From the NCBI GenBank assembly GCA_964467255.1, contig CAYXPR010000007.1, forward strand, positions 320 to 64,319: a stretch of DNA of 64,000 nt. Direction: 5' to 3'. Below, piece by piece: positions 1 through 64,000 of the stretch. The position numbers were made by a program, and so were the translations under genes. This DNA is from an uncultured Rickettsiales bacterium. Lineage in GTDB: Bacteria > Pseudomonadota > Alphaproteobacteria > Rickettsiales > RGZB01. The first letter of the stretch is position 1, and the number at the start of each line of letters is the position of its first letter. The notes beneath the pieces were generated by a model. That model was not told where the DNA came from, ran no database searches, and worked only from the letters and a program-made list of their open reading frames with translations.

Positions 1-53
1 CGCAGCTTCTCCCAGTATCCAATCACGCGGGAAGAAAGCCGCTTCTCGTTCAT
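1..53 (-). CDS. 5' end of an unidentified leftward gene that runs off the window
   Basis: ATG at 53..51 (minus) opens MNEKRLSSRVIGYWEKL with no stop before position 1. Only 17 codons are visible, so no function can be assigned. Confidence 0.25.
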   Translation of the reverse strand, partial: MNEKRLSSRVIGYWEKL

Positions 54-184
54 GTTGTCCGTCACGTAAACCTCGCCCCTTTTAAGCACCTTTAGATGCC
101 TATAACTTAAGGTATAAATCGTTGCAAGAATACAATAAATGGTTCATGATAAACAGCAATTTTTTCAAAACAACAGCACCTTAG

Positions 185-1531
<1,347 letters not shown>

Positions 1532-1553
1532 CCGCCTGCTTACGCGCAGGAAG

Positions 1554-3935
1554 ATGGAACAGTTGTTGCTGCAAAACACGGAAGCACTGATGCTGGCGGC
1601 GGGCGCGGCAAGCGTCGCGCTGCTTGTACTGTTCTGCCTGTTTGTGTTTGTACTGCTGCCACGCCGTGCGCAAAATGATGGCGATGCCACGCTGCTTGCT
1701 AGCCTTCAGCACACCGCGTTTTATTATAAGGATGTGTCACAGGCAGAGGCCATCACCTCGCCTGCGCTCACAACATTGCTTGGGCTTAGCGCGCGTGTAA
1801 GCACTGTTGAGCAGATTGCTTCTGCATTGGAAGAAGTGAGTGCCGCCAAATTGACTTCCGCATTGCAGGAACTAAAGGACGGCAAAAATAACACCGCTTT
1901 AAGCCTTCTCACAAAAACAGGGAATGCTATTTCCGCTCACATTACGGCAATGAATGGGAACGATGGCGAGATGCATACCATGATGCTGAGCTTTCATCCC
2001 TTCGCACCGCTGCCAGCGCCTGCGGTTGAAAATAATATCTCCGTTCCAGCCGTACCCGAAAACAGCGCTTCGGTGATTTTAGATAACGCGCCCTACCCCA
2101 TCTGGCGGCGCGATGCAGAGCTCCGCATTCGCTTTGTGAATGCAGAATATCTAAAAATCATCAACAAGCCGCTCGGCTATGTAGCGGACGAAAAGGGCAT
2201 TGAGGAACTGACTGCGCGTGCCAAAGACTTGGCACAAAAAGTAGTGGCCGCTGCTGCGCCACAAAGTGAAAAACACCATGTGATTGTGAATGGCGAGCGC
2301 CGCCTGCATCTGCTGACGGAAGTGCCCTTGCCTAATGGCGAAGGCACGGCTGGTTTTGCATTCGACATCACTGCGCAGGGCGAACTGGAAAAAGATTTAC
2401 AGACGCACATCCAGGCGCAGTCAAACCTGCTGGAAAGCTCGCGCAATGCCGCCGCGATTTATGGCACCGACAAGCGCTTGAAGTTTTATAACAATGCATT
2501 CCTTTCGCTGTGGAAGCTGGATGAAAAGGACTTAAAGAACGAGCCGACTTACGGCGAAGTGTTGGAGCAGCTGCGCCAACGCCGCTTGCTGCCCGAGCAG
2601 GTGGATTTCAAAGCCTTCCGCACGAACCAGATGGAAAAATTTACCAACCTGCGGGAGGCGCAGGAAGAAATTATGTACCTGCCGAACGGCATGGTGGTGC
2701 GTGAAATCGCGATTCCGTATTCGCTGGGCGGGCTACTATTTTCGTATGAAGATTTAACCGAACGCATCACGCTCGAGCAAAAATACAATACGCTGATTGC
2801 CGTGAAGCGCGCCACCATTGATAACCTGTATGAAGGCATTTGCGTGTTCGGCGAAGATGGACGTCTGCAACTGCACAACCCCTCTTATGCCACCATGTGG
2901 CAGCTTGACCCCGAGGTGCTGGCGGGCATGCCGCATATGTCAGACATTTTGGAAAGAACCAAGCGCCTGTATGAATATAACAAAGACTGGGAAAGCTTTA
3001 AGCAGAAGATGGTGAGCCACATTGTGGCACGCACGCCGCACACACAAAATCTTGAGCGCACCGACGGACTGGTGCTGGCATGGAACTGCGTGCCCCTACC
3101 CGATGGCGGCAAGCTACTTACCTATCAGGATATGACCGACTCCACGCTGGTGGAACGTTCGCTACGCGCTGAAAAAGAAGCGCTTAAAGAAGCGGATAAC
3201 TTAAAGAGTAACTTCCTCAATAACGTGTCGTATGAATTGCGCTCGCCGCTTACGTCCATCAAAGGCTTTTCGGAAGTACTGTTAAAGGGTTATTTCGGCG
3301 ACCTGAATGACAAGCAGAAAGACTATATCGAAGGCATTCACAATTCATCCGTGCAGCTGGCCGCGCTGATTAACGACATCCTCGACATCGCGACGATTGA
3401 CGCCGGTTACATGACGCTGGATGTAAAAGAGTTCGACCTGCATATGGCAGTGGATAGTATTCTGCCTTACTTGAAGGCTCGTGCAGAAGAAAATGGCCTC
3501 AAGTTCCACTTCGATTGCCAAAAGAATATCGGTAAAATTTTGGGCGATGAAAAGCGTATCAAGCAGGTGATTTCAAACCTACTGAACAACGCCATCCGCT
3601 TTACGAACAAGGATGATAGCGTGAGCCTTAGTATTTTAGAACAGAAGGATGATATTGTTATCACCGTGGCAGACACAGGCCGCGGCATTCCACCCATGGA
3701 GCAGAAAAATATCTTCGAGAAATTCTACAAAGCTTCGCAAGGCGCGCGCGACGGTAAATACACCGGCAACGCCCTCGCCCTACCCGTGGTAAAAAGCTTT
3801 ATCGAACTGCACGGCGGCACGATTGAAATGCAGTCGGAAGAAGGCAAAGGCACCACCATCACCTGCCGCTTGAAACGCCGCAACCGCGACCTACTGAACC
3901 CCAGCCGCGAAAAACAAAAAACTGAAACCGTTTAA
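1554..3935 (+). CDS. divL: DivL-like membrane PAS sensor kinase with Tyr in place of the phospho-accepting His
   Basis: Track ORF 1491..3935. ATG 1554 follows AGGAAG and precedes a TM helix (AAGAASVALLVLFCLFVFVLLP), then PAS-like repeats. The H-box reads VSYELRSPL (TAT at 3231..3233) instead of SHELRTPL. N box LLNNAIRFT, G1 DTGRGI, degenerate G2 GNALAL. Confidence 0.7.
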   Translation: MEQLLLQNTEALMLAAGAASVALLVLFCLFVFVLLPRRAQNDGDATLLASLQHTAFYYKDVSQAEAITSPALTTLLGLSARVSTVEQIASALEEVSAAKLTSALQELKDGKNNTALSLLTKTGNAISAHITAMNGNDGEMHTMMLSFHPFAPLPAPAVENNISVPAVPENSASVILDNAPYPIWRRDAELRIRFVNAEYLKIINKPLGYVADEKGIEELTARAKDLAQKVVAAAAPQSEKHHVIVNGERRLHLLTEVPLPNGEGTAGFAFDITAQGELEKDLQTHIQAQSNLLESSRNAAAIYGTDKRLKFYNNAFLSLWKLDEKDLKNEPTYGEVLEQLRQRRLLPEQVDFKAFRTNQMEKFTNLREAQEEIMYLPNGMVVREIAIPYSLGGLLFSYEDLTERITLEQKYNTLIAVKRATIDNLYEGICVFGEDGRLQLHNPSYATMWQLDPEVLAGMPHMSDILERTKRLYEYNKDWESFKQKMVSHIVARTPHTQNLERTDGLVLAWNCVPLPDGGKLLTYQDMTDSTLVERSLRAEKEALKEADNLKSNFLNNVSYELRSPLTSIKGFSEVLLKGYFGDLNDKQKDYIEGIHNSSVQLAALINDILDIATIDAGYMTLDVKEFDLHMAVDSILPYLKARAEENGLKFHFDCQKNIGKILGDEKRIKQVISNLLNNAIRFTNKDDSVSLSILEQKDDIVITVADTGRGIPPMEQKNIFEKFYKASQGARDGKYTGNALALPVVKSFIELHGGTIEMQSEEGKGTTITCRLKRRNRDLLNPSREKQKTETV

Positions 3936-3944
3936 TCTGGATTT

Positions 3945-4415
3945 ATGCCCTCCCTCACCCTTCATTTAAAGAATGCAGATGCCACCAAAAAGTTGGGAGC
4001 AGCCCTTGCAAACCGTGCGCGGTCTGGAGATGTGTTTTTGCTGGAGGGTAATCTTGGTAGCGGCAAAACAACCTTGGCGCAGGGCTTTATCCACTCACTT
4101 ATCGGACAGGATACAGAAGTCAGCAGCCCAACATTTAATCTGGTACACCAGTATGACGGCAACCTCTGCCCCATCTGGCACTTTGATTTATACCGTATCG
4201 AAAAAAAGCAGGACTTGCCAGAGCTGGGACTGGAAGACGCCTTGCAATCAGGCATATGCCTGATAGAGTGGCCGGAAATTGCCGCATCGCTGCTGCCGAA
4301 AGACACGCTGCACGTAAAACTTGCACCGGAGGCAGATGGCCGCACCGCAATTATTACACCGCAGGGCGCGTGGATACAAAGACTGGATAACGCATGGTTC
4401 AAAACACTGATATGA
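3945..4415 (+). CDS. tsaE: tRNA t6A37 biosynthesis ATPase TsaE
   Basis: 156 aa with P-loop GNLGSGKTTLAQGF and the HFDLYR motif typical of TsaE/YjeE. Confidence 0.9.
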   Translation: MPSLTLHLKNADATKKLGAALANRARSGDVFLLEGNLGSGKTTLAQGFIHSLIGQDTEVSSPTFNLVHQYDGNLCPIWHFDLYRIEKKQDLPELGLEDALQSGICLIEWPEIAASLLPKDTLHVKLAPEADGRTAIITPQGAWIQRLDNAWFKTLI

Positions 4416-5428
4416 CACGCGCAACAAGCAGCACTGAAAATCGTGATACGCTGATTGACGGTTTCCTTTCCAAAAATGGATTCAAGAACGCCGAGCGCCA
4501 AAAGCTGCCCAGTGATGCGTCATTCCGTCGTTATGAACGCATCGTCCATGCTGGAAAAACCTACATGCTGATGGATGCGCCGCCACCCAAAGAAGATGTG
4601 CGCCCCTTTATCCATATCGCCAAACACTTAAAGGCACATGGCTTTAGTGCCCCCACTATTGTAGCGGAAGACACTGCGCAGGGATTTCTGCTGCTGGAAG
4701 ACCTGGGAAACGAAAGTTACACCAAACTGCTGCAAGCGAGTGCAGATCTAGAAGAAACACTTTATCGCCATGCCATTGAGGCCTTGGTTGCGCTGCACGC
4801 ACTGCCTCTGCCCCAGCCGCTTGCCCCTTATAATGCTGAAAAGCTGCTGCAGGAAGTGATGCTGCTGCCGGAATGGCTACTGCCACTGATTGATAAAAGC
4901 AAGGCAACGCTGGAAGCTACAGAGAGCTATAAGGCCATCTGGCAACCGCTGATTCCAAAAATGCTGGCTGAAAAACCGATATTGGTGCTGCGCGATTACC
5001 ATGCAGATAACCTAATGTGGCTACCGGAGCGTCAGGGCAACAAAAAGGTTGGGATGCTGGATTTTCAGGATGCACTGGCAGGCCATACGGCTTATGACCT
5101 TGTTTCGCTGCTGGAAGATGCGCGGCGCGATGTGCCCCGCCCCCTCGCTGAAAAAATGATACAGCATTACCTTTCGCTGATGCCGAACACCGATGAAAAA
5201 TCTTTCCGCACCGCTTATGCCCTGCTGGGCGCACAACGGAATTGTAAAATCCTTGGTATCTTTGCACGCCTGTATGTGCGCGACGGCAAAGCGCATTATT
5301 TGAAATATCTGCCCCGTGTATGGGCGCATGTGGAACATGATTTACAGCACCCTGCACTGGTCGAACTAAAAGCGTGGCTTGAACGTTACTTCAGCCCAGA
5401 GGTGCGCCGCACCGCGCCGAAAGTATAG
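4412..5428 (+). CDS. amgK: Aminoglycoside-phosphotransferase-fold kinase, AmgK-like (anomeric MurNAc/GlcNAc kinase)
   Basis: APH-fold ORF (DYHADNLMW catalytic-loop motif, MLDFQDA). ATG 4412 overlaps the tsaE stop as ATGA; alternative start at 4394. It is paired with a MurU-like nucleotidyltransferase downstream. Confidence 0.6.
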   Translation: MTRATSSTENRDTLIDGFLSKNGFKNAERQKLPSDASFRRYERIVHAGKTYMLMDAPPPKEDVRPFIHIAKHLKAHGFSAPTIVAEDTAQGFLLLEDLGNESYTKLLQASADLEETLYRHAIEALVALHALPLPQPLAPYNAEKLLQEVMLLPEWLLPLIDKSKATLEATESYKAIWQPLIPKMLAEKPILVLRDYHADNLMWLPERQGNKKVGMLDFQDALAGHTAYDLVSLLEDARRDVPRPLAEKMIQHYLSLMPNTDEKSFRTAYALLGAQRNCKILGIFARLYVRDGKAHYLKYLPRVWAHVEHDLQHPALVELKAWLERYFSPEVRRTAPKV

Positions 5429-5433
5429 TCCCC

Positions 5434-6207
5434 ATGAATGCAAAAGCCGCGTATACGATGCCTAAATCTGCCATGGTATTTACCGCTGGCCTTGGCAAGC
5501 GCATGCAGCCCTTAACCGCGCATACACCCAAGCCGCTCATTCCGGTTATGGGCAAGCCAATGGTGGAATATATGTTCGATAAGCTGGCCACAGCGGGGGT
5601 AAAAAATGTGGTGGCAAACACGCACCACCTTGCCCCGCAGATGAGTGAATACTTACGGAGTTATCGCCGCCTTAATATTAAAATTACGCATGAACCGGTG
5701 CTGCTCGAGACGGGTGGTGGATTGGTGAATGCATTGCCCCTGCTCGGCAGCAACGACCCGTTTTTTGTGATTAATGGTGACATCATCTGCATGGATGGAG
5801 AGGCTGGCCCGTTTTTAAACCGCCTCGCCCGCCTGTGGCGCCCAAATATGGATGCATTGCTGCTGATGAAGCGCGTGGAAGACAAAGACTGCATCGGCTA
5901 TGACGGCAAAGGAGACTTTGACATCAGCTACCAACAACAGCTGATGAAGAAACCTGCCGACCACCATGCCCTTGTGTATACAGGTATTCAGATTTTCCAC
6001 CCCCGGTTGCTCGAAAAAATGGAAGCAGAGCCTTTCTCGATTAGCTGGATTTATTCCAAGTCCATCCAGAAGGATGGCACACTAAAGAACATCTACGGCG
6101 TGGTGCATGACGGCGCATGGCTGCATATCGGTACGCCAGAAGCGATTCCGCTGGCCGAAACCTTCCTGCAAAAAAACAACCGGCAGGATTCCTCCGCCGG
6201 TTGGTAA
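5434..6207 (+). CDS. murU: Sugar-1-phosphate nucleotidyltransferase, MurU-like
   Basis: 257 aa with N-terminal FTAGLGKRMQPLTAHTPKPL nucleotidyltransferase signature. It directly follows the AmgK-like kinase. Alternative start at 5458. Confidence 0.6.
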   Translation: MNAKAAYTMPKSAMVFTAGLGKRMQPLTAHTPKPLIPVMGKPMVEYMFDKLATAGVKNVVANTHHLAPQMSEYLRSYRRLNIKITHEPVLLETGGGLVNALPLLGSNDPFFVINGDIICMDGEAGPFLNRLARLWRPNMDALLLMKRVEDKDCIGYDGKGDFDISYQQQLMKKPADHHALVYTGIQIFHPRLLEKMEAEPFSISWIYSKSIQKDGTLKNIYGVVHDGAWLHIGTPEAIPLAETFLQKNNRQDSSAGW

Positions 6208-6228
6208 TTTCATAATATCATTTCTTAA

Positions 6229-9200
6229 TTAGGGGCCTACTGGCTCTTTAAGCGGCGTACAACCCGTCGGATAGTCAATCGGCGGAGTCGCATTTGGGTC
6301 AGGAATCGGGTTTGGCACTGTCCACGTCGATATTAACTGGCCAAGTACGTTGTATGACGTACCACATTCATCGCGCAGACCGACACGGGGACCACAGTTG
6401 TTACCACAGCGATTATACTCAGCCTGAGCTTGTGATGTTGCTGTCGTGTGATCCGAGCCAGAGTTTCTAGCTTCAGTATACTTTGTATTCGCAAACTGCT
6501 GGCAGTTCACACACCCTGCATCAAATGTACATTCCGCTGGCGGAGAGGTTGCGGGCTCGGCGCAACAACCACCCCCTACAGAATAGTTTGGCGGATCTGA
6601 TGCTGCTCTGCAGCCAACCCATGTGCTGTTCGCCTGACTTGCACAGGTACCTTGATTGCCATAATCAATAAAGTCGCCCATGTCCCTGATACAGTTATAG
6701 TACACGTTGTTTGATTTTTCTTGGCATGTGCAGCCACCACCGCCGGAACTACCGCCGGAGCCGCCACCAGAACCACCGCCAGAGCCACCACCGGAACCGC
6801 CGCCAGAGCCACCACCGGAACCACCGCCAGAGCCACCACCGGAACCACCGCCAGAGCCACCACCAGAGCCACCACCGGAGCCGCCGCCAGAACCACCGCC
6901 AGAACCGCCACCAGAGCCACCACCCGAACCACCGCCAGAACCGCCACCCGAACCACCGCCGGAGCCGCCACCAGAACCACCGCCGGAGCCGCCACCAGAA
7001 CCACCGCCGGAGCCGCCACCGGAACCAGAACCAAAACCAGATGAGGAACCGCTACTTGGGTCTGGCGGCAAGTTCATTGCAGATGCTGCGGGAAGCAGAT
7101 TGCTGGCGGTTGTGCCAGGTATACGTTCATTACCACCACGCAATGCTTCCGGCGGCTCGCACATACCGGCTGCTGTTTTTAAGAACGTCATAACATCGTC
7201 AAAACGATACGTACCAATATTCATTGTTTCGATCGGATTGGCCGCCGTGTCTTTTGTAATTGGCTGAGGCGGTTTGCACGCGTAGGTAATATGGCCAGCA
7301 GCAGAACCTGCACCAGGGGCTGGAAGGAGGTTTAGGTAATTGCGGTAATACACACCGTCAATCTGCACGATTTTATTTTTGTGCTGGTCGGAATTATTGC
7401 TATCCAAACTTGGACGATAAACCTTTATGCGGCGCCAGTTTTTCTCCGAACAAACGCGTGCATCAGGGTCGCGGCAGTCTGGGTATGAACCGCCTTCGTG
7501 GATCGTACGTTTAGTAACCCTGTTCCACCTATCCGTATTGCCGCAAATGTCCTGGTTCTTGCCCCAGTTCGATTCACTGACTCGAACAAACTTCTCGCCT
7601 TTTTGGAATTTGCATGGCTCGTTAGGATCGTAGCCATTAAAGTCGTCCCCCGGGTCATTCGGAACAAAATTTCTTATCGTGCCGTAGGCGTAATAGCAAT
7701 CGGTTCCAGGCGGAACAGGCGATTGGTTACATGCAGGTTTTACCCATTTTTCGGGCTGCTTGGCATCCATCTTCAGGTTTTCGAACTGCGTGGTGCTCGT
7801 TGCCCTGTTGCGGGAATATGTCAGACTGTAAGGATTGCCAGGGTTATATCTTTCAAAGCCCACGCCCTCAACATATGCCATGTGTCTGCGGTAACGACCA
7901 TCCTTTGGTGAACCATCTGCGTTGCAACGTTCTTTACGCTCCTGCTCAGACATTGAGGGATTATCACACGCGTCTTGATGCGGCGTACCATCCCCATAGG
8001 TGGTGCCCGCTTGCAGAGCTTCGGTGATTGTTTCGTCCCATATCAGTAAGTCGCCTTTTTGCGCGCAGTCAAGGCCGCCAAATTTGCCCTGAATCGTGTA
8101 GTTCTGACCGGGTCTAAGCGTTCCGACTTCGTCATAATACTTACCAAATTCTATCGTGTTATTTGGTGCATAATATTCCCATAGGCGCGCTTTGACGTTA
8201 CCAGCATAGTTGATGCCGTCATTGGCAAAGTCGGGGCCCGCAAAACCACGCCACACAATCGGCCAAGGCAGCATGTCATAAATTGGCCTACCATCTCGGC
8301 CTGTTTTTACGGTGTTAAAGAACATGCCCCCACGAAGCATCGCATACCCTGTGGCGCTGCCGACCTTAAAGTTTTTGTTATAGTCGCAAATACAATTCAG
8401 GCCAAATTTGCGCATACAGCGCGCTTGGTAGAGCATCATTTCATACCAACCGCCAATCGCGCAACCACGAGGGCCAACAATGTTTTCTTTTTGACGTGCG
8501 GTGATAGCACTGTCCGAAGAAAACACGGTGCCGTCATAATTCGCACCCGTTACGGAGCGAGCAATAATCCCATAGGCTGTGTCGTAAACCTGAGCTGGCA
8601 CAGGGTTGTTAACAAATGTACCGTCCGCCAACCTTCTGGGTGTCGGCAATGGTACGTTTGGTGACATAAATGGTGCTTCCGTCCACTCATAGTGCATGTC
8701 ATAACGCTTGCCAGCTGGCGGTAATGGCAAATAGGCCAATAATTGAGGTTCCTCAAACATCCAGCGGAGATTATATTTTTTATCCAGACCTAATACCGGA
8801 CTTTCCAGTGCCAATTCATTCGGTGGAATAGTATGGCTAACGTCACGTTCGGAAATGGGGCACGCAAGGTCTCGTGCATTCCAGAAACATTTACGCCATG
8901 ACTCATAGTGCAGTTTGATATCCTTCTGTTTGCAATCCTCATATTCATCCATACCTTGGGTGCAAATATTGTCCTCGTAGCAACGGCAATAGAAGTTATA
9001 GCCTGTGCACACAAGGAAGGTTTGCGCAAAAATATAGTCAAAGCGCTCCATCCTGAAATTCAGAATGTCGATGTTTTTGTGAACGCGTTGCAGGTGGTCT
9101 TTCCACAGGTTGCAGCGTTCGTCGTAACAAAAGAATTGGGCAACGTCGCGGCCTGCCCACGGTGCACTTAAATCATTGGGGTAATCTACCGCAGGACGTG

Positions 9201-10896
9201 GGCTATATGGATGACAGATTTCGCGGATACGTTCGACTGTTTTAAGGTTGGTCGGGCCAAATGGATACCGCGCTTCACTCTCTGTTGGAGGCGTTGAGTC
9301 TTGTGGCACCCACGGCGCAAGGGTCGTTGAGTTTGCACTCTTAAAGAGCGGTACTTCAAAATCCAACGGGTTAATGTTAGACGGTGTGAATTGCGCAAAC
9401 CACGTGCCTGCATCATATGCGTCATTAAATACTTGCCCTGGATCGACAGGAACATCCGGCGGCTTATAGAAGCTTGTGGGTATCTTGGTCGCCTTTGAAG
9501 GAGTTCCCGGGCCATTATTATCCATCACCCAGTGACCATTTATGTTTTCCGGAACGTCTTCCTGGCAGAAACGGAGATAGTTATCGCAACCTTCCATATC
9601 TGGTCCACCGCAGTGCCTTGGACCGCCACTGCCGCCACCCTGTCCACAACGACTAACAGGCGAACCGTCGGTAAATTTACTGACCGTGCAACGCTGCATC
9701 TGAGGTTTACAATTTGGGTTCGCCTTGCATGGCGGAGGTTGAATCATGCGCCAATATGGCATTGGTGGATAATAGGGGAAGTAGTTCCCCTGCGCGTATT
9801 TTCGGTCATATGGTGCAGGCGTTCCATTTGCTGGGGCGCCAACACTAGGAGGATAACTACTCACGCAGCCTCTCATACCAAAATACATAGCATTGGTGGG
9901 GCGTGGGGCGTCCTCGTTTTCCGCATATTGAAACTTTAAATCTGGCGGGCGGGTTGGCGGCGGATTTAACAGCCGGTTCATGCATACTTTTTTCTCAACA
10001 TCAATAAAGCCCATTGTGTAGAAATTGATGGCATCCATCAGCTCACTCCGCATCGGCGTGCGCTGAATCAACTGACAGTCATTATAAGAAAGGTGTGTCG
10101 GCATATCCGGCATGGTGATTTGGCCGCAATCGCCGAGGAATGCCGCCTCCGATATATAAAGCTCTATACAGACTTTACGTTTATATTTTTGACCTGGTTG
10201 GCTAATAACATCTTGCAGGTGGCTTGGGTTGCCAACTGGGTCAAAGTTCTCTCTTAAGTACCAATTGGGGTTTTCCTTATCCGCCAGCGGCATATAGTGG
10301 TCGCTAGGGTTGATTAGCTTTACAATCTTACGCCCTTGCGGATCAGGAGGGCCACCGGGGGTTTCCGGCGTAGTGTCATTGTTGCGATACTCTCCGCCAG
10401 GCCTCAAAAAATATTTGCAAAATTCATCAACGTCGTCGATGTAGTCGTCCTTCGCGCAAGACTTTTTACCTGATTCCGTCAATTGCCCTGATACAAAGCT
10501 GTACCCTGCAGAACAGCTTGGATCAACGCGCAGAATCTGATCGTCCGGTATGCGCTTAAATTCGTACTCATCCTCACTTGGGTCACGCTTTTTGGTAAAA
10601 CGATATTCAGGGCGATAACAGCCCGTGATGTTTGGCCAATATTGCTCTAAGCCACCCTCGTAGAGCGGGCCTGAATATGATTTATCAAGACACTCCTGCT
10701 TGGTATCACCTTTTAAGTAAATGCATGGGTTAAGAAAATTAGAGTTTGCCGGCGGGGTGATACGATTCGGGATTTGGCACTGCGGTTCAGGGATATTTGC
10801 ATTGGCCGCATGGGGCTCTTTCGGCAACAAAACGAGCATAAGGGAAAGGGCTAATCCCCCCACTAATGCAGGTATCAGATGGCGTTTTTGTCGCAT
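6229..10896 (-). CDS. Giant secreted cysteine-rich protein of unknown family (1555 aa)
   Basis: One uninterrupted ORF. N-terminal signal peptide (MRQKRHLIPALVGGLALSLMLVLLPKEPHAANA) and no further TM segments. About 58 Cys by manual count; rich in P/Y/W/N/D/G. A 108-aa Gly/Ser tract is followed by a 167-aa C-terminal module with 14 Cys. I recognise no family. Confidence 0.85.
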   Translation of the reverse strand: MRQKRHLIPALVGGLALSLMLVLLPKEPHAANANIPEPQCQIPNRITPPANSNFLNPCIYLKGDTKQECLDKSYSGPLYEGGLEQYWPNITGCYRPEYRFTKKRDPSEDEYEFKRIPDDQILRVDPSCSAGYSFVSGQLTESGKKSCAKDDYIDDVDEFCKYFLRPGGEYRNNDTTPETPGGPPDPQGRKIVKLINPSDHYMPLADKENPNWYLRENFDPVGNPSHLQDVISQPGQKYKRKVCIELYISEAAFLGDCGQITMPDMPTHLSYNDCQLIQRTPMRSELMDAINFYTMGFIDVEKKVCMNRLLNPPPTRPPDLKFQYAENEDAPRPTNAMYFGMRGCVSSYPPSVGAPANGTPAPYDRKYAQGNYFPYYPPMPYWRMIQPPPCKANPNCKPQMQRCTVSKFTDGSPVSRCGQGGGSGGPRHCGGPDMEGCDNYLRFCQEDVPENINGHWVMDNNGPGTPSKATKIPTSFYKPPDVPVDPGQVFNDAYDAGTWFAQFTPSNINPLDFEVPLFKSANSTTLAPWVPQDSTPPTESEARYPFGPTNLKTVERIREICHPYSPRPAVDYPNDLSAPWAGRDVAQFFCYDERCNLWKDHLQRVHKNIDILNFRMERFDYIFAQTFLVCTGYNFYCRCYEDNICTQGMDEYEDCKQKDIKLHYESWRKCFWNARDLACPISERDVSHTIPPNELALESPVLGLDKKYNLRWMFEEPQLLAYLPLPPAGKRYDMHYEWTEAPFMSPNVPLPTPRRLADGTFVNNPVPAQVYDTAYGIIARSVTGANYDGTVFSSDSAITARQKENIVGPRGCAIGGWYEMMLYQARCMRKFGLNCICDYNKNFKVGSATGYAMLRGGMFFNTVKTGRDGRPIYDMLPWPIVWRGFAGPDFANDGINYAGNVKARLWEYYAPNNTIEFGKYYDEVGTLRPGQNYTIQGKFGGLDCAQKGDLLIWDETITEALQAGTTYGDGTPHQDACDNPSMSEQERKERCNADGSPKDGRYRRHMAYVEGVGFERYNPGNPYSLTYSRNRATSTTQFENLKMDAKQPEKWVKPACNQSPVPPGTDCYYAYGTIRNFVPNDPGDDFNGYDPNEPCKFQKGEKFVRVSESNWGKNQDICGNTDRWNRVTKRTIHEGGSYPDCRDPDARVCSEKNWRRIKVYRPSLDSNNSDQHKNKIVQIDGVYYRNYLNLLPAPGAGSAAGHITYACKPPQPITKDTAANPIETMNIGTYRFDDVMTFLKTAAGMCEPPEALRGGNERIPGTTASNLLPAASAMNLPPDPSSGSSSGFGSGSGGGSGGGSGGGSGGGSGGGSGGGSGGGSGGGSGGGSGGGSGGGSGGGSGGGSGGGSGGGSGGGSGGGSGGGSGGGSGGGSGGGSGGGSGGSSGGGGCTCQEKSNNVYYNCIRDMGDFIDYGNQGTCASQANSTWVGCRAASDPPNYSVGGGCCAEPATSPPAECTFDAGCVNCQQFANTKYTEARNSGSDHTTATSQAQAEYNRCGNNCGPRVGLRDECGTSYNVLGQLISTWTVPNPIPDPNATPPIDYPTGCTPLKEPVGP
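6733..7056 (-). repeat. In-frame tandem repeat encoding (GGGS)x22 within a 108-aa Gly/Ser tract
   Basis: 12-nt periodicity, core about 6758..7021. The unit count of 22 comes from ORF-length arithmetic in two frames. Units vary synonymously (Ser TCC/TCT/TCG, Gly GGT/GGC) while the peptide is perfect. Confidence 0.95.
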
Positions 10897-11083
10897 AAAA
10901 ATCGTATTACCGCATTACTTATGTGCCAATTAACATACTCATATTGAAGATATATTTCTACTTTAATATTGGCTTTTAAATTGTTTCAGATACAATATTC
11001 CACTGTATAGGGACCAAGTGTATCAAAAAATAGTTAAAATTTTACTAAATATTGTCATTTTTTAACTCCCATCTGAAGGCAAC

Positions 11084-11839
11084 ATGGCCAATAAATCTGT
11101 GGAAAATAGTAGTCCAATCAGCATCTACGAAGAAATAACCGCGCAAATTAAAACCGGTGAGTATTTCAAGGACGCGCTTGATTGGTATACCATCAAGTTT
11201 ATTCAGCCCGTTACCCACCGCTCGTTTTTTATTCTAGTCACCATTGTTTCGGTTATCACATCTATATCATCTCTGATGATACTGAACTCCATATTACCCG
11301 TGGTTCAGGTTTTACCCATCGTCATGCCGAACAAAGCAATGGCCGATTACCGTTTTGAGCTCCGCCAAATCGGACAAAAAGAAGAAAATCCAAATGTATC
11401 CGTGATAAAATACCTCAGTGGTAAGTATATCCAGATTCGCGAGGACTATAGTTTCTCACAGCTTCCTATCGACTTGGAATATATTAAGAAGTTTTCAACA
11501 GAGCAGGAATACGAGCGATATGTCGCCTTTATGAAGCCTGACAGAGTCGACAGCATGATTTTGAAGTATCGCAACCATACCAAGCGTGTAATTGAAATAA
11601 AAGAAGTGGTAGTTTTGCCACGCACAGCTGATTCGCGGCTACCGCCCAACCAACACCGGATTGCCGCTTACTTTCTGGCAAAGGAAAAGGGGCCAACCGC
11701 CAATCCTGACGCCTTATGGAAAGCAAGCCTTGATGTACGCTTCAGTGATGTAGTATTTTACAAGGACACTCAGAAGTTTGCACCAATGGATTTTGTGGTG
11801 ACCCGTTACGAAGCGCAGCAAGTGGAAGCAAAAAAATGA
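11084..11839 (+). CDS. virB8: VirB8-like (TrbF/DotI-like) bitopic type IV secretion component
   Basis: 251 aa with a short cytoplasmic N-terminus, one TM (FFILVTIVSVITSISSLMIL), then a periplasmic domain. VirB8-like landmarks: DWY..K, YIQIREDYSF, and C-terminal FAPMDFVVTRYEA resembling NPLGFxVxxY. Visibly AT-richer than its neighbours. Confidence 0.6.
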   Translation: MANKSVENSSPISIYEEITAQIKTGEYFKDALDWYTIKFIQPVTHRSFFILVTIVSVITSISSLMILNSILPVVQVLPIVMPNKAMADYRFELRQIGQKEENPNVSVIKYLSGKYIQIREDYSFSQLPIDLEYIKKFSTEQEYERYVAFMKPDRVDSMILKYRNHTKRVIEIKEVVVLPRTADSRLPPNQHRIAAYFLAKEKGPTANPDALWKASLDVRFSDVVFYKDTQKFAPMDFVVTRYEAQQVEAKK

Positions 11840-12630
11840 AAAAACACATATTTACGTATGCTTTAATGGCAAGCCTTGCAGTGGGCGCCTATGCTCCACA
11901 GGTACTGGCGCTTCAGGAAAACAAGCCTATTGCAGTAGATAAGCGTATTCGTACTTTCGTGTATGACCCAAATGAGGTGTACAAATTCGTTGGGCATTAT
12001 CGTTATCAATCAAGCCTCGAATTTTCACCGGATGAGGAAATTGCCACCGTTTCGATGGGCGATTCCCTTGCTTGGCAAGTAACCCCTCAGGGAAACCGCA
12101 TGTTTCTTAAGCCAATTGAGCCAGATGCCACCACGAATATGACGGTTGTAACCAGTAAGCGTATCTACCATTTTGAACTTTACGGCGAAGAAGCGGAGGG
12201 CATACGCGATGATGAGATGGTGTTTGCCGCCCGATTTCATTATCCCGATTCAGGCGACGCCGACCTCAAGCGGTTCTCGATAAATAAGGATATGCCTGAC
12301 ATTGAGGAAGAAGCCGAAAAATATAACTTCAATTACTCGGTTTCCGGCTCGGAGTTTATTACGCCGCTTAAAGTGTTTGACGACGGTGAATTCACCTATT
12401 TCGAGTTTAAGGACAAGAACGCTGAAATTCCAGCATTTTTTGTGGTTCACTCCGATAAAAAAGAAGCTGTTATCAACTACCGTATGACCGGAAATTATGT
12501 GGTGGTAGAGCGTGTTTCCAGCGTATTTACGCTGCGCCACGGCCCCGACATCGCCTGCGTGTTTAACGAGACGATGCCGCTACCGAAGGAAAAGCCAAAG
12601 CCGAAACGCAAGTTCCTGAACTGGTTCTAG
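11836..12630 (+). CDS. virB9: VirB9-like (TrbG/CagX family) type IV secretion outer-membrane core component
   Basis: 264 aa with a signal peptide. The N-domain pattern is DKRIRTFVYDPNEVY...GDSLAWQV...NRMFLKP...TNMTVVTSKRIYHFEL. The C-domain pattern is PLKVFDDGEFTYFEF...PAFFVV...VINYRMTGNYVVVERV. ATGA overlap with the VirB8-like gene. Confidence 0.75.
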   Translation: MKKHIFTYALMASLAVGAYAPQVLALQENKPIAVDKRIRTFVYDPNEVYKFVGHYRYQSSLEFSPDEEIATVSMGDSLAWQVTPQGNRMFLKPIEPDATTNMTVVTSKRIYHFELYGEEAEGIRDDEMVFAARFHYPDSGDADLKRFSINKDMPDIEEEAEKYNFNYSVSGSEFITPLKVFDDGEFTYFEFKDKNAEIPAFFVVHSDKKEAVINYRMTGNYVVVERVSSVFTLRHGPDIACVFNETMPLPKEKPKPKRKFLNWF

Positions 12631-12706
12631 CATAAATTCCTTGGCTTCAAGGTCGAAATCCTGTAAATAGCTTATCCCCTGATTATTTAAGGCAAAAAGG
12701 TACGTT

Positions 12707-14461
12707 ATGGAACTTTCAGGCGCTGCCCTGATCATCCGGGCACTTCATGATTGCGGCGTGGATACAATTTTTGGCTATCCCGGCGGTGCTGTGCTGCCCT
12801 TGTATGACGAAATTTTTAAGCAGAATAAAATCCGCCACATTCTGGTGCGCCACGAACAGGCTGCCGCCCATGCGGCTGAGGCCTATGCGCGTTCGACTGG
12901 CCGAGTTGGTGTGATTCTAGTGACCAGCGGCCCCGGTGCAACAAACGCCGTAACGGGCCTGACCGATGCGCTGCTTGACTCCATTCCGGTGGTCTGCCTG
13001 ACGGGGCAAGTTCCCGTACATTTAATTGGTAGCGATGCATTCCAAGAAGCCGATACGGTTGGCATTACCCGCGCCTGCACCAAACATAATTACCTAGTGA
13101 AGGACATCAACAAGCTTGAGTCCACCATTCACGAAGCATTTTACGTGGCGCGCACCGGCCGCCCCGGCCCCGTGGTGGTTGATTTGCCAAAAAGCATTCA
13201 GCTGCAAACGATTAAATATCAGGGAAGCAAAGCGAAGTTCTCGCGCCCTTCGTATCGCCCTGCGCACAAAGCCGATAGCAAAAAAGTTGCAGAAGCGGTG
13301 GCATTGATTGCTGGCGCAAAGCGCCCGATTTTTTATAGCGGCGGCGGCGTTATCAACTCTGGTGACAAAGCAACGAAGCTGCTGCGTGAGTTTGTTCGCC
13401 TGACAGGCTTCCCGATTACCAGCACGCTGATGGGCCTTGGCGCCTACCCTGCTTCTGACAAGCAGTTCCTTGGTATGCTCGGCATGCATGGTACGTATGA
13501 AGCCAACAATGCGATGCACGATTGCGACGTGATGATTAATATCGGTGCACGTTTTGATGACCGTATCACCGGCAGGCTGGATGCCTTCAGCCCCGGCTCG
13601 AAAAAAATTCATCTCGACGTGGACGCCTCTTCCATCAACAAGAACGTGCTGATTGATGTGCCACTCGTGGGTGATGCTGCCGAAGTGATGGAGCAAATGC
13701 TCGCCGAATGGAAAAAGAAAAAATATAAACCCGACACGAAGGCACTGAAAACGTGGTGGGCCACCATTGAAGGCTGGCGCGCACGCAAATCACTCGCTTA
13801 TAAGCAGAGTGGAAAAATCATTAAGCCACAATATGCGGTCGATCGCCTGAACGCGCTGATTAAAGATAAAGATGCCATCGTGACGACTGACGTCGGCCAG
13901 CATCAGATGTGGGCGGCGCAGTATTTAGGCTTTGAAAACCCGAATCGCTGGATGACTTCCGGCGGCCTCGGCACTATGGGTTACGGCCTGCCTGCCGCTA
14001 TCGGCGCGCAAATCGGCAACCCCGACAACCTCGTGGTGTGCGTGACGGGTGAAGCCTCCATCATGATGAACATTCAGGAACTTTCGACAGCCGTGCAGTA
14101 TCGCCTGCCGATAAAAATCTTCCTGCTGAACAATCGTTACATGGGCATGGTGCGTCAGTGGCAGGAACTGTTCCACGGCAACCGCCACTCCGAAAGCTAT
14201 ATGGACGCCCTGCCCGACTTCAGCGCACTCAGCAAAGCTTTCGGCATTGATGCCATCCGCGTGGAAAAACCCACCGACATGGATGACGCCATTAAAGAAA
14301 TGCTGAAAATCAAAGGCCCCGTGTTCATGGATATCGCCGTGGACCAGAACGAAAACGTGTACCCGATGATTCCGGCCGGTGCCGCACATAATGAAATGAA
14401 GCTTTCGCCCTATGATAAAGTGGTGAAGGTGGATGAAGAAGAAGCAAGGATGCAGGTGTGA
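12707..14461 (+). CDS. ilvB: Acetolactate synthase, large subunit
   Basis: 584 aa with a ThDP-enzyme N-terminus ([18 protein letters not shown]) and the [15 protein letters not shown] ThDP-binding motif. Confidence 0.95.
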
Positions 14462-14462
14462 T

Positions 14463-16069
<1,607 letters not shown>

Positions 16070-16094
16070 GGCCACTTTATCATTCACACGACAA

Positions 16095-16125
16095 AAAAGG
16101 CTCCTTGGTAAAAGGGGCCTTTTTT
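16095..16125 (+). terminator. Rho-independent terminator after ilvC
   Basis: AAAAGGCTCCTT-GGTAA-AAGGGGCCTTTT hairpin (one mismatch) running into a T tract. Confidence 0.7.
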
Positions 16126-16139
16126 GTTAGCTTAAGGGC

Positions 16140-17021
16140 ATGGCAAAAATAAACCCCGCGAAAGCACTGGAAAGCATCACGCAGCAATTCATGCGGGATA
16201 CCGGCTATATTCCCGTTGTTGCCTCCGAGATTGAATTTTATTTAAATGGCACCATTACCGAGGCGTTTAAAGATGAGTGCTACGAACAGTTTGGTAGCAG
16301 CGGTATTCTGACTTTCGAGTTCGTGGACGAAAAGGCTGAGCATCATTATGAAATTTCACTGATGCATTTGCCCGACCCTGTGCGCATGGCCGAAGCAACC
16401 ACGCAACTGAAAACCATCATCCAGCAGGTTTCAAAAAAACATAAGCTTAATGCAACATTCGATGCAAAGCATGATATAAAAAAACCCGGCAGCGGCCTGC
16501 ATATCCATTTAAGCCTGCTGGACAAAGAAGATAAAAACCCGTTCCTTAAAGGCCGTGATGAAGAAGAAAACGCCACGATGCGCGCCGCCATCGGCGGCCT
16601 GTGCGCCATGATGCCGGAATCGATGCCGTTCTTCGCACCGCATGAAAAATCCTACGCACGCTTCACCGCTGCATTTAATGAGGATGACACCTGCCGCTAT
16701 AACAATGCGCCGGTAAACATCAGCTGGGGCGGCAACAACCGCACCACGGCAATTCGTATCCCCGCCAGCACACGCCACCCTGAAACACGGCATATCGAGC
16801 ATCGCGTGGCCGGAGCCGATGCCGACCCCGCGATGGTGATTGCCGCAATTTTAGCCGGCGTGCATTTGGGGCTCACGAACAATATTGATGCAGGTGAAAA
16901 AGTGTGGGGCAACGCATTTGAGAAGCAATATAATTTGCCGCCCCTGCCCGCGACGCTCGCGGAGGCACAGGCCTTATTTGAAAATGGAAAATTGCTGAAG
17001 CGTTATTTAGGCGAGGCCTAA
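16140..17021 (+). CDS. Truncated/minimal glutamine-synthetase-like protein (catalytic-domain core only)
   Basis: 293 aa. GS landmarks are retained: EIEFYL, GSGLHIHLSL, KSYARF, APVNISWGGNNRTTAIRIP, RHIEHRVAGADADPAMVIAAILAG. The N-terminal beta-grasp domain, part of the mid region and the C-terminal about 80 aa of canonical GS are absent. Confidence 0.6.
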   Translation: MAKINPAKALESITQQFMRDTGYIPVVASEIEFYLNGTITEAFKDECYEQFGSSGILTFEFVDEKAEHHYEISLMHLPDPVRMAEATTQLKTIIQQVSKKHKLNATFDAKHDIKKPGSGLHIHLSLLDKEDKNPFLKGRDEEENATMRAAIGGLCAMMPESMPFFAPHEKSYARFTAAFNEDDTCRYNNAPVNISWGGNNRTTAIRIPASTRHPETRHIEHRVAGADADPAMVIAAILAGVHLGLTNNIDAGEKVWGNAFEKQYNLPPLPATLAEAQALFENGKLLKRYLGEA

Positions 17022-17815
17022 CCAGCCAATTCGCGCACCAAGGTAAGCACCGCCTTCACGGCTTTTTTCGGCGCCTTCTGATTCAGCTCGATTTGCTTCA
17101 CGAGCGCAGAGCCCACCACGGCAGCATCTGCCACTTTCTGGATGCCCACTACGTCTTTGCGGGTTTTAATGCCGAAGCCCACGGCAATCGGCAAACGCTT
17201 CACTTCTTTCAGGCGCTTCACCGCCGCACCGACATCCGTCGCCTTGGCAGACTTTGTACCCGTGATGCCCGCGATGGAAACATAATACACAAAGCCTGAG
17301 GCTTCTTTGAGTACACGGCGCGCGCGCGAATCGTCCGTCGTCGGGGTGGTAAGGCGCACCAGCGCCAAATCAAGCGGGACAGAAAATTGCGTGAACTCTT
17401 TTTCTTCTTCTGGCGGCAGGTCGACGATAATCACGCCATCTACACCCGCTTTCACCGCGTCGCGCACAAAAGCTTCCGTGCCGTAGGCGTAGATGGGGTT
17501 AAAGTAACCCATGAGAACGAGCGGCGTGGTTTTATCGCCCTTTCTAAAATCGCGCACGAGGCTGAGGATACCTTTGAGGCTCGCACCGCTCTTCAGTGCA
17601 CGGCCAGCAGCAAGCTGAATGGTAGGGCCATCGGCCATCGTGTCAGTAAACGGAATGCCGAGTTCGATAATGTCAGCCCCCGCAGCAGGCAGGCCTTTCA
17701 GCAGTTCCAGCGAGGCTTCACGGCTAGGGTCGAAACCCATCACGTACGTGATAAGCCCTGCACGCTTTTCTGCTTTGAGCTGTTTGAACCGTGCGTCAAT
17801 ACGTTCCTTCGCCAC
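17018..17815 (-). CDS. trpA: Tryptophan synthase alpha chain
   Basis: 265 aa of the TrpA family. It starts immediately after the trpB stop (17816). Confidence 0.95.
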   Translation of the reverse strand: MAKERIDARFKQLKAEKRAGLITYVMGFDPSREASLELLKGLPAAGADIIELGIPFTDTMADGPTIQLAAGRALKSGASLKGILSLVRDFRKGDKTTPLVLMGYFNPIYAYGTEAFVRDAVKAGVDGVIIVDLPPEEEKEFTQFSVPLDLALVRLTTPTTDDSRARRVLKEASGFVYYVSIAGITGTKSAKATDVGAAVKRLKEVKRLPIAVGFGIKTRKDVVGIQKVADAAVVGSALVKQIELNQKAPKKAVKAVLTLVRELAG

Positions 17816-19021
17816 TTAAAGCCCCCCTAAATGGTCAGCCACGGTGAAGATGTCTTTATCGCCACGGCCGCAAATGTTCACCACAATCAGATGGTGCGGC
17901 GAAAGCGTGGGCGCCATGCGCATAACATGCGCAAGCGCGTGGCTTGGCTCAAGCGCGGGAATGATGCCTTCGGTGCGCGCACAGAGCTGTAGCGCAGCGA
18001 GGGCCTCTTTGTCAGTGGCGGAAACATAATTCACACGGCCAATATCATGCAGGTGCGCGTGTTCAGGGCCAATGCCCGGATAATCAAGCCCAGCGGAAAT
18101 GGAATGCGTCGGCAGCACCTGACCATCGGCATTTTGCAGTAAGTATGTGCGGTTACCATGTAGCACACCGACTTTGCCTTTGGCGATGGAAGCAGCCGTA
18201 TCTTTTGTGTTCACGCCCTTGCCTGCAGCTTCAACCGCATACATCTGCACCGATGTATCATCCAAGAACGGATGGAATAACCCGAGCGCGTTCGAACCAC
18301 CACCGATGCAAGCGACGAGCGAATCGGGCAAGCGGCCTTCGGCGTGCATCATTTGTTCTTTGGCTTCACGCCCGATGATGGACTGGAAGTCGCGCACCAT
18401 CATGGGGTATGGGTGCGGCCCCGCCGCCGTACCAATGAGGTAATACGTGTCGTGTACATTCGATACCCAATCACGCAGCGCTTCGTTCATGGCGTCTTTC
18501 AGTGTGCCGGAGCCAGCATCCACAGGGCGCACTTCAGCGCCCAGCAGCTTCATGCGGAATACGTTCGGCTTCTGGCGCTCCATATCTTTCGCGCCCATGT
18601 AGATAACGCACTTCAGGTTAAACAGCGCACACACCGTGGCGGTGGCAACGCCGTGCTGGCCTGCGCCGGTTTCCGCGATGATACGTTTTTTACCCATGCG
18701 GTTAGCGAGTAGAATCTGCCCGAGGCAGTGATTGATTTTATGCGCACCCGTGTGGTTTAGCTCGTCGCGCTTGAAATAAATTTTTGCGCCGCCTAAATGC
18801 TGCGTAAGACGCTCAGCATAAAATAGTGGGCTGGGGCGACCTGTGTAATGGCGATTGTAATAATCGAGCTCGGTGTGAAAGGATTGGTCCTGCTTGGCGG
18901 CTTCATACGCCTTCTCTACCTGCAGAATGAGCGGCATGAGCGTTTCCGCTACATAGCGGCCACCGTAAAGACCAAAATGCCCATCGGCATCCGGCGAGTT
19001 ATTTGAGCGACGTTCTACCAT
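17816..19021 (-). CDS. trpB: Tryptophan synthase beta chain
   Basis: 401 aa with PLP-lysine motif [11 protein letters not shown]. Confidence 0.97.
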
Positions 19022-19033
19022 GCGAAACTTTTA

Positions 19034-19675
19034 CTACAGCTTCGCGCAGGTTTCCAGAAATTCCCGAACCAATTTTGGGTTCTTCACCCCTGGCTCGCTC
19101 TCAAGGCTTGAGGATGCATCCACCATCCGCGCACCCGTGGTTTTAACGGCGGTTTCCAGATTCTCACCATTCAGGCCACCGGAAAGCAGCCACGGTATGG
19201 TAAATTTGCGGTTTTTAATCAGATTCCAGTCGAACACGAGGCCGTTACCGCCCGGCAGCGTGCTATTCTCGGGTGCACGGGCATCAAATAACAACATATC
19301 AGCCACTTTGGCATACGCACCTGACATGGCAACGTCATCGCTCGAACGTACCTTGATGGCTTTGATAACCGGCACGCTGTAGGTCGCGCGAATCTCGCGC
19401 ACACGCTCAGGGCTTTCATTGCCGTGGAGTTGTAAGTAGTCCGGCTCGAAGGATTCAAATATCTCGTCAATTTCATTATCCATCGGGTCCACCAGTACGG
19501 CGACTTTTTTAATTCCCGAAGGAATGCGCGCCGAAAGCTCGGATGCTTTTTCAGGGCTGACATAGCGCGGTGATTTGCGGAAGAACACGAAGCCGATAAA
19601 ATAGGCGCCACCCTTAATGGCCGACTCAACCGATTCCGGCGTGGTAACGCCGCAGATTTTTGCTTGCACTGACAT
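19034..19675 (-). CDS. trpF: Phosphoribosylanthranilate isomerase
   Basis: 213 aa PRAI-type TIM barrel (KICGVT start). The trpF-trpB-trpA order is typical of alphaproteobacteria. Confidence 0.9.
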   Translation of the reverse strand: MSVQAKICGVTTPESVESAIKGGAYFIGFVFFRKSPRYVSPEKASELSARIPSGIKKVAVLVDPMDNEIDEIFESFEPDYLQLHGNESPERVREIRATYSVPVIKAIKVRSSDDVAMSGAYAKVADMLLFDARAPENSTLPGGNGLVFDWNLIKNRKFTIPWLLSGGLNGENLETAVKTTGARMVDASSSLESEPGVKNPKLVREFLETCAKL

Positions 19676-19678
19676 TAG

Positions 19679-20029
19679 TTACTTTACCTGTAGTAGAGCC
19701 TTGCTGGCTGGTGCGGAGTTATCGCCTGTTTGATAGCTTGCTGCAATCTTTTTCTCGGCGCGAAGCGCTTCCACTTCGTTCTTGAGCGCGTTGATGGTTT
19801 GGTCTTTTTTGCGGAGCATGAGAATTTCTTTCAGCTTTTCAATCAGCGTGAAGATGCCGCCCAGAAACACACCCACCATGAGAGTGATAAAGAAAATCAC
19901 ATACAGCGGCAGTTCGAGCGATGTTTCAAACGGAAAAAATGAAACGCCAACTTTCTGGCGGTTTGAAAGCGCAAACACAAGAACGAGCACGGATAGCGTG
20001 CCCAGCATGATCCAGCGAATCAGACGCAT
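19679..20029 (-). CDS. lapA: LapA-like inner-membrane protein (DUF1049)
   Basis: 116 aa with two TM helices then a coiled tail. Its position between ihfB and trpF is conserved in alphaproteobacteria. Confidence 0.65.
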   Translation of the reverse strand: MRLIRWIMLGTLSVLVLVFALSNRQKVGVSFFPFETSLELPLYVIFFITLMVGVFLGGIFTLIEKLKEILMLRKKDQTINALKNEVEALRAEKKIAASYQTGDNSAPASKALLQVK

Positions 20030-20041
20030 GGAAAAAACAAA

Positions 20042-20335
20042 TTACTGATTGGATGGGTGGTTGTTCACGCGTTCGCGAAGTTCTTTGCCCGCGCGGAAGT
20101 AAGCCGCATGGCGTTCGCCAAGGCGCACTTCTTCGTTTGTTTTCGGGTTGCGTGCCGTGCGTGCTTTACGCGTGCGCACTGAGAATGAACCAAAGCCGCG
20201 AAGCTCTACCCTGTCACCACGCGCGAGCGCTGCCACCACTTCACCGAAGATGGCGTCAACAACACGCGACACATCTTTCAAATAAAGATTCGGGTGTTTG
20301 GCAGAGAGTATTTTTATGAGTTCGGATTTGGTCAT
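20042..20335 (-). CDS. ihfB: Integration host factor beta subunit
   Basis: 97 aa, MTKSELI...RGFGSFS...RNPKT, aligning along its full length with IHF-beta. Confidence 0.93.
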   Translation of the reverse strand: MTKSELIKILSAKHPNLYLKDVSRVVDAIFGEVVAALARGDRVELRGFGSFSVRTRKARTARNPKTNEEVRLGERHAAYFRAGKELRERVNNHPSNQ

Positions 20336-20411
20336 GCGACCTCACTCTTTTTTATGTTAACCACACTGAAGCTAATTTTTCCTACGCTTCAGTAGGTTAC
20401 ATCATACCACC

Positions 20412-21314
20412 TTACCAGACCGACAACAAGCCCTGAGTTGAAAAGCGGCTAAAATCCAGTATTTTAGCACCACTGAAGCTCTCCATGAGGCTTTCTAAGC
20501 CCTTTTTAGGGGGGGTAAGCGGAACATCCTTAACTTTCAGCTCTTTAGCGATGCCTTTGTTGGTTTCGAGCCACGCAATCGCGTCTTTTTCATCACCCAG
20601 CGCATCCACCAGCTTGCCTGCCAGCGCCTGCGGTCCGGTATAGACCCTACCATCTGCCAGCCTGACTACTTCCGTGCGCGGCAATTTGCGCCCTGCGGCC
20701 ACCATGTCCACAAACATATCGTAAAAATCGTCAATCACTACGCGAAGGGCCTGCTCGACCTCTGGCGTGGTTTTCTCGAGCGGCGACGGTGTACCTTTGA
20801 GCGGTGAGGATTTAATAATGGTAATGTCTACACCCAACTTTTTAGCTAAGTCGACAAAATCAGCGCTTTCTAAAAGTACGCCGATGGAGCCGGTGAGCGT
20901 GCCGCGGCGGGCAAAAATCTGGTCGGCATTGACGACGGACATATAGGCCGCAGAGGTTGCAAGGGTACCCATTACAGCCACAACAGGCTTTTGTGTTTTT
21001 AAATCAGTAATCGCATCGTGATACGACTCGCCGCCCACAACCGTTCCGCCGGGACTATCGACATGCACGATAACAGCTTTGACGCGTTTGTCTTCTTCAA
21101 GGGCTTTGAGGGTTTCGAGTTCTTTCGGCTTCTCCATGATGAAGCCTTCAATGCGCACACGGGCGATGTAATCGGTTTGCGCGATGTCTTCAATGGGCTC
21201 GCCCATCAAAATCCACGCAAAAAACATAGTAATTAAAATGGCCAGACCACGCCACAGATGCAGCTGTTTCTTCAGCTTCATCCTTTCTAATAGCACATCC
21301 GCGCTAATGGGCAT
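20412..21314 (-). CDS. sppA: Signal peptide peptidase SppA (36K type, S49)
   Basis: 300 aa with an N-terminal TM then an S49 fold (VIVHVDSPGGTVVG, SAAYMSV). Confidence 0.85.
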   Translation of the reverse strand: MPISADVLLERMKLKKQLHLWRGLAILITMFFAWILMGEPIEDIAQTDYIARVRIEGFIMEKPKELETLKALEEDKRVKAVIVHVDSPGGTVVGGESYHDAITDLKTQKPVVAVMGTLATSAAYMSVVNADQIFARRGTLTGSIGVLLESADFVDLAKKLGVDITIIKSSPLKGTPSPLEKTTPEVEQALRVVIDDFYDMFVDMVAAGRKLPRTEVVRLADGRVYTGPQALAGKLVDALGDEKDAIAWLETNKGIAKELKVKDVPLTPPKKGLESLMESFSGAKILDFSRFSTQGLLSVW

Positions 21315-21346
21315 GATCTGGCCTTTTTAATGTTAAGGCTAGTAGA

Positions 21347-23197
21347 CTATTCGTCTTTTGCCTTTTTCTTTGCAGCAGGCTTCTTAGCAGATTTTTCTTC
21401 TGCGGAAGCTTCGTCTTTTTTCGCTTTCGGCGCTGCTTTCTTTGCAGGCGCTTTTACGTCCTTCTTGGATTTATCCAGAGCCATGCCGAGGATTTCACCC
21501 AAGGACGCACCGCTATCCGTTGAACCGTAGCTGGCAATCGCCTTCTTCTGTTCTTCGGCTTCGAGTGCTTTGATGGACAGCGAAATTTTGCGAGCGGCTT
21601 TATTTACCGTCATCACTTTCGCATCCACGCGGTCACCGACTGCGAAACGCTCAGGGCGCTGCTCAACACGGTCAGACGAAAGGTCAGAACGTTTGATGAA
21701 GCTCTTGATGCCATCTGCAACCTGCACTTCGATACCGTCGTCATTGACTGCGGTTACGGTGAAGGTAGAGACGCCGCCTTTTTTCAGGCCGCCCAGTGCA
21801 TCATCGCTGCCACCGGCGTTAGAGGAAGACGCAGAGGCTGCGCTGCCACCATCGGTAAGCTGTTTGATACCAAGGGAGACACGTTCTTTATCTGGTTCGA
21901 TGGAAAGCACTTTTACTTCCACTTCCTGACCTTTGGCGAAGTTTTTCAGTTCTTCGTCCGCATTGCCAGACCAGGTAACGTCAGACACGTGCACCAGACC
22001 ATCCACACCACCAGGCAGGCCAATGAACAGACCGAAATCGGTGATGTTCTTGATTTCGCCCTTCAGCACGGTGCCTTCTGGGTGTTTCGCACCGAACTGT
22101 GCCCATGGGTTTTCTTCGCACTGTTTCACGCCGAGGCTGATGCGGTGCTTGTTGGAATCGATATCCAGCACCATCACTTCTACTTCCTGGCTGACAGACA
22201 CGAGTTTGCTTGGGTGAACGTTTTTCTTCGTCCAGCTCATTTCAGACACGTGCACAAGGCCTTCGATACCCGGAGCCAGTTCCACGAACGCACCATAATC
22301 CGTGATGTTCGTGATACGGCCTTTGAAGCGACCCTTAATCGGGAAGCGGGTTTCGATATCGCGCCATGGGCTTTCTTCCAGCTGTTTCATGCCGAGCGAT
22401 ACGCGCTTGGTTTCTTGGTCGAACTTAATCACCTTCACTTTGATAGTCTGGCCAACGGACAGAACTTCAGATGGGTGATTGATACGCTTCCAAGAAATGT
22501 CGGTCACGTGGAGCAGGCCGTCGATGCTGCCGAGGTCGATGAACGCACCGTAATCGGTGATGTTCTTCACGACGCCGTCCAGCGTTACGCCTTCCGCGAT
22601 TTTAGAGAGCATTTCTTCGCGCTCTGCACTGCGGGTTTCTTCTAAGATAGCGCGGCGTGATACAACGATGTTGCTACGCTTTTTGTCCATTTTCAGAATC
22701 TGGAACGGCTGTTTAATGCCCATCAGCGGTGAAATGTCTTTCACCGGACGTACGTCCACCTGGCTACCAGGAAGGAACGCTACCGCACCGCCCAGATCCA
22801 CCGTGAAACCGCCTTTAACGCGGCCGAAGATAACGCCTTCAACGTTTTCAGCACGTTCGTGTGCTTCTTCAAATTTGGTCCATGATTCTTCACGGAGCGC
22901 TTTTTCGCGGGAAAGCATTGCTTCACCGTCGCGGTTTTCAATACGCTCGAGGTAAATGTCAATCGTGTCGCCGACTTTAATGTCTTCCGGTTCGCCGAGG
23001 CGGACGAATTCGCGGAATGGCACGCGGCCTTCGGTTTTGCCACCGATATCCACAATTACGAAATCTTTTTCAATAGCGGTAATCACACCTTTGGTGACCG
23101 CGCCTTCAGCTAAGAAAGAGGTTTCTTCCAGCAACTGAGCAAAATTTTCGCCCGTGTTGAAGTCCTGCATTTTTTCTGCTGCGTTTGATTTAACCAT
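21347..23197 (-). CDS. rpsA: 30S ribosomal protein S1 with Lys/Ala-rich C-terminal tail
   Basis: 616 aa with six S1-domain repeats (repeated ITDYGAFV/FGLFI cores). The last about 55 aa are K/A/E-rich. Confidence 0.96.
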   Translation of the reverse strand: MVKSNAAEKMQDFNTGENFAQLLEETSFLAEGAVTKGVITAIEKDFVIVDIGGKTEGRVPFREFVRLGEPEDIKVGDTIDIYLERIENRDGEAMLSREKALREESWTKFEEAHERAENVEGVIFGRVKGGFTVDLGGAVAFLPGSQVDVRPVKDISPLMGIKQPFQILKMDKKRSNIVVSRRAILEETRSAEREEMLSKIAEGVTLDGVVKNITDYGAFIDLGSIDGLLHVTDISWKRINHPSEVLSVGQTIKVKVIKFDQETKRVSLGMKQLEESPWRDIETRFPIKGRFKGRITNITDYGAFVELAPGIEGLVHVSEMSWTKKNVHPSKLVSVSQEVEVMVLDIDSNKHRISLGVKQCEENPWAQFGAKHPEGTVLKGEIKNITDFGLFIGLPGGVDGLVHVSDVTWSGNADEELKNFAKGQEVEVKVLSIEPDKERVSLGIKQLTDGGSAASASSSNAGGSDDALGGLKKGGVSTFTVTAVNDDGIEVQVADGIKSFIKRSDLSSDRVEQRPERFAVGDRVDAKVMTVNKAARKISLSIKALEAEEQKKAIASYGSTDSGASLGEILGMALDKSKKDVKAPAKKAAPKAKKDEASAEEKSAKKPAAKKKAKDE

Positions 23198-23348
23198 GAT
23201 AGAGGTCCTTTCGAATAAGCCATTGGGTTAGGTTAAAAATCCGCTTCAGGATGCATGTGGCTTAACAGAGCATGCTCTTAAAACGGCAGTAATTTTAGGA
23301 AAAAACAGCAGCAGCGGCCTTCTTTGAAGAATTGCGCGAACATGCGTA

Positions 23349-24014
23349 CTATTTAGACGGAACGTTGATGACTCTCAGCACCCGTTCCAAGACTGCATCC
23401 GGCGACATATCCGTTGTGTCGATATGCACCGCATCTTTTGCGCAGACGAGTGGGGCAATTTTTCGGCCCATATCCCGTTTATCCCTGCGCTCTAAGTCCT
23501 CTAAAACGGTGGAGTATATAGCGGCTTTCCCACTGGATTGCAACTGTTTAAATCGCCGCTCGGCGCGGGATTCAAGGCTCGCCGTAATAAAAAACTTAAA
23601 GTCCGCCTTGGGGCACACAACCGTGCCGATATCGCGCCCATCAAGCACCGCTCCGCGCTTATTTTTGGCAATTTTCCTTTGAAAATCAAGCAGTTCCTGC
23701 CGAACTTCGGGAATGGCAGACACAATGGAGGCGGCCTTACCCACTTCTTCGGTGGAAAGGTCATGCGCGCCCAGTTCTTCGAGTGAAATTTCGCCGCCAG
23801 CCACCCGAATGGCATAAGAAGCAACCTCGGTCGTTTGGTCTTCGGCCAAAGCAACGTCCCTGCCCGATAGCATCACTTTATAGCCCACATAGCGGTATAA
23901 GAGCCCTGTATCGAGGTAAACAAGGCCGAGGCTTTCGGCCACACGCCGCCCCAACAGACCCTTGCCGGAGGCCGCAGGGCCGTCAATGGCTATTACCAAG
24001 GGTTTTTTAGGCAT
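23349..24014 (-). CDS. cmk: Cytidylate kinase
   Basis: 221 aa with IAIDGPAASGKG P-loop. Confidence 0.95.
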   Translation of the reverse strand: MPKKPLVIAIDGPAASGKGLLGRRVAESLGLVYLDTGLLYRYVGYKVMLSGRDVALAEDQTTEVASYAIRVAGGEISLEELGAHDLSTEEVGKAASIVSAIPEVRQELLDFQRKIAKNKRGAVLDGRDIGTVVCPKADFKFFITASLESRAERRFKQLQSSGKAAIYSTVLEDLERRDKRDMGRKIAPLVCAKDAVHIDTTDMSPDAVLERVLRVINVPSK

Positions 24015-25360
24015 TACGCTTGCTCCATGGCAGCGCCAAAACCGTTCATCAGCTTCAAAAAGTCGGGAAAGCTGGTTTGAATCATGCTGGCATCATCCAC
24101 CGTGACTGGCTTTTTGGACACCATGCCCATGACTAAAAAGGCCATAGCAATGCGGTGATCCATATGGGTGGTAACCATGCCGCCACCCGCAACATCGCCA
24201 CCTGTGACCTCGAGCCAATCTTCGCCCGTTTTGTGTTTGATGCCGTTGGCCTTAAGACCAGCCGCAACAGCTGCAAGGCGGTCACTCTCTTTCACTTTAA
24301 GTTCCTCTAAACCCAACATGCGCGTGGTGCCCTTGGCAGCAGAAGCTGCCACGGCGAGAATGGGGTATTCATCAATCATCGACGGAGCGCGGCTGGCTGG
24401 CACTTCCACAGCTTTCAGCGCACTGTGGCGCGCCACAATATCTGCCACCGGCTCACCCGCTACTTCGCGCTTATTCTTGAATTTTATATCCGCACCCATT
24501 TCAAGCAATGTGTCATATAGACCTGTGCGATGCGGATTGATGCACACATTGCTGATGGTCACTTCTGCACCCGGCACGAGTAACGCCGCCACGATGGGAA
24601 ATGCCGCAGAGGATGGGTCAGCAGGCACAGTGAAATCTTTGGCTTTTAATTCCGGCTGGCCAGTGACAGCAATAATGGTGCAGCCTTCTTTTTGCCTCAC
24701 GCTCACTTCTGCGCCGAAGTGGCGCATCATGCGCTCAGTATGGTCTCGCGTGGGCTTGGGTTCAATCACCGTGGTGATGCCCGGGGTGTTCAGCGCCGCC
24801 AGCATAATCGCTGACTTCACCTGCGCCGATGCCACCGGCACTTCGTATGAAATCGGTAGCGGCTCATCCGTGCCTTTCAGCGTGAGTGGCAAACGGCCAC
24901 CCTCGCGTGAAGTTACTTCAGCACCCATCTGCGTAAGCGGCGTGATGACACGCGCCATAGGGCGCTTTCTAAGCGATGCATCGCCATCAAACGTGGAGGA
25001 AAAACCATAGGGCGTGACAAGCCCCATCATCAAACGGCAGGCCGTGCCGGAATTGCCCATGTCGAGCAAGCCAGATGGCTCCTGCAAGCCGCCAACACCG
25101 AGGCCCTCTACCTGCCATTCGCCATTTTTTAATTTCTCGATGCCTGCACCCATCAGGCGAAGTGCACCAGCCGTGTGGGTGACGTCATCGCTTTCTAAGA
25201 GCCCAGAAATTTTGGTGGTGCCAATCGCCTGCGAAGCAAGCATCAACGCGCGGTGCGAAATAGATTTATCGCCTGGTACCGTGGCTTTGCCTTTAAAAGA
25301 TTTTACCTTGCCTGATACGACAGGCTGAACACCTGATTCTTTTTTGAGCACCTTAGCCAT
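24014..25360 (-). CDS. aroA: 3-phosphoshikimate 1-carboxyvinyltransferase (EPSP synthase)
   Basis: 448 aa with PGDKSISHRALMLA motif. Its stop overlaps the cmk start. Confidence 0.96.
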   Translation of the reverse strand: MAKVLKKESGVQPVVSGKVKSFKGKATVPGDKSISHRALMLASQAIGTTKISGLLESDDVTHTAGALRLMGAGIEKLKNGEWQVEGLGVGGLQEPSGLLDMGNSGTACRLMMGLVTPYGFSSTFDGDASLRKRPMARVITPLTQMGAEVTSREGGRLPLTLKGTDEPLPISYEVPVASAQVKSAIMLAALNTPGITTVIEPKPTRDHTERMMRHFGAEVSVRQKEGCTIIAVTGQPELKAKDFTVPADPSSAAFPIVAALLVPGAEVTISNVCINPHRTGLYDTLLEMGADIKFKNKREVAGEPVADIVARHSALKAVEVPASRAPSMIDEYPILAVAASAAKGTTRMLGLEELKVKESDRLAAVAAGLKANGIKHKTGEDWLEVTGGDVAGGGMVTTHMDHRIAMAFLVMGMVSKKPVTVDDASMIQTSFPDFLKLMNGFGAAMEQA

Positions 25361-25363
25361 TGG

Positions 25364-25804
25364 TTAAAACGCCTTCCAGCGCATACCGCCCAGAATGAAT
25401 TCTGCATTTTCATCATTTGAGCCAAGCGGTAATAAAATTTCACGGAAACGGATGCGCACATTATGCGTGTTGGTAAATTCCGATTCAATGATGAGTGGCG
25501 CACGCGAGCGCAGCACCTGATTGATTTTTTCTGCCACTTCTACGTTTGAGGTGGAAATAAGATGCGCCGCCTCTTCTTCTGTTAGCTGGTCACCGAATGC
25601 CTGAATCAACTCTTCACCAAGATAAGAGTACTTATACGTACCGCCCGTTTTAAAATCTTTGGCATCGATAAGGAAGCAGCGCGCCCAGATGTCTTTCAGA
25701 CTATCTGGATCTACCTGCGTTTCTGAAGGGAAACGGCGCGAGCCTTTCAGCTCGGTCCAGTATTTCATCAACTGTTCGGTAATCCTGCGATCTTTTGCGC
25801 TCAT
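25364..25804 (-). CDS. Small PAS-fold protein (PAS_5/PF07310-like), function unknown
   Basis: 146 aa. LMKYWTELKGSRRFPSETQVDP resembles the alphaproteobacterial PAS_5 family signature. This is recall only. Confidence 0.45.
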   Translation of the reverse strand: MSAKDRRITEQLMKYWTELKGSRRFPSETQVDPDSLKDIWARCFLIDAKDFKTGGTYKYSYLGEELIQAFGDQLTEEEAAHLISTSNVEVAEKINQVLRSRAPLIIESEFTNTHNVRIRFREILLPLGSNDENAEFILGGMRWKAF

Positions 25805-25844
25805 GCTCTGCCTTTTAAAAGAACCTGCACTGTTTTACAACATC

Positions 25845-27128
25845 TTAGGCATTTGTCGCAAGCACAGAACCCGCAAGGTAGAGTGAACCACATATCAAAA
25901 TACGGCAGGGCGTGGTGCGCGTAAGGCAAATACGGCGCACAGCCTCTTCCACATTGGCAGCAATTTCAGCCTTGAGCCCTACCGTCTCTGCCGCTTTTTT
26001 AACTTCTGCCGGACTTTTAGCCGCGGGCTCGCCCGGCATTGGCACGGCATAAACTGTTTCTATTTTACCTTTAAAGGGTTTGAGAAAATTTTCTGTGGCC
26101 TTGGTTTTGAGCATGCCGCATACGAGGTAAAGTGGTGCATTGTTCCAATATTGGGCAGCATGGGTGGCTAATATTTGCCCCGCCGCCTCATTATGACCAC
26201 CATCCAGCCACAACTCAGTACCCTTATTCAGGAAATGCTGAAACTGCCCGCTGGTGAGGCGGTGCATTCGCGCCGGCCATTGCGCCAAGCTGATACCTGA
26301 GCCAATGGCCTTATCTGTTATTTTAAATGTTTTGCTTAGCTCAAGCGCTGCTGCAACTGCCGTACCTGCATTATTATATTGGTGCTGACCAACCAGATGC
26401 GGTGGCGGCAGTGAAAGGTTTTTGGAGGCCGCTACATAAGAGAACGTTTTGCCCTGCACCTCGATCTGCCATTCCTTACCACAACGCAGAAGTGGCGCAC
26501 GCTGATTCTTTGCATAGCGCTCAATCACTGCCAGAGCCTCAGCCACCTGCGGCCCGATTACACAGGTCACGTTCTGTTTAATGATGGCAGCTTTCTCGCC
26601 TGCAATTTCAGCGATGCTATTACCCAAGAATTCCATATGGTCCATGGAAATAGGGGTGATAACCGTGAGCACAGGCTTTTCAACCACGTTGGTGGAATCC
26701 AGCCTGCCACCAAGTCCTACTTCAAGCAGCACAATGTCCGCCTGCACTTCCGCAAAGGCTTCAAACGCTGCCACGGTCGTGCCCTCAAAGAAGGTAACGG
26801 GGATATTATTTTTTTCTGCCGTGACTCGGCATTTCTCAAGCACCTCATGCAGAAAATGATCGGTGATTTTCTGGCCCGCCAAAACGATGCGTTCGTTAAA
26901 CTCCACCAGATGCGGCGACGTGTATACGTGTACCTTAAGGCCAGCTGCCTCAAGCATTGCGCGCAAGAATGCAATGAATGAGCCTTTGCCATTAGTACCC
27001 GCCACATGCACCACCGGCGGAATTTTCCGGTGTGGGTTACCGAGCGCCTTGAGCAGCGCATGCATGCGCTCTAAGCCAAGGTCGATGGTCTTGCTAGCAG
27101 GCGGAATGGGCCAGTGCGGTATTTTCAT
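25845..27128 (-). CDS. folC: Bifunctional folylpolyglutamate synthase / dihydrofolate synthase
   Basis: HVAGTNGKGS P-loop and Mur-ligase fold. ATG 27128 is preferred; GTG 27134 is possible. It starts 2-8 nt after the stop of the upstream GT2 gene. Confidence 0.93.
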   Translation of the reverse strand: MKIPHWPIPPASKTIDLGLERMHALLKALGNPHRKIPPVVHVAGTNGKGSFIAFLRAMLEAAGLKVHVYTSPHLVEFNERIVLAGQKITDHFLHEVLEKCRVTAEKNNIPVTFFEGTTVAAFEAFAEVQADIVLLEVGLGGRLDSTNVVEKPVLTVITPISMDHMEFLGNSIAEIAGEKAAIIKQNVTCVIGPQVAEALAVIERYAKNQRAPLLRCGKEWQIEVQGKTFSYVAASKNLSLPPPHLVGQHQYNNAGTAVAAALELSKTFKITDKAIGSGISLAQWPARMHRLTSGQFQHFLNKGTELWLDGGHNEAAGQILATHAAQYWNNAPLYLVCGMLKTKATENFLKPFKGKIETVYAVPMPGEPAAKSPAEVKKAAETVGLKAEIAANVEEAVRRICLTRTTPCRILICGSLYLAGSVLATNA

Positions 27129-27135
27129 ACACACC

Positions 27136-27858
27136 CTATTTTTTTAGAAACCATGATTTCGGCTGGAAACGGTATTTCACTAAACACCAGAGCGCTTCAA
27201 GCCCGTGCCACAGGCGGATTTTTTTTCCCTCCTCTGTGGTGCGGCTGTTATAGCGGATAGGTAATTCAATAAAGCGTGCGCCCATGCGGCTAAGCTTAAC
27301 GGTAATTTCAGGGCAAAAACCAAAGCCTTCTTCTCGCAGCTCTACTTTCTGCAAAATTTCGGTGCGCAGCATTTTGTAACATGTTGCTTCGTCATGCAGC
27401 GGCCAGCCGGTTAGTACCCTTGCGACAAAAGTAAGTGCTTTATTACCAAAGCGGTGAATAAAACCATTAAAGCTACTCCCCTCGAAGAAACGGTTGCCAT
27501 ACACAGCATCCGCCTCGTCTTTCAGCAACGGCGCCAGTAATGCAGCATAATCTTTGGGGTCGTATTCAAGATCCGCATCCTGAATGATTACAGCCTTGCC
27601 TTTTACTTGACCAAGCCCAGAACGTATGGCAGCGCCCTTCCCGCGGTTTGCGGGATGAGCCACTACTTCCACCCGAGCATCACACGCCTTCCATGCCAGC
27701 GCTTTTTCCTTTGTTGTATCGGCGGAACCATCATCCACCACTATGAGCTGGATTACTTCCGGCTGAGCAAGCACCTGCCCGATAATCGTATCAATATACG
27801 ATGCCTCGTTATAGGCAGGCATTACCACCGACAGGCATGCTGATTTATTGGGGTTCAT
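27136..27858 (-). CDS. Family-2 glycosyltransferase (polyprenyl-phosphate sugar synthase-like, ArnC/GtrB/DPM1-like)
   Basis: 240 aa with SVVMPAYNE...VVDDGSADTT...QDADLEYDP (DxD) GT-A signature. Confidence 0.85.
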   Translation of the reverse strand: MNPNKSACLSVVMPAYNEASYIDTIIGQVLAQPEVIQLIVVDDGSADTTKEKALAWKACDARVEVVAHPANRGKGAAIRSGLGQVKGKAVIIQDADLEYDPKDYAALLAPLLKDEADAVYGNRFFEGSSFNGFIHRFGNKALTFVARVLTGWPLHDEATCYKMLRTEILQKVELREEGFGFCPEITVKLSRMGARFIELPIRYNSRTTEEGKKIRLWHGLEALWCLVKYRFQPKSWFLKK

Positions 27859-29734
27859 CTGAATCCGTATCTGGTTTATCGGCCCATCTTACAGCAAGAA
27901 GCTTATAAGGTGAAACCTCATCTGCTAACCCCTCTGGCTTGCCAAGTGCCAGAAAAATAACCTGTATGCCATACTGGTAATTTTCATTCATGGGCGCTTT
28001 AAACCGTATGCGCCTGCCACCCGGAATGTCTTCCTCGCTGATGCGCTCAAGCATTTCGCGCTGCACTTTGGCCCGCACCCAATGCCAATCGCTGTAAGGA
28101 ACTTTTACATTATTGTTTATGGCTAGGTCTACTTCCACAAACTCAATGTTTTCTGCAAATAATACAACCAGTGGCTTGGTTAAACCATTCTGACGGTTCC
28201 AGCCCACACCGTTAAAGCGAATATTTTGCATCGGCGCAAGGAATGGGTCTCCACGACGTGTGCTTTTTTGATCGCTTGTATATTCTGTTGGCAAAGTGAG
28301 AGAGGCCTGTTTTTTGCGATGCTGCATGGGATCCACTATCGTGTCGGGCCATGTTTCCCAACCGCGGCCAATAGTGCCGATACACCACACAACAAGAATT
28401 AACCCTCCGGCATAACGCAACCATTCATTTTTCAGTTTGCTGCCTGCAAAAATGATAAGCCCCGCAATCGTGGCGGCAAACACAGGAGCAAAGTCAGCAT
28501 AATACCGCGACGAAACGATAGGGTAACGTAAGTAAAAAATGACGAAGAGCGTGAATGGAATAACGCCCCACAGTGTTATGATTCCGGGAATGGTTAGTTC
28601 TAATGTTTTATTTTGGCAGAATGTCTTATAGCTTTTTTGTAACTCGCTAAAGCCCGCAGAAATACAAGCCAGGAATAACATAAGGTAAAAAATGCTATAC
28701 GTATGAAAATACAGTTCGCGCCAGCGAATCGTTTCTGACTGAAGTGGCATAAAATTGGGCGAAAAAAATTCAAAATCCGGCGTTTCCGGCTTTGTGACAA
28801 GGAACATCCCGCCGAATAATTCTTTCGCCGCACTTAGTAGCGGCTCATGTTGATAAGGATAATCAAAACGTGTGGAATACATGGCGCCGTAAGAGGGGTG
28901 TAAATTAATGGCGTGACCAAACTCAAGGGGGTGATCGAACCGCACCCAGTTTGTCCACAGCACGAGCATTATGCCAATTAGAGCAGGCATGGCTGCAACC
29001 ATAGATCGTGCTGCGGTTTTAAGCATAGGCTGATTTTTTGTTTTCTGGCCTAACTGCGTGGCGCCACCAACAAGAACAACAGCAATGGCATAAAATAAAA
29101 ACGTGGGACGAATCAAAACACCAAGCCCCGCCAGAAGACACAACGCACTATAAAACCGGCGTGACGGTTTGCGGTACAACGCGATTAAGCCAGAGAGCAA
29201 ACCCGTTGCATATATATATTGGTAGATAACGGCTTCTTCATAAATATCGAGCCGCGTGCGCAAGAGCGTCACGAATATGGGCAAACATAAAATACTAAGC
29301 GCTGCCAGAAGCCATACCCAGAAATTTTCCTCGCCCTTTTTGAGCCGTCCCTCCACGATGAATATCATTCGGGAGTGGCCTAGAAACACACGCAAAACAA
29401 CATAGGCCCAGAGCATAAGGGCAGCCAGCAACGGAATGCGGTCAGGCAACACATCAAGGCCAAACGCTTTAGCCAAAATGGTAAAGGGCAAGCGCCAAAG
29501 CGGTATGCCAAGCCCCCAGACCTGCTGAACGCCACCACCGCTCCATGTCATATCCATATCAAGATATGCCGGATCTTCTGAAATTAAAAACCGCCCATCT
29601 AAAAATGCATCCACCTGGTGACGGTAATGCAAATTCTGCGATTCTAAGCTCTCAAAAATTGGGCCAGTAATCCACCCGAGCAATAGAATGAAAGCAATGC
29701 TGCTTATGATTATGATTTTGTTCGAAATTTGCAT
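27845..29734 (-). CDS. Polytopic membrane protein, putative GT-C-fold glycosyltransferase (ArnT/PMT-like architecture)
   Basis: 629 aa with about 12 predicted TM helices. The first periplasmic loop is acidic (EDPAYLDMD) and there is a about 165-aa soluble C-terminal domain. 14-nt overlap with the GT2 gene. The assignment rests on architecture only. Confidence 0.45.
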   Translation of the reverse strand: MQISNKIIIISSIAFILLLGWITGPIFESLESQNLHYRHQVDAFLDGRFLISEDPAYLDMDMTWSGGGVQQVWGLGIPLWRLPFTILAKAFGLDVLPDRIPLLAALMLWAYVVLRVFLGHSRMIFIVEGRLKKGEENFWVWLLAALSILCLPIFVTLLRTRLDIYEEAVIYQYIYATGLLSGLIALYRKPSRRFYSALCLLAGLGVLIRPTFLFYAIAVVLVGGATQLGQKTKNQPMLKTAARSMVAAMPALIGIMLVLWTNWVRFDHPLEFGHAINLHPSYGAMYSTRFDYPYQHEPLLSAAKELFGGMFLVTKPETPDFEFFSPNFMPLQSETIRWRELYFHTYSIFYLMLFLACISAGFSELQKSYKTFCQNKTLELTIPGIITLWGVIPFTLFVIFYLRYPIVSSRYYADFAPVFAATIAGLIIFAGSKLKNEWLRYAGGLILVVWCIGTIGRGWETWPDTIVDPMQHRKKQASLTLPTEYTSDQKSTRRGDPFLAPMQNIRFNGVGWNRQNGLTKPLVVLFAENIEFVEVDLAINNNVKVPYSDWHWVRAKVQREMLERISEEDIPGGRRIRFKAPMNENYQYGIQVIFLALGKPEGLADEVSPYKLLAVRWADKPDTDSDEPQ

Positions 29735-29823
29735 AGTACGGAAAGATAGGTAAAGACGGCGCGAGAGTAAAGTTTAAATCGTTTTGCTGCCTTAGAAATC
29801 AACAGCTTGTGCATAATAACTCC

Positions 29824-29838
29824 TTAATCCTTTGTTAA
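29824..29838. promoter_or_regulatory. Perfect CtrA-type box TTAA-N7-TTAA
   Basis: TTAATCCTTTGTTAA, 23 nt upstream of ATG 29861, in a 126-bp AT-rich intergenic region. Confidence 0.5.
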
Positions 29839-29860
29839 TTAATATAAAGTATATTGTTCG

Positions 29861-31117
29861 ATGATGATAATACCGAAAAAAGCAGACCTTGATACCTATC
29901 TGACGCTGGATGAGCACGTTCAGCAAGGCAAGCTTATGCCCCCAGAAATCATGATGATTTTTGCCGCTGCGCCGGGCATGCCCAATTCAATCAATTGTCA
30001 TGACTGTGGAGTGGAACAGGCCAAAGCCAATTGGCGGGATTATCTGGAAAACCACACCGATAAGCATACGCGTTTAAAACCCAAAAGATTTTCTGAGCTT
30101 TATGAGCTTGATAGCCAAATCCGCGGAGGCCAAGCCGCCGTAGACTGGATGGTGGAAGACTTCCACACGATGGCAGAAATTAACCCCACCGTGGCTAACT
30201 CCTTTGCCAAAGGCGGGCAGCGTATTCTCTTCACTGCTGACAGCAGCATCATGGGGAGCGTTGGGATATGCTCGCACTATTTTGTTATAAAAGGACTGAT
30301 GTACGATATTTCCTATCCTATAGAACTGGCGGATTATAGACCCTATATTGCTTTGCCATTTACCGACAATGTGCTGGTGCATGAGATGGGGCATGGCTTT
30401 GATGCATATCTGCGCCACACCAATGCGCCTGTGTTTGAAACCCTCGTAACACTGGACAGGAACAGCCCCAAAACCTCTAGCAGCGACAAAAACAAAGAGC
30501 GCAGCCTTGCTGACCAATTGTGGATGATTATGGTCACGCGCCATAACAACACATACACTGATAACAGCCGCTCAAGCCTTTCAGAACAATTCGCGATTTG
30601 CAGTGAATATTTTTTCGGCAATAAGGAGGCACAGCCGGAACGCTCCCCAATGCTAGCCGCCTATTTTAATGATGTGGTGCTGCTAAGCCTTGAGATTATT
30701 GCATCTGATTTGCCAAAGGCAGCAAAGCTCGAAGGGCTACGTATGCTGAAAGAGACAATCCACGAGCCGCCTGAAAAATACTTCGGAGCAGATGGCGTTG
30801 ATATTTTTGCTAAAATGGCTGAGCGGCAAAGGTACCGCGCTGAAATGCCTTTAGGCCGTTCCAACGAACCTTTTTTTGAAGCGGATGATACATTGCTCGG
30901 AAAATTAAATGCCGCCGCGCATGCGACGCGCCATGATGACACGCCACATGTCCGCGCACTCAAAGACCGCGAATCTGCGAAAGCCTACGATGCGGTAGAA
31001 AAAACATTGGTCGAGGGCTTTGCCGCTGTTCGGCGCGATGTGATGGAAAAAATCGGACTCGAACTAACCCGTGAGCAGGAATCCTGCCACCTCAAATTAA
31101 GTGCGATTAAGCGTTAG
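29861..31117 (+). CDS. HExxH zincin metallopeptidase-like protein (MtfA/M90-like core), no signal peptide
   Basis: 418 aa. VLVHEMGHGFD is followed about 60 aa later by SEQFAICSEYFFG, resembling the HExxH...EFFAxxSExFF pattern of MtfA-type zincins. The C-terminal about 150 aa are helical and charged. Confidence 0.55.
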   Translation: MMIIPKKADLDTYLTLDEHVQQGKLMPPEIMMIFAAAPGMPNSINCHDCGVEQAKANWRDYLENHTDKHTRLKPKRFSELYELDSQIRGGQAAVDWMVEDFHTMAEINPTVANSFAKGGQRILFTADSSIMGSVGICSHYFVIKGLMYDISYPIELADYRPYIALPFTDNVLVHEMGHGFDAYLRHTNAPVFETLVTLDRNSPKTSSSDKNKERSLADQLWMIMVTRHNNTYTDNSRSSLSEQFAICSEYFFGNKEAQPERSPMLAAYFNDVVLLSLEIIASDLPKAAKLEGLRMLKETIHEPPEKYFGADGVDIFAKMAERQRYRAEMPLGRSNEPFFEADDTLLGKLNAAAHATRHDDTPHVRALKDRESAKAYDAVEKTLVEGFAAVRRDVMEKIGLELTREQESCHLKLSAIKR

Positions 31118-31541
31118 TATCTGACTTGCGGTCTTGCAGGAATTTGTTGATGCCCACTTCGTCGAGCATCAATCCTTCGCGGCGGTCAAGTTCGGCTTGC
31201 TCTTCGCGCTCTTTACGTTCTTTCATGATTTCGTATTTTTTCTGTTCGGCGAATTCGGCGCGGATGCGCTCTTCCTGAAAGCGGATTTTCTGCTCTGCAT
31301 CCGTAAGGATTCCTTTTAACCTTTCGCGGGTTTGGAGAGAGCGCTTGAGGTAGTTGGTGTAGGTAAACTGCCCTTCTTCTGACTCGCTTGCCAGCTTTTG
31401 TTCCGCCTGCATTTCTTTTTCAAGATTGGTAAGATGTTTGACCGTTTGATCGCGCGCATCGAGCAAAATCGCCAGCTCTTTACGCATATCATCCAAGCGA
31501 CGCTTGTGGATTTTTATGAGTGTGCTAAGCGACTTTGTCAT
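31107..31541 (-). CDS. fliJ: Flagellar export chaperone FliJ
   Basis: 144-aa coiled-coil protein overlapping the fliI stop by 4 nt. The call rests on position and size. Confidence 0.7.
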
Positions 31542-32893
31542 TTCTTAGGCTGCTGCACAGGTTGTGCGGGCTTCATGTTTAAAATCTTGCCAAGCTGCTG
31601 GTAGCCGAGCTCCAGATTCGAGGCTTCCTCCGGCTGCTGGCGCAGGAAATCTTCCAACTTGTCGTGGTAATAAATGGCAGCATCCACTTCTGGATCGCTG
31701 CCCTTACGGTAGGCGCCGAGGCGAATCAGCTCTGACATGTCATTATAAGTAGCCATCAGCTGGCGTGCTTTTACGACCATTTGGTTTTCTTCCGGCGTGT
31801 TACAGGCTGGCATAGTACGCGACACGCTACGCAATATATTCACCGCCGGAAAGCGCCCGCGCTCTGCAATCAGCCTGTCGAGCACGATGTGACCATCTAG
31901 AATACCGCGCACAGCGTCTGAAATCGGTTCGTTATGGTCGTCACCTTCCACTAGCACGCTGAACAGGCCGGTGATAGAGCCTTTGCCAGTGCCCGGCCCA
32001 GCGCGCTCTAGCAACTTTGGTAGTTCTACAAATACGGTAGGAGTATAACCCTTTGTTGCAGGAGGCTCGCCTGCGGAAAGACCAATCTCGCGCTGCGCCA
32101 TAGCAAAGCGCGTGACACTATCCATCAGGCAGAGTACTTCCTGCCCTTGGTCACGGAAAAATTCTGCAATCGCCATCGTGAGATAGGCAGCCTGCTTGCG
32201 CACCAGCGCGGATTCGTTCGAGGTTGCCACCACCACCACCGCTTTTTCGAGGCCTTCTGCACCCAGATATTCATGAATGAATTCGTGCACTTCGCGGCCA
32301 CGTTCACCAATCAACCCGATGACCTTTACGTCAGCCGTGCAATATTTCGTGAGCATGGAAATCAGCATGGATTTACCCACGCCGGAGCCCGCAAAAATGC
32401 CCATACGTTGCCCACGACAGCAGGTGAGGAAAGTATTCACGGCGCGCACGCCTAAATCCATCTTGCCGCGCACCGGCAAACGTTTATGCGCCGGAGGCGG
32501 GTTGGCGCGGAACGGGTAGGCCACCTCGCCCATCTGGAGCGCGCCTTTTTCGTCAATCGGTTCGGCAAATGCGTTAAGGATTCGGCCCTTCCACGCCGCA
32601 TGCGGAAATGCTACCGCCTCGTTTTTCTCAATAATCACGCGGCAACCGCTGCCAATGCCTTCTACATCGGTAAACGGCATCATCATGGCAATGCCTGCGC
32701 GCAAGCCCACCACTTCCACGCCGACTTCGCGGCCATTTGTGGTGACAATTCGGCAGCGCGAACCAATGCTGACCATTCCTTCCAACCCCGCGCACTCAAT
32801 TAACAGACCTTGTACGGCAGTCACTTTGCCGTAGACTTCGCGGTCGTTAATTTCTTTAAGTTTGCGGATACTGATGTCGATTGGATCTGCCAC
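31538..32893 (-). CDS. fliI: Flagellum-specific ATPase FliI
   Basis: 451 aa with Walker A GSGVGKS, Walker B VLCLMDS and F1-beta-like fold. GTG start. Confidence 0.93.
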
Positions 32894-33008
32894 GGTGTAA
32901 TCTACTGAAATACCTATGGTTTATAAAACGCCTGTATTAAAATGAAACAGATTAAGTTATTGTTTATTAACAAAAAGTTACCTTTTTTACAAAATGGTAG
33001 TGTTTCCG

Positions 33009-33023
33009 TTAATAAAATGTTAA
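33009..33023. promoter_or_regulatory. Perfect CtrA box TTAA-N7-TTAA in the fliI/ctrA divergent region
   Basis: TTAATAAAATGTTAA about 80 nt upstream of ctrA. A second near-match, TTAACAAAAAGTTAC, lies at 32967..32981. Confidence 0.6.
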
Positions 33024-33102
33024 CATTTATACTATAGCGTGCTTTTGGTTAGGATAGCCACTTTCTGAACCTAAGTGCAACAAAATAGAGGGGGAGTTTG
33101 GG

Positions 33103-33909
33103 ATGCGAGTACTTCTGGTAGAGGATGATCCGTCGACAGCCAAATCTATTGAACTCGCGTTGGCATCTGAGGGTATCGTCTGCGATACCGCCGCGCTGGG
33201 TGAAGAAGGGTTGGAAATCGGCCAACTTTATGATTACGACATTGTAATCCTCGACATGATGCTCCCTGATATTGATGGTTTCGAAGTACTGCGCCGTTTC
33301 CGCGCAAATAAAATTAAAACTCCCATTCTTATTCTTTCCGGCTTAAATGGTTCTGACAGCAAAATCCGCGGCCTTGGCATCGGTGCTGACGACTATGTTA
33401 CCAAGCCGTTTAATAAAGGTGAGCTGGTAGCCCGTATTCAGGCGATTGTTCGCCGTTCTAAAGGTCATTCTGAATCTGTTATCCGCACCGGTAAGGTCAC
33501 CATTAATATGGATGAACGCTCGGTGGTGGTGGATAACAAGCCGCTGCACCTGACGAGCAAGGAATATGCGATTCTTGAGCTGCTTTCCTTACGCAAAGGT
33601 ACGCCGATTACCAAAGAAATGTTCCTCAACCACCTGTATGGCGGCATTGATGAACCTGAACTGAAAATTATCGACGTGTTCGTGTGTAAGCTGCGCAAAA
33701 AATTGCAGGATGCCGCTGAAGGCGAAAATTATATCGAAACACTCTGGGGACGTGGTTACATTATGCGTGACCCTGAAACCGGTAAAGAACAAGAAGCTTC
33801 AGGTGCTGCCAAAGCCTCTGCTGGCAAAGCCACGGTCAATAAAGCCGCTGCTGCCCCTGCAGGCAAAGGTACGCCGAAAAAAAAGCAAGCACTGCTGGCT
33901 GAAGCTTAG
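33103..33909 (+). CDS. ctrA: Cell-cycle response regulator CtrA with about 40-aa Ala/Lys/Pro-rich C-terminal extension
   Basis: OmpR-family regulator, MRVLLVEDD...[10 protein letters not shown]...[12 protein letters not shown], typical of CtrA. RBS AGAGGGGGAG. The tail is [42 protein letters not shown]. Confidence 0.9.
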
Positions 33910-33934
33910 AAAGAACCACCACAGCCAAGAAGAA

Positions 33935-33962
33935 AAACGGGCGGTTTTACGCCCGTTTTTTT
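33935..33962 (+). terminator. Rho-independent terminator after ctrA
   Basis: AAACGGGCG-GTTTTA-CGCCCGTTT followed by a T run. Confidence 0.85.
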
Positions 33963-34041
33963 ATAGCCGCACCGTTCAATAAAATTTTTGGACAAGCATC
34001 GCTGCTTTACGCTATGTTCGCGGGGATCAGAGATAAAAAAC

Positions 34042-34566
34042 ATGAAACGCATTTATATTCTGCGCCACGCCAAAGCGGGCCAGCCCCATAAGAAATTAAC
34101 GTCAGACCACGGCCGCATTTTGCACCCCAAAGGCATAAAGGCGTGCGAAGCCATCGGGCATTATCTGACCGCCATAAAAGCGGACTTCACGCACGTGCTC
34201 TGCTCAGATGCCACACGCACCACCCATACGGCCGAGCTGGTGCTGAAACACTTCGGCAAAAATATACCCACCGAACACCGCCACGACATCTACCTCGCCA
34301 GCGCCGAGGAGCTAATTGAAGTCATCCGCCAAGCAGATGACGCGCATAAAAGTATTTTACTGGTGGGGCATAACCCCGGATTGCACTTGCTTGCCATGCG
34401 CCTGACCGAACATGGAAATGAAACACTCATCCACAGCATGACAGAAAACTTCCCCACTGGAGCATTAGCGGTGATTGAGCTGAATTGTGATGCGTGGTGG
34501 GATGTGTATAAGGCGGAAGGCACACTCACGCACTTCACCTTCCCAAAAGAACTCAACGGCGAATAA
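34042..34566 (+). CDS. sixA: SixA-type phosphohistidine phosphatase
   Basis: Starts MKRIYILRHAKAG (RHA/G motif) with a second catalytic His in LLVGHNPG. The TTG 33988 extension in the track is rejected. Confidence 0.75.
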   Translation: MKRIYILRHAKAGQPHKKLTSDHGRILHPKGIKACEAIGHYLTAIKADFTHVLCSDATRTTHTAELVLKHFGKNIPTEHRHDIYLASAEELIEVIRQADDAHKSILLVGHNPGLHLLAMRLTEHGNETLIHSMTENFPTGALAVIELNCDAWWDVYKAEGTLTHFTFPKELNGE

Positions 34567-34571
34567 CCGCG

Positions 34572-35243
34572 TTATAAGAGAGAGCTTTGACCGAAGGCTT
34601 TTTCGAGCACTTCACGCGCCAGCGCAATGGTGATATTACGGCGCTGCTCAAGCGATGTTTTATCGAGCGCGGTGATCACATCCATCGCCGCACGGAAGGT
34701 GCGCGGCATGCGGGCAATCAGGTAATTCACCACTTCAGGCGATACTTTAAGCTGACGGTCAGCCAGTTGTTTCAGCAGCACCGTGCGCAGTAATGTGTCA
34801 TCCGGCGCATCAATCCGCACACGTTGCGCGGCCAGCAAACGCGAGCGTAAATCAGGCAGGTGCAGTGGAAGCAACTCCAGTTCCTGCGCAGAGGTGAGTA
34901 GTATTTTGCCCCCCTGCTCTTTGATATGATTGAGTAGATGGAACAACGCCGTTTCAGATGCAAGCTGCTCGATATTTTCTACCACCACGAACCGCAATTG
35001 TGGCTCAAGCGACTGCTCGTTCAGTTTCGCCGCATTTAGAAATATAGCGTGATGCTGTGCCGCCCAAATGGAAGCCAAGTGCGTTTTGCCTGAAGCTGCA
35101 GCACCCACGAGCGCCAGCGCAGCCCCAAGCCACGGCGCATCGTTCAGCAGTAGCGCAGCGGCAGCCTTGTTGGCGTCTGACACCACATAATTTTCGGCAG
35201 AATAATCAGCTTTGTTTTCAAAACGCAATGGCTGTTGCGGCAT
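34572..35243 (-). CDS. hdaA: DnaA regulatory inactivator HdaA
   Basis: 223 aa, DnaA-domain-III-like, with P-loop GAAASGKTHLASIW. Confidence 0.8.
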   Translation of the reverse strand: MPQQPLRFENKADYSAENYVVSDANKAAAALLLNDAPWLGAALALVGAAASGKTHLASIWAAQHHAIFLNAAKLNEQSLEPQLRFVVVENIEQLASETALFHLLNHIKEQGGKILLTSAQELELLPLHLPDLRSRLLAAQRVRIDAPDDTLLRTVLLKQLADRQLKVSPEVVNYLIARMPRTFRAAMDVITALDKTSLEQRRNITIALAREVLEKAFGQSSLL

Positions 35244-35244
35244 A

Positions 35245-36336
35245 TTATTTCGCCCGCTTCACCTTCACACCTGATTTAGGCCTTTCAGCATAAAGGCTGC
35301 TGGCGAGATATTGCGCGATAGCAAAACGCACGAGCACTGCCACAATCGCTGCAAGCGGCACAGCAATCAGCACACCCAAGAAGCCGAACAGCGCACCACC
35401 CGAAAGCAGCGCAAAAATAATCCACACCGGATGAAGGCCGACTTTATCGCCCACCAGACGTGGTGTGATAAAGTTTCCCTCCACAAATTGCCCTGCAGCA
35501 AACACAGCCGCTACCATCAACACGTGCGTGATGTCATGTGTTTGGAAGAAGGCTACCGAAAGCCCCAGCACCGTGCCAACGAGCATGCCCATGTAAGGGA
35601 TGAACGACAGCAAACCCGTCAGGATGCCAATCAGCACGCCATAACTTAGGCCAACGGCGCTAAGGCCTGTGGCATAAAAAATGGCAAGCAGCATACATAC
35701 GTTCGTTTGCCCACGGATAAAACCGGAAATACCCCTGTCCATAAGGCGCAACTGTTCGCGGATAGTTTTAGCCGACTTGCGTGGCAGCCAGCTGTCGATT
35801 TTTGCTTTGATACGGTCCCAGTCGCGCAGAATATAAAACGCCACGATGGGGCTAATGAAAATGAGCGATACAATGTTGAGGAACGCCATGCCGGATTTAA
35901 ATACACCCGCCGCAAGGTTGCCACCAATGCCGAGTGCCTGCGTGGCGTAGCCCGTGGCCGATTCTTTGATTTTGCTGACGGCATCCTCATTCACGCCATC
36001 GATAATTTCCAGCACGCGCGGCGCATATTTATCACTCGCTTCAGAAATATAACCCGGAAGATTGCTCGCAAGGGTGGTGAACTGCTCCACCATGATGGGT
36101 AGGATAAATGCAAGAGCACCGATAAAAATGCCTGAAAATACCACCACAATCATGAGCGCTGCAATGCCGCGCGAAATGCCGGAAGCTTCCATTTTATCTG
36201 CCAGCGGATCCAGGAAGTATGCCAGCAGAATGCCCACCACGAAGGGCAGCAACACATCGTTAATTGCGGCCACAAAGTAACCCGCTAATACCACAAGGCA
36301 TACCCAGAACAGCGCTTTAACGTAAATCGATTGCAT
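35245..36336 (-). CDS. AI-2E family transporter (PerM/UPF0118)
   Basis: 363 aa, polytopic, with the C-terminal half typical of AI-2E permeases. Confidence 0.8.
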   Translation of the reverse strand: MQSIYVKALFWVCLVVLAGYFVAAINDVLLPFVVGILLAYFLDPLADKMEASGISRGIAALMIVVVFSGIFIGALAFILPIMVEQFTTLASNLPGYISEASDKYAPRVLEIIDGVNEDAVSKIKESATGYATQALGIGGNLAAGVFKSGMAFLNIVSLIFISPIVAFYILRDWDRIKAKIDSWLPRKSAKTIREQLRLMDRGISGFIRGQTNVCMLLAIFYATGLSAVGLSYGVLIGILTGLLSFIPYMGMLVGTVLGLSVAFFQTHDITHVLMVAAVFAAGQFVEGNFITPRLVGDKVGLHPVWIIFALLSGGALFGFLGVLIAVPLAAIVAVLVRFAIAQYLASSLYAERPKSGVKVKRAK

Positions 36337-36348
36337 GGTTTCCCCTTT

Positions 36349-37446
36349 TTATTTTGGCGTGAGCCACCACTGGCCATCTTTATTATTTTTAAGCACATAG
36401 CCCGACTGGTGCAAGAAATAGGTGAGCGTGGAGAAATCTCCCTGATATATGATAGTCGCCCGCGCGCGATTGCTGGCAATGTTTTCCACCCGCATGGTTT
36501 TCACGCCCTGCACTTTCGCAATGTCATTTTTAAGGCGGTGCCATTGGGCAATGTTATTGATAGGAATATCCACCGTAATCTGCTGTTCTTCCTTGCTCTC
36601 ACCGCTTTGCTGAATGGCTGTATTTTTGAGGCTTTCCGCCACGCGACTAATTGCCTCTTTTGCCGAGCGCTCCAGCAGCACTTTTTTATCCATCCCCACC
36701 TGCCCGTTATAAGTGTGCTTGGAGCGGTCTAAAATCGTCTCTTTCTGCACCACGCGCAAAATCACTTCCAGTGTGGGCCTTTTCGTTACCGGCTCTTCCT
36801 CATACACCGCCTCGGCAATCAGCACCCTTCCGGCATCATATTTTTTTGCCAGCTTGGAAAGCGCTGAGAACTGGCCCGAAAAAGCATCCTCCACCCCCAC
36901 GAGAGTGATGTCTTCCAAGTCACCCATCGGCACCACCAACGGCAAAGTTTTCTGTGCTGAAGCAGCTTTGGACCACGCATCGCGCCAGATATTCGCTTTT
37001 TCCCACAGCAGCACTTCACTCCCTTTTTGGAAAATCGGCAGCACTAGCACCGAGGGGCTAACATTTTCAACAAACGTTATGCCTAGGCCGTTTAAAAACC
37101 CCTCCACCTTTTTGCGGTCGAAGGTAATGGTGAAGCTGGCTTTGTAGGTTTTTTCGCCTACTTTTTCGTCTGCTACCTCATAACCAGAAACCAAGTTGCT
37201 GATGCCCTGTGATGAAAGGTCGGGGATACGGCTGCGGTCCTGCGGAAGGGTGATGTTTTCTAAAAGCTGCTTGAATGCGGCCTCCTGCGCGGCAGCCAGT
37301 GCCTCAACCCGCGAAAGCTCGGAATTGGCCGCCGAGCGCGAAATTTCAACCTGTTTAATGGTAAAGTTTTCCTGCGCGTGGGCTGAAAGCGGCCAAATGC
37401 CGGAAAGGCATAGAAACATGGCAAAAAAGATTTTCAAACCCTGCAT
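36349..37446 (-). CDS. Secreted protein of unknown function (DUF2066-like)
   Basis: 365 aa with signal peptide MQGLKIFFAMFLCLSGIWPLSAHA. The family assignment is recall only. Confidence 0.4.
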   Translation of the reverse strand: MQGLKIFFAMFLCLSGIWPLSAHAQENFTIKQVEISRSAANSELSRVEALAAAQEAAFKQLLENITLPQDRSRIPDLSSQGISNLVSGYEVADEKVGEKTYKASFTITFDRKKVEGFLNGLGITFVENVSPSVLVLPIFQKGSEVLLWEKANIWRDAWSKAASAQKTLPLVVPMGDLEDITLVGVEDAFSGQFSALSKLAKKYDAGRVLIAEAVYEEEPVTKRPTLEVILRVVQKETILDRSKHTYNGQVGMDKKVLLERSAKEAISRVAESLKNTAIQQSGESKEEQQITVDIPINNIAQWHRLKNDIAKVQGVKTMRVENIASNRARATIIYQGDFSTLTYFLHQSGYVLKNNKDGQWWLTPK

Positions 37447-37548
37447 ATTGCACCCTTGTGCTTACGGATAATTCGCACTAATGTATGCGCCGCTAGGAAG
37501 TTATAAAGTGATTGCTTCCATGTTTCTACCCTAATCTGGAACAAATCT

Positions 37549-38604
37549 GTGGCAAAGAAAAACAGCAAAACCACCTATGCCAAGGCAGGTGTGAATATCG
37601 ACGAAGGCAACCGCCTCGTTGACTTGATTAAACCCTTCGCCCGCGCCACGCGCCGCAAAGGCGCCGACGCCGACCTTGGTGGATTTGGCGGGTTGTTTGA
37701 CCTGAAGCCTCTCAATTATAAAGACCCCGTGCTGGTTTCCTCCACCGACGGTGTGGGCACCAAGCTGAAGCTGGCCATTAGCCTGAATAAGCACGACACT
37801 ATCGGCATCGACCTTGTCGCCATGTGTGTGAATGATTTGATTGTGCAAGGTGCCGAGCCGCTCTTTTTCCTCGATTATTTTGCCACGGGCAAACTGAATG
37901 CCGATAATGCGGCGCAGGTGATTAAAGGCATCGCCGACGGCTGCAAACAAGCAGGCTGCGCGCTGGTGGGTGGTGAGACCGCCGAAATGCCCGGCATCTA
38001 TAGCGCCGATGAATATGACCTTGCCGGATTTTCCGTCGGCATCGTGGAGCGCAAAAATATCCTGCCGAAAAAAGGCGTGAAAGTGGGTGACATACTGCTC
38101 GGCCTGCCCTCAAGCGGCGTGCACTCGAATGGCTATTCGCTGGTACGTTATATTTTAAGCACGCAAGGCCTCACCTATAACGACAAAGCGCCATTTGACA
38201 CCAAGCGCACACTGGGACAAGTGCTGCTCACCCCGACGATTATTTATGTAAAAGCCTGCCAGCCTGCGATTAAAGCAGGGGTGATAAAAGCCATGGCACA
38301 CATTACCGGTGGCGGTATTACCGAAAACCTGCCGCGCGTACTGCCGAAAAATGTGTCAGCGGAAGTGGATCTTAGCGCGTGGAAGCAATCCGCCCTGTTC
38401 AAATGGCTTGCCAAAGCAGGCGGCGTGGAAAACAGCGAGATGCTGAAAACATTCAATTGCGGCATCGGCATGATTATCGTGGTCGATAAAAAAGACGCTG
38501 CGAAAGCAAAGAAGTTACTTAAAGGCGCGGTGGAGCTTGGCAAAATTACCGCCAAAAAATCCAGCCGCGTGGCGTATAAAAACACAGGGGCGTTTTTGAA
38601 GTAA
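37549..38604 (+). CDS. purM: Phosphoribosylformylglycinamidine cyclo-ligase
   Basis: 351 aa of the AIR synthase family ([16 protein letters not shown]). Confidence 0.96.
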
Positions 38605-38607
38605 GGC

Positions 38608-39252
38608 ATGGCAAAATTACTGAAGGTAGCAGCGCTGATTTCTGGCAGGGGGAGCAACCTGCAAGCGCTGATTGATGCCGCCAAACAGCCTGACTACCCC
38701 GCCGAAATTGTTGCCGTTATCTCAAACAAGGCCGATGCCAAAGGCCTAGACCGTGCCAAAGCGGCTGGTATTAGAACCCATGTGGTGAATCATAAAGAGT
38801 TTGACGGGCGCGACGCGTTTGACGCCGCCTTGCATGAAACGATTGTAAAAAGCGGGGCAAACTTTGTGTGCCTTGCAGGCTTCATGCGCTTGCTCACCCC
38901 CGGCTTTGTGCGGAAGTGGGAAGGAAAAATGATTAACATTCATCCTTCCCTGCTGCCTGCCTTTAAAGGCGCGCATGCGCATGAGGAGGTGATAAAAAGC
39001 GGCGTGAAATTGAGCGGTTGCACCGTGCATTTCGTGGTGCCGGAGATGGATGCGGGACCGATTATTATGCAAGCCGCCGTGCCAGTGCTGGATGGCGATA
39101 CGGCAGAAACCCTCGCCGCCCGCGTGCTGGAAGTGGAGCACAAAACTCTGCCAGCCGCGCTGAAGCTGATTGCCGAAGGCAAGGTAAAGGCCGACGGAAA
39201 AGTCGCCACAAACACAAAGGCCGGTGGCTTTTTAATTAGCCCCGGCCTTTAG
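38608..39252 (+). CDS. purN: Phosphoribosylglycinamide formyltransferase
   Basis: 214 aa with ISGRGSNL and NIHPSLLP motifs. Confidence 0.95.
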   Translation: MAKLLKVAALISGRGSNLQALIDAAKQPDYPAEIVAVISNKADAKGLDRAKAAGIRTHVVNHKEFDGRDAFDAALHETIVKSGANFVCLAGFMRLLTPGFVRKWEGKMINIHPSLLPAFKGAHAHEEVIKSGVKLSGCTVHFVVPEMDAGPIIMQAAVPVLDGDTAETLAARVLEVEHKTLPAALKLIAEGKVKADGKVATNTKAGGFLISPGL

Positions 39253-39277
39253 TTTTTTCTTGAAATTATTTAGCTAA

Positions 39278-39700
39278 CTAGCCAACGATTTCGATTTCGC
39301 TGAAGAAGAATGCGACTTCGCCGCGAGCCGTTTCAGGCGCATCAGAACCATGTACGCAGTTTTCGCCAATGCTGTCAGCAAAGTCAGCGCGAATCGTGCC
39401 CTTGTCGGCTTTTTTAGGGTCTGTTGCACCCATGATTTCGCGGTTCTTCGCGATGGCGTTATCGCCTTCAAGCACCTGCACCACCACCGGGCCAGACACC
39501 ATGAATTCTACCAGTTCGTCAAAGAACGGGCGCTCTTTATGCACCGCATAAAACAGGCGTGCTTCACGACGGCTAAGGAAAACGCGCTTCTGCGCTACAA
39601 TGCGCAGGCCTTTTTCTTCAAAGCGTGCATTGATTTTACCCGTGATGTTCTTTTTGGTCGCATCCGGCTTAATGATAGAAAGCGTACGTTCAATCGCCAT
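39278..39700 (-). CDS. ndk: Nucleoside diphosphate kinase
   Basis: 140 aa with [10 protein letters not shown] and NCVHGSD active-site His. Confidence 0.97.
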
Positions 39701-39795
39701 GGGGGATATCCGTTCTTTATTAACCTAAAATTGTGGAGCGAATTTAACCATTTACCTACAGTTTGCAACAAAAAAGTGCAAACTGGCGCCAGGGC

Positions 39796-40245
39796 TTAAG
39801 CGGCCTCTTCCCAGCCGCCCTTTTCATTCTGGCGGAAATACTTGGTTTTCAGCCCCTGATGTTTGTATTTCGCCCAGCGGGCGCGGGCCGCAGCAAGTTG
39901 GGTTTCATCCCGCCCATCAAATACATCCAGCACGCGGGAAAATTCTGGTAAAAAGGCAGGTTCCTGCCCATCCACCAACACCAGCATTTCGGCCTTGTTG
40001 GGGTTCTCTTCCTTTTGGGTGAGGAAAATCGGCTGCTTTTCGGCCTGACCATCCTTCTCCGTACCGTGCGGCAGGAATTTGGGTGAACTATACGTCCACA
40101 GCACGTTATCGAGCGTTTTGAGCTTGGCTTCCTCTTTTACCAATACGAGGCCACGCTTGCCGCTGGCCAACACCTTCTCCATCAGCAGGGGAAGTGCTTT
40201 TTCCAGCGGCGTGTTCGTGAGTTGGTAAAAACTAATTTCAGCCAT
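39796..40245 (-). CDS. holC: DNA polymerase III chi subunit
   Basis: 149 aa, FYQL...LWTY...FLPHG, immediately downstream of pepA as in many proteobacteria. Confidence 0.85.
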   Translation of the reverse strand: MAEISFYQLTNTPLEKALPLLMEKVLASGKRGLVLVKEEAKLKTLDNVLWTYSSPKFLPHGTEKDGQAEKQPIFLTQKEENPNKAEMLVLVDGQEPAFLPEFSRVLDVFDGRDETQLAAARARWAKYKHQGLKTKYFRQNEKGGWEEAA

Positions 40246-40249
40246 ATGC

Positions 40250-41737
40250 TTATTTTTCGTAATAGTCGGCTACCAGCCTGTCGAGCAGACGCACACCAAA
40301 ACCGGTTGCACCTTCAGGGGTGGTGTCGAGGTTCTTTTTCGTCCATGCCACACCAGCAATGTCCAGATGCGCCCATGCGGTTTTATTCACAAAGCGCTGG
40401 AGGAATTGCGCTGCGGTGATGGAGCCCGCGCCGCGTTCGTTTCCGATGTTCTGCATGTCCGCGATTTTAGAGTCAATCTGACGGTCATACGCATCCGACA
40501 GCGGGAAGCGCCACAGTTTTTCATTCACCTTTTCACCAGCCTTGATAAGGCGCTCGGACAGCTCATCGTTATTTGAGAATATGCCGGCATATTCACTGCC
40601 AAGAGAAATAACAATCGCACCCGTGAGGGTGGCAAGGTTCACCATGAATTTTGGCTTAAAGCGGCCTTGTGTGTACCACAATGCATCGGCCAGCACGAGG
40701 CGACCCTCTGCATCCGTATTCAGTACTTCAATCGTTTGACCGGACATCGACGTTACCACGTCGCTCGGGCGCTGCGCGGAACCAGATGGCATGTTTTCCA
40801 CAAGGCCAACCACACCCACGGCGTTCACTTTGGCTTTGCGGCCAGCAAGGGCACGGATGGTGCCAACGACGGCGGCGGAACCGCCCATGTCATATTTCAT
40901 GTCTTCCATGCCGGTGGATGGTTTAATAGAAATACCACCCGTGTCGAACGTGACACCCTTGCCCACAAACGCCACCGGCGTTTTGCCCGCAGCACCACCG
41001 TTATATTGCATGATGACCATTTTAGATTCCTGAACACTGCCCTGCCCCACACCCAGCAGCGAGCCCATGCCCAGCTTCGTCATTTCCTTCACACCAAGAA
41101 CTTCAACCTTCACGCCCAGCGGGGTGAGTTCTTTTTTGATGCGTTCAGCATAAGATGCAGGATAAATAACGTTCGGCGGCTCAGTGACCACGTCACGCGC
41201 AAGGAACACACCTGCGCGCACTTTGTCGAGTTTGGCAAACAGGCTGGAGGCCTTCTGGCTATCCTGCGCGGCCACCGTGATTTTTTTGAGCGACGGTTTT
41301 TTGTCGTCTTCCATTTTGGTGAAGTATTTGTCGAAGCGGTAACTTTTCAGCGCGGCACCATAGGCCACCTGAGCCGCAATATCGGCCGCTTTCAATTTTT
41401 TGGAGGAGGCCTCTGCCACCACCGTTGCAGATTCCGCACGGAGCGCGTTTAGCAGCGGCACAATCGCGCCGCCCACTGCCTGCGCGGAAAGCTCATCCAC
41501 ATCGGCTTCTTTGCCAAGCCCTGCCACCACTACGGCATCAAGCCCTGCAGCAGCCAGCACCGTGAGCGTTTTGCCTTTTTTTCCTTTGAATTTTGCAGCC
41601 TTGATGGCTTTTTTAATGGCACCGCCTGCTTTTTTATCCAATGCCTCTGCCGTGGGGGAAAGCTTTAAGGATTCCCCAACCAGAACAACCGCAACAGCTT
41701 TTGACGGAAGTGTTGGCTTTGAAAATTGGATTTCCAT
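40250..41737 (-). CDS. pepA: Leucyl aminopeptidase (M17)
   Basis: NTDAEGRLVLADAL motif. The start at MEIQFSK (41737) is preferred over ATG 41752. Confidence 0.95.
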   Translation of the reverse strand: MEIQFSKPTLPSKAVAVVLVGESLKLSPTAEALDKKAGGAIKKAIKAAKFKGKKGKTLTVLAAAGLDAVVVAGLGKEADVDELSAQAVGGAIVPLLNALRAESATVVAEASSKKLKAADIAAQVAYGAALKSYRFDKYFTKMEDDKKPSLKKITVAAQDSQKASSLFAKLDKVRAGVFLARDVVTEPPNVIYPASYAERIKKELTPLGVKVEVLGVKEMTKLGMGSLLGVGQGSVQESKMVIMQYNGGAAGKTPVAFVGKGVTFDTGGISIKPSTGMEDMKYDMGGSAAVVGTIRALAGRKAKVNAVGVVGLVENMPSGSAQRPSDVVTSMSGQTIEVLNTDAEGRLVLADALWYTQGRFKPKFMVNLATLTGAIVISLGSEYAGIFSNNDELSERLIKAGEKVNEKLWRFPLSDAYDRQIDSKIADMQNIGNERGAGSITAAQFLQRFVNKTAWAHLDIAGVAWTKKNLDTTPEGATGFGVRLLDRLVADYYEK

Positions 41738-41757
41738 AGTATATAACCTCATTAAAG

Positions 41758-41772
41758 TTAAGCAGGGTTTAA
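41758..41772. promoter_or_regulatory. TTAA-N7-TTAA (CtrA-type) motif in the pepA/lptF divergent region
   Basis: TTAAGCAGGGTTTAA. This is motif occurrence only. Confidence 0.3.
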
Positions 41773-41837
41773 GTTACAAAGGCACAGTAAATGATGTATA
41801 GATGCCACGTGCCAGAATCAAGACAGAATATGAAGTG

Positions 41838-42980
41838 ATGCGCAATATCCTGAAACACTATGTTCGCTATGTTGCCAGCCGGATACTCGGCCCCTTCGTG
41901 CTGATTAGCCTTTCCATCACCTGCATCATTTGGCTCACGCAGTCACTGCGCTTTATCGACCTTATCATCAATCGCGGCCTGAACGTAACAAGCTTCTTAT
42001 ATCTTTCCGTGCTGCTGGTGCCTTCGCTGCTGGCGGTGGTGATTCCCGTGGCGCTGGTGGTGAGCATTATCCATGCGTACAATAAGTTATCTGTAGAGAG
42101 TGAGCTCGTGGCGCTGAAAAGCGCCGGACTTTCCAAACTGGAAATTATTAAACCCGCGTTGATGGTGGCTGCGCTCGCCACCTGCCTGAGCTACACGATT
42201 ACTCTCTATGTGCAGCCCGCCTCTTACCGCGAGTTTAAAGACATGCAGGCATTCATCCGCGACAACTACGCCTCGCTGCTGCTGCAAGAAGGTGTGTTCA
42301 ACACACCCATTAAAGGGCTGACGGTTTACATCCGCGAATCCGGCGACAATGGCATGATGAAAGGTTTGCTGGTGCACGATAACCGCGATCTCACAAAGCC
42401 CATCACCATGATGGCAGAAGAAGGCCAACTGATTCGTGCCACAGGCGGACCACGCTTTATTCTTATCAATGGTAACCGTCAGGAAGTAGACCGCAAAAAC
42501 GGCCAGCTCTCGCTGCTTTATTTTGAACGCTACGCGCTCGACCTCAGCAGCTTTGCCGGCACCACACAGGTGCGCTGGCGTGAGCCGGACGAACGCTACC
42601 TCGACGAACTGTTCTGGCCGCGCGATGATACCGCGCCGCAATTTTTGCCTAAGCTGCGCGCCGAAGGCCATAACCGCCTAACCTGGCCGCTTTATAATAT
42701 AGTGCTCGCTTTGGCGGCGCTATTGCCCTTTACGCTGGGAGATTTCAACCGCCGCGGCCTGAACCGCCGCATCCTTGCTTCCACCAGCATTGTGATCGGG
42801 CTTTTAACCTTAGGGCTTTCGATGAAGAATATGGCGTCCAACAACCCTGCGGTAATCCCCGCGATGTATCTGGTTGTTATTGCAACAAGCGCCGCCATGC
42901 TGTTCTTCATGCTGCGCAATGCACGCAAACGAACATGGCTAAAATGGCTCACACGCAAGCAGGAAAGGGCAGCGTCATGA
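41838..42980 (+). CDS. lptF: LPS export ABC permease LptF
   Basis: YjgP/YjgQ family, six TM helices with a periplasmic beta-jellyroll. Divergent from pepA as in E. coli. Confidence 0.85.
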   Translation: MRNILKHYVRYVASRILGPFVLISLSITCIIWLTQSLRFIDLIINRGLNVTSFLYLSVLLVPSLLAVVIPVALVVSIIHAYNKLSVESELVALKSAGLSKLEIIKPALMVAALATCLSYTITLYVQPASYREFKDMQAFIRDNYASLLLQEGVFNTPIKGLTVYIRESGDNGMMKGLLVHDNRDLTKPITMMAEEGQLIRATGGPRFILINGNRQEVDRKNGQLSLLYFERYALDLSSFAGTTQVRWREPDERYLDELFWPRDDTAPQFLPKLRAEGHNRLTWPLYNIVLALAALLPFTLGDFNRRGLNRRILASTSIVIGLLTLGLSMKNMASNNPAVIPAMYLVVIATSAAMLFFMLRNARKRTWLKWLTRKQERAAS

Positions 42981-44089
42981 GGCTCCCCTTCACTCTCTCA
43001 TTTTATATCGTGCGCCAATTCCTCCAGAGCACACTGATGATTCTCGGTGTGTTCGTTGGGCTCATCATCCTGATTGATTCGGCTGAGGTGCTGCGCAGGT
43101 CATATAACAAAGATATTTCCTTCCTTATCATGATGGAAATGGTACTGCTGAAATTCCCCTCGCTGGTGCAAAAGCTTACACCATTCATTATGCTTGTGAG
43201 CGCAGTGATTACACTCTCGCGCCTAACCCGCAATCAAGAGCTTATCATCGCCCGCGCGGCCGGTGTTTCCGTGTGGCAGTTTTTGGCACCCGTGGTGTGC
43301 ACTGCTGCGGCTATCGGTGTGTTTATGGTGACGGTGTTTAACCCGCTCGCCTGCGTGATGCTGTCAAAAAATGAACGGCTGGAAGGCAAATATTTGAAAG
43401 GGCAAATCAGTTCATTGGCTGTTTCATCATCCGGTTTATGGCTGCGGCAAAAAAATAATTCGGGAACGCCGAACGGTGATACAGGCGAAAGCATTATACA
43501 CGCGCTGCGCGCTGGACAGAATGATGGTGAGCTGCATGACGTAACGATTTTCGTATTTGCGGGCAAGGATCAGTTCGTCCAGCGCATCGATGCCAGCCGC
43601 GCCAAACTCGCGAATGATTTCTGGCAGCTGCATAACGTGATTATCACTTATCCTGATAAACCCGCGCAACGTGTGCCGGAGTTTTTCCTTGAAACCGAGT
43701 TAACGCTCGCACAAATTCACGACAGCTTCTCACCGCCGGAAACCATTTCTTTCTGGGCATTGCCTGCGTTTATCGAAACACTGAAAGAAGCGGGCTTTTC
43801 AGCATTGCGCCACCGTCTGCACTGGCATTCCATCCTAGTCAGCCCGTTGTTTTATGCCGCCATGGTGCTTGTGGCTGCTATCTTCTCTATGCGCCCACAG
43901 CGACAAGGTAAACATGCGCTGATGATTACACTTAGTGTGTTCACTGCGTTCTTAATCTATTTCTTTAATGACCTTATCGGAGCCCTTGGTCTTTCAGGGA
44001 AATTACCGATTATTGTTGCCGCATGGGTGCCGGTGTGCGCCGTGCTTCTAGCAAGTGTTGCTACTTTGCTCCATCTGGAAGATGGCTAA
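42977..44089 (+). CDS. lptG: LPS export ABC permease LptG
   Basis: Second YjgP/YjgQ paralog. ATGA overlap with the lptF stop; the track start at 42935 is rejected. Confidence 0.85.
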   Translation: MRLPFTLSFYIVRQFLQSTLMILGVFVGLIILIDSAEVLRRSYNKDISFLIMMEMVLLKFPSLVQKLTPFIMLVSAVITLSRLTRNQELIIARAAGVSVWQFLAPVVCTAAAIGVFMVTVFNPLACVMLSKNERLEGKYLKGQISSLAVSSSGLWLRQKNNSGTPNGDTGESIIHALRAGQNDGELHDVTIFVFAGKDQFVQRIDASRAKLANDFWQLHNVIITYPDKPAQRVPEFFLETELTLAQIHDSFSPPETISFWALPAFIETLKEAGFSALRHRLHWHSILVSPLFYAAMVLVAAIFSMRPQRQGKHALMITLSVFTAFLIYFFNDLIGALGLSGKLPIIVAAWVPVCAVLLASVATLLHLEDG

Positions 44090-44190
44090 ACCCTGCTGCC
44101 TAAAAATGTAGCAATTATCTGGACTTAGCCTTGGTTTTTGTTACACTTTTCTCAGTGTCGTTTAGGTAAAACCACAGTGGCTTTTTTAGA

Positions 44191-46377
44191 GTGAAACAGG
44201 TAGTTCCTCCCCCAAGCCTTAAGGCTTTTTTATGCGCAAGCACAGTGTTGCTGGGCGCATTTTTTATTGCCCCCACCGCCGCCAATGCCGCGCTAAATAA
44301 GAGCGTCGCCCTTTCAGAACAGCCTGTAACCATTGAGGCAGATGCGCTTTCATACAACCCCGAACACCAACTGGTTATGGCCATCGGCAATGTGGAAATT
44401 GTGCAGCAAGGCCGCGTGCTGATTGCCGAAGAACTGGCCTATGACCAAATCACCGGTATGGTGCTGGCCAGAGGCGATGTGAGCCTGATGGAGCCGGACG
44501 GCAATGTGTATTTTGCCGACGAAGTGGAACTAAAGGATGATATGAAAAAAGGCATCATTCAGCACTTCAATGCGCGTATGAAGGATGGCTCGCTGCTTGC
44601 CTCAAACAGCGCCGAGCGCTTCAACAAAGACATTATGCAACTACGCGATGCGGTCTATAGCCCCTGCAAAATTTGCAGCAACGGCAAACCCAAAACACCA
44701 ACCTGGCAGCTGAAAGCCGATGAAGTAACGCTAAACGATGAAAAAGAACGCGTCTATTACAAAAATGCCACGATGGAATATTACGGCGTGCCGATTTTAT
44801 ACACCCCTTACCTTTCGCATGCCGCACCAGGCGCTGACCGCAAAAGCGGATTTTTGATGCCGAGCTATAGCAGTATCAGCACGCTGGGCGTTACTGCCAA
44901 GGTGCCGTACTACTGGAGCATCGAGCCAAACATGGATGCCACCATTACCCCGTTCCTGACCAGTAATGAAGGACCGGTGATGATTGGCGAATTCCGCCAC
45001 CTGACCGACCAAGGCCAGTATGAACTGACGGGCAGTATCACCAACCCCAAACAGCGTGATGAATTGGGCTTCCGCACTACCGGACGCGACTTGCGCGGGC
45101 ATGTTGAAGGTAAGGGTGAGTTCGCCATAAAAGATGATTGGGTATGGGGCTTTAATGGCAAACGCTCAACCGATGATACTTACTTGCAGCGTTATAAATT
45201 CGGTAATGAAGATTTGCTGACATCACGCGCCTATGTGAATCGCCTGACCGGACGCAACTACATCACCGCTGATGGCCTGACCTTCCAAGGGCTAAATGCG
45301 GAAGACGACCCAGACACGACTCCGCTGGTACTACCGATTGTTGCCACCCACCATGAAACCGAAGCTGGTTGGCGTGGCTCGCGCTTTATGCTGGATTCCA
45401 ACCTTATGGCTTTGAGCCGTGGCGAAGGTATTGAAAGCCGCCGCGTGTCGTTCAAAGGCGGTTGGAAGTTGCCCTACGTGACCGATAACGGCCACTCGTT
45501 TGAGGTACGCACCAGCCTGCGAGCCGATGGGTATCATGTAAGTGATGTGCCCGACCCGCTTTCGCTCACCGACGAACAAAACGGCACCGCTGGCCGCGTA
45601 ATTCCCGAAACGCAGGTGGAATGGAGCCTGCCGCTTGTTAAATACAGCGAAGCATCGCATGTGTTCGTTGAACCTGTAGCAAACATTATTCTAAGCCCTT
45701 ATGGTGGCAACCCAAATAAAATCCCTAACGAGGACAGCCAAGACGTCGAGCTTTCTGACGTGAACCTGTTCAGCGGCAACCACTTCACCGGCCTCGACAG
45801 GGTGGAAGGTGGCCCACGTGCAAATTACGGGATGCGCGGCGGTGTGTATGGCACCAATGGCAGCCGCATGAACTTTCTACTCGGGCAGAGCTATCGCCTG
45901 AAGGAAGACGAACAGTTCCGCGAAGAATCCGGACTTAAAGAGAATTTTTCTGACTATGTGGGCCGCGTAAGTGTAAATAACGGCCAGAACCTTGAGCTTT
46001 CTTACCGCTTCCGCTTAGACATGGAAGACTTCGACCCCCACCGCAATGAAATTGAAGCCGCGCTGGATTTCAGCCCCCTAAGGCTAACAGGTGCTTATGT
46101 ATTGTTAAGTGAAGATATCGCCGCACGGCCTGAGCTGGACCGCGAGGAAATTGCCTCGTCCATTGCCTATGACCTCTCGCAGGAATGGACGGTCAACGGC
46201 TATGCCCGCCGCGACCTTTCGGATGATGGCGGCTTGATTTCCGCCGGTTCCGGCCTTGTGTTCCACAATGAATGTCTTACCGTTAGTGGCCAATTCGGCA
46301 GGGAATTCATCCGCGACCGCGATATTGAACCCTCAACCTTCTTCATGCTGGAAATTGGCTTTAAAAACTTGAACTAG
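44191..46377 (+). CDS. lptD: LPS-assembly outer-membrane protein LptD
   Basis: 728 aa with a signal peptide, an OstA-like N-domain and a large beta-barrel. Followed by surA. Confidence 0.9.
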   Translation: MKQVVPPPSLKAFLCASTVLLGAFFIAPTAANAALNKSVALSEQPVTIEADALSYNPEHQLVMAIGNVEIVQQGRVLIAEELAYDQITGMVLARGDVSLMEPDGNVYFADEVELKDDMKKGIIQHFNARMKDGSLLASNSAERFNKDIMQLRDAVYSPCKICSNGKPKTPTWQLKADEVTLNDEKERVYYKNATMEYYGVPILYTPYLSHAAPGADRKSGFLMPSYSSISTLGVTAKVPYYWSIEPNMDATITPFLTSNEGPVMIGEFRHLTDQGQYELTGSITNPKQRDELGFRTTGRDLRGHVEGKGEFAIKDDWVWGFNGKRSTDDTYLQRYKFGNEDLLTSRAYVNRLTGRNYITADGLTFQGLNAEDDPDTTPLVLPIVATHHETEAGWRGSRFMLDSNLMALSRGEGIESRRVSFKGGWKLPYVTDNGHSFEVRTSLRADGYHVSDVPDPLSLTDEQNGTAGRVIPETQVEWSLPLVKYSEASHVFVEPVANIILSPYGGNPNKIPNEDSQDVELSDVNLFSGNHFTGLDRVEGGPRANYGMRGGVYGTNGSRMNFLLGQSYRLKEDEQFREESGLKENFSDYVGRVSVNNGQNLELSYRFRLDMEDFDPHRNEIEAALDFSPLRLTGAYVLLSEDIAARPELDREEIASSIAYDLSQEWTVNGYARRDLSDDGGLISAGSGLVFHNECLTVSGQFGREFIRDRDIEPSTFFMLEIGFKNLN

Positions 46378-46427
46378 CGCCATAAAGTGGTGTAATACTG
46401 GCAGTGTTCAGTAGTTTACGATGGCGC

Positions 46428-47390
46428 ATGATTAAAAAGATTTTCCTCCTGTTTACTCTTATGATTTTACTGCCCTGCCTCACGCAGGCAGCGCCGGTGA
46501 ATTTTGATATCGTCGCACTGGTGAATGATGACGTAATTACACGCCATGAACTCAACAACCGCATGAAGATTGCCTTTCACGCCACCAAGCTGCCTGATAC
46601 AGCTGAAACGCGCGCTAAGCTAACACCCCAACTGCTTCAGATTATGATTGATGAGCGCTTACAGCGCCAAGAAGCCAAAAAACTCGAAATTAAAATGACT
46701 GAAACCGAAGCCGCTCGCGCACGGTCGGAACTGGAAAAGCAAAACAATGTGCCTGCCGGAAAGCTCGATGATTACATCGCCAAGCAGGGCCTCGACAAAG
46801 ACGCAATTTTAGCGCAGGTCGAGTCGCAGATTCTATGGACGAAAGTTATCTACAAAAAAGTCCGCCCGCAAATCAAACTCTCTGACCAAGAAGTGAAAGA
46901 CGCGGTAGAAAAGGCAAAAGTGCAAATTGCCCAAGGCGTGACCGAAATGGAACTGGCTGAAATTGTGCTGCCTGTAGCGAGTAAAGAAGAAGAACAGAAC
47001 GTGCAGCAGCTGGCCGCAAAGTTGTTTGAAGAATTGAGCAACGGCGCCGACTTTGCCTCGGTCGCAAAAGAATTTTCAACCAGCAGCACATCTGACACCA
47101 AGGGGGTTATCGGCTGGCTGGCGCTGGAAGACTTAGAGCCCACGCTGCGCCAAGCGCTCGACGGGCTTGAGGTGGGCAAAATCACCCTGCCCGTGCGATC
47201 ACCCCGCGGCTACCTGATTTTGAAAGTACTGAATAAAAAAGAAAAAGCTAGCAGCACCGAAAGCCATGCCCAAACCAACCCAGACGAAGGCCGTATTCGC
47301 GATTTCCTAACCTTACGTAAAATGGAGCTTGAAGCGCGCCGCTACATTGCAAGCCTGCGCGACAAAGCCTATATCGAAAAGCGTCTATGA
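46428..47390 (+). CDS. surA: Periplasmic chaperone/PPIase SurA (single parvulin domain)
   Basis: Signal peptide MIKKIFLLFTLMILLPCLTQAAP, SurA N-domain, one parvulin domain. Confidence 0.8.
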   Translation: MIKKIFLLFTLMILLPCLTQAAPVNFDIVALVNDDVITRHELNNRMKIAFHATKLPDTAETRAKLTPQLLQIMIDERLQRQEAKKLEIKMTETEAARARSELEKQNNVPAGKLDDYIAKQGLDKDAILAQVESQILWTKVIYKKVRPQIKLSDQEVKDAVEKAKVQIAQGVTEMELAEIVLPVASKEEEQNVQQLAAKLFEELSNGADFASVAKEFSTSSTSDTKGVIGWLALEDLEPTLRQALDGLEVGKITLPVRSPRGYLILKVLNKKEKASSTESHAQTNPDEGRIRDFLTLRKMELEARRYIASLRDKAYIEKRL

Positions 47391-48244
47391 GCTCCACTAC
47401 GGCGAATCCTTCGGATGACCCCGTATTAGCCTTGCCGCCCTTGCGGGAGGTGATTGATACACACGGCCTGTTCACCCGCAAAGCACTCGGCCAGCACTTT
47501 CTGCTCGACCTGAACTTAACACGCCGCATCGCCCGTGCTGCCGGAACCTTAAAAGGATATTCCGTGATTGAAGTGGGTCCCGGCCCCGGCGGCCTGACCC
47601 GCGCACTGCTGATTGAAGGTGCCGACACCCTCACCGCCATTGAAAAAGACCCGCGCTGCATGGAGGCGCTTGCACCGTTGGTAGACGCCTCAAACGGGCG
47701 GTTTACGTTATTGGAGGCGGACGCGCTGAAAATGGATATCACCACGCTTGCCAAAGGCAGACCAATCAAAATCGTCGCAAACCTACCGTATAACGTGGGC
47801 ACGCCGATGCTGATTAACTGGCTGGAGCACGGCACGGCGATTGAACGCATGACACTGATGTTCCAAAAAGAAGTGGTAGACCGTATTGCCGCCGTGCCCG
47901 ATACAGGCGATTACGGCCGCCTCGCCGTGATGTGCCAATGGCTGTGTGATGTGCGCAAGGAATTTGACGTAAGCGCGCAGGCCTTTTTCCCGCCGCCGAA
48001 AGTCACTTCCGCCGTGGTTTCGCTAACCCCTAAAAAATCCGGTGTGGATTATGCATTGTTCCCCGCGATGGAGCATGTATGCATGAAGCTGTTCGGCCAG
48101 CGCCGCAAGATGCTGCGCAGCAGCCTAAAACAGGTGACAAGCAATCCGGAAGCAGTGTTGAAACAATGCGGAATCGACGGCACATTACGGCCAGAAAACC
48201 TGACCGTGAATCAGTTCGTAGACATTGCGCGGCTATGCGCATGA
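47387..48244 (+). CDS. rsmA: 16S rRNA (adenine1518/1519-N6)-dimethyltransferase
   Basis: GQHFL, VIEVGPGPGGLT SAM motif and NLPYNV. ATGA overlap with the surA stop. Confidence 0.95.
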   Translation: MSSTTANPSDDPVLALPPLREVIDTHGLFTRKALGQHFLLDLNLTRRIARAAGTLKGYSVIEVGPGPGGLTRALLIEGADTLTAIEKDPRCMEALAPLVDASNGRFTLLEADALKMDITTLAKGRPIKIVANLPYNVGTPMLINWLEHGTAIERMTLMFQKEVVDRIAAVPDTGDYGRLAVMCQWLCDVRKEFDVSAQAFFPPPKVTSAVVSLTPKKSGVDYALFPAMEHVCMKLFGQRRKMLRSSLKQVTSNPEAVLKQCGIDGTLRPENLTVNQFVDIARLCA

Positions 48245-49482
48245 GCATCAATGCTCGCGGTGCTGCGGGCTAATATCCAGCATAGTAAGCCGGACGCTAC
48301 CCACCAATATTGCCAGACGCCATACGACAGATAGCCGATAATGATGTAGCAACTAAGCGCTGCCATGCCGGAGGATTTTTCTGCCGGCTTCAGATGACTA
48401 CCATTGATAGCGTAAACACCATACCCTAGCGTAGCAATGAAGAGCGCCAAGCCAATATAACCAAGCTCAAGCCAAATTTGTAGCACCTGATTGTGCGGAT
48501 GCACGGGCAACAGTTTACGGTCATCCGTTTTTCCGGCCTCAGTGAATTGAATGAGTACATCGCCACCCGGGATATTGCGTGAGCTATTAAAGCCCCAACC
48601 TGCAAAAGGCTTCTCCTGCGCCCGCTCAAGCGCAAAGTTCCAGATATACAAACGGTGTTCTGCCGAAGGCGGTACCTGCGCCAGCTTTACTGCAAATTTA
48701 TCGGAGTTAAGCTGCCCCATTAAATAAGGCGTGGCCAGCACACACATCACGATGCCCGCCCCCACCAAGAGCGTGAGGCGCCCACGGAAAACCCAATTGA
48801 ATAAAAACACGACCGTCGAGGCAGCAAAGGCGAGCGTGGCAGAAAGACTTTCAAGCTGCACAAGTAGCGAGCCTGTGCCAACCCAGAGCAGCAAATTCAT
48901 CTGCACCGCTTTGCGTATTGGCATGCGGTGGCGATGCAGGAGCACACGGTGTAGCGCCATCGCAAAAGGCCAATAGAGCAGCACGGCAAAGGTCAGGCCG
49001 CGATTCATCACGCTTGGGTCATACGCTGCACTTTTCCCACCAATCAGATTTTTGAGCGCGGTAATAACCCAACCTTGCGTCATCACCTCAAACACCACCA
49101 TCAAAAGTGCAACCAGCATGCCAAAGCACAGGCGCTTATCGATGGCGTATTTCTGCTCTTCATTCATGCGGCTTACGCCTTTGAGCAGAGCAAAGCCCAG
49201 CACAATAAGCAGCACCAGCCGCACCCATGCGCCCAGCGCGTTTTCCACGTCAGACGCCCAGAAGGATGAAATCAATGCCCAGCTGAAAAACAAGGCAAAG
49301 GCAATGATAAAGCCATTGGCAAAGGGGGAGTTATTTTTTTGAGTGAGGCATACAGGAATAACCGGCACGGCCATGAGCAGAAACACTGGCACCACACCAA
49401 GGCCGGAAACCATCGCCACCGGCGGCAATAACGTAATCAGTAGAAGCATTAGCCTGAACACCCACGAATGCATGGAGATCAT
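48211..49482 (-). CDS. O-antigen ligase family membrane protein (Wzy_C)
   Basis: 423 aa, polytopic, with HPHNQVLQIWLELGYIGL motif. Its 3' end overlaps the rsmA 3' end by 34 nt. Confidence 0.75.
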   Translation of the reverse strand: MISMHSWVFRLMLLLITLLPPVAMVSGLGVVPVFLLMAVPVIPVCLTQKNNSPFANGFIIAFALFFSWALISSFWASDVENALGAWVRLVLLIVLGFALLKGVSRMNEEQKYAIDKRLCFGMLVALLMVVFEVMTQGWVITALKNLIGGKSAAYDPSVMNRGLTFAVLLYWPFAMALHRVLLHRHRMPIRKAVQMNLLLWVGTGSLLVQLESLSATLAFAASTVVFLFNWVFRGRLTLLVGAGIVMCVLATPYLMGQLNSDKFAVKLAQVPPSAEHRLYIWNFALERAQEKPFAGWGFNSSRNIPGGDVLIQFTEAGKTDDRKLLPVHPHNQVLQIWLELGYIGLALFIATLGYGVYAINGSHLKPAEKSSGMAALSCYIIIGYLSYGVWQYWWVASGLLCWILARSTASIDAHAHSRAMSTN

Positions 49483-49494
49483 GACTGCTTCCCC

Positions 49495-50139
<645 letters not shown>

Positions 50140-50218
50140 GCCTACCTTTATTGCTTTCTTAATCAGTAGAATGTTTTAGTATAGGCCTCTAAATTAGCAA
50201 AGTTTTTCATAAGGATAT

Positions 50219-51019
50219 ATGGGAAAATTCGAAAACCCCACCTGCATCCTGATAACCGGTGCCAGCAGTGGACTGGGCGCCGCACTTGCCCTTGCTTACG
50301 CCGCGCCCGGCGTGCGGCTTTTGCTCACTGCCCGAAACCTTGAGCGGCTAAAGAGCGTGGCCGAAAACTGCCGCGCCAAAGGTGCAGAAGTGGAAACCGA
50401 TGTGCTGGATGTGACCGACGCTGAAAGCATGAGCCGTTGGATTTTAGAAGAAGACAAAGACCGCCCGATTGATTTGGTGATTGCCAACGCCGGTATTTCT
50501 GCTGGAACAGGCGGCAATGGCATGTTCGATGGCGAAACCGCCGAACAGTCGCGCCGCATTTTTGAAGCCAACATGATGGGCGTGCTAAACACCATTCACC
50601 CCGTGTTGCCACTAATGGCAGCACGGCAGCACGGGCAAATTGCTATCATCAGTTCACTCGCAAGCTTTCGCGGTATTCCCGGTGCGCCGTCTTACTCCGG
50701 TAGCAAAGCCGCAGTAAAAACCTATGGCGAGGCCCTGCGCGGCGCGATGAAAAAAAACGGCGTGGGCGTGACGGCAATATGCCCCGGATACATCCGCACA
50801 CCGATGACGGATGTAAATGATTTTTATATGCCGCAAATAATGACCGCCGAAAAAGCCGCAGATATTATTAAACAGCGCTTAAAAAAGAACCCTGCCCTGC
50901 TCGCTTTCCCAAACCCGTTTGCTATGGTGGTACGGCTGATTGGCGCGCTGCCGTGCTGGCTGACCGACCCGCTTTTCTCAAAGCTACCGCAAAAAAACGC
51001 TAGTCCACTTAAGGAGTGA
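50219..51019 (+). CDS. Short-chain dehydrogenase/reductase
   Basis: ITGASSGLG Rossmann motif and YSGSK catalytic motif. Confidence 0.85.
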   Translation: MGKFENPTCILITGASSGLGAALALAYAAPGVRLLLTARNLERLKSVAENCRAKGAEVETDVLDVTDAESMSRWILEEDKDRPIDLVIANAGISAGTGGNGMFDGETAEQSRRIFEANMMGVLNTIHPVLPLMAARQHGQIAIISSLASFRGIPGAPSYSGSKAAVKTYGEALRGAMKKNGVGVTAICPGYIRTPMTDVNDFYMPQIMTAEKAADIIKQRLKKNPALLAFPNPFAMVVRLIGALPCWLTDPLFSKLPQKNASPLKE

Positions 51020-51022
51020 TGT

Positions 51023-51319
51023 ATGGAATCTCTACCACTGACACCGACAAATATTGCTATCTACCTCGCCATCATCAATGTGCTGACGTTCCTACTCTAC
51101 TGGAAAGATAAAAGCGCAGCGAGGAATGGCGGCTGGCGCGTGCCTGAGGCAAGCCTGCTATTATTTGCACTGCTCGGCGGCTCACCCGCTGCATGGTTTG
51201 CGCAAAAGAAGCTGCGCCACAAAACCAAAAAGGGCAGCTTCCGCTCCCAGTTCTGGCTGGTGGTGATGATTCAGGTGGGTTTGTTAGTGGCTTACCTAAC
51301 AGGCAATTTGCCGTTTTAA
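51023..51319 (+). CDS. DUF1294 small membrane protein
   Basis: 98 aa, [16 protein letters not shown]...[19 protein letters not shown], matching the DUF1294 pattern. Confidence 0.7.
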
Positions 51320-51927
51320 GAAGCGAACAGCCACGGCGTTTGTTTGCGGTGTGCGCCTTCGTAGCTATCAATCTTCGCCTTATGCTCCAGCGTAAGGCCG
51401 ATATCATCCAGCCCATTCAGCAGGCAATGCTTGCGGAACGCATCCACATCAAAGCTGTAAGTCTTGTGATTGCCGGCAACGATTTGCTGCTTTTCTAAAT
51501 CCACCGTCAGCGTGTGCTGACCGCTCTGCGCGTGCGCAATCAATTCCTGTACCTGCGCTTTTGGTAGCACAATCGGCAGGATGCCGTTTTTAAAACAGTT
51601 ATTAAAAAAGATGTCCGCAAAGCTTGGTGCAATCACGCAGCAAATGCCAAAATCTGCCAGCGCCCACGGCGCATGCTCGCGGCTGGAACCGCAGCCAAAA
51701 TTATCGTCGGCCACTAAAATCTGCGCCTTGCGGTAATCTGGTTTATTCAACACGAAATCAGCAATCTCTTTGCCTTCCGGCGTGAAACGCATTTCATCAA
51801 ACAGATGTTTACCCAAACCCGTGCGCTTGATGGTTTTTAAAAACTGTTTCGGGATAATCATATCCGTATCGATGTTAATGAGCGGAAGCGCCGCCACCAC
51901 ACCTTTAAGCACTGTGAATTTCTGCAT
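51316..51927 (-). CDS. leuD: 3-isopropylmalate dehydratase small subunit
   Basis: 203 aa with [15 protein letters not shown] motif. Confidence 0.95.
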
Positions 51928-51938
51928 TGGTTACTCCG

Positions 51939-52544
51939 TTATTTGCATTCAAAAATTTTTTCAATATCGGGGCTTGAAAGCACCGCCACGTTGCGGCGGA
52001 TTTTTGCTTCGTCCCAGTTCCACCATTTCAGCGCCAACAGGCGCTCAATCGTTTTTTCATCAAACCGCTTCTTTACCGAGCGGGCGGGGTTTCCCACCGC
52101 AATGCCGTAAGGCGGCACATCTTTTGCCACTACGGCAAAAGCCCCTACCACCGCACCATCGCCAATCGTGACGCCGGAAAGGATTTTTGCGCCCGTGCCA
52201 ATCCACACATCATTCCCGATGATGATGTCACCTTTGGAAACAGGCGTTTTGCCTTTTGCATTCGGCCAATCCGTCGGCAACGCCGCAAACGGGTAGGTCG
52301 TTACAAAATCAGGGCGGTGATTGCCGCCCACAAAAAGTTCCACCTCAGGTGCGATAGAACAAAATTTGCCAATCACAACCTTTTTTCCATCGTGCAGCCA
52401 ACGTATGGTTGGCTTGCCATAGGTGTAGTCACCCACCTCAATATCGGGGCGGGTAAAGTGCCGTTTGGTAAAATGAAAATTCGGCACATCCTTGGAGTCA
52501 GATGCCATCACCTGACCCGCATTATTGGCAACTGGTGTTTTCAT
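51939..52544 (-). CDS. Hexapeptide-repeat xenobiotic acetyltransferase (XAT class, Vat/CatB-like)
   Basis: 201 aa with GDYTYG, HRPDFVTTYPF, left-handed beta-helix repeats and C-terminal WWNWD motif. Confidence 0.75.
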   Translation of the reverse strand: MKTPVANNAGQVMASDSKDVPNFHFTKRHFTRPDIEVGDYTYGKPTIRWLHDGKKVVIGKFCSIAPEVELFVGGNHRPDFVTTYPFAALPTDWPNAKGKTPVSKGDIIIGNDVWIGTGAKILSGVTIGDGAVVGAFAVVAKDVPPYGIAVGNPARSVKKRFDEKTIERLLALKWWNWDEAKIRRNVAVLSSPDIEKIFECK

Positions 52545-52572
52545 AAAACCTTAGTGCAAACCTTCTCTTACC

Positions 52573-53250
52573 TTACTGCGCAGCAGCTGGTTCCGCAGTT
52601 GGCTGTACGGCAGGCTGTTCAGGCACAGGTGCCGGTTCAGCAGCAGGTGCCGTTACGGCAGGCGCAGCAGGTACTGCCTCACCCTGCGGCGGAACGGCCG
52701 CAGCATCAGGCATTGCTTGTGGCGCAGCCGGAGCAGCTGCTGGCGCTTCAGCGGGAGCAACCGCGGCAGGCTGTGCTGCCGGAGCTGCTGCTGGTGCAGC
52801 AGGTGCTTCTGAAGGGACAGCAAGCGGCATTGGTTCTGCCGGAGCAGCAAGCGGCACCTGAGGTACCGAAGGATTGCCTTCGTCATTCTTCACAACCGGT
52901 GCTTCACCGGGAATCTGAACACCAGAAGCAGGTGTTGTATCTTTTTTCTGGCACATGTCAGAGGCAGGGTTCACTGTGCAGATAACGAGCGCCCATAAAA
53001 TAGGGCTGGTCGCCATACCAACGCCAGAAAGTGCCGTGCCGATTACGCCAGTAATAAATTGTTTTTTAATGAGCGAAAAAACACCCAGCACTAAACCAAG
53101 AACAGAAATCACTCCCAAAAGAGGGACCATGCTCAGGCCACCAAATACAATACTGAGAATACCAAGAACCGGCGTCGAGCGGCTCATCTGGTTAATAGTA
53201 ATGTTTTGTGGAGGCAGATTTGCGTTATTCGGCGGCAGTGGCTCGTTCAT
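52573..53250 (-). CDS. Membrane protein with DUF4190-like N-terminus and about 110-aa Pro/Ala-rich tail
   Basis: 225 aa with two or three TM helices (VLGILSIVFGGLSMVPLLGVISVLGLVLGVF). The tail is made of PA/AP/AAP low-complexity sequence and is locally GC-rich. Confidence 0.6.
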   Translation of the reverse strand: MNEPLPPNNANLPPQNITINQMSRSTPVLGILSIVFGGLSMVPLLGVISVLGLVLGVFSLIKKQFITGVIGTALSGVGMATSPILWALVICTVNPASDMCQKKDTTPASGVQIPGEAPVVKNDEGNPSVPQVPLAAPAEPMPLAVPSEAPAAPAAAPAAQPAAVAPAEAPAAAPAAPQAMPDAAAVPPQGEAVPAAPAVTAPAAEPAPVPEQPAVQPTAEPAAAQ

Positions 53251-53327
53251 AAGTTGACCTTTAATAAAGCGTTGGACCGCTCATTAAACTATACCTCGAA
53301 AGCACAAAGTGCAACGAAATCATGCGC

Positions 53328-54761
53328 CTAGGATGCTTTGGCGTGTGAGGGGGCTACTTCACGGATGTCTGCCAGATGGCCGGTGATTGCCGCAGCAGCA
53401 GCCATAACAGGGCTCATCAGGTGGGTGCGGCCACCGCGGCCTTGGCGGCCTTCAAAGTTGCGGTTTGACGTCGAGGCGCAGCGTTCGCCCGGCTCAAGCC
53501 TGTCCGCATTCATGGCAAGGCACATGGAGCAACCCGGCTCGCGCCATTCAAAACCTGCGGCCAGAAAAACCTTATCAAGACCTTCTTTTTCCGCCTGTTC
53601 TTTGACAAGACCAGAACCCGGAACAATCATCGCTAACTTCACGCTTGCAGCCACTTTTTTGCCCTTTACCACTTTGGCGACCTCGCGGAAGTCTTCAATG
53701 CGACCATTGGTGCAGGAACCGATAAATACTTTATCAATCGGAATTTCTTTCAGCGGCGTGCCGGCTTTAAGCCCCATATATTCAAGTGCTCGTTCCATCG
53801 CAGTGCGCTTGGAGGCATCTTTTTCATCGGCTGGGTTTGGCACTTTTGCCGTAATCGGCAGTACGTCCTGTGGGCTGGTGCCCCACGTGACTTGCGGTGC
53901 AATGTCTTTCGTGTGGAGTGTGACTTCTACGTCGTACTTCGCGCCCGCATCAGACGGGAATGTTTTCCAATACGCCACAGCGGCGTCAAAATCTGCACCC
54001 TGCGGAGCAAGTGGGCGGCCTTTAATATACGCAAAGGTTTTTTCATCCGGCGCGATAAGACCTGCGCGCGCACCTGCCTCGATAGACATATTGCACACTG
54101 TCATGCGGCCTTCCACAGAAAGGTCGCGGATGGCTTTGCCGGCATATTCAATCACAAAACCCGTACCGCCTGCCGTACCAATCTTGCCGATGATGGCGAG
54201 CACTAAATCTTTCGCCGTGACGCCGAAAGGCAAGTCGCCCTCCACGTTAATGCGCATGTTCTTCGCACGTTTTTGAATGAGGGTCTGTGTAGCCAGTACG
54301 TGCTCTACTTCGCTGGTGCCGATACCAAACGCCAGCGCACCAAACGCGCCATGCGTGGAAGTGTGGCTGTCACCGCAAACAATCGTCATACCCGGCTGGG
54401 TAAAGCCCTGCTCAGGCCCCACGATGTGCACGATGCCTTGGCGTTTATCATCCATTTTATAATAGGTGACACCGAATTCTTTGCAGTTGTCTTCGAGGGT
54501 TTGCACCTGAATACGGGAGGTTTCGTCTTTGATGCCCTTCGCACGGTCTGGTGTGGTGGGCACGTTATGGTCTGCCACGGCAAGCGTTGCATCGGGGCGA
54601 TGCACTTTGCGGCCCGCCATGCGCAGGCCTTCAAATGCTTGCGGGCTGGTGACTTCGTGAATCAGTTGGCGGTCGATATATAACAGGCAGGTGCCATCCT
54701 CACGCTCATGCACGAGGTGACTTTCCCAGATTTTATCGTAAAGCGTTTTGGGTGTGCCCAT
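53328..54761 (-). CDS. leuC: 3-isopropylmalate dehydratase large subunit
   Basis: 477 aa, aconitase family, with Cys ligand motifs GSCTNGR and CSMCLAMN. Confidence 0.97.
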
Positions 54762-54775
54762 TGCCTTGGTAAGCC

Positions 54776-55225
54776 TTAAGCCTTAGCGGCTTTCTTCGCA
54801 GATGCTGGCTTTGCTTCTTTTTTAGCAGATGCGGCAGCGTTGCCTGACGTTGTTACAACGGTTTCAACGTCTTTCTTTTCTTTAATACGTGCGGCTTTGC
54901 CGAACAGTTCGCGCATGTAGTACAGTTTCGCACGGCGCACATCGCCCTTACGCACCACCTTAATGCTGTCGATACGTGGGGAGTAAAGCGGGAATACACG
55001 CTCCACACCTTCGCCATGGCTGATTTTGCGCACGGTGAAAGAAGAATTCAGGCCGCGGTTACGGCGAGCAATACAGATGCCTTCAAAGGCCTGCACGCGT
55101 TCAGCCGTACCTTCCACGATTTTTACGTTCACACAAACCGTGTCACCAGGAGAGAATGCAGGGAGTTCCTTGCCTTCTGCAAGTTTCTTTACCTGGCGCT
55201 GTTCAAATTTCTGTAATACGTTCAT
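54776..55225 (-). CDS. rplS: 50S ribosomal protein L19 with Ala/Lys-rich tail
   Basis: True start is MNVLQKFEQ at 55225; the track ORF extension to 55408 overlaps trmD and is rejected. Confidence 0.93.
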
Positions 55226-55238
55226 GGCTTGCCTCTGT

Positions 55239-56018
55239 TCACTTACTTTTGTTAATTTTCTGCCCCTTTTTAGGGAGCAATTTCTTACTGCGGCTATGTT
55301 TAAGCCACAAATCCTTGCGCCGCTGGCGGGTAATTTCTTCTGCCTCGCGTTGGCGCCAGTCCTGAATATCCTTGTGATGACCCGAAAGAAGTATCTTCGG
55401 AACTTCAAGTCCGCGCCAAACAGCCGGTCTTGTATAATGAGAATATTCTAAAAGTCCAGTATAAAAACCCTCGCCGAAACTTTCTTCCGCGAGGGCATCT
55501 GCATTACCTAATACACCAGAATGCAGGCGAACACAAGTATCAATCACTGCCATCGCCGGAATTTCACCGCCAGAAAGCACGAAATCTCCAAGGCTAAGTT
55601 CTTGAATTTCATAAAAATCTAGAATCCGCTGGTCTACACCTTCATACCGCCCGCACAAAAAAACCACATGGTCGAGCGCCGCCATTTTTTCGGCCACCCG
55701 CTGGTTAAACACTGTACCGCGGGGGGAAAGATAAAAAATGGTCGTTTTGCGCTTAGGGTTCTTTTTGAGCACGCTTTCGATAGCAGCGGAAAGCACATCG
55801 GGCTTCATCACCATGCCAGAACCACCACCAAACGGACGGTCATCCACCGTGGAGTGCTTGTCGGTCGCGAAGGCGCGGATATCCACCGCCTCCAGCTCCC
55901 ACAGGCCTTTTTCAAGCGCATTACCGAGCACGGAATCTGACAGCGGCCCCGGAAACATCTCAGGAAACAGGGTCAGAACCGTTACCTTGAAAGGTTTTTT
56001 TGTTGATTTTTTGGCCAT
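55239..56018 (-). CDS. trmD: tRNA (guanine37-N1)-methyltransferase
   Basis: Start [24 protein letters not shown] at 56018, 5 nt after the rimM stop. SPOUT knot motifs. Basic tail. Confidence 0.95.
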
Positions 56019-56022
56019 TGCC

Positions 56023-56574
56023 CTACTCTTTTGCCACAAGGAAGGTTGGCGGATTGAACAAAGCGTAGCCTTCCGCAACATTCACCTCGGGAAAGGTTTT
56101 GCGGTCAAAAATATACATTTCTTTTTCATGATTGGCAGAAAACTCAATTTCCAGAATGTCGCCCGCACCAAAATTATGCACAGCCACCACCTGCCCCACT
56201 ACTTCGCCAGTATCGTGCTGCTTGATGGAAAGAGACAGCAAATCCGCGTGGTAATAGACATGTTCTTTGGTAGCAGGAAGGCTTTTGCGATCCACGAATA
56301 ATTCAAGCCCTGCAAGGGCCTCAGCCTCATTACGGTCTTTCACGCCACCAATTTCAGCAATCACCATACCGTCTTTGGCGGGGATGCTGGTCACGCGCAG
56401 AGGAACTGGCAGCCCTTCGGCATCCTGCACTTCGCCATATTTTCCAATATCAGAGGAATCTTCAGTAAAACTGCGGATTTTTACGCGCCCATGCACACCA
56501 TGCGCACCTGTAACCACGCCAATTTTAATGCGCTGGGCCGATTTTTGTGATGATGGATGCTTTTCCTGTGCCAT
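56023..56574 (-). CDS. rimM: Ribosome maturation factor RimM
   Basis: IKIGVVTGAHGVHGRVKI and a PRC barrel. ATG 56574 or GTG 56583. Confidence 0.9.
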   Translation of the reverse strand: MAQEKHPSSQKSAQRIKIGVVTGAHGVHGRVKIRSFTEDSSDIGKYGEVQDAEGLPVPLRVTSIPAKDGMVIAEIGGVKDRNEAEALAGLELFVDRKSLPATKEHVYYHADLLSLSIKQHDTGEVVGQVVAVHNFGAGDILEIEFSANHEKEMYIFDRKTFPEVNVAEGYALFNPPTFLVAKE

Positions 56575-56623
56575 GCCGGGCACTCCCCGTGATTAAACGA
56601 CGTGAAACCGGCAGCAGGATTAG

Positions 56624-57100
56624 TTAAGCAGCGGGTGCTTCAGCGGCAGGTGCTGCAGGCTGTGCTGCGGCAGCAGCTTCAGCAGCAGCGGCGTCGGCGT
56701 CTGCCTTCGCTTTTGCAGCAGCAGCTTCTTCAGCAGCGGCTTTTGCAGCAGCAGCTGCATCGGCTTTCGCCTTAGCTTCAATCTGCTTCTTCTTGAGAGA
56801 AATGATTTCAGCGCGACGCTCGTTCAGCTTCTTCACCTGAGAAACGCCCTGACCAATGCCCTGCTGATTAAAGAACACCAGCACGCGCTCAGACGGGATC
56901 GCACCGCTGGCAAGCCAGTATTCCGCACGGTCTTTCTGAATCGTGAGGCGAGTTGCATCCGTTTTCGGCAGCAGCGGGTTATACGCGCCAATCTTCTCGA
57001 TGAAGCGACCATCGCGTGATTTAGCCTGATCGGCCACCACGATACGATAGTAAGGGCGTTTCTTAGCACCACCACGGGTCAAACGAATCTTCACTGCCAT
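56624..57100 (-). CDS. rpsP: 30S ribosomal protein S16 with Ala-rich tail
   Basis: [24 protein letters not shown]; the last about 60 aa are Ala/Lys/Glu-rich. Confidence 0.96.
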
Positions 57101-57239
57101 GCGAATTCCTTAAATATTTTGTCGGCAACATTGCCGAAATTTTGCTTAGGGCGTATGCGTATAGTGCAAAAGAGATATGTTGTAAAGTGCTTTGTTAGCC
57201 TTTTAGGCACACTGCATAGCAATACACGCGCGAGGATTT

Positions 57240-57452
57240 TTAGTGAAAAATACCCGCAATAATCTCTATCAGTTTGAAAAATATGCGAAAAACAAGGTAG
57301 AAGGCCAAAATGGAAAATATTACCACAAAGACCATCTTCCACCACACCAAGCCCAAAAGCCATTCTGTGGGGCCCGCAAAAGAATCAATAAATTCCTGCA
57401 TCGCACCTATGAAAACAAACGGCGTGTGCATCATTAATAGCAAGCTTTTCAT
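57240..57452 (-). CDS. Small hydrophobic protein (70 aa, two predicted TM helices)
   Basis: ATG 57452 has GAAGG 8 nt upstream. Sequence MKSLLLMMHTPFVFIGA...LLGLVWWKMVFVVIFSILAFYLVF. AT-rich. No family recognised. Confidence 0.5.
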   Translation of the reverse strand: MKSLLLMMHTPFVFIGAMQEFIDSFAGPTEWLLGLVWWKMVFVVIFSILAFYLVFRIFFKLIEIIAGIFH

Positions 57453-57465
57453 CACCAACCTTCTT

Positions 57466-57654
57466 CTACGACTTGAACCACGAAGCTATTAGCAGAAGAT
57501 ATAGGCTTATCGCAACACCTATTGTTCCAAAGCCAAGACCAATTTGCCATGCTGTGGGCAATTCCATAAACCATTTTAATGCATCATCATAGTTTTCGAT
57601 GTCCACAACCGATTGTAGGTAGTCTGGCAAAAACGTGACTGTCGCGTACACCAT
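57466..57654 (-). CDS. Small tail-anchored membrane protein (62 aa)
   Basis: ATG 57654 lies 2 nt after the glmU stop. Acidic soluble N-terminal half, then one TM (IGLGFGTIGVAISLYLLLIASW). No family recognised. Confidence 0.5.
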   Translation of the reverse strand: MVYATVTFLPDYLQSVVDIENYDDALKWFMELPTAWQIGLGFGTIGVAISLYLLLIASWFKS

Positions 57655-57656
57655 GC

Positions 57657-59015
57657 TTATTTCTTCTTTCTGGGTTTTGATTTTCGTAGCGCCTGAGCAC
57701 GGCCCACCACATTCTTCTGTGGCATGGCGTTAATGGCAAGGCCACCGGCCGGAACATCTTTTAATATGGTGCTGCCCGCACCCGTGATTGCCCCCTTGCC
57801 CACTTTTACCGGAGCCACAAGGCTGGTGTTTGAGCCGATGAAGGCATCTTCGCCGATAACAGTTTTGTGTTTATTCACACCGTCGTAATTGCAGGTGATG
57901 GTGCCTGCACCGATATTACTGTTTGCCCCCACATCCGCATCCCCCACATAAGAAAGGTGGTTGATTTTTGCGCCCTTGCCGATTTTAGATTTTTTGATTT
58001 CAACAAAATTACCGATGTGCGCCCCCTCGCCGATTTCAGCACCCGGGCGGATGCGTGCATAAGGCCCCACAACAGCGTTTTTCTTGATAATCGCTTGATC
58101 GATGTGGCTGAAAGATTTTATTTCGACATCATCTTCTACCTTCACGCCATCGCCGAATACAACATACGGATGGATGACAACATCTTTACCGATTTTCGTA
58201 TCGTGGCGAAGGTGGATGGTTTCTGCACTGATGAGCGTTGCACCCCCCAGCATCGCCGCTTCGCGCAGGCGCTGCTGAACGATAGATTCACCCACCGCAA
58301 GTTCAGCGCGGTTGTTAATGCCCATCACTTCAAGTTCATCCGCTTCAGCCACCACGCAAGCATAACCTTGCACGCGTGCAATCTTCACGAGGTCGGTTAA
58401 ATAATACTCGCCCTTGCTGTTATCGTTCTTCACTTGTGACAAGAGAGAATCCAAAAGTTCAGACCGCACCGCCATCACGCCGGAGTTGCACAAGGTGATA
58501 GCACGCTCTGCCTCGCTTGCTTCTTTATATTCTACGATGGCATTCAGCATACCGAAATCGCCCAGCACCAAGCGGCCATATTCACCCGCGTTAGCAGGCG
58601 TAAAGCCGAGCACCGCAAGCGCAGCATGTGATTCTTTTTGAATGGCATCAATCATGCGCTGCAAGGTAGCAGGGCTGATAAATGGTGTATCGCCATATAA
58701 GATAAAGGTGATGCCAGACTTGCCCATGTGCTTTAAGGCAGACTTCACCGCATCCGCCGTGCCGAGCTGCTTTTGCTGAATGGCGATTTTTGCTTTCGGC
58801 AGGCAGCGTGCCACTTCGGCTTCCACCGCCTTCATGCCGTTTGCCAGCACTACCGACGTATTCACGGCTTTCAGTGACTTCACTGTTTCCAGCACATAGG
58901 CCAGCATGCTGCGGCCTGCAATTTCATGCAGCACTTTTTCGCGCACGGATTTCATACGCGTGCCTTTGCCCGCTGCAAGGATAATTGCCTGAATGGGAAG
59001 CGATGTTTTTGCCAT
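57657..59015 (-). CDS. glmU: Bifunctional GlcNAc-1-P uridyltransferase / GlcN-1-P acetyltransferase
   Basis: Start MAKTSLPIQAIILAAGKGTRMKS at 59015. C-terminal left-handed beta-helix. Confidence 0.95.
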   Translation of the reverse strand: MAKTSLPIQAIILAAGKGTRMKSVREKVLHEIAGRSMLAYVLETVKSLKAVNTSVVLANGMKAVEAEVARCLPKAKIAIQQKQLGTADAVKSALKHMGKSGITFILYGDTPFISPATLQRMIDAIQKESHAALAVLGFTPANAGEYGRLVLGDFGMLNAIVEYKEASEAERAITLCNSGVMAVRSELLDSLLSQVKNDNSKGEYYLTDLVKIARVQGYACVVAEADELEVMGINNRAELAVGESIVQQRLREAAMLGGATLISAETIHLRHDTKIGKDVVIHPYVVFGDGVKVEDDVEIKSFSHIDQAIIKKNAVVGPYARIRPGAEIGEGAHIGNFVEIKKSKIGKGAKINHLSYVGDADVGANSNIGAGTITCNYDGVNKHKTVIGEDAFIGSNTSLVAPVKVGKGAITGAGSTILKDVPAGGLAINAMPQKNVVGRAQALRKSKPRKKK

Positions 59016-59107
59016 AGTAAATAATGAATAAAACCGGTTGAGGTCTGGGTGGCAAGAGCATATGTTCATGGCAGGGAATTGCCAACATATATTTGTTAGT
59101 CGCGCAT

Positions 59108-60388
59108 ATGGAATTTTTTGCTGCCGTTATCCTTGCCGCCGTTTTCGCCGGAGCCCTTGGCTTCATGGTGGGGCAGCGCCGCACCGAAAAAAAGGCGCAT
59201 ACGCTGGAAATTAAACTGGCGGAAGAAACTCAACTGAAAGAAGCCGTGCAGCGGGACTTCGCCGCCGCTAGCGCCGAAAGCAAAAACGCACGCGAAAAGC
59301 GCGACCAGCTCGCCGAAGAAGCCGCCGCACTTAAAGCACGCTGCGCCACGCTCGAGGAAAACCTGCCCTCGCAGTTTGAAAACCTTGCTAACAAAGTGCT
59401 GGAGCAAAGTAGCCAGAAACTTTCTAAAACATCGGAAGAAAATCTGGGTCAGCTTTTAAACCCCTTGAAAGACCGTCTCGCCGAATTCCAGAAGAAGGTG
59501 GATGACACTTACAATGCAGAAGCCCGCGAACGCTTCGCGTTGAAAAATGAAATCGAAAAAATTGTAAATACAAATGAGAGCTTAACGAAGGCGTTGCGTG
59601 GCAGCAGCAAGGCGCAAGGCAACTGGGGGGAATATATTCTCACCAAATTACTGGAAGATTCCGGCCTGCGCGAAGGCGTGGAGTTCACCACACAAGGGCG
59701 TGATTTAAAAATCAAAGGTGCTGATGGTCAGCATTTGCAGCCGGACGTCATTTTGAATCTGCCGGACAGCAAACATCTTGTTATCGATTCTAAAGTTTCG
59801 CTCACACACTATGAACAATTTGTGAACGCCGAAAATGAAAGCAGCAAAAAACAGGCGCTGGACTTGTTCATTAACTCGGTACGTGCGCATGTGAAAGGGC
59901 TGGCTGAAAAAGATTACGCCTCTGCTGAGCGTATGAGTTCTCCGGATTTTGTATTCCTGTTTATGCCGATGGAAGGCGCGCATTCACTCGCGCTTCAGTC
60001 TGACAACGAGCTCTTTCAGTTTGCGTGGGACAAACGCATTGTGCTTGTTTCACCAACGACACTCATGGCTTCGCTGCGCACCGTTGCTTCGTTGTGGAAA
60101 ATGGATAAACAAAATCGCAACACGCTGGAAATCGCACGCCAGGGCGGCGCACTCTATGATAAATTTGTTGGCTTTGTTGAGAGCATGGAAAACATTGGCA
60201 CGCATCTTGGGCGTTCACAAAAAGCATACGATGACGCATACAGCAAATTGAAGGACGGGCGCGGGAATTTAATCACCAGTTCCGAAAAATTACGCGAATT
60301 AGGTGCAAAGACCAGCAAGTCCATCCCTGAAAAACTGCTCTCGGACACGGATGAAACCGAGAAAAAAGCCTTAGAAAGCGCATCCTAA
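59108..60388 (+). CDS. rmuC: DNA recombination protein RmuC
   Basis: N-terminal TM, long coiled coil, then RmuC nuclease-like C-domain (PDFVFLFMP...VSPTTL). Confidence 0.88.
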   Translation: MEFFAAVILAAVFAGALGFMVGQRRTEKKAHTLEIKLAEETQLKEAVQRDFAAASAESKNAREKRDQLAEEAAALKARCATLEENLPSQFENLANKVLEQSSQKLSKTSEENLGQLLNPLKDRLAEFQKKVDDTYNAEARERFALKNEIEKIVNTNESLTKALRGSSKAQGNWGEYILTKLLEDSGLREGVEFTTQGRDLKIKGADGQHLQPDVILNLPDSKHLVIDSKVSLTHYEQFVNAENESSKKQALDLFINSVRAHVKGLAEKDYASAERMSSPDFVFLFMPMEGAHSLALQSDNELFQFAWDKRIVLVSPTTLMASLRTVASLWKMDKQNRNTLEIARQGGALYDKFVGFVESMENIGTHLGRSQKAYDDAYSKLKDGRGNLITSSEKLRELGAKTSKSIPEKLLSDTDETEKKALESAS

Positions 60389-60423
60389 GCCACTGATTTT
60401 TCAATTTTATCTTTATTTGCAAT

Positions 60424-60451
60424 AAAATTAGTTAAAATCTTAACTAATTTT
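60424..60451. promoter_or_regulatory. Perfect 12-bp inverted repeat, AT-only; weak rmuC terminator and/or operator
   Basis: AAAATTAGTTAA-AATC-TTAACTAATTTT. It contains TTAA-N4-TTAA and, with 60451..60454, a TTAA-N7-TTAA (60440..60454). Confidence 0.5.
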
Positions 60452-60500
60452 TAACCACCTCAGTTGCATAATTACAACATCACTTGTTTCTTGTTCCGTA

Positions 60501-60566
60501 GGACAAATTGCTAATGTCCACCGGGACAAGCAAACTACGGACAGGTTGCAACCGTGATGACTGTCC
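60501..60566. promoter_or_regulatory. Cluster of five GGACA/TGTCC repeats forming two hairpins or operator pairs in the leader of the GC-rich ORF
   Basis: GGACA at 60501, 60524 and 60539; TGTCC at 60515 and 60562. Pairs are GGACA-N9-TGTCC and GGACAG-N16-CTGTCC. The second encloses the 10-bp palindrome GGTTGCAACC (60544..60553). Confidence 0.6.
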
Positions 60567-60643
60567 CTGACACTGCCCTACTACCCCCCAAACCAAATTC
60601 ATACGGGGGAAACGGGCTCTACACCTTTGAAAGGGGTGTTACG

Positions 60644-60943
60644 ATGGCGAAGACTCTGGCCGACCTCCAGAACGACGTGCGCAAGAACGTGGCGACCGGC
60701 ATCCAGACGGTGATCGACGAGATCGGTGACATGAAGGCGAAGGACTTCCACGCCGTGGAAGGCCTCGCCGGCTACCTCAACCGACTGGTCGCGCTCGTCG
60801 AAGTCCTCAACAAGGGCAACGACGTGCACATCCGCCTGCAGGATGAAGGCAAGTACGACGATCGCTCGAACAAGACCGTCTACTACACGTACGCCACGGT
60901 CGAGATCCCCGCGAAGGCGAAGGACAACACGGCGACGAGCTGA
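60644..60943 (+). CDS. Orphan 99-aa protein with extreme GC3, unknown family
   Basis: ATG 60644 has GAAAGGGG upstream. 91 of 99 third codon positions are G/C by manual count, against about half in neighbouring genes and in the 30 in-frame codons upstream. Predicted helical N-terminal half, then beta-like DVHIRLQ / TVYYTYATVEIP. Confidence 0.7.
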   Translation: MAKTLADLQNDVRKNVATGIQTVIDEIGDMKAKDFHAVEGLAGYLNRLVALVEVLNKGNDVHIRLQDEGKYDDRSNKTVYYTYATVEIPAKAKDNTATS

Positions 60944-61017
60944 GTAGGAACCGGACCTTGAGTCCAAACCGCGCTGTGCCGTATGCACAGAACCGATTAC
61001 GCTAACGCGTGATTGGG

Positions 61018-61042
61018 GACCCACCTAACAAGGTGGGTCTTT
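61018..61042 (+). terminator. Hairpin terminator after the GC-rich ORF
   Basis: GACCCACC-TAACAA-GGTGGGTC then TTT (short U tract). An additional hairpin, CTGTGC-CGTAT-GCACAG, lies at 60974..60990. Confidence 0.6.
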
Positions 61043-61053
61043 CGCCATGACTG

Positions 61054-61500
61054 CTATTCTGTTTTGGTGCAATCACCGAGGCGCTTACCGATGATGCTGG
61101 TCACCGATTTTTCTGTGCCGGAAATGGCCACTATCTCAACCTTGTAAGAATCAGCACTATAGGTGGCTTCCATTTTGCTAGACGTGCCGTCCTTGCAGGA
61201 AGACTCCATCATCGACTTTCCGTCATCCGCATTAAACTTTATTTTGCAGTCGCCGTCATTTGACTCGAAACTGCCCTTTTTCCCGTAATTAGGCGCATAC
61301 ACACCCAGCTGATCACTGGCCTCTGCCGCACCCATGCAGTTTGTTGTTTTAAACTCAGTGGGCGCGCCACCAGAGCCTTCAGAGCGCATCACCATTTCCC
61401 ATTCACCGGCGCGCAGCGCTCCATCTTTATCCGCTGCAGCACAAAAAGGAAACAGCACCATAGCAGAAGCTATGAGCAACCATTTTTGAAACATATTCAC
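61054..61500 (-). CDS. Secreted small protein, DUF3617-like
   Basis: 148 aa with signal peptide MNMFQKWLLIASAMVLFPFCAA. The GEWEM motif and four spaced Cys resemble the DUF3617 pattern. This is recall only. Confidence 0.45.
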   Translation of the reverse strand: MNMFQKWLLIASAMVLFPFCAAADKDGALRAGEWEMVMRSEGSGGAPTEFKTTNCMGAAEASDQLGVYAPNYGKKGSFESNDGDCKIKFNADDGKSMMESSCKDGTSSKMEATYSADSYKVEIVAISGTEKSVTSIIGKRLGDCTKTE

Positions 61501-61583
61501 CTCTCTCGGGCGAGGACGTTATCAAAAATATTTCTAAGAAAAAACTACAGAAATTTATAGCTATTTAGAACCCTAAAATTCGC

Positions 61584-64000
61584 TTAATAAACAATCTGGC
61601 AGGACTCTTTTAGATCGACCACCATGCGGCAGAAATTCTCCGCATCGGGCTGTGGAATCGTGCGGGTACTAATGCGATACACGCCTGTTTCTTGTGTCTT
61701 CTCAATGACGAGATTGGACTTATTCAGCAGCACGCCATATTTACTGGCATAGAAGCGCTCTTTACTGGCCAGCGCATCACCATAATTCGTGAACCCGCCA
61801 AACACGGCGCGGGCACCACCGGATGGATTTGCCCTTAATGGCACATCAGGAACCGCTGTTGTGGCAGCTGGAGGTGTAACAACAGTAGGCGGGAGCGGAT
61901 TGGGAAGAACGGGTGCGTCATCACCCTCACCCATTGAAATCACCATATCGCCCGCTGCGGGCATGTTGGGCGAAGGTGTGGTGCCATCTTCCCGCAGGAA
62001 AATGTCGCGCGTGGCGAATGACTCACTGTTATTAGTAATATCTACCGCAACGGCATTTTCCTGAACAAGGCTCATCTTCTTTAAATCCGCGGCTGAAACA
62101 CGAAGACTATATTTTCCGGGTAGCACTTTTTCAAAAATAAAGAACCCATCAAACTCTGACGAAACCGATTTGACCACCTGCCCTTGAGCATCCACCAACT
62201 CAACCAGAACACTTGAGAGTGTGGATTCAAAATTCTGTCCATCCTGTACCGTGCGGGCATATACGGTGCCATCAATATCGCTTGTCATTGCCAATAAGAA
62301 ATCAACTTCGGTGATGCTGCCAGGGCGGCCGACAACGGAATAACCATCTTCATAAGGCATCCACAACGGGTCTGGCAGAGACGCTTTGTTTAATTCAACA
62401 GCGGTGGGTTGGTATGTCGGCACGCCCGTTACAAATGCCGTATCCCCTTTATCGAACATGTAAGTGCGCGACCCCACTTTATACGTGAGTGCTTCATCCA
62501 CCAGCGTGTCGGTTTTATCGATCTGCTTGTTCTGGTTATTATCCACAAATGTTCGGGCGCTAACCGCCCCGAGCGATGCAATATTTTTGCTACTCGTATA
62601 CAGAGTATTATCCATTGGGTCACGCGCCAGAGAAAACCCAAGGCGCGCAAAAACCTGCGTTTCCCCTTGGTCATCTACCTCACCTTCAAGACTCACTTTA
62701 TAATCTGTTAAATCCCAGATAAGGCTATTCCTGATGCGCGTGGAATTATCCTGAAAGCCTTTTTCAATGTCGATTTTATCAGTCAGCTTTTGAGTCAGGT
62801 TGCGCTGGAAAGAAACGCTGAAGCGTTCTAAATCCTGCACAGGGCGAATGGTATAATCTAACACCGTGCGGATAATCCACTGCCATGCGCTGCCCCTAAG
62901 CGAAAGGCTGCCAAAATAATTGTCCGTGCTGTCTTGAATGCTGGCCGCAATGCGGTTGCTGATACCAATGCCGCCTACTGCCGTGCTAAGGCGATTTTCC
63001 AGCGTTTGGCGTTCACCGGATTCCAATGACTCATTCTTCAGATTAAAGCTGATATTGGCGTAGGGAACAATAAACGCGGGCACAGATGTACCAACATCCA
63101 GCTCCGTAATGCTGCTGGGCAGCGGCGTAAGTCTATCGTTTTCTTCACTGGAAAATTCATCGGAATAGAAACGCTGTTCGAGCTTTAAGCTGATGTCATC
63201 AAAACCCGTAACCAAGGTTGTTTTTGTTCCCCATTCCCCCTCTTCATCGCCCGCCACATCCATGCTCACAATCGTGCCAAGCACCGAGGTGCGTAAGCCG
63301 GAAGAGGCCAAATTCCTTACACCGCCAATGAGTGGTGTGGAGGCAAAACCCAGAATGCCCGTGACGGAATCCGTAATACCATATTGTGCCTGCGCTACAT
63401 ATCGCATGTCTTCTGAGTGTCGAACGGGGTCGTCATCTGTTCCGAGGAATGACTTCGATTTTTCGTCGACCGAGATTGAATAGTTCACGATGCCTTTTTT
63501 CAGGAGCTCGTCGCCAATGTTATACTGGCGGACTTCTTCACGGATTTGACCCTGTGGCCCATAAAAAACAAGGCGAAAAATGTTATTCCCGTATAAGAGC
63601 GGAATATTTAGAAATTCATAACGGCCATCCGTTGCCACTTGTTGCAAATCCAGCAGCACATCGTTGCGGTACAGTTCTACGTCCCACGATACAGTGCTAT
63701 CCCCCACGATGTTAATGCGGTCAAACACCACGCCTTCACGCAGGGCCGCATTTGAAACCATCGCACCACGCCCCAAGCTGGTGGCAGCGATAAGCGGAAT
63801 AGAAACAGAATTGATATCGCCAAAATTAAAGTCTGTGGCATCCAGCGGCCCTAACAAACCACCATCGATATCCTTACGGCCCAAGTTTAACCTTGCGGAA
63901 TCGATGCTTTCATCGCTTGTGCCTGAAATGAACGCCTGCGTGCTGAGATAACCTAAGTCACCGCCACCTGCCATTGAATATTCACTGACAAAGTTGCTCT
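61584..64000 (-). CDS. Large usher-like beta-rich envelope protein with Pro-rich linker and C-terminal SPOR-like domain (5' end probably outside the window)
   Basis: The frame stays open upstream of ATG 63974 to the window edge. Plug-like segment DVELYRNDVLLDLQQVATDGRYEFLNIPLLYGNNIFRLVFYGPQGQ. CarboxypepD_reg-like DGFFIFEKVLPGKYSLRV. SPOR-like tail ARAVFGGFTNYGDALA...GVYRISTR. Confidence 0.5.
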   Translation of the reverse strand, partial: SNFVSEYSMAGGGDLGYLSTQAFISGTSDESIDSARLNLGRKDIDGGLLGPLDATDFNFGDINSVSIPLIAATSLGRGAMVSNAALREGVVFDRINIVGDSTVSWDVELYRNDVLLDLQQVATDGRYEFLNIPLLYGNNIFRLVFYGPQGQIREEVRQYNIGDELLKKGIVNYSISVDEKSKSFLGTDDDPVRHSEDMRYVAQAQYGITDSVTGILGFASTPLIGGVRNLASSGLRTSVLGTIVSMDVAGDEEGEWGTKTTLVTGFDDISLKLEQRFYSDEFSSEENDRLTPLPSSITELDVGTSVPAFIVPYANISFNLKNESLESGERQTLENRLSTAVGGIGISNRIAASIQDSTDNYFGSLSLRGSAWQWIIRTVLDYTIRPVQDLERFSVSFQRNLTQKLTDKIDIEKGFQDNSTRIRNSLIWDLTDYKVSLEGEVDDQGETQVFARLGFSLARDPMDNTLYTSSKNIASLGAVSARTFVDNNQNKQIDKTDTLVDEALTYKVGSRTYMFDKGDTAFVTGVPTYQPTAVELNKASLPDPLWMPYEDGYSVVGRPGSITEVDFLLAMTSDIDGTVYARTVQDGQNFESTLSSVLVELVDAQGQVVKSVSSEFDGFFIFEKVLPGKYSLRVSAADLKKMSLVQENAVAVDITNNSESFATRDIFLREDGTTPSPNMPAAGDMVISMGEGDDAPVLPNPLPPTVVTPPAATTAVPDVPLRANPSGGARAVFGGFTNYGDALASKERFYASKYGVLLNKSNLVIEKTQETGVYRISTRTIPQPDAENFCRMVVDLKESCQIVY

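Follow-up and report, generated by a model that had tools for sequence, protein, structure and literature searches.

Our preferred reading, to which we give a probability of roughly 0.5, is that the giant gene in the window (the whole 64,000-nucleotide stretch of DNA analysed) codes for an accessory protein of the Rickettsiales-type (rvh) type IV secretion system (T4SS), Sec-exported, extracytoplasmic and stabilised by disulfides, that carries a CHAP-like cell-wall hydrolase domain. The gene is tied to virB8 and virB9, and its product is therefore probably an accessory component of the T4SS that has gone unrecognised. Its sequence places the protein in a family of Rickettsiales-like bacteria that has not been described before.

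The giant protein, its parts and its family

The giant ORF occupies 6229..10896 of the minus strand. It has an ATG start and encodes 1555 aa without interruption, as an earlier note on this DNA had described it. Its parts are as follows, with the basis of each in brackets:

10807..10896, minus strand: signal peptide, aa 1-30 (hydropathy scan)
9997..10638, minus strand: block A, aa 87-300, near group only (local HMM matches in 27/157 proteins, collinear at all loci)
8797..9279, minus strand: block B, aa 540-700, with the motif VERIREICHPYSPR ... NIDILNFRMERFD (local HMM, alignment)
7402..8514, minus strand: block C, aa 795-1165, putative CHAP-like papain-fold domain (alignments, profiles, AF2 model of a homologue)
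7060..7401, minus strand: post-C conserved region, aa 1166-1279, TYACKPP ... GMCEPPEALRGG (alignment with L001, L002, L003 and P0002)
6733..7059, minus strand: Gly/Ser tether, aa 1280-1388 (sequence; imperfect tandem repeats)
6232..6732, minus strand: C-terminal module, 167 aa, 14 Cys (no PDB relative)

In a Kyte-Doolittle scan with 19-residue windows, the mean exceeds 1.4 only at aa 5-28. This is the N-terminal signal peptide (MRQKRHLIPALVGGLALSLMLVLLPKEPHA|AN), and neither the scan nor the sequence gave a lipobox or a second TM segment. Homologues at other loci also have signal-like N-terminal segments. The single Sec signal agrees with the earlier note, and so does the architecture of a large body, a G/S tether and a 167-aa module with 14 Cys. 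Its manual count of about 58 Cys proved to be exact. The 14 Cys of the module (1389-1555) include the motifs CTC (1389-1391), CC (1444-1445) and CxxC (1462-1465). Glycine makes up 12.2% of the residues, and P, N, D, Y and C account for 9.3%, 6.4%, 6.2%, 5.3% and 3.7%, respectively; the note had called the composition heavily aromatic and rich in P, N, D and G. The note's statement that the usual repeats of giant proteins are missing also holds. Pfam gives no family at E<=1 and NCBIfam no match, and by Pfam there are no RTX, Ig-like/cadherin, haemagglutinin, YadA or autotransporter repeats and no beta-barrel. The sole tandem repeat in the gene is the G/S linker. Sequence searches of the PDB with the profiles of alignments A1 and A7, the C-terminal module and aa 31-789 returned nothing meaningful; antibody structures matched the Cys-rich module in a way that looks like chance, and were discarded.

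The tether is a (GGGS)n sequence, G/S-rich from about aa 1280 and pure G/S at aa 1289-1388, and its DNA at 6736-7039 consists of imperfect 24/48/84-bp tandem repeats. In relatives, both its length and its sequence vary. The C-terminal module is found only in the window, in L002 and, in a weak and repeated form, in P0001. Going by these comparisons, the tether and the Cys module are a lineage-specific appendage outside the conserved core. Within the core, the motif of block B is resembled by a distant-group consensus, ERIxDPxHPFSPR, and block C has three lineage-specific insertions in the window. More than 1100 aa of the protein, blocks A and B included, are without an assigned role.

The earlier note saw no recognisable family. 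This is right for routine searches, and it does not stand against an exhaustive profile search, which found homologues in 233 clusters at 50% identity, all of them unnamed, nor against the remote relationship to CHAP described below. In this search of representative sequences the query profile was limited to aa 505-1271. When homology was searched through a word index, the whole protein and alignment A1 gave one match each and a cleaner alignment gave 17; we suspect that the candidates were crowded out by G/S and S/N stretches of low complexity. A family of at least 233 clusters that lacks a Pfam or NCBIfam model would be newly defined here. Literature searches for Rickettsiales together with CHAP, or together with AmgK/MurU, found nothing.

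Distant homologues fuse block C to domains of known peptidoglycan hydrolases: SLT and three M23 domains, M23 and SLT, or NlpC/P60 and M23. These always lie N-terminal to the CHAP-like domain, and SLT occurs in P0057 and P0113. The window protein itself has no Pfam match to SLT, and the combination of SLT or LytM (M23) with CHAP is absent from it, leaving the CHAP-like block only. In two separate clusters (P0038/P0153 and P0045), a TrbC/VirB2 pilin domain is part of the fusion, at 42 bits against a cut-off of 27.9.

Evidence for a CHAP-like domain in block C

Block C, with which the conserved core ends and which is conserved better than any other block, looks like a divergent CHAP or papain-like cysteine peptidase, with modest but convergent support from alignments, profiles and a model. 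Four residues are putatively catalytic, as read from the 145-sequence block C alignment and A1:

8461-8463, minus strand: C812
7882-7884, minus strand: H1005
7573-7575, minus strand: E1108
7567-7569, minus strand: N1110

In 14 Rickettsiales-type sequences none of the four varies, and the set is present in 32/34 near-group proteins. Across the 145 sequences, C812, E/D1108 and N1110 co-vary with H1005; C812 is found in 62 of the 66 domains with the His versus 43 of the 79 without it (Fisher 6e-8, uncorrected for phylogeny). The context of C812 is GPRGC-IGGWYEMMLYQ, just before a predicted helix. Since the His is missing from 79/145 family domains, the domain would be non-catalytic in many relatives. 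Another Cys, C835, was considered as the nucleophile because its surroundings (LNCxCDY) resemble the CHAP motif QCxDY, and was rejected: it is invariant with or without the His, which suggests a structural disulfide. It is one of four near-invariant Cys (with C1118, C1141 and C1149), presumably disulfide-forming, of an extra subdomain.

None of the CHAP signals reaches standard significance. Pfam CHAP (PF05257) does not match the window protein at E<=1, so that the curated threshold is not reached. Sub-threshold matches occur in 4/14 family members, in the GD..H..E.N segment at model positions 38-81, the best score being 20.9 bits, where the cut-off is 26, and the best E 5.3e-4. With hhalign, the 145-sequence profile matched a profile of eight staphylococcal CHAP sequences at a probability of 88% (E 2.9e-6), placing H1005 on the CHAP His and E1108-x-N1110-W on E-Q-N-W. 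This match spans 38 columns only, those of the His and Glu/Asn strands, and a shallower profile gave a probability of 55-59%. The region of the catalytic Cys gave no credible alignment to the CHAP Cys, even with hhalign at low mact.

For the structure, AF2 with a 3-sequence alignment of the window's own block C reached a pLDDT of 36.8. This model was unusable, and a compact homologue was therefore modelled instead, namely aa 1138-1384 of P0012, a segment that shares 52% identity with block C of the window protein in alignment A7. Its model has a pLDDT of 68.6 and a pTM of 0.66, with the catalytic-Cys region below 50. The only high-probability Foldseek matches to it are CHAP domains, namely PDB 9eum (0.94) and, in BFVD, TmpD (0.99), a 'CHAP domain protein' (0.84) and an endolysin (0.82), at TM-scores of 0.22-0.31. 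In our preferred reading, block C most likely cleaves peptidoglycan, putatively as a cysteine peptidase or amidase. Among the roles that the earlier note had offered, the CHAP-like domain favours the lytic factor, as do the SLT and M23 fusions in homologues. A peptidoglycan context is also given by amgK-murU, which adjoins the giant gene in nine loci.

The virB8-virB9 locus and competing readings

The surroundings of the giant gene are listed below; the neighbours that the earlier note had named on both sides, the murU side and the virB8/virB9 side, were confirmed by Pfam, and its AT-rich divergent region was found as described.

3945-4415, plus strand: tsaE (Pfam)
4394-5428, plus strand: APH-type kinase, amgK-like (Pfam)
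5434-6207, plus strand: NTP_transferase, murU-like (Pfam)
6177..6203, minus strand: terminator-like hairpin then T-run, overlapping the last murU codons (consensus scan only)
10897..11083, no strand: divergent intergenic region shared with virB8, 187 bp (27% GC versus 51% in the window)
11084..11839, plus strand: VirB8 paralogue, 251 aa (Pfam VirB8, weak, E 6.7e-7)
11836..12630, plus strand: VirB9/CagX, full-length, 264 aa, a single Cys near the C-terminus (Pfam CagX, E 1.9e-63)
6300..11800, no strand: divergence valley against L002 (67-83% nucleotide identity versus 85-98% in the flanks)

The hairpin lies just downstream of the giant ORF. Promoter and terminator scans performed no better than on shuffled sequence, and promoter-like hexamers in 10897..11083 are no commoner than in shuffled sequence. 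The earlier note suspected an insertion, on the view that the tsaE-amgK-murU block may continue into addB/addA in many alphaproteobacteria. As a recent event this is unsupported, and a recent horizontal insertion is rejected because the GC content of the gene (50.9%) equals that of the window (51.1%) and because relatives as distant as about 25-30% identity still have the gene between virB8-virB9 and murU-amgK-tsaE.

Among 19 loci with context, virB8-virB9 is found near the giant gene in 13 (adjacent in 12, two genes away in one) and is absent in six. The adjacency holds where the outer flanks differ (L029, L030). Part of it may reflect an inherited order of genes, given that ilvB and murU stay close by as well. 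The small or unknown ORFs that flank the homologues have no Pfam matches, and a hidden gene for VirB2, VirB7 or immunity was thus not recognised among them.

The convergent tsaE-amgK-murU block, separated from the giant gene by a 21-bp gap, brings up another reading, namely that the protein is a housekeeping enzyme of peptidoglycan remodelling or turnover that feeds AmgK-MurU MurNAc salvage, with the virB genes nearby through inherited order. Here, murU-amgK-tsaE lies tail-to-tail with the giant gene in nine loci, including L016/17 and L027, which lack the virB genes; distant orthologues are multi-hydrolase proteins (SLT, M23, NlpC/P60); and ilvB, functionally unrelated, is conserved nearby, which means that synteny inertia operates at the locus. 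We nevertheless consider it quite improbable. The convergent orientation speaks against co-transcription with murU, tsaE-amgK-murU is a conserved block by itself, and such hydrolases are rarely so large or variable. It also has to contend with the virB8-virB9 adjacency that survives changed flanks, with the VirB2 fusions, and with the divergence of the locus.

This divergence was measured against L002, the closest relative (86% identical). The giant ORF is intact there, where a disruption would have spoken against the earlier note, and the protein is 80% identical. The giant gene has saturated dS, versus 0.4-0.8 in the flanks, and a dN/dS of 0.045; the ORF is under purifying selection. VirB8 is 75% identical at the amino acid level, also with saturated dS, whereas virB9 (dS 0.50) and murU (dS 0.78) are flank-like. 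The valley extends from the giant gene across the intergenic region into virB8. All dN/dS values are low (0.045-0.09), and at the resolution used they give no hint of positive selection. The giant gene and virB8 thus form one divergent haplotype against L002 and diverge fast together, and it is virB8, not murU, with which the giant gene co-diverges.

The same observations can be turned towards a surface role. In rvh systems VirB5 is missing (PMC2653234, PMC11077975), and the giant protein might stand in its place as a pilus-tip or surface adhesin or 'warhead' that binds, and possibly breaches, bacterial or protist targets at the cell surface, with the CHAP-like domain as a binding or regulatory module or a lysin acting in trans. 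The pilin fusions fit such a role, as do the variable Cys-rich C-terminal appendages on a 100-aa flexible tether. Saturated dS and an allele-like haplotype shared with virB8 are expected under diversifying or frequency-dependent selection, and bacterial killing by rvh has been proposed for basal Rickettsiales (PMC9352585). It remains a doubtful reading. An outer-membrane route is not evident, as the protein has no beta-barrel, known C-terminal signal or Pfam adhesin domain. There is no similarity to VirB5 (no Pfam or NCBIfam match, and a seven-fold larger size than the ~220 aa of the helical-bundle VirB5/TraC proteins), the low dN/dS carries no trace of positive selection, and the pilin fusions occur in two clusters only.

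A freely secreted antibacterial or anti-host toxin or lysin, leaving by a route unrelated to the T4SS, for instance through a type II system or in vesicles, would account for the Sec signal and the richness in disulfides, both typical of extracellular proteins, and for a CHAP-like domain as in lysins, and the variable C-terminal module could target the protein. We give this only a slim chance: no adjacent immunity gene was recognised, the conserved chromosomal position and vertical-looking distribution are unlike those of mobile toxin cassettes, and the virB8 co-divergence and pilin fusions are left unexplained.

The reading as a T4SS accessory protein takes up the earlier note's other suggestion, a partner of the VirB8/9 module, which is favoured by the adjacency in 13/19 loci, the VirB2 fusions and the co-divergence with virB8. 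The 58-Cys protein would be exported by Sec, for which the signal peptide is seen, and would then fold oxidatively in the periplasm. By analogy with VirB1, which binds VirB8/VirB9 in Brucella, and with PrgK and TraG, it may dock on VirB9 and on the VirB8 paralogue that is encoded next to it and co-diverges with it, where local cutting of the wall would let the channel or pilus pass or would breach the wall of a target cell. The tether and the C-terminal Cys module may bind a surface or a ligand.

A bolder and unlikely version makes the protein the missing extracellular working end of the rvh T4SS: a wall-breaching enzyme or adhesin at the tip of the VirB2 pilus or channel, delivered from the periplasm and docked by a dedicated, co-evolving pair of VirB8/VirB9 paralogues. 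Pertussis toxin, which is delivered from the periplasm by the Ptl system, offers a parallel. If true, this would explain both the duplicated virB8/virB9 and the missing VirB5 of Rickettsiales, and the proposed bacteria-killing ancestral rvh would gain a locus-encoded weapon whose alleles are exchanged with virB8. These duplications, the absence of VirB5 and an ancestral function that was perhaps bacterial killing rather than host manipulation are standing puzzles of rvh (PMC2653234, PMC9352585, PMC11077975), for which a conserved, fast-evolving giant gene beside one virB8-virB9 pair would be a concrete object.

Comparison with known systems

The best structural matches to the P0012 model are the CHAP domains that lysins and tail hubs of staphylococcal phages carry. 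Block C shares with them (phi11 endolysin, phi812 hub 9eum, LysK type) the strands GD..(G/R)H(V/I)A.V and V.E.NW, with matching His and Glu-x-Asn. It differs in the distance from Cys to His, which is about 60 aa in CHAP but about 190 aa in the window protein, with compact homologues at about 130 aa, and in the extra four-Cys subdomain of the family; the Cys helix is unaligned.

Peptidoglycan-directed T4SS effectors of the XVIPCD type are cytoplasmic substrates that are recognised by this C-terminal signal and are paired with immunity proteins. The giant protein is like them in linking a putatively peptidoglycan-directed domain to a T4SS, and unlike them in having a Sec signal and no recognised immunity gene. 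Their setting bears on the proposed bacteria-killing role of ancestral rvh.

VirB1 (Agrobacterium, Brucella; RvhB1 in Rickettsia) is the specialised lytic transglycosylase of P-type T4SS. According to work cited in PMC2653234, it interacts with VirB8, VirB9 and VirB11, and it is among the fastest-evolving Vir components of Rickettsia (PMC2653234). Likewise, the giant protein is a Sec-exported candidate periplasmic wall-opening factor of a VirB-type system, and its gene diverges fast. VirB1 has about 250-290 aa and the SLT glycosidase fold, whereas the giant protein lacks SLT and would use cysteine-peptidase chemistry. It is at most a functional analogue of VirB1, not a homologue. At 170 kDa it is also far larger.

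The multidomain hydrolases of Gram-positive T4SS, PrgK of pCF10 (LytM-SLT-CHAP) and TraG of pIP501 (SLT-CHAP), are also comparable. The order LytM-SLT-CHAP is documented for PrgK, whose own CHAP showed no hydrolytic activity in vitro, and PrgK binds the VirB8-like PrgL as TraG binds the VirB8-like TraM (PMC11323569). The giant protein resembles them as an extracytoplasmic, T4SS-linked protein with a putative CHAP-type domain towards the C-terminus, and its distant homologues have SLT and M23 upstream of this domain, in the layout of PrgK. Where PrgK and TraG have their VirB8-like scaffolds, a virB8 gene adjoins and co-diverges here. The differences are a Gram-negative, Rickettsiales-like host, a cleavable signal peptide in place of an N-terminal membrane anchor, no SLT or M23 in the window protein, a length of 1555 aa, 58 Cys, the additional conserved blocks A and B with no assigned fold, and a CHAP similarity that is remote and below the Pfam threshold. 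With this family, CHAP-type T4SS hydrolases, which have been known until now from conjugation systems of Gram-positives, would extend to Gram-negatives.

The giant protein and its family

The open reading frame at 6229-10896 (minus strand) is uninterrupted and encodes 1555 amino acids. It has 58 cysteines, 14 of them within the last 167 aa, and its sole hydrophobic segment (aa 5-28) is a Sec-type signal peptide without a lipobox, so the giant secreted, cysteine-rich protein described in an earlier note is confirmed. Gly, Pro, Asn, Asp and Tyr are enriched. There was no match to Pfam at E<=1, none to NCBIfam, and no meaningful match to PDB by sequence. From about aa 1280 the protein is rich in Gly and Ser, with a pure G/S run at aa 1289-1388, and the DNA for this tether (6736-7039) consists of imperfect tandem repeats of 24, 48 and 84 bp. 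The tether varies among relatives. In the closest homologous locus, L002, from a Lake Mendota Rickettsiales MAG whose giant protein is 80% identical, it is a longer (GGSS)n, and in locus L003 it is a (GS)n tail without the Cys module.

The giant gene is not an orphan, and belongs to a wider family. A scan of species-representative genomes gave 12 loci, each in a MAG of Rickettsiales or of unclassified alphaproteobacteria, with relatives of 1400 to >3300 aa; those with complete N-termini have a signal-peptide-like start. Three conserved blocks (A, aa 87-300; B, aa 540-700; C, aa 795-1165) are collinear in all relatives, with variable insertions between them. When 1.84 billion representatives were searched exhaustively with a profile, 233 clusters passed E<=1e-3, and 150 of these also passed E<=1e-10. 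About 30 clusters have all three blocks, and the others have block C in common, in many cases as the very C-terminal part of a protein of 900-2700 aa. Among the family proteins looked up, no source gave an informative name (those named are 'hypothetical protein'), and neither Pfam nor NCBIfam has a model for the family. The tether is lineage-specific, as is the Cys-rich C-terminal module: most members stop 65-230 aa past block C, and a few end in different Cys-rich tails of considerable length, the longest with 830 aa and 84 Cys. Some relatives have the giant gene split into, or accompanied by, two to three consecutive large ORFs, for which assembly errors, genuine splits and additional genes specific to the family are all possible explanations:

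L009:5939-19314, consecutive ORFs of 1779, 1158 and 1508 aa
L014:6280-14718, consecutive ORFs of 1235, 695 and 863 aa
L032:4765-14256, consecutive ORFs of 402, 1639 and 1103 aa

Block C as a probable CHAP-like domain

Block C is probably a CHAP-like domain (about 75%), a reading on which four independent checks agree, each of them modest. In Rickettsiales-type sequences its invariant motifs are GPRGCxIGGWYEMMLYQARC ... LNCxCDY ... PLxxRG ... GD ... DxxYxRHxA ... ExNWGKxxDxCGNTDxW. These elements run from a Cys before a helix through a GD strand and a His strand to an E-x-N strand, the same order as in CHAP and NlpC/P60 enzymes. Of 14 members, 4 match the Pfam CHAP model below threshold, over its positions 38-81; the best of these matches has an E of 5.3e-4 and scores 20.9 bits where the cut-off is 26. 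When compared by hhalign with a CHAP profile built from an alignment of eight staphylococcal phage lysins, a 19-sequence family profile reached a probability of 59% and a 145-sequence profile 88% (E 2.9e-6). The alignment pairs H1005 of the window protein with the CHAP His, and E1108-S-N1110-W with E-Q-N-W. The Cys helix of block C does not align to CHAP, and an inserted subdomain stretches the spacing from Cys to His to two to three times the CHAP value.

AF2 modelling of the window's own block C from a three-sequence alignment reached a pLDDT of 37. For the compact homologue P0012 (aa 1138-1384, 19-sequence alignment) the pLDDT was 68.6 and the pTM 0.66, with the N-terminal Cys-helix part poorly defined. 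Searched with Foldseek, the P0012 model had a sole high-probability match in PDB, namely 9eum, the hub protein of phage phi812, at its CHAP domain (E 0.025, prob 0.94). Its top three matches in BFVD were staphylococcal TmpD, with prob 0.99, an entry titled 'CHAP domain protein' and an endolysin of lactococcal origin. TM-scores are low, at 0.22-0.31.

The His is present in 66 of 145 block C domains and missing from 79, more than half of the wider family. Over these 145 domains, uncorrected for phylogeny, three other residues are strongly enriched where the His is present: C812 occurs in 62/66 of those with the His vs 43/79 of those without, E/D1108 in 64/66 vs 48/79, and N1110 in 60/66 vs 46/79. 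C835, C1141 and C1149 are invariant in both classes and C1118 is nearly so, the pattern expected of structural disulfides. The full putative catalytic set (C-H-E/D-N/D) is kept in the window protein and in 32 of the 34 near-group homologues.

Gene neighbourhood and co-divergence with virB8

As the earlier note had it, a murU-like gene lies on one side of the giant gene and virB8/virB9 on the other:

upstream, plus strand: ahcY, a PAS histidine kinase gene, tsaE, an APH-type kinase gene (amgK-like) and an NTP-transferase gene (murU-like)
11084-11839: virB8, weak Pfam match (E 6.7e-7)
11836-12630: virB9/CagX, full length, 264 aa, single Cys near the C-terminus

Between the murU-side block and the stop codon of the giant gene lie 21 bp. 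A GC-rich hairpin and T-run (6177-6203, minus strand) just past this stop, within the final codons of the convergent murU, form a candidate terminator, shared or bidirectional; overall, the scan for terminators showed no enrichment over shuffled sequence. The intergenic region between the giant gene and virB8 is 187 bp long (27% GC), virB8 and virB9 overlap by 4 bp, and ilvB, ilvH and ilvC follow. Around aa 206-209 of the window VirB8, NPDA is a candidate counterpart of the NPxG motif of VirB8 proteins.

Pooling genome loci with contigs recovered for individual homologues gave 19 loci with usable context. The virB8-virB9 pair divergently adjoins the giant gene in 12 (two of which, L029 and L032, have one extra ORF between them in the giant-gene direction) and is two genes away in L018, making 13 of 19. 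It is absent from L004, L005, L014, L016/17, L028 and L031; in L028 a VirB2 domain is fused instead. In nine loci murU-amgK-tsaE lies tail-to-tail with the giant gene, or one ORF off. Since ilvB often flanks virB9, some of this arrangement is inherited gene order, yet L029 and L030 keep the pairing of virB8-virB9 with the giant gene although their outer flanks differ. The conserved position and a GC content equal to the window's argue against the earlier proposal of an insertion, at least as a recent event.

Other neighbours recur. In the sub-family with the largest proteins, a conserved ORF of about 420-450 aa, which has no Pfam family and no counterpart in the window, comes immediately after the giant gene in the same orientation and is a possible partner gene. 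Two otherwise different loci carry a LOG-like (Lysine_decarbox/LDcluster4) gene downstream, and ankyrin-repeat genes near distant-group loci are consistent with host-associated, Rickettsiales-like genomes.

L008:13303-14556, L012:13513-14787, L013:10063-11412, L010:2374-4827, L007:9159-10437: ORF of about 420-450 aa
L001:7435-8481: LOG-like gene, adjoining the giant gene
L014:17514-18587: LOG-like gene, after the 863-aa ORF and mutS
L015:3449-4381, L016:16153-17172: ankyrin-repeat protein genes

The case for the giant protein and the adjacent VirB8 working together is supported most strongly by their co-divergence. The window aligns with L002 over 21 kb at 86% identity, and the flanking genes (ahcY, histidine kinase, tsaE, amgK, murU, virB9, ilvB) are 85-98% identical at the nucleotide level, with dS of 0.39-0.78. 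Between about 6300 and about 11800, where the giant gene, the intergenic region and virB8 lie, identity falls to 67-83% and dS is saturated (2.9 for the giant gene, undefined for virB8). The giant gene is under purifying selection (dN/dS 0.045 overall, 0.06-0.09 in sub-regions with estimable dS). Relaxed protein constraint cannot give synonymous saturation, so the segment coalesces earlier than its flanks, which points to recombinational replacement or long-maintained alleles. It behaves as a single unit that includes virB8 and excludes virB9. A housekeeping role in peptidoglycan turnover, coupled to AmgK-MurU salvage, is rather improbable for the giant protein: its gene is convergent with murU, and co-diverges with virB8 and not with murU.

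Proposed role and known secretion systems

Pfam domains among 43 distant homologues scanned comprised 6 Peptidase_M23, 3 SLT, 1 NlpC/P60 and 1 TrbC/VirB2. Wall-hydrolase and pilin domains are fused in these homologous proteins:

P0057: SLT, three M23 domains, block C
P0113: M23, SLT, block C
P0058: NlpC/P60, two M23 domains, block C
P0038 (with cluster mate P0153) and P0045: N-terminal TrbC/VirB2 pilin domain, above the Pfam threshold

The VirB2 fusions suggest that the giant protein may be displayed on a pilus. It is unlikely, if the most plausible of the alternatives, that it is a surface or pilus adhesin in place of the missing VirB5. A freely secreted lysin or toxin is very unlikely, as this would leave the pilin fusions and the stable chromosomal position unexplained.

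The reading of a wall-cutting enzyme builds on the Sec signal, the extracytoplasmic-type Cys content, the intact CHAP-like residue set, the virB8-virB9 linkage and purifying selection. The giant protein would be exported and form its disulfides, and the adjacent VirB8/VirB9 pair might then recruit it to cut peptidoglycan stem peptides locally. Cutting of the cell's own wall could open a passage for the channel or pilus of the rvh (Rickettsiales-type type IV) system; a pilus-displayed protein could instead act on the wall of a target cell.

The window contains fliI (31538-32893, minus strand; FliI/T3SS-type ATPase), glmU, lptD, a leuC-type aconitase-family gene, aroA and ilvBHC. From this content the host appears to be of a flagellated, metabolically rich, free-living-like Rickettsiales lineage and no reduced endosymbiont. 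Amid the housekeeping genes are two large ORFs without a Pfam family at E<=1e-5:

27845-29734, minus strand, 629 aa
61584-63974, minus strand, 796 aa

Bacterial killing by rvh has been proposed for such lineages, the evidence being thin and consisting of proteins with PG-binding domains (PMC9352585, PMC11077975). Our literature search found no paper tying Rickettsiales secretion systems to CHAP domains or to AmgK/MurU. Type IV secretion systems with associated wall hydrolases are already known; what would be new, judging by sequence, is a giant, Sec-exported, Cys-rich CHAP-like protein of a Gram-negative lineage whose gene is paired with that of a VirB8 paralogue.

VirB1 is reported, as cited in PMC2653234, to bind VirB8, VirB9 and VirB11; PrgK binds the VirB8-like PrgL, and TraG binds TraM (PMC11323569). 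PrgK, the wall hydrolase of pCF10 type IV secretion, has SLT and M23 followed by a terminal CHAP-type domain (PMC11323569), the layout of some homologues, whereas the window protein lacks SLT, M23, NlpC/P60 and TrbC/VirB2 domains. The window VirB9 resembles the full-length Rickettsia VirB9a and not the truncated VirB9b. In Rickettsia, a virB9a-virB8a pair is divergent from virB7-virB8b-virB9b-virB10-virB11-virD4 (PMC2653234); in the window, the divergent side is taken by the giant gene.

What the first reader, a model, noticed from the sequence alone, without database searches (positions are those of the whole stretch)
10897..12630. Orphan VirB8-like/VirB9-like pair with no other type IV secretion genes in 64 kb
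Two translationally coupled genes (ATGA overlap) encode a bitopic VirB8-like protein and a signal-peptide VirB9-like protein. The VirB9-like protein carries both canonical domains. No virB2-7, virB10, virB11, virB4 or virD4 follows. The next gene is ilvB. The pair is visibly AT-richer than its flanks and faces the giant Cys-rich exoprotein gene across a shared AT-rich control region. Scattered, duplicated virB8/virB9 copies are a hallmark of the Rickettsiales rvh-type T4SS, so this could be a satellite of such a system. Alternatively, a minimal periplasm-spanning B8-B9 scaffold may have been co-opted for export, anchoring or display of the neighbouring giant protein.
Basis: partly seen in the sequence, partly recalled or inferred. 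Interest (0 to 1): 0.65.

Follow-up and report, generated by a model that had tools for sequence, protein, structure and literature searches.

The report
rvhB8-II/rvhB9-I islet of Rickettsiales T4SS
The two genes are the well-known stand-alone "rvhB8-II / rvhB9-I" operon of the scattered type IV secretion system that marks the order Rickettsiales, here in an uncultured free-living-type relative, so the isolated position is normal and not a new kind of machine.

Summary
Two overlapping genes (ATGA) encode a one-helix VirB8-like protein (11084-11839) and a full-length VirB9 with a signal peptide (11836-12630). No other type IV secretion gene lies in the 64 kb.

The pair matches the rvhB8-II/rvhB9-I operon of the Rickettsiales vir homolog (rvh) system:
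- All 14 genome loci found with the VirB8-like family carry Rickettsiales-type record titles, except one 2-kb contig in a Janthinobacterium bin.
- In a complete Rickettsia chromosome the orthologous pair lies back to back with rvhB8-I, a truncated rvhB9-II, rvhB10, rvhB11 and rvhD4.
- The best solved-structure match is R. typhi RvhB8-II (4O3V).
- The NPXG motif is lost (APMD), as described for RvhB8-II.
- VirB9 keeps a conserved C-terminal domain, as RvhB9-I does.

About 50 related loci show the same isolated pair among housekeeping genes, so "orphan" is the normal layout. I could not inventory the rest of the system in this genome.

The giant-protein co-option idea fails in general, because most lineages have the pair without the giant gene. 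However, eight basal lineages keep giant gene, rvhB8-II and rvhB9-I together in three different flanking contexts. That trio is unexplained.

Verdict: new member of a known kind, low to moderate interest.

The parts
11084..11839 (+). rvhB8-II: the divergent VirB8 paralogue (251 aa). It has a cytoplasmic N-terminus with the SGEYFKDAxDWY motif, one transmembrane helix at about residues 43-80, and a periplasmic VirB8-fold domain that lacks NPXG.
   Evidence: - Pfam VirB8 scores 29.8 bits against a 23.2-bit cut-off.
- The best match among solved structures is 4O3V, R. typhi RvhB8-II, at E 2.8e-5 (identity of 4O3V from PMC4676284).
- phmmer against Rickettsia gives 5e-16 for RvhB8-II and 4.5e-5 for RvhB8-I.
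- A neighbour-joining tree places it with RvhB8-II.
- The NPXG position reads APMD.
- Hydropathy shows one hydrophobic segment.
11836..12630 (+). rvhB9-I: canonical full-length VirB9 (264 aa) with a signal peptide and both the N- and C-terminal domains. It is the presumed outer-membrane core-complex subunit.
   Evidence: - Pfam CagX scores 1.9e-63 over the whole profile.
- TIGR02781 VirB9 equivalog scores 248 bits against a 217.7-bit cut-off.
- phmmer gives 1e-75 to Rickettsia RvhB9-I and 4e-29 to the truncated RvhB9-II.
- The C-terminal domain is as conserved as the N-terminal one: 53% and 53% to Rickettsia RvhB9-I, and 51% to the Xanthomonas VirB9 C-terminal domain.
- dN/dS against the L004 orthologue is 0.04.
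11836..11839 (+). ATGA start/stop overlap. It suggests translational coupling of the two genes.
   Evidence: Read directly from the sequence. In orthologous loci the two genes are also contiguous or overlapping.
10897..11083 (.). 187-base AT-rich (27% G+C) divergent intergenic region between the giant gene and rvhB8-II. It holds a conserved block at about 11017-11050 (..ATAGTTAAAATTTTACTAAAT).
   Evidence: Composition. The conserved block comes from an alignment with the intergenic regions of L004, L006, L007 and L011. Promoter-like matches are no more frequent than in shuffled sequence, so a regulatory role is only inferred.
6229..10896 (-). Neighbouring giant secreted Cys-rich protein (1555 aa, 58 Cys). 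It has a GGGS run of about 95 aa and a conserved core of about 200 aa of unknown fold within residues 800-1135. It is not part of the rvh system as currently known. It is kept next to the pair in eight basal Rickettsiales lineages.
   Evidence: - No Pfam or NCBIfam family matches.
- 98 representative homologues share the core.
- A profile search of all fetched loci finds the family only next to the pair, in the window, L004, L006/L007, L011, L016, L061 and L062, and in L064.
- The AlphaFold model of the core has pLDDT 74.7 and no Foldseek match in the PDB.

Best explanation
The pair is the rvhB8-II/rvhB9-I operon. It is one of the small, scattered gene islets of the Rickettsiales vir homolog (rvh) P-type type IV secretion system. 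The host is an uncultured, metabolically rich "basal" member of the Rickettsiales (about 51% G+C, with ilv, trp and flagellar genes).

**Shown here**
- Both proteins are orthologous to the Rickettsia RvhB8-II and RvhB9-I proteins.
- The operon structure is conserved across about 50 Rickettsiales-type loci.
- Purifying selection acts on rvhB9-I.

**Inferred from established knowledge of VirB-type systems**
- RvhB9-I is exported by Sec. Its C-terminal domain joins VirB7 and VirB10 in the outer-membrane core complex, and its N-terminal domain faces the periplasm.
- RvhB8-II is an inner-membrane, periplasm-facing VirB8 paralogue. Because it lacks NPXG it should form an atypical dimer, and it probably occupies or modulates part of the inner-membrane assembly next to the canonical RvhB8-I.
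- The other parts are expected elsewhere in the genome: rvhB3-B4-I-B6 copies, the rvhB8-I-rvhB9-II-B10-B11-D4 islet, and rvhB4-II.

In free-living-type basal Rickettsiales the published proposal for the system's role is killing of other bacteria or defence against protists, not host manipulation (PMC9352585).
For: **Taxonomy of relatives**
- A genome scan with the VirB8-like family returned 14 loci. Their record titles are Rickettsiales, Rickettsiaceae or Rickettsia, apart from one 2-kb contig in a Janthinobacterium bin.
- The closest relative (B8 75%, B9 96% identical, same synteny) is titled "Rickettsiales bacterium", from Lake Mendota.

**Arrangement in Rickettsia**
- In the Rickettsia endosymbiont of Nabis limbatus, the orthologous pair lies divergently next to five genes. 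These are a canonical VirB8 (Pfam 122 bits), a 161-aa VirB9 with only the N-terminal domain, VirB10, VirB11 and VirD4.
- That is the arrangement published for R. typhi (PMC4676284).

**Protein-level match**
- The window's B8 scores 5e-16 to RvhB8-II against 4.5e-5 to RvhB8-I.
- It clusters with RvhB8-II in a neighbour-joining tree.
- Its best solved-structure match is 4O3V, RvhB8-II.
- It has APMD in place of NPXG.
- B9 matches RvhB9-I at 1e-75 and keeps a conserved C-terminal domain.

**Rates of change**
- B8 evolves much faster than B9: 75% against 96% identity to L004. The literature reports the same for Rvh-II against Rvh-I proteins.
- dN/dS is 0.04 for B9.

**Isolated pairs elsewhere**
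- The same isolated pair sits among housekeeping genes in 36 further metagenome loci and several genome loci.
- In one Rickettsiaceae bin it is directly followed by three VirB6-type genes.

**Literature**
- Basal Rickettsiales (G+C 40-52%) carry rvh with duplicated B4, B8 and B9 (PMC9352585; PMC11077975; PMC10847448).
Against: - I could not read the rest of this genome. The presence of rvhB4, rvhB6, rvhB8-I, rvhB10, rvhB11 and rvhD4 in it is inferred, not shown.
- The window's own record carries no name. Its assignment to Rickettsiales rests on a relative's record title and on which organisms carry the gene family.
- The trees are neighbour-joining trees on very divergent sequences, without support values.
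- The function of RvhB8-II is unknown even in Rickettsia.
Confidence: 0.85

Rival explanations
1. The pair is an autonomous two-protein periplasm-spanning module. It has been recruited to export, anchor or display the giant Cys-rich protein encoded next to it, and works independently of any type IV secretion system.
For: - No other T4SS gene lies in the 64 kb.
- The giant-family gene is kept divergently next to the pair in eight lineages and three different flanking contexts.
- The giant gene and rvhB8-II form one block of raised silent-site divergence between two close relatives.
- The intergenic region holds a conserved block.
Against: - The pair is orthologous to genes that belong to a complete rvh system in Rickettsia.
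- Most lineages have the pair without any giant-family gene within 10 kb. One of them, L013, has the pair directly after murU and upstream of ilvB.
- The giant protein has its own Sec-type signal peptide.
- VirB8 and VirB9 alone provide no ATPase and no outer-membrane channel protein (VirB10). This last point is established knowledge, not tested here.
Confidence: 0.06
2. The pair is a leftover of a type IV secretion system that this lineage has otherwise lost. It is retained by chance or for an unrelated role.
For: - No other T4SS gene lies in the 64 kb.
- A few Rickettsiales are reported to have lost or partly lost the system (PMC10847448).
Against: - Both reading frames are intact.
- dN/dS is 0.04 for rvhB9-I.
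- The VirB9 C-terminal domain, which contacts VirB7 and VirB10, is as conserved as the N-terminal one.
- The same pair is conserved across dozens of lineages.
Confidence: 0.05
3. The pair is a fragment of a conjugative plasmid or integrative element, carrying a VirB/Trb-type mating-pair system inserted next to ilvB.
For: - The pair has lower G+C than its flanks.
- VirB9 is 42-43% identical to plasmid VirB9 proteins.
Against: - No relaxase, integrase, tRNA site or other transfer gene lies nearby.
- The position between murU and ilvB is stable across lineages down to 50-57% VirB9 identity.
- The closest relatives of both proteins are chromosomal Rickettsiales genes, not plasmid genes.
Confidence: 0.02

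Closest known systems
rvhB8-II/rvhB9-I operon of Rickettsia typhi (RT0278 = RvhB8-II, PDB 4O3V) and Neorickettsia; part of the Rickettsiales vir homolog (rvh) T4SS (Gillespie et al., mBio 2015, PMC4676284)
   Same: - A two-gene unit pairing the divergent, NPXG-less VirB8 paralogue with the canonical full-length VirB9.
- It is separated from the islet that holds rvhB10, rvhB11 and rvhD4.
- The VirB8 paralogue evolves fast and the VirB9 slowly.
- Best sequence and solved-structure matches point to these proteins.
   Different: - The host is a 51% G+C, biosynthetically complete, flagellated environmental lineage, not an AT-rich obligate intracellular one.
- In Rickettsia the pair lies back to back with the rvhB8-I...rvhD4 islet. 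Here it lies alone between a giant gene and ilvB.
- Identity to the Rickettsia proteins is only 22% for B8 and 45% for B9.
rvh T4SS of the basal Rickettsiales families Mitibacteraceae and Athabascaceae (Schön et al. 2022, PMC9352585; Castelli et al. 2024, PMC10847448)
   Same: - Free-living-type genomes with higher G+C, flagella and full amino-acid biosynthesis.
- A scattered rvh system with duplicated components.
- The window's gene content fits this.
   Different: - The family of this organism was not determined.
- Neither the parts of those papers that I read nor my term searches of their supplements mentioned a giant Cys-rich neighbour of the pair.
Archetypal VirB8/VirB9 of P-type T4SS operons (Agrobacterium virB; Xanthomonas pXAC64)
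   Same: - VirB9 is a clear member of the family: 42% identical to pXAC64 VirB9, with both domains.
- VirB8 keeps the bitopic architecture and fold family.
   Different: - In archetypal systems virB8 and virB9 sit inside a contiguous virB1-11 operon. Here they stand alone.
- The VirB8 here is only 13% identical to pXAC64 VirB8 and lacks NPXG.

Membership tests
VirB8 family (Pfam PF04335) | Sequence match above the curated family threshold | tested here: met
   29.8 bits against a 23.2-bit cut-off, E 6.7e-7, covering profile positions 5-211 of 213. Weak but above threshold. Orthologues in other loci also hit PF04335.
VirB8 family (Pfam PF04335) | Bitopic topology: short cytoplasmic N-terminus, one transmembrane helix, periplasmic domain | tested here: met
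   One hydrophobic stretch at about residues 43-80, with a Kyte-Doolittle maximum of 2.45 at residues 49-67. The orientation is inferred, not measured.
VirB8 family (Pfam PF04335) | Periplasmic domain related to solved VirB8 structures | tested here: met
   phmmer against PDB sequences gives 4O3V (RvhB8-II) at E 2.8e-5 over residues 101-245, and 4LSO (VirB8) at E 0.009. No structure was predicted for this protein.
RvhB8-II (divergent VirB8 paralogue of the rvh system) | Loss of the NPXG dimer-interface motif (Asn and Gly replaced; PMC4676284) | tested here: met
   In the alignment, Rickettsia RvhB8-I has NPVG. The window has APMD and Rickettsia RvhB8-II has APFN at the same place.
RvhB8-II (divergent VirB8 paralogue of the rvh system) | Closer to RvhB8-II than to RvhB8-I or to archetypal VirB8 | tested here: met
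   phmmer gives 5e-16 against 4.5e-5. The neighbour-joining tree agrees. Identity is 22% to RvhB8-II, 16% to RvhB8-I and 13% to Xanthomonas VirB8. No bootstrap support was computed.
RvhB8-II (divergent VirB8 paralogue of the rvh system) | Forms an operon with rvhB9-I, apart from rvhB10, rvhB11 and rvhD4 | tested here: met
   ATGA overlap with a full-length VirB9. The same pairing is seen in Rickettsia and in nearly all related loci.
VirB9 / RvhB9-I | Match to the VirB9 equivalog model above its cut-off, with both domains present | tested here: met
   TIGR02781 scores 248.4 bits against 217.7, covering positions 2-247 of 248. CagX covers 2-198 of 198. RvhB9-II of Rickettsia is 161 aa with the N-terminal domain only.
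VirB9 / RvhB9-I | Sec signal peptide for periplasmic or outer-membrane location | tested here: inconclusive
   The N-terminus MKKHIFTYALMASLAVGAYAPQVLA looks like a signal peptide, with a hydropathy maximum of 1.44 at residues 8-26. No dedicated signal-peptide predictor was available.
Rickettsiales vir homolog (rvh) T4SS | Duplicated VirB4, VirB8 and VirB9 (paralogues I and II) in one genome | not testable with these tools
   Only 64 kb of this genome can be read, and only the B8-II and B9-I members are seen. The RvhD4 protein search returned only close Rickettsiaceae relatives at 77% identity or more.
Rickettsiales vir homolog (rvh) T4SS | Several VirB6 copies, no VirB5, and presence of VirB3, VirB10, VirB11 and VirD4 | not testable with these tools
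   None of these genes is in the window. In related bins, VirB6 copies (L015) and the B10-B11-D4 islet (L020) lie next to the orthologous pair.
Rickettsiales vir homolog (rvh) T4SS | Genes scattered in small islets among housekeeping genes | tested here: met
   The pair is alone between a giant gene and ilvB, with no T4SS gene in 64 kb. The same holds in dozens of related loci.
Rickettsiales vir homolog (rvh) T4SS | Host belongs to the order Rickettsiales | tested here: inconclusive
   The syntenic relative (96% VirB9 identity) is deposited as "Rickettsiales bacterium". The gene family was found only in Rickettsiales-titled records, apart from one 2-kb contig in a Janthinobacterium bin. No marker-gene phylogeny was made, and the window's own proteins are unnamed in the sources.

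The most novel reading that the evidence does not exclude
In a set of basal Rickettsiales, the giant secreted Cys-rich protein family is a previously unrecognised partner of the rvh system. It could be a surface or adhesin-like accessory, or a cargo, that works with RvhB8-II and RvhB9-I. The family has a core of about 200 aa of unknown fold and about 98 representative homologues, some up to 3600 aa.

**Points in favour**
- Eight lineages keep the trio of giant gene (-), rvhB8-II (+) and rvhB9-I (+). Their VirB9 identity to the window is 56-96% and their G+C is 39-51%.
- The trio appears in three different flanking contexts: murU...ilvB, LOG-like gene...unknown, and unknown...hisI.
- The family is otherwise rare.
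- The giant gene and rvhB8-II diverge together as one block between close relatives.

**Point against**
- Most Rickettsiales carry the pair without this gene nearby.
Probability: 0.2. Interest if true: 0.6.

Novelty: new member of a known kind. Interest (0 to 1): 0.3.

Why it matters
The main result matters chiefly as a correction. An apparently orphan VirB8/VirB9 pair in an alphaproteobacterial bin should first be read as the rvhB8-II/rvhB9-I islet of a scattered system, not as a new minimal machine. The pair may also serve as a marker for Rickettsiales-type contigs in metagenomes.

The role of the duplicated Rvh-II proteins is still unknown (PMC4676284). Cultivable or at least free-living-type lineages that keep them could be easier to test than obligate intracellular pathogens.

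The conserved linkage to a giant secreted protein of unknown fold is the one part that could lead somewhere new. It gives a concrete candidate partner for RvhB8-II.

Tried and rejected
**Inventory of the rest of the rvh system in this genome: not achieved.**
- A protein search with Rickettsia RvhD4 returned only hits at 77% identity or more, so it never reached basal lineages.
- Contig look-ups return at most 10 kb on each side of a gene, and only for permitted proteins.
- Supplements of PMC11077975 and PMC10847448 did not list any of the bins I had.
- The Lake Mendota bin table was cut before the Proteobacteria.

**Idea that the giant protein's core is a CHAP or NlpC/P60-type peptidase: not supported.**
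- The idea came from reading motifs such as GDLLIWDE and RRHMAYVEGV.
- No Pfam family matched.
- A profile search of PDB sequences found nothing.
- The candidate Cys is not conserved in the family alignment.
- The AlphaFold model (pLDDT 74.7) had no Foldseek match in the PDB better than E 0.3.
- A first model of the window's own 370-aa core was too poor to use (pLDDT 50.5).

**Other points.**
- PDB sequence hits to the giant protein come only from its GGGS run.
- Promoter and terminator scans around the pair found no more sites than in shuffled sequence.
Full report
**Observation**

The window holds two co-oriented ORFs, at 11084-11839 (251 aa) and 11836-12630 (264 aa). They overlap by ATGA.

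The first ORF matches Pfam VirB8 weakly but above the curated threshold: 29.8 bits against 23.2. It has a single hydrophobic segment at about residues 43-80.

The second ORF matches Pfam CagX/VirB9 over the full profile at 1.9e-63. It also passes the NCBIfam VirB9 equivalog cut-off, 248 bits against 217.7, and it begins with a signal-peptide-like segment.

I tested the claim that no other type IV secretion gene lies in the 64 kb in two ways.
- I ran phmmer with VirB1-B6 and VirB8-B11 of Xanthomonas plasmid pXAC64 (annotated locus L024), Rickettsia RvhB10, RvhB11 and RvhD4, and three RvhB6 proteins. Across the six-frame translation of the window, only these two genes were hit.
- Pfam scans of the remaining ORFs gave housekeeping and flagellar genes: ahcY, tsaE, murU, ilvBNC, trpABF, rpsA, aroA, fliI/fliJ, lptFGD, leuCD and others.

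The pair is lower in G+C (43% and 47%) than the window (51%).

**What the pair is**

A word-indexed search of 5.8 billion proteins found only seven relatives of the VirB8-like protein. The VirB9 protein had 1249 relatives, and the best 120 were all 52% identical or more. The VirB8-like protein therefore evolves fast and the VirB9 slowly.

A scan of one genome per species with an alignment of the VirB8-like family returned 14 loci. Their record titles are Rickettsiales, Rickettsiaceae or Rickettsia, except one 2-kb contig in a "Janthinobacterium" bin. The closest relative is deposited as "Rickettsiales bacterium" from Lake Mendota. It is 75% identical in VirB8 and 96% in VirB9, and it has identical synteny over 20 kb.

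The decisive locus is L020, from the complete chromosome of the Rickettsia endosymbiont of Nabis limbatus. The best match to the window's pair there is a VirB8-like gene followed by a full-length VirB9. That pair lies back to back with five other genes:
- a canonical VirB8 (Pfam 122 bits);
- a 161-aa VirB9 with only the N-terminal domain;
- VirB10;
- VirB11;
- VirD4.

Gillespie et al. describe exactly this arrangement for R. typhi. In their account rvhB8-I and rvhB9-II sit in the islet with rvhB10, rvhB11 and rvhD4. rvhB8-II and rvhB9-I form a separate operon in Rickettsia and Neorickettsia (PMC4676284).

The protein-level evidence agrees.
- The window's VirB8-like protein scores 5e-16 to RvhB8-II against 4.5e-5 to RvhB8-I.
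- It groups with RvhB8-II in a neighbour-joining tree.
- Its best match among all solved structures is 4O3V, which that paper identifies as R. typhi RvhB8-II.
- At the NPXG dimer-interface motif, RvhB8-I reads NPVG. The window reads APMD and Rickettsia RvhB8-II reads APFN. Loss of Asn and Gly is the published hallmark of RvhB8-II.
- The VirB9 matches RvhB9-I at 1e-75. Its C-terminal domain is as conserved as its N-terminal one, unlike RvhB9-II.

The pair is therefore the rvhB8-II/rvhB9-I operon.

**Is "orphan" unusual?**

No. Orthologous pairs sit alone among unrelated housekeeping genes in many contexts:
- ddl-B8-B9-ubiB;
- murU-B8-B9...ilvB;
- HlyD-family gene-B8-B9-ilvBNC;
- fumC-B8-B9-eptA;
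- icd-B8-B9.

A metagenome scan added 36 loci with 25-48% G+C. Wherever the contig extends, the VirB8-like gene is followed by VirB9, and no other T4SS gene lies within 10 kb. The one exception is L030, where the VirB8-like gene stands without VirB9. In a Rickettsiaceae bin the pair is followed directly by three VirB6-type genes.

Published surveys report that the basal, metabolically rich families of Rickettsiales carry the scattered rvh system with duplicated B4, B8 and B9 (PMC9352585; PMC11077975; PMC10847448). Those families have 40-52% G+C and flagella. The window's gene content and composition fit such an organism.

**How it most likely works**

Shown here: orthology, operon structure, and purifying selection on rvhB9-I (dN/dS 0.04 against the L004 orthologue).

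Inferred from established knowledge of VirB systems:
- RvhB9-I is exported by Sec and builds the outer-membrane core complex with VirB7 and VirB10 through its C-terminal domain. The equal conservation of that domain argues that those partners exist in this genome.
- RvhB8-II is an inner-membrane paralogue with an atypical dimer interface. Its role is unknown even in Rickettsia.
- The rest of the system is expected elsewhere in the genome. I could not verify this, and it is the main gap.

**The giant neighbour**

The co-option idea fails as a general explanation. Most lineages, including Rickettsia, have the pair without a giant-family gene. L013 has the pair directly after murU and upstream of ilvB, with nothing inserted.

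The neighbour is not random, however.
- A profile of the giant protein's conserved core finds the family in my loci only next to the pair. It is present in the window, L004, L006/L007, L011, L061, L062 and the distant L016 (E 5e-43), and also in L064.
- The flanks differ between these loci. Most have murU and ilvB, L011 has an aminotransferase and a LOG-like gene, and L016 has hisI. The trio has therefore stayed together through rearrangements.
- The family is rare, with 98 representatives among 1.84 billion.
- It has no Pfam match, no PDB match and no Foldseek match.
- Between the window and L004, nucleotide identity drops from 85-97% in the flanks to 67-80% across the giant gene, the intergenic region and rvhB8-II. 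It then recovers within rvhB9-I.
- Differences at four-fold degenerate sites show the same pattern: 0.59 in the giant gene, 0.55 in rvhB8-II, a fall from 0.46 to 0.11 along rvhB9-I, and 0.25 in ilvB. This looks like an older allele block bounded by recombination.

I treat a functional link between the giant family and the rvh pair as a minority possibility of about 0.2.

**Verdict**

The finding is real. It is explained by a known system and is a new member of a known kind. The second reading is not supported in the form stated. Interest is low to moderate, at 0.3, and rests mainly on the conserved trio.

Noticed in passing
window 6229-10896 (-): The giant secreted protein (1555 aa, 58 Cys, 144 Pro) belongs to a rare uncharacterised family.
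- 98 representative homologues of 200-3600 aa share a core of about 200 aa, with motifs such as W.ELKLYQAR, WPL.WRGY, GLDNA..GD and GK.PD.CGNTD.W.
- No Pfam or PDB match was found.
- The AlphaFold model of the core has pLDDT 74.7 and no Foldseek match in the PDB.
- The protein also has a GGGS run of about 95 aa, followed by a Cys-rich C-terminal domain.
   Followed up: partly
window 6297-11812 compared with L004: The giant gene, the intergenic region and rvhB8-II form one block of raised divergence between two close relatives.
- Nucleotide identity is 67-80% in the block against 85-97% in the flanks.
- Differences at four-fold degenerate sites are 0.55-0.59, against 0.11-0.41 in the flanking genes.
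- Divergence decays along rvhB9-I.

This looks like an old allele block kept or exchanged by recombination.
   Followed up: partly
window 11017-11050: A sequence block (..ATAGTTAAAATTTTACTAAAT) in the divergent intergenic region is conserved in L004, L006 and L007, and partly in L011. The rest of the region is not conserved. It may be a shared promoter or operator. I did not test whether it also occurs upstream of pairs that lack the giant gene.
   Followed up: partly
L015 10019-20101: In a "Rickettsiaceae bacterium" bin the rvhB8-II/rvhB9-I pair is followed directly by three large VirB6/TrbL-type genes (673, 1052 and 1041 aa). This arrangement differs from that of Rickettsia.
   Followed up: partly
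L030 8600-9313: This is the one locus where the RvhB8-II-type gene has no VirB9 next to it. A response regulator and RNase D follow instead.
   Followed up: partly
L014 (JBPBQH010000039.1, 2037 bases); protein P0151: A bin deposited as Janthinobacterium lividum holds a 2-kb contig with a Rickettsiaceae-like rvhB8-II/rvhB9-I pair. An RvhD4 protein 83% identical to that of Rickettsia is also attributed to a J. lividum bin. This is probably contamination of that bin by a Rickettsiaceae genome.
   Followed up: no
window 27845-31117: Two large ORFs without any Pfam match (629 aa on the - strand, 418 aa on the + strand) face each other. They lie next to the flagellar export genes fliJ and fliI (31107-32893).
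   Followed up: no
window 60599-63974: A large ORF of at least 796 aa runs to within 26 bases of the window end. Its only matches are weak SdrD_B and CarboxypepD_reg-like hits. Two unknown ORFs of 141 and 148 aa follow it. It may be another large surface protein.
   Followed up: no
L061 8308-10884: In this relative, two small genes of the 23S_rRNA_IVP family (129 aa each) flank ilvB just downstream of the pair. They are absent from the window.
   Followed up: no

Follow-up and report, generated by a model that had tools for sequence, protein, structure and literature searches.

ORF99, a gene of 99 codons and a TGA stop (60644..60943, plus strand), raises the question of why a single short gene should carry G or C at nearly all of its third codon positions, and whether this composition tells us where the gene came from. 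It lies in a stretch of 64,000 nucleotides from an uncultured Rickettsiales bacterium (hereafter the window), with rmuC on one side, a DUF3617-like gene on the other and glmU also nearby. The GC contents of its three codon positions are 0.61, 0.32 and 0.92, respectively. A recount returned the values that had been reported from the letters of the window: 91 of the 99 third positions are G/C, and the jump occurs at ATG 60644, with flanks at about half (GC3 = 0.53 in the 30 in-frame codons directly upstream, 60554..60643; 0.54 in rmuC and 0.53 in the DUF3617-like gene). Since GC3 averages 0.56 (sd 0.05, maximum 0.66) over the window's 59 other non-overlapping ORFs with 100 aa or more, ORF99 stands about 7 sd from the mean. 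Its GC2 is below the native mean of 0.41. A phase-specific scan of the window found no other GC3-driven periodic stretch, the rest being Gly/Ala-rich repeats that load codon positions 1 and 2; the earlier description of ORF99 as a stand-alone, compositionally alien single-gene unit with structured UTRs thus agrees with its unique composition in the window. The shift begins and ends exactly with the reading frame, from start to stop codon, and does not extend into the UTRs (GC 0.41-0.56). T makes up 12.5 % of the gene, there is one TT dinucleotide, and AU-rich hexamers number 0, against 47.6 per 300 nt in rmuC. The codons used include GCG/GCC, GTC, CTC and AAG (9/9), several of which are natively rare.

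The sequence-only reading interpreted this pattern as a very recent acquisition, with an assembly chimera or an engineered insertion as further candidates, and proposed to look for the cassette at the rmuC locus of sister genomes. The cassette is present there, with the same architecture, in the two other species-level lineages known, L001 (JBIKVZ010000002.1) and L005, one of which is a Lake Mendota 'Rickettsiales bacterium' MAG. Among the relatives it is missing only in L007, the nearest outgroup, in which RmuC is 59 % identical and the locus is syntenic. The GC3 of the gene in the three lineages is 0.92, 0.87 and 0.88. Their flanking genes share about 86 % DNA identity, 40-54 % of the 4-fold sites differ (window vs L001 and L005), nearby neutral intergenic sequence is only 42-62 % identical, and no segment of the locus has diverged more than ORF99. 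In addition, the Logan assembly of SRR12816583 (L008) is 100 % identical to the window over 3 kb, both junctions included, and an identical sister allele was recovered in four further samples; altogether, orthologues at the same locus come from two diverged lineages and six further samples. An extreme GC3 outlier with sharp boundaries is indeed what a recent insert or a chimera would look like, but the sharing of a cassette of the same composition by diverged lineages at the same locus speaks against recency, and a chimeric or engineered insert is excluded by an independent assembly that matches the window exactly through both junctions. These explanations are therefore next to untenable, and ORF99 is very probably a real gene that was already present in the ancestor of the clade. 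It would predate the split of the three species-level lineages and would have been inherited vertically at the rmuC/DUF3617 locus thereafter. As already noted from the sequence, no integrase, transposase or other mobility gene lies near ORF99, which is surrounded by rmuC, the DUF3617-like gene and glmU; the window is free of tRNA and tmRNA genes according to ARAGORN, and neither a target-site duplication nor a credible direct repeat flanks the cassette (the best candidate matches at 11/12 letters and has its second copy within the DUF3617 gene).

The gene is preceded by a complex 5' region. An AT-rich segment (60389..60483, plus strand, GC 0.25), 87-97 % identical to L001, separates the rmuC stop from the leader and presumably harbors the promoter or operator. 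A consensus scan of this segment found no sigma-70 site, and inspection by eye for sigma-32-like, EcfG, sigma-54, CtrA and LexA motifs revealed only a loose CTTG-N17-CTAATGT resemblance that is too weak to claim. The same segment contains a perfect palindrome with 12-nt arms that are 100 % complementary (AAAATTAGTTAA-aatc-TTAACTAATTTT, 60424..60451). It is kept in L001 and L005 with 1-3 changes, is operator-like and, as a putative binding site, may control transcription. The leader has an invariant core of 76 nt (60467..60542, plus strand), identical in the alignment of all three lineages, and the MFE fold of 60470-60660 has z = -2.74. Three leader hairpins are predicted on the plus strand: hairpin 1 (60487..60534), a long stem that encloses a GGACA...UGUCC hairpin, by both the RNAalifold consensus and the MFE fold; hairpin 2 (60539..60566, GGACAG...CUGUCC) and hairpin 3 (60575..60617, GCCC..CCCCC...GGGGG..GGGC, with a variable loop) by the consensus fold. 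Across lineages, hairpin 2 has a variable loop on a preserved stem, in which one A-U pair became G-U. The invariance of hairpin 1 leaves no possible covariation test, and the consensus fold of the leader contains 0 compensatory pairs, so that the very identity of the UTRs leaves these predicted structures without covariation support. A possible upstream ORF of 18 aa (MSTGTSKLRT..., 60514..60570, plus strand) corresponds to 13 aa in L001 and is fused in frame to ORF99 in L005. An N-terminal extension of ORF99 from GTG 60554 was rejected because of frame-shifting indels in L001 and unrelated upstream peptides.

The Shine-Dalgarno-like element that had been noticed before ATG 60644 was located as GAAAGGGG at 60629-60636, 7 nt 5' of the ATG. 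A small hairpin (60621..60639, plus strand, ACACC/GGUGU), both arms of which are kept in all three lineages, pairs the 3' end of this element and may control translation, which would then be gated by the pairing of part of the Shine-Dalgarno. With its several hairpins and a Shine-Dalgarno partly paired by the final one, the leader resembles alphaproteobacterial RNA thermometers and translational operators such as ROSE and fourU. Nevertheless, the Shine-Dalgarno stem has only 5 bp, the gene that follows does not encode a small heat-shock protein, and Rfam, ROSE families included, gave no relevant match at E <= 10. The two best Rfam scores (mir-84, 18.9 bits vs 60; RgsA, 15.1 vs 88.4) come from the minus strand of the AT-rich palindrome.

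The 3' UTR (60944..61053, plus strand) folds into four hairpins (60953-60965, 60974-60990, 60993-61016 and 61017-61040) with an MFE of -48.1 (z = -4.43), and 94 nt of it (60953-61046) are identical in all three lineages. The minus strand folds worse (-43.8, z = -3.08), and the hairpin at 60993-61016 includes two G-U pairs that become mismatches if read on the minus strand. The last hairpin is terminator-like and lies between two convergent genes. As to the claim that the gene has its own hairpin terminator, the hairpin is real, with a stem of 9-10 bp and the tail TCTTTCGCC, but its T-run is weak and the site was not reported by a terminator consensus scan. No second copy of the UTRs was found within the window, and a repeated element as the explanation of their identity was rejected because they are single-copy there. 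Searches with UTR patterns returned only the L001 genome from a genome collection and nothing from two metagenome scans.

ORF99 appears to be protein-coding, judging from the conservation of its frame and length and from purifying selection on its N-terminal part. The orthologues have 99, 99 and 97 aa, and the sole indel, of 6 nt, is in frame; frame-shifting indels start directly 5' of the ATG in the orthologue alignment. The Shine-Dalgarno, the ATG and the stop position are conserved and the N-terminus is nearly invariant. The protein nonetheless evolves at five to eight times the rate of its neighbours (61-63 % protein identity and 23-28 % DNA divergence between lineages). The dN/dS is 0.39-0.57 in codons 1-68, 0.9-1.7 in the fast-evolving C-terminal third (codons 69-99, 60848..60940, plus strand; DNA identity 37-65 %) and 0.7-0.84 overall. 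Such variability hints at a C-terminal surface for interactions on which the constraint is changing or relaxed. DGR-type adenine mutagenesis of this region was considered and rejected, as the alignment differences are not confined to A positions.

The product is a soluble, acidic protein of 99 aa (10.9 kDa, pI 5.6, GRAVY -0.44) in which a helical hairpin is predicted to precede a beta hairpin. It has no hydrophobic segment, and a small toxin of a type I toxin-antitoxin system, which would be a short hydrophobic membrane peptide, was discarded on these properties. The AlphaFold (AF2) models have low confidence (pLDDT 64 and 53), and Foldseek searches of the PDB with such a low-confidence model as query gave only matches with E > 1. 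Pfam, NCBIfam, PHROGs and PADLOC contained nothing significant and the best match among PDB sequences had E = 0.57, in line with the earlier failure to recognize a family. A sub-threshold match to DUF3206 (15.5 bits vs a cutoff of 23.7, in only 1/3 orthologues) was dismissed as chance. An HMM search of 1.84 billion representatives retrieved only the three orthologues and one spurious ankyrin-repeat protein, and a word-indexed protein search only two orthologues. The suggestion of a phage-derived modulator fared poorly: tblastn against phages and plasmids gave no match, viral contigs contained neither a relative of the protein nor a UTR-pattern match, and no defence family was hit. A literature search found nothing specific to ORF99. 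Taken as a whole, the explanation that we favor, by a modest preference, is that ORF99 is a genuine orphan protein-coding gene confined to one small clade of freshwater 'Rickettsiales bacterium'.

The availability of three lineages makes it possible to ask whether the GC3 of this gene is decaying or maintained. Ancestral states were deduced by three-taxon parsimony and, with only three lineages, few sites are available (22 strict 4-fold S sites in ORF99). At 4-fold sites, changes from G/C to A/T (S>W) affected 2 of 22 sites in ORF99 against 60 of 128 in rmuC and DUF3617 (p = 0.0007), whereas S>S changes in ORF99 (4/22) did not differ significantly in frequency from those in the same genes (16/128). 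With 2-fold sites included, the frequency of synonymous S>W changes in ORF99 (6/40) is about one third of that in the flanking genes (93/195; p = 9e-5). Likewise, 13 of 22 pairwise 4-fold differences in ORF99 are C<->G, compared with about 16 % in the neighbours. Because S>W changes are depleted while G-to-C swaps proceed at a normal rate, it seems likely that the GC3 is kept by selection against A/T-ending codons, with G-C swaps being tolerated, rather than left over from a transfer. We infer that selection targets nucleic-acid composition instead of particular codons or a specific fold within the gene. Internal RNA structure as the cause of the high GC3 was rejected, since ORF99 showed no conserved fold (z = -0.99, many broken pairs). 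Nevertheless, third positions show a net decay (S>W 15 vs W>S 2), meaning that the bias is off equilibrium and that part of it may be a relic.

Several other explanations of the composition have to be weighed against this one. That net flux, the alien codon usage and the lack of homologues would all be accounted for if a high-GC donor had long ago passed the gene horizontally to the ancestor of the clade, the GC3 being a slowly decaying, unselected relic. Yet, over an equal divergence, the frequency of synonymous S>W change is three to five times lower in ORF99 than in the genes beside it, no such deficit is seen for S>S, and the jump coincides with the start and stop codons, leaving the UTRs unaffected. 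The GC2 of 0.32 is also unlike that of proteins from high-GC genomes: from the correlations between GC1, GC2 and GC3, a genome with a GC3 of ~0.9 would not yield it. This value, together with the lack of phage, plasmid or viral-contig matches, weakens the proposal of an actinobacterial or phage donor. An unselected relic is thus rather unlikely, although an ancient transfer could coexist with later selection and the ultimate source of ORF99 is possibly foreign. Compositionally atypical ORFan genes are reportedly taken as horizontal acquisitions under the amelioration concept of Lawrence and Ochman, and ORF99 resembles them as a single gene with foreign codon usage and no detectable homologues elsewhere. 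It differs from them by its presence at the same locus in three lineages, by an anomaly confined to synonymous sites with a low GC2, and by the lack of mobility genes, tRNA or target duplication; since synonymous G/C-to-A/T decay proceeds several-fold faster in its neighbours, its composition seems to be held rather than ameliorating. Atypical GC3 is routinely read as recent horizontal transfer, but this signature survived roughly 40-50 % neutral-site turnover in the neighbours, A/T-ending codons being purged, and composition alone would therefore misdate the event. Translational selection on a very highly expressed gene, with codons fitted to the tRNA pool of the host, might be invoked because the C-ending TAC and AAC of the two-fold Y boxes are also enriched in the S16 sample. 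However, the ribosomal-protein genes S16 and L19 have a GC3 of 0.49-0.50 and prefer GCT and GAA, with AAA about equal to AAG, and the free swapping of G and C in ORF99 indicates that the constraint opposes G/C to A/T and does not bear on specific codons; this possibility is decidedly improbable. A recombination hot spot bounded by the identical UTRs and subject to GC-biased gene conversion is a highly improbable cause. The identical flanks would permit exchange between lineages and GC2 rises to 0.45-0.61 in the weakly constrained C-terminal third, but GC enrichment is seen neither in the UTRs nor in the codons that end rmuC and the DUF3617 gene, and ORF99 has diverged instead of being homogenised.

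Two further alternatives concern the nature of the product. In the first one, the antisense ORF of 141 aa (60599..61024, minus strand, GC1 0.82) would be the real gene and ORF99 its shadow. This ORF is open in all three lineages (141, 134 and 130 aa), by its dN/dS (0.5-0.68) it looks no less constrained than the sense frame, and one gene caller picked it in L008. Its openness is nonetheless automatic, because it is codon-aligned with ORF99 and G/C at the sense third position excludes T-initial stop codons. Moreover, G/C would occupy 82-92 % of its first codon positions, its GTG start falls inside the terminator hairpin without a ribosome-binding site, the N-terminus would be read from the invariant 3' UTR and the C-terminal end shifts in position, all features that contrast with the fixed boundaries of the sense ORF. 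The antisense protein matches no family. It is hard to credit as a gene and we do not consider it one, in accordance with its first interpretation as a high-GC shadow. The other alternative is a non-coding or dual-function RNA in which the UTR hairpins are functional, for instance as a 3'-UTR-derived sRNA, and the ORF is incidental or weakly selected. Functional 3' UTRs, 3'-UTR-derived sRNAs and dual-function RNAs are exemplified by cpxP/CpxQ and SgrS/SgrT, and ORF99 shares with them a coding region less conserved than the ends and a strongly structured, multi-hairpin 3' end with a terminator-like stem, of which 94 nt are invariant (z = -4.43); the high overall dN/dS also fits. But the three-base periodicity, the conserved length and stop, the in-frame indel and the N-terminal purifying selection favor translation, and ORF99 differs from those systems by a maintained compositional signature in the coding region and by the lack of an Rfam match. 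This alternative is improbable, although a dual function is conceivable.

If ORF99 is a translated gene whose composition is under selection, the properties of its mRNA may offer a rationale. The coding region is U-poor and free of AU-rich stretches, stable predicted hairpins cap both ends, and such an mRNA would resist AU-directed endonucleases such as RNase E as well as 3' exonucleases. As judged from composition, resistance to RNases is a tentative rationale, conceivable but not one that we would expect to prevail. A broader version, in which selection acts mainly on the mRNA as a physical object that evades AU-directed RNases or an mRNA-cleaving toxin, or that persists through dormancy or an unusual cellular context, leaving the protein free to diversify, is speculative and unlikely. 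Motif-depleted transcripts provide a parallel: ACA-less mRNAs resist MazF and RNase E sites require uridine. ORF99 is similarly almost devoid of AU-rich stretches and UU dinucleotides, but its depletion is general (A/T) rather than motif-specific, so the likeness is hypothetical. Should this broader version be true, ORF99 would be a natural bacterial case of gene-specific, composition-level synonymous selection over a span comparable to a genus-level split. If mRNA stability or nuclease avoidance is the selective agent, it would also provide a natural single-gene system for the study of synonymous composition, with the flanking genes as built-in controls.

The antisense ORF deserves a last remark. 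A codon-aligned antisense ORF rich in R, V, L and H is typical of the shadows that lie opposite GC3-rich genes, and the present one does not differ from this ordinary case, yet it misled a gene caller. The antisense protein was also used as a query, in order to catch loci in which the shadow had been called, and only the window's own copy was returned. Gene callers that switch between the sense ORF and its antisense shadow hide such families from protein databases.

The third codon positions of ORF99, a 99-codon ORF at 60644..60943 (+) between rmuC and a gene for a DUF3617-like protein, differ from those of the rest of the window. As the sequence-only reading had observed, 91 of the 99 codons end in G or C (GC1/GC2/GC3 = 0.61/0.32/0.92), and the flanking genes (GC3 = 0.54 in rmuC and 0.53 in the DUF3617-like gene) and the 30 in-frame codons just 5' of the ORF (0.53) are close to one half. 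The distribution of GC3 in the window has a mean of 0.56 (sd 0.05) and a maximum of 0.66 among 59 non-overlapping ORFs of at least 100 aa; the genes of the ribosomal proteins S16 and L19 are at 0.49-0.50. The other strongly periodic stretches detected by a phase-specific scan are Gly/Ala-rich repeats, whose signal lies at codon positions 1-2 and not 3. T makes up 12.5 % of the ORF99 coding region, TT occurs once, and AU-rich hexamers are absent (47.6 per 300 nt in rmuC). The constrained N-terminal part has a GC2 of only 0.26-0.29 and the C-terminal part, under weak constraint, one of 0.45-0.61. This rise fits a G/C pressure acting wherever the protein permits and is at odds with the amino-acid composition that a high-GC donor would give its proteins.

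Searches of 5.8 billion clustered proteins and of 1.84 billion representatives recovered just two relatives of the ORF99 protein. Every copy of the cassette (ORF99 with its leader and 3' UTR) occupies one position, 3' of rmuC and convergent with the DUF3617 gene. The two other lineages are represented by L001 (contig JBIKVZ010000002.1, from a Lake Mendota 'Rickettsiales bacterium' MAG) and L005 (a Logan contig from SRR22388193). The L001 allele was found again at 100 % identity in four further samples, and a fifth contains a variant 99.6 % identical to it (L009, SRR18907910). Of the six substitutions that separate L009 from L001, two fall in ORF99, both C>A, one synonymous (CTC>CTA) and the other producing A84E. 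Over 7 kb, the window shares 87.7 % identity with L001, the RmuC proteins of the three lineages are 92-95 % identical, and 40-54 % of the 4-fold sites of rmuC and the DUF3617 gene differ among them, a divergence roughly like that between Escherichia and Salmonella. After these, the closest RmuC in the database (59 % identical) belongs to the outgroup locus L007, where synteny is kept (S16-glmU-rmuC...recR-ybaB-dnaX) and an unrelated low-GC3 ORF is found where the cassette would sit. Since the cassette is present only in the three lineages and L007 lacks it, it is older than their split and limited to a small clade. ORF99 is an orphan protein-coding gene, inherited vertically and restricted to this clade, and the very recent acquisition initially proposed is not supported by orthologues this diverged at the same locus. 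These orthologues also make an assembly chimera or an engineered insert untenable; moreover, L008, a Logan assembly of SRR12816583 (a data set possibly also behind the window's own assembly), is 100 % identical to the window along 3 kb that include both junctions. No tRNA was found in the window and no credible direct repeat flanks the cassette, in agreement with the first inspection. Synteny between the window and L001 stops just past the DUF3617 gene (window 61679 onward; L001 7040 onward). Beyond this point, the window goes over into a large ORF, listed there at 796 aa and in L008 at 1172 aa, whose weak matches are to SdrD_B, CarboxypepD_reg and NOMO1-like entries; L001 has a 163-aa gene followed by recR-ybaB-dnaX.

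The sense ORF has 99, 99 and 97 codons in the three lineages, its alignment contains a sole indel of 6 nt and the position of the stop codon is shared. Frame-breaking indels begin directly 5' of the ATG, so that the peptides read in frame ahead of it are unrelated between the window and L001. The dN/dS ratio is 0.39-0.57 in codons 1-68 and 0.9-1.7 in codons 69-99, values that are inflated because dS itself is depressed; relative to the neutral divergence of its neighbours, the protein would evolve at roughly 5-8 times the rate of RmuC or the DUF3617 protein. The conserved length, stop position, in-frame indel and dN/dS of codons 1-68 make a pure non-coding RNA unlikely, and the transcript may be dual-function, for example with a 3'-UTR sRNA. 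The antisense ORF of 141 aa (60599-61024, minus strand) is codon-aligned with ORF99 and open in the three lineages because sense codons ending in G/C rule out T-initial stops on the opposite strand. Its start falls inside the terminator-like hairpin and a protein search recovered no relative except itself. It is a shadow, as had been suggested, and is unlikely to be a real gene even if one gene caller, that of the Logan assembly, took it in place of ORF99 (L008 8197-8622). No called gene on record corresponds to the window's exact ORF99 product, and such antisense miscalling implies that the family is under-counted in protein collections.

The evolution of the third positions was studied by taking the majority state among the three lineages as ancestral. 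At strict 4-fold sites with ancestral G/C, changes to A/T (S>W) affected 2/22 sites in ORF99 and 60/128 in rmuC and the DUF3617 gene (Fisher p 0.0007), and swaps between G and C affected 4/22 and 16/128, respectively (not significant). When 4-fold and 2-fold codons of conserved residues are considered, the S>W counts are 6/40 and 93/195 (Fisher p 9e-5). C<->G differences make up 13/22 of the pairwise 4-fold differences in ORF99 and about 16 % in its neighbours. Since these swaps run at a normal rate, a younger coalescence of ORF99 cannot explain the S>W deficit; their freedom also implies that the constraint concerns G/C versus A/T rather than specific codons, which counts against a tRNA- or rare-codon-based mechanism. 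As far as sequence comparison of three lineages with small site counts can tell, selection is thus shown to disfavour A/T at the synonymous sites of ORF99. All its third positions together underwent 15 S>W and 2 W>S changes, so the bias is not at equilibrium, and GC3 was likely even higher in the ancestor, with some slow decay since. A specific RNA fold within ORF99 was rejected as the cause of its GC3 (z = -0.99, consensus structure with many broken pairs).

Other origins of the bias may be envisaged. A neutral relic of an old transfer is contradicted by the S>W deficit and by the low GC2 of ORF99 (0.32); the low GC2 also leaves the high-GC donor of the sequence-only reading without support, and the phage source that it also contemplated finds no phage match. 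It is possible that ORF99 was foreign in origin and that selection acted afterwards. Translational optimisation is contradicted by the unbiased ribosomal-protein genes and by the free G<->C swaps. GC-biased conversion fails to account for the sharp boundaries of ORF99, which is, in addition, the least homogenised segment.

ORF99 is the most diverged coding segment along the locus (72-77 % DNA identity, with only 37-65 % over the final 30 codons; 61-63 % protein identity), and two blocks identical in the three lineages frame it, one within the leader (60467-60542) and one within the 3' UTR (60953-61046). The intergenic stretches 57197-57278 and 57547-57636 are just 42-58 % identical, so this identity is not general to intergenic DNA here. 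Presumed regulatory segments upstream of rpsP (57047-57166) and in the divergent glmU/rmuC region (58957-59106) are 98-100 % identical to L001, the coding DNA beside them being ~86 % identical; in this clade, regulatory DNA seems to be under much tighter constraint than synonymous sites are. Judging from these alignments, the non-coding ends of ORF99 are shown to be under very strong constraint. The 3' UTR has four predicted hairpins (z = -4.43) and its predicted fold is more stable for the plus strand (-48.1 kcal/mol) than for the minus strand (-43.8 kcal/mol); two G-U pairs of the hairpin 60993-61016 would be mismatches on the opposite strand. Both the 3' hairpin and the Shine-Dalgarno-like element GAAAGGGG noticed earlier were confirmed in place, although the terminator scan made no call on the hairpin, whose T-run is too weak. 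The leader has three predicted hairpins and a 5-bp stem, ACACC/GGUGU, predicted to pair the 3' end of the Shine-Dalgarno element. Its variation is mostly in loops, with one stem change from A-U to G-U and no compensatory double changes in stems among the three lineages; these structures are plausible but unproven. A possible uORF (MSTGTSKLRT..., 60514-60570) lies within the invariant leader; it has 18 aa in the window and 13 aa in L001, and in L005 it is fused in frame to the main ORF (database protein P0003, 139 aa). The AT-rich stretch 3' of rmuC contains a perfect palindrome (60424-60451, 12-nt arms and a 4-nt spacer: AAAATTAGTTAA aatc TTAACTAATTTT) inside a looser TGCAA...TTGCA inverted repeat. 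It is nearly conserved in L001 and L005 and looks like an operator; it matches no known motif, and a scan found no sigma-70 promoter upstream of ORF99. A third L009 substitution returns a palindrome arm to the window's sequence.

The protein (99 aa, pI 5.6) lacks a hydrophobic segment; low-confidence predictions give it two helices and then a beta hairpin. Family, structural, defence, phage and plasmid searches gave no match; the sequence-only reading had recognised no family either. Its fast-changing C-terminus could be an interaction surface whose constraint is shifting or relaxed. Selection would act largely on the mRNA as a unit. RNase E sites show a preference for uridine, and a U-poor, AU-poor coding region between stable hairpins could shield the message from AU-directed endonucleases such as RNase E and from 3' exonucleases. 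The stem pairing the Shine-Dalgarno element would provide translational control and the upstream palindrome transcriptional control. As an orphan gene, ORF99 belongs to a generally familiar kind; what is unusual, and testable, is a synonymous-site anomaly apparently maintained by selection and framed by invariant UTRs, as seen in three lineages with small site counts.

Two other ORFs of the window, both on the minus strand and without Pfam match, are unusual. The 225-aa ORF at 52576-53250 has an inverted positional composition (GC1 0.72, GC2 0.56, GC3 0.40) and probably encodes a low-complexity Gly/Ala/Pro-rich protein. The 1555-aa ORF at 6232-10896 includes ~150 residues of near-perfect (GGGS)n linker (repeat at 6674-7154), followed by a Cys-rich C-terminal region.

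Follow-up and report, generated by a model that had tools for sequence, protein, structure and literature searches.

The element analysed here is flanked by rmuC and by a conserved ORF with its own Shine-Dalgarno sequence and ATG, ORF99, in a 64-kb window (the whole stretch of DNA that was analysed). From the upstream spacer to the end of the putative transcript, the features of the locus are:

60424..60451, no strand: perfect 12+12 bp AT-rich inverted repeat in the rmuC-ORF99 spacer, AAAATTAGTTAA-AATC-TTAACTAATTTT
60440..60455, plus strand: CtrA-box-like TTAA-N7-TTAAC, then TTAACCAC; candidate site for an activator of the promoter
60467..60542, plus strand: invariant 76-nt block, opening with CATAAT, a candidate -10 hexamer
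60479..60566, plus strand: predicted bistable RNA element (88 nt), containing all five GGACA/UGUCC copies and adopting fold A or fold B
60486..60535, plus strand: SL-I of fold A, a two-tier hairpin with loop AAUUGCUAA
60539..60566, plus strand: SL-II of fold A, stem GGACAG:CUGUCC, loop with conserved CAA and GUGAUG
60479..60558, plus strand: fold B, a single long hairpin with loop ACCG (60520-23) and helices H1-H6
60514..60570, plus strand: uORF MSTGTSKLRTGCNRDDCP, start and first 10 codons invariant, length not
60565..60604, plus strand: C-rich, G-poor tract of rut-like composition, partly sequestered by SL-III
60575..60617, plus strand: SL-III, GCCC:GGGC around C4-5:G4-5, loop sequence and length varying by lineage
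60621..60639, plus strand: SL-IV, ACACC(UUU):(AGG)GGUGU, paired to the G-run in GAAAGGGG, the Shine-Dalgarno sequence (60629-36)
60644..60943, plus strand: ORF99, encoding a 99-aa orphan protein, GC3 0.91
60944..61048, plus strand: 3' UTR, GUAGGAA and then hairpins at 60953-65, 60974-90, 60993-61016 and 61017-40

A preliminary description of this DNA had drawn attention to five copies of GGACA or its complement within 60501-60566, and a re-check of the sequence found all their coordinates correct: GGACA stands on the plus strand at 60501, 60524 and 60539, and TGTCC at 60515 and 60562. Both pairings proposed there, GGACA-N9-TGTCC (60501-60519) and GGACAG-N16-CTGTCC (60539-60566), are present, and so is the palindrome GGTTGCAACC at 60544-60553. 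The flanking bases had been misread: the copies are preceded by A, G, C, T and G, so that G or T precedes three of the five and not four, and (G)GGACA occurs in two. The description had overlooked UGUUCC (60493-98), a degenerate sixth arm with GGGACA (60523-28) as its partner, and a third possible hairpin, UGUCC-ACCG-GGACA (60515-28). The nested palindromes exist at the DNA level too. The enrichment over shuffled sequence, which had been named as a check, is borne out, with five copies against about 0.05 expected in 66 nt. This expectation is low because the 64-kb window holds only 51 GGACA/TGTCC sites, against 90 in shuffles, the word being depleted overall. Among all 66-nt windows and all 5-mers, five copies are otherwise reached mostly by homopolymer or dinucleotide runs and by two repetitive coding tracts, together with a few scattered 5-mers (e.g. 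GCGCA at 17913 and AATTG at 29968).

The locus was found with the same synteny in three lineages, namely the window, L001 and L061, and the comparative conclusions rest on these three (L187 and L185 are near-copies of L001). L001 stems from JGI metagenome 3300035663, and its MAG label (ME2015-09-01) points to Lake Mendota. Whole-database searches with the ORF99 protein, searches of RmuC/DUF3617 neighbours and contig look-ups yielded only these lineages, and the cassette is absent in the next RmuC relative, L006 (59% identity). The flanking genes are near synonymous saturation (dS 0.7-1.4), yet all three lineages share two blocks with 100% identity, 60467-60542 (76 nt) and 60953-61045. In the window and in L001 the conserved leader nucleotides fall in different reading frames, and the leader is therefore non-coding; an N-terminal extension of ORF99 from GTG 60554 was rejected for the same reason.

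The five repeats fall in a segment for which two mutually exclusive folds are predicted. SL-I of fold A is built from GUUU:AAAC, CUUGUUCCG:CGGGACAAG (one U-G pair) and GGACA:UGUCC. Fold B stacks H1 (AUCAC:GUGAU), H2 (UUG(U):(G)CAA), H3 (CUUGU:ACAGG), H4 (CCGUAG:CUACGG), H5 (UUGCU:AGCAA) and H6 (UGUCC:GGACA, closing UGUCC-ACCG-GGACA), and the CAA and GUGAUG of the SL-II loop are its partners of the 5' end. The two folds are possible because three GGACA-type and three UGUCC-type arms are interchangeable. The preliminary description had seen both hairpins of fold A, not the second global fold. In each of the three lineages fold A has the minimum free energy (folding z-scores -3.7 to -5.0); it accounts for about 30% of the ensemble of a 91-nt piece. 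Each lineage is also predicted to form fold B, at 0.4, 3.9 (L001) and 0.3 kcal/mol above fold A when the full leader is folded; the gap in L001 would strongly favour fold A at equilibrium. The energies are -32.3 kcal/mol for fold A (z = -4.1) and -29.5 kcal/mol for fold B (z = -5.8), and a second state as low as the latter occurs in 0 of 500 dinucleotide shuffles (-15.9 +/- 2.3 kcal/mol). The leader thus holds two exclusive, near-isoenergetic states, both stabler than its composition predicts, whereas four control segments are without a significant second state. Because of U-G and G-U pairs, the plus strand folds better than the minus strand (-33.1 versus -28.4 kcal/mol). The predicted unpaired probability at the 5' end is 0.5-0.9 in fold A and 0.10-0.18 in fold B; that of CUGUCC is 0.00-0.36 in fold A, with the window and L001 close to 0, and about 0.3 in fold B, and the predicted accessibility of the Shine-Dalgarno and AUG shows no consistent difference between the two. 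An RNA starting at or after 60486 could not form H1 and H2.

The variation among the three lineages is unpaired in both folds or compatible with both. In an indel-aware count, 3 of the 76 positions paired in A or B are variable, against 4 of the 14 unpaired in both (Fisher p = 0.01). The sole substitution within a repeat, A60543G in L061 (GGACAG to GGACGG), affects a nucleotide that is paired in both folds, and changes A-U to G-U with U60564 in fold A and U-A to U-G with U60492 in fold B. The fold-A stems are retained, with indels confined to junctions and loops; those in the SL-II loop coincide with fold-B bulges, CAA and GUGAUG being kept. The GGACAG/CTGTCC spacing is 16, 16 and 15 bp (15 in L061), and the palindrome GGTTGCAACC is not conserved as a site, reading GGTTCAAC in L001 and GATTCAATC in L061. 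With the core invariant in three lineages, true compensatory covariation amounts to 0 pairs changed on both sides. In silico, the two folds are present in all three lineages and statistically exceptional, and the sequence change fits both. The dual constraint of two folds would account for the invariance of even the SL-I loops; alternatively, a partner that binds the block sequence-specifically could be the reason why it does not vary at all.

Further downstream, the GC skew falls to -0.32 over 60400-60599, the most negative value in a profile of 58000-64000, and we only infer a rut-like function for the tract at 60565-60604. The C6 (60584-89) and G5 (60605-09) runs, located where the preliminary description had put them, form SL-III, whose energy alone is not significant (z about -0.9). 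The hairpin between ACACC (60621-25) and GGTGT (60635-39), which it had proposed to occlude the ribosome-binding site, is retained as SL-IV (-6.7 kcal/mol) in all three lineages despite differing sequence, with different loop and stem lengths. A scan of 60300-61200 detected no terminator-like site, and in the sequence no leader hairpin is followed by a U-tract, which led us to reject an intrinsic-terminator attenuator or transcriptional riboswitch.

Upstream, CtrA-dependent promoters of alphaproteobacteria carry TTAA-N7-TTAAC. This motif has four matches at three loci in the window, against 0.53 expected, all of them intergenic, and one precedes ctrA itself (33103-33909; NF045991, 396.6 bits, cutoff 350). 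As in such promoters, an exact box, accompanied by TTAACCAC, precedes the conserved block by 12 nt, and the window encodes ctrA with its own box. Unlike in established CtrA promoters, the box is a candidate, predicted site, exact in the window and L187 and with one half-site mutated in two of the four sequences (one mismatch each in L001 and L061). This link suggests cell-cycle or developmental control. The box is outside the region that the preliminary description had covered and does not account for the GGACA repeats. A consensus scan detected no canonical sigma-70 promoter, and inspection by eye no LexA (GTTC-N7-GTTC), Pho box, sigma-54 or EcfG promoter motifs; we infer a transcription start near A60479, from CATAAT as the -10 hexamer. 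The inverted repeat at 60424-60451, with 100% complementary arms largely retained in L001, L187 and L061, may bind a protein or act as a weak terminator for rmuC.

ORF99 looks compositionally foreign: its GC3 is 0.91 against 0.40-0.65 in the other ORFs of at least 150 aa and about 0.55 genome-wide. Amino-acid identity between lineages is 61-64%, against 100% in the conserved UTR blocks, with dN/dS of 0.67-0.87 (about 1 in the C-terminal third) and a synonymous divergence below that of the neighbouring genes. Start, stop (TGA or TAA), frame across a 6-nt indel and a GC3 of 0.86-0.91 are nevertheless retained in all lineages. Two whole-database searches, among 5.8 and 1.8 billion proteins, returned only three relatives; sequence searches of Pfam, PHROGs, NCBIfam and PDB gave no family or structure match, and AlphaFold2 models (pLDDT 53-63) were too low in confidence to justify a fold search. 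An antisense ORF at 60599-61024 is open in all three lineages, but was dismissed as a non-conserved shadow of the GC3-rich frame. The 3' UTR folds with z = -6.4, the minus strand being weaker. It has no second state (z2 = -1.1), and its pairing with the 5' UTR is no better than in shuffles. Its last hairpin (61017-40) is terminator-like and followed by UUUCG, a U-tract too weak for the terminator scan.

Taken together, we consider it somewhat likely, from sequence and folding models, that the GGACA cluster forms the core of a structured 5' leader of about 165 nt in the ORF99 mRNA, whose first 88 nt (60479-60566) would be bistable. Rather than a DNA operator array, the leader is probably an RNA switch, new and lineage-restricted. 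A structured 5' UTR and an operator array had both been suggested in the preliminary description. The former agrees with the z-scores of fold A, the better folding of the plus strand, the retained stems, the G-U pair within a repeat and the conservation of SL-IV; the latter does not fit the unequal spacing or the 5-mer that is broken as DNA in L061. In the mechanism that we propose, transcription would initiate from the CtrA-box promoter near A60479, and SL-I would fold first, co-transcriptionally. In fold A the 5' end would be single-stranded and CUGUCC (60561-66) paired; in fold B the first transcribed nucleotides (AUCAC) would pair with GUGAU and CUGUCC be freed. The balance between the two would be moved by some input, such as temperature, a protein, an sRNA or a ligand, and the shift would alter the exposure of the 5' end and hence mRNA decay, as well as the availability of CUGUCC and of the C-rich tract. 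SL-IV, separate and conserved, would hold the ribosome-binding site partly occluded.

Several other explanations must be weighed. The leader may instead be static, with SL-I as a 5'-proximal stabiliser of the ompA type, SL-II and SL-III as spacers and SL-IV damping translation; fold B would be an incidental result of helix-sequence reuse, and the invariance of SL-I would come from a sequence-specific RNA-binding protein or sRNA. We regard this as unlikely. Fold A, the minimum-free-energy structure in every lineage and about 30% of the 91-nt ensemble, would indeed form first during transcription, SL-IV is conserved, and the 3' UTR is as invariant without a second state, so that invariance at this locus need not imply bistability. 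However, a static leader leaves unexplained (i), a second state far beyond shuffles, (ii), the conservation of CAA and GUGAUG in the SL-II loop together with indels at fold-B bulges and, (iii), the neutrality of the sole repeat substitution for both folds. It is quite improbable that the 570-nt transcript (60479-61048) is mainly a regulatory or dual-function RNA of the RNAIII/SgrS type, with trans-acting 5' and 3' domains and a secondary, weakly constrained ORF99. The contrast between identical UTRs and a fast-changing protein, the relaxed dN/dS, the low synonymous divergence and the strongly structured 3' UTR would all suit such an RNA, but the start, stop, frame and GC3 of ORF99 are maintained, neither a target or complementarity nor an Rfam match was found, and the 5'-3' duplex does not exceed shuffles.

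A DNA operator array, on which a dimeric transcription factor would read GGACA/TGTCC half-sites and repress or activate the ORF99 promoter, is very doubtful. Inverted and direct copies of one 5-mer do stand near the promoter, 60467-60542 is invariant as DNA, and TGTCCC-NN-GGGACA arrays are common in high-GC phage contigs, so that proteins reading these half-sites may exist. But those arrays were retrieved with a purpose-built pattern and have no ORF99 relative near, and the likely -10 is upstream of the sites, whose centres are irregularly 14, 9, 15 and 23 nt apart, off helical repeats. Half-site sequence and spacing are not conserved as double-stranded DNA: the GGACAG-CTGTCC spacing shrinks in L061, where GGACGG breaks the DNA palindrome and preserves the RNA pairing, the GGTTGCAACC palindrome drifts, and the invariant SL-I part is uninformative on this point. 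In addition, several helices require U-G or G-U pairs, and the other strand folds worse. The least probable of these readings is attenuation through the uORF, in which ribosomes on MSTGTSKLRT... (AUG 60514) would remodel the hairpins, as in ermC/cat, or mask the rut-like tract, as in tnaC. Its attractions are an AGGA 10 nt 5' of the AUG, the invariance of the AUG and first 10 codons, a stop codon in the window (60568-70) that adjoins the C-rich, G-poor tract 60565-60604, and the availability of alternative hairpins. The uORF exists on the plus strand where the preliminary description had placed it, but as a leader peptide it is not conserved, with 18 codons in the window, 13 in L001 and an in-frame read-through into ORF99 in L061, and it is probably not functional as such; RNA pairing already accounts for the invariance of its first codons. 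An ermC/cat-type translational attenuator was rejected on this variable length and on the pairing of the uORF Shine-Dalgarno and AUG in fold A. The AUG is still largely paired in fold B, with AGGA partly within an internal loop. The leader also has no intrinsic terminator, and the predicted accessibility of the main Shine-Dalgarno is not consistently affected by the choice between the folds.

The putative two-state leader resembles several known systems without matching any. Like ermC/cat attenuators, the refolding hok mRNA and the cspA 5' UTR thermosensor, it reuses complementary segments to form exclusive folds in a 5' leader, one fold would arise first during transcription, and the ribosome-binding site has a separate hairpin. 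Unlike them, it has no sequence or Rfam similarity, conserved leader peptide, intrinsic terminator or antisense partner, and it is the 5' end and CUGUCC, rather than the Shine-Dalgarno, that distinguish its predicted folds. A stable hairpin a few nt from the putative 5' end also recalls hp1 of the ompA 5' UTR and the Bacillus aprE/ermC stabilisers. In known stabilisers, base-paired 5'-terminal nucleotides protect against 5'-end-dependent decay, and fold B would likewise pair the very first nucleotides; these stabilisers are, however, simple hairpins with no competing fold and without nucleotide-perfect conservation of their loops. Several GGA-containing repeats are likewise a property of leaders that titrate, or are repressed by, CsrA/RsmA. 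Here, in contrast, GGA lies in helix arms and not in loops, without an ANGGA/CANGGA context or overlap with the Shine-Dalgarno. A CsrA/RsmA-bound leader was rejected since the GGA of every GGACA is in a fold-A helix arm and the Shine-Dalgarno GAAAGGGG contains no GGA; fold B exposes part of the first copy, within an internal loop, and of no other. Finally, GTAG/CTAC flanks the hairpins as in REP/BIME (REPIN) elements ('GUAG-GACA...UGUC', 'CUAC-GGACAG...CUGUCC'), and GUAGGAA starts the 3' UTR. Unlike REP/BIME, the element is single-copy (the 64-kb window and 20 related loci contain no other) and occupies the same position in three diverged genomes, with no RAYT gene seen. Repeated palindromes of this family were rejected on that copy number.

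If the two-state fold is real, it represents an undescribed cis-regulatory RNA from a barely sampled clade of uncultured Rickettsiales-like bacteria, and its design can be tested with lock-A and lock-B mutants derivable directly from the sequence. More generally, a cluster of short repeats can signal interchangeable helix arms rather than a protein-binding array. Nucleotide-perfect UTRs around an orphan ORF that looks foreign in composition and evolves almost neutrally are in themselves an unusual pattern. It is tempting to speculate, although we judge it rather unlikely, that the whole locus is a new expression cassette, with two ultra-conserved RNA modules around an open, almost neutrally changing ORF of GC3 about 0.9. 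If so, the modules, i.e. the two-state 5' switch and the four-hairpin 3' domain, would themselves be the selected function, as a sensor/regulatory RNA or as a handle for dedicated RNA-binding or processing machinery, the ORF99 protein would be a diversifying payload, and the 5' element would found a new class of bistable leaders responding to a ligand, a protein or temperature in Rickettsiales-like bacteria.

An Rfam scan, which the preliminary description had suggested, gave no match inside 60471-61050 (cmscan of 59500-62000, E up to 10); the Rfam 15 hits, mir-84 and RgsA only, are junk in the AT-rich spacer, far below gathering thresholds. Phage and plasmid records contained no BLAST match to the cassette, and literature searches on the motif yielded nothing relevant. 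A metagenome scan with TGTTCC-N3-GGACA-N6-12-TGTCC-N2-CGGGACA retrieved three soil contigs, unrelated and of high GC, in which a hairpin separates convergent genes; these matches stem from the design of the pattern. A viral scan with GGACA-N9-TGTCC-N4-GGACA mostly returned TGTCCC-NN-GGGACA palindrome arrays in phage contigs mostly of 58-69% GC, which we judged a by-product, no relative of ORF99 lying close by. One of these arrays stands some 45 nt downstream from a segment matching a gene of Burkholderia phage Magia, annotated as 'replication protein' in one of two records.

The GGACA cluster in front of ORF99, an open reading frame of 99 codons, is real and non-random, and folding and comparative analyses suggest that its best interpretation is a two-state leader RNA that is new and lineage-restricted. 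Sequence inspection confirmed copies of GGACA or TGTCC at 60501, 60515, 60524, 60539 and 60562, and the enrichment reported in the preliminary description is borne out: five copies occur in 66 nt where about 0.05 are expected, because GGACA and TGTCC together number only 51 across the 64-kb window, both strands counted (dinucleotide shuffles hold more, 90). When all 5-mers were scanned over all 66-nt windows, the other windows with five copies were mostly homopolymer or dinucleotide runs, together with two repetitive coding tracts and a few scattered 5-mers. The coordinates given for both hairpins, the 10-bp palindrome, the C6/G5 and ACACC/GGUGU pairings and the 18-codon uORF are all correct; the G or T said to precede four copies precedes three, the actual neighbours being A, G, C, T and G. 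The one other stretch of the window with 5-6 copies of a 5-mer per 66 nt is a long run of CCACC/CCGCC-type repeats (6700-7000) within a minus-strand ORF (6229-10896, 1555 aa). The run encodes a low-complexity tract, which the complementary GGN codons suggest is Gly-rich.

The cluster lies in the following setting:

59093-60388: rmuC, upstream of the cluster (Pfam RmuC, E = 1.6e-96)
60644-60943: ORF99, downstream of the cluster, 99 codons
3' of ORF99, minus strand: DUF3617 gene, convergent

The host is an uncultured alphaproteobacterium whose closest genome record is a Rickettsiales bacterium MAG (ME2015-09-01, RmuC 92% identical); the second-closest relative reaches 59% identity only and lacks the cassette. 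Two exhaustive protein searches returned three relatives of ORF99 only, with the same synteny throughout. Between the three lineages compared here, namely the window, locus L001 (with its near-copies) and locus L061, rmuC and the DUF3617 gene have diverged with dS of 0.7-1.4 and dN/dS of 0.04-0.09, and two segments carry zero substitutions: 60467-60542 (76 nt) and 60953-61045 (93 nt, hairpin loops included). The leader is noncoding, the open frame over the conserved nucleotides not being the same in the window and L001. A third block identical in the three lineages (61513-61552, 40-nt alignment window) lies in AT-rich sequence upstream of the DUF3617 gene and is probably its promoter or leader. 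Past this gene the synteny between the window and L001 stops (61584-63974 vs L001 6977-7838): the window continues with a 796-aa ORF with SdrD_B and CarboxypepD_reg-like domains, L001 with ORFs of 163 and 61 aa and then recR.

Folding of the plus strand gave one common architecture in the three lineages, with the following predicted elements, of which SL-I and SL-II make up fold A:

60486-60535, plus strand: SL-I, a two-tier hairpin
60539-60566, plus strand: SL-II, stem GGACAG/CUGUCC
60575-60617, plus strand: SL-III, GCCC/GGGC enclosing C4-5/G4-5
60621-60639, plus strand: SL-IV, pairing the Shine-Dalgarno G-run

Each of the five GGACA/UGUCC copies forms one arm of a helix. In SL-I, an outer helix CUUGUUCCG:CGGGACAAG, which includes one U-G pair, surrounds the inner hairpin GGACA-AAUUGCUAA-UGUCC; UGUUCC is a degenerate sixth arm because this outer helix pairs it. 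The 5' part of the leader folds with z of -3.7 to -5.0 in the three lineages, and the plus strand is the more stable (-33.1 kcal/mol, the minus strand weaker at -28.4).

Imposing a third hairpin, UGUCC-ACCG-GGACA (60515-60528), produced an entirely different structure (fold B), in which 60479-60558 forms a single long hairpin of six helices:

H1: AUCAC:GUGAU
H2: UUG(U):(G)CAA
H3: CUUGU:ACAGG
H4: CCGUAG:CUACGG
H5: UUGCU:AGCAA
H6: UGUCC:GGACA

Fold B is present in all three lineages; in the full leader its energy exceeds that of fold A by 0.4, 3.9 and 0.3 kcal/mol. With the second state defined as the best structure sharing no pair with the minimum-free-energy structure, the native 87-nt element reaches -29.5 kcal/mol, against -15.9 +/- 2.3 kcal/mol for 500 dinucleotide shuffles (z = -5.8, none of the 500 as low), and no significant second state was found in four control segments (the 3' UTR, SL-III/IV and two coding pieces; z2 -1.4 to +0.6). 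In an indel-aware alignment of the three lineages, 76 of 88 positions are paired in A or B and 3 of these 76 vary, whereas columns unpaired in both account for 4 of the 7 variable columns (4/14; Fisher p = 0.01). The joint constraint from the two folds accounts for the invariance of SL-I even in its loops and linkers. The sole substitution within a repeat, A60543G in L061, keeps pairing in both folds (G-U with U60564 in A, U-G with U60492 in B), the variability of the "SL-II loop" consists of three small indels sited at fold B bulges, and CAA and GUGAUG, the partners of the 5' end, are conserved. These observations fit the two-fold model; no double compensatory change was found among the three lineages. 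The in silico data show two conserved, exclusive, near-isoenergetic folds, as modelled.

The cluster had previously been offered either as an operator array or as a structured leader RNA. The second reading is supported by the folding and the retained pairing. Since spacing, palindrome and uORF length are not conserved, three other readings are each disfavoured. An operator array would have to accommodate half-sites of the second inverted repeat moving from 16 to 15 bp apart, and a palindrome broken as DNA in L061 with its pairing retained as RNA. As for a functional 10-bp palindrome, GGTTGCAACC is replaced by GGTTCAAC in L001 and by GATTCAATC in L061. Finally, the uORF is unlikely to encode a conserved leader peptide: it spans 18 codons in the window but only 13 in L001, while in L061 it continues in frame into ORF99 (P0003). 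For the invariant SL-I, conservation alone cannot separate a DNA model from an RNA model.

The invariant block opens with CATAAT (60467-60472), which would place the start of transcription near A60479, where H1 begins; a consensus search for sigma-70 promoters turned up no canonical one. Two features precede the block:

60424-60451: perfect 12+12 bp, AT-only inverted repeat AAAATTAGTTAA/TTAACTAATTTT, just past rmuC
60440-60455: exact CtrA-type box TTAA-N7-TTAAC, 12 nt upstream of the block

The box overlaps the 28-bp palindrome formed by the inverted repeat, which may serve as a weak terminator or else as a protein site. TTAA-N7-TTAAC has four matches at three loci in the window (0.53 expected), all four intergenic. 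The others are:

33008-33024: palindromic double box in front of ctrA (33103-33909, scoring as CtrA equivalog), with a fliI-like ATPase gene on its other side
41757-41772: box between pepA-like and lptF/G-like genes

We propose that SL-I would fold first, during transcription, and that some input would tip the balance between A and B, translation being separately damped by SL-IV. The 5' end has an unpaired probability of 0.5-0.9 in A, which drops to 0.10-0.18 in B. In fold A, pairing of CUGUCC (60561-60566), at the head of a C-rich, G-poor tract, is complete in the window and L001; in L061 this segment is about equally open in the two folds (0.36 in A, 0.31 in B). Shine-Dalgarno/AUG accessibility showed no consistent difference between A and B, and a scan of the leader found no intrinsic terminator. 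Because the folds differ at the 5' end and CUGUCC and not consistently at the Shine-Dalgarno/AUG, the output of the switch would most likely be mRNA stability, or access of a trans-acting factor or Rho, rather than direct unmasking of the ribosome-binding site. Rho-dependent attenuation was weighed as a possible reading of a 40-nt stretch of rut-like, C-rich/G-poor composition (60565-60604), beginning at the stop codon of the uORF and at SL-II's 3' arm.

In its mode of working the leader resembles the bistable leaders of ermC, cat, hok and cspA, but it belongs to none of them; likewise, fold B is similar to 5'-terminal stabiliser hairpins without being a member. The element has no match in Rfam, and its covariance model found no further copy in the window or 20 related loci. 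CsrA sites do not fit, the GGA triplets lying in stems, and neither do REP elements, the leader element being single-copy; nor does the leader fit transcriptional attenuators.

The cassette around the leader adds interest, since perfect UTRs flank a nearly neutral, foreign-looking ORF. ORF99 has no match in Pfam, PHROG, NCBIfam or PDB, and its AlphaFold2 models are of low confidence. Start, stop and frame are kept across the three lineages, with amino-acid identity of 61-64%, dN/dS of 0.67-0.87 (about 1 over the C-terminal third) and dS below that of the neighbouring genes. Its GC3 is 0.86-0.91 (0.91 in the window), persisting even at completely different amino acids, against 0.40-0.65 in other window ORFs of at least 150 aa; a search of 5.8 billion proteins yielded no high-GC donor. 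ORF99 looks compositionally foreign and its evolution is almost neutral, which is explained neither by translational selection (GC3 of rpsP, 0.50) nor by recent transfer. The 3' UTR (60944-61048) folds into four successive hairpins (z = -6.4), with no significant alternative fold (z2 = -1.1), unlike the 5' element. It begins GUAGGAA, resembling GUAGGAC of SL-I, and GCUAA is present in one of its loops and in the SL-I loop.

A scan for GGACA-N9-TGTCC-N4-GGACA also returned viral loci (L065-L184), many of them phage contigs, mostly of 58-69% GC, with arrays of a 14-bp palindrome, TGTCCC-NN-GGGACA, usually at a period of about 23 bp (9-bp spacers). Examples are:

L089, 5943-5979
L071, 111-252
L094, 4706-4788

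By their sequence these arrays resemble iterons or operators for a phage DNA-binding protein. In L089, a segment matching a Burkholderia phage Magia gene sits about 45 nt upstream of the array; one of the gene's two records annotates it as "replication protein".
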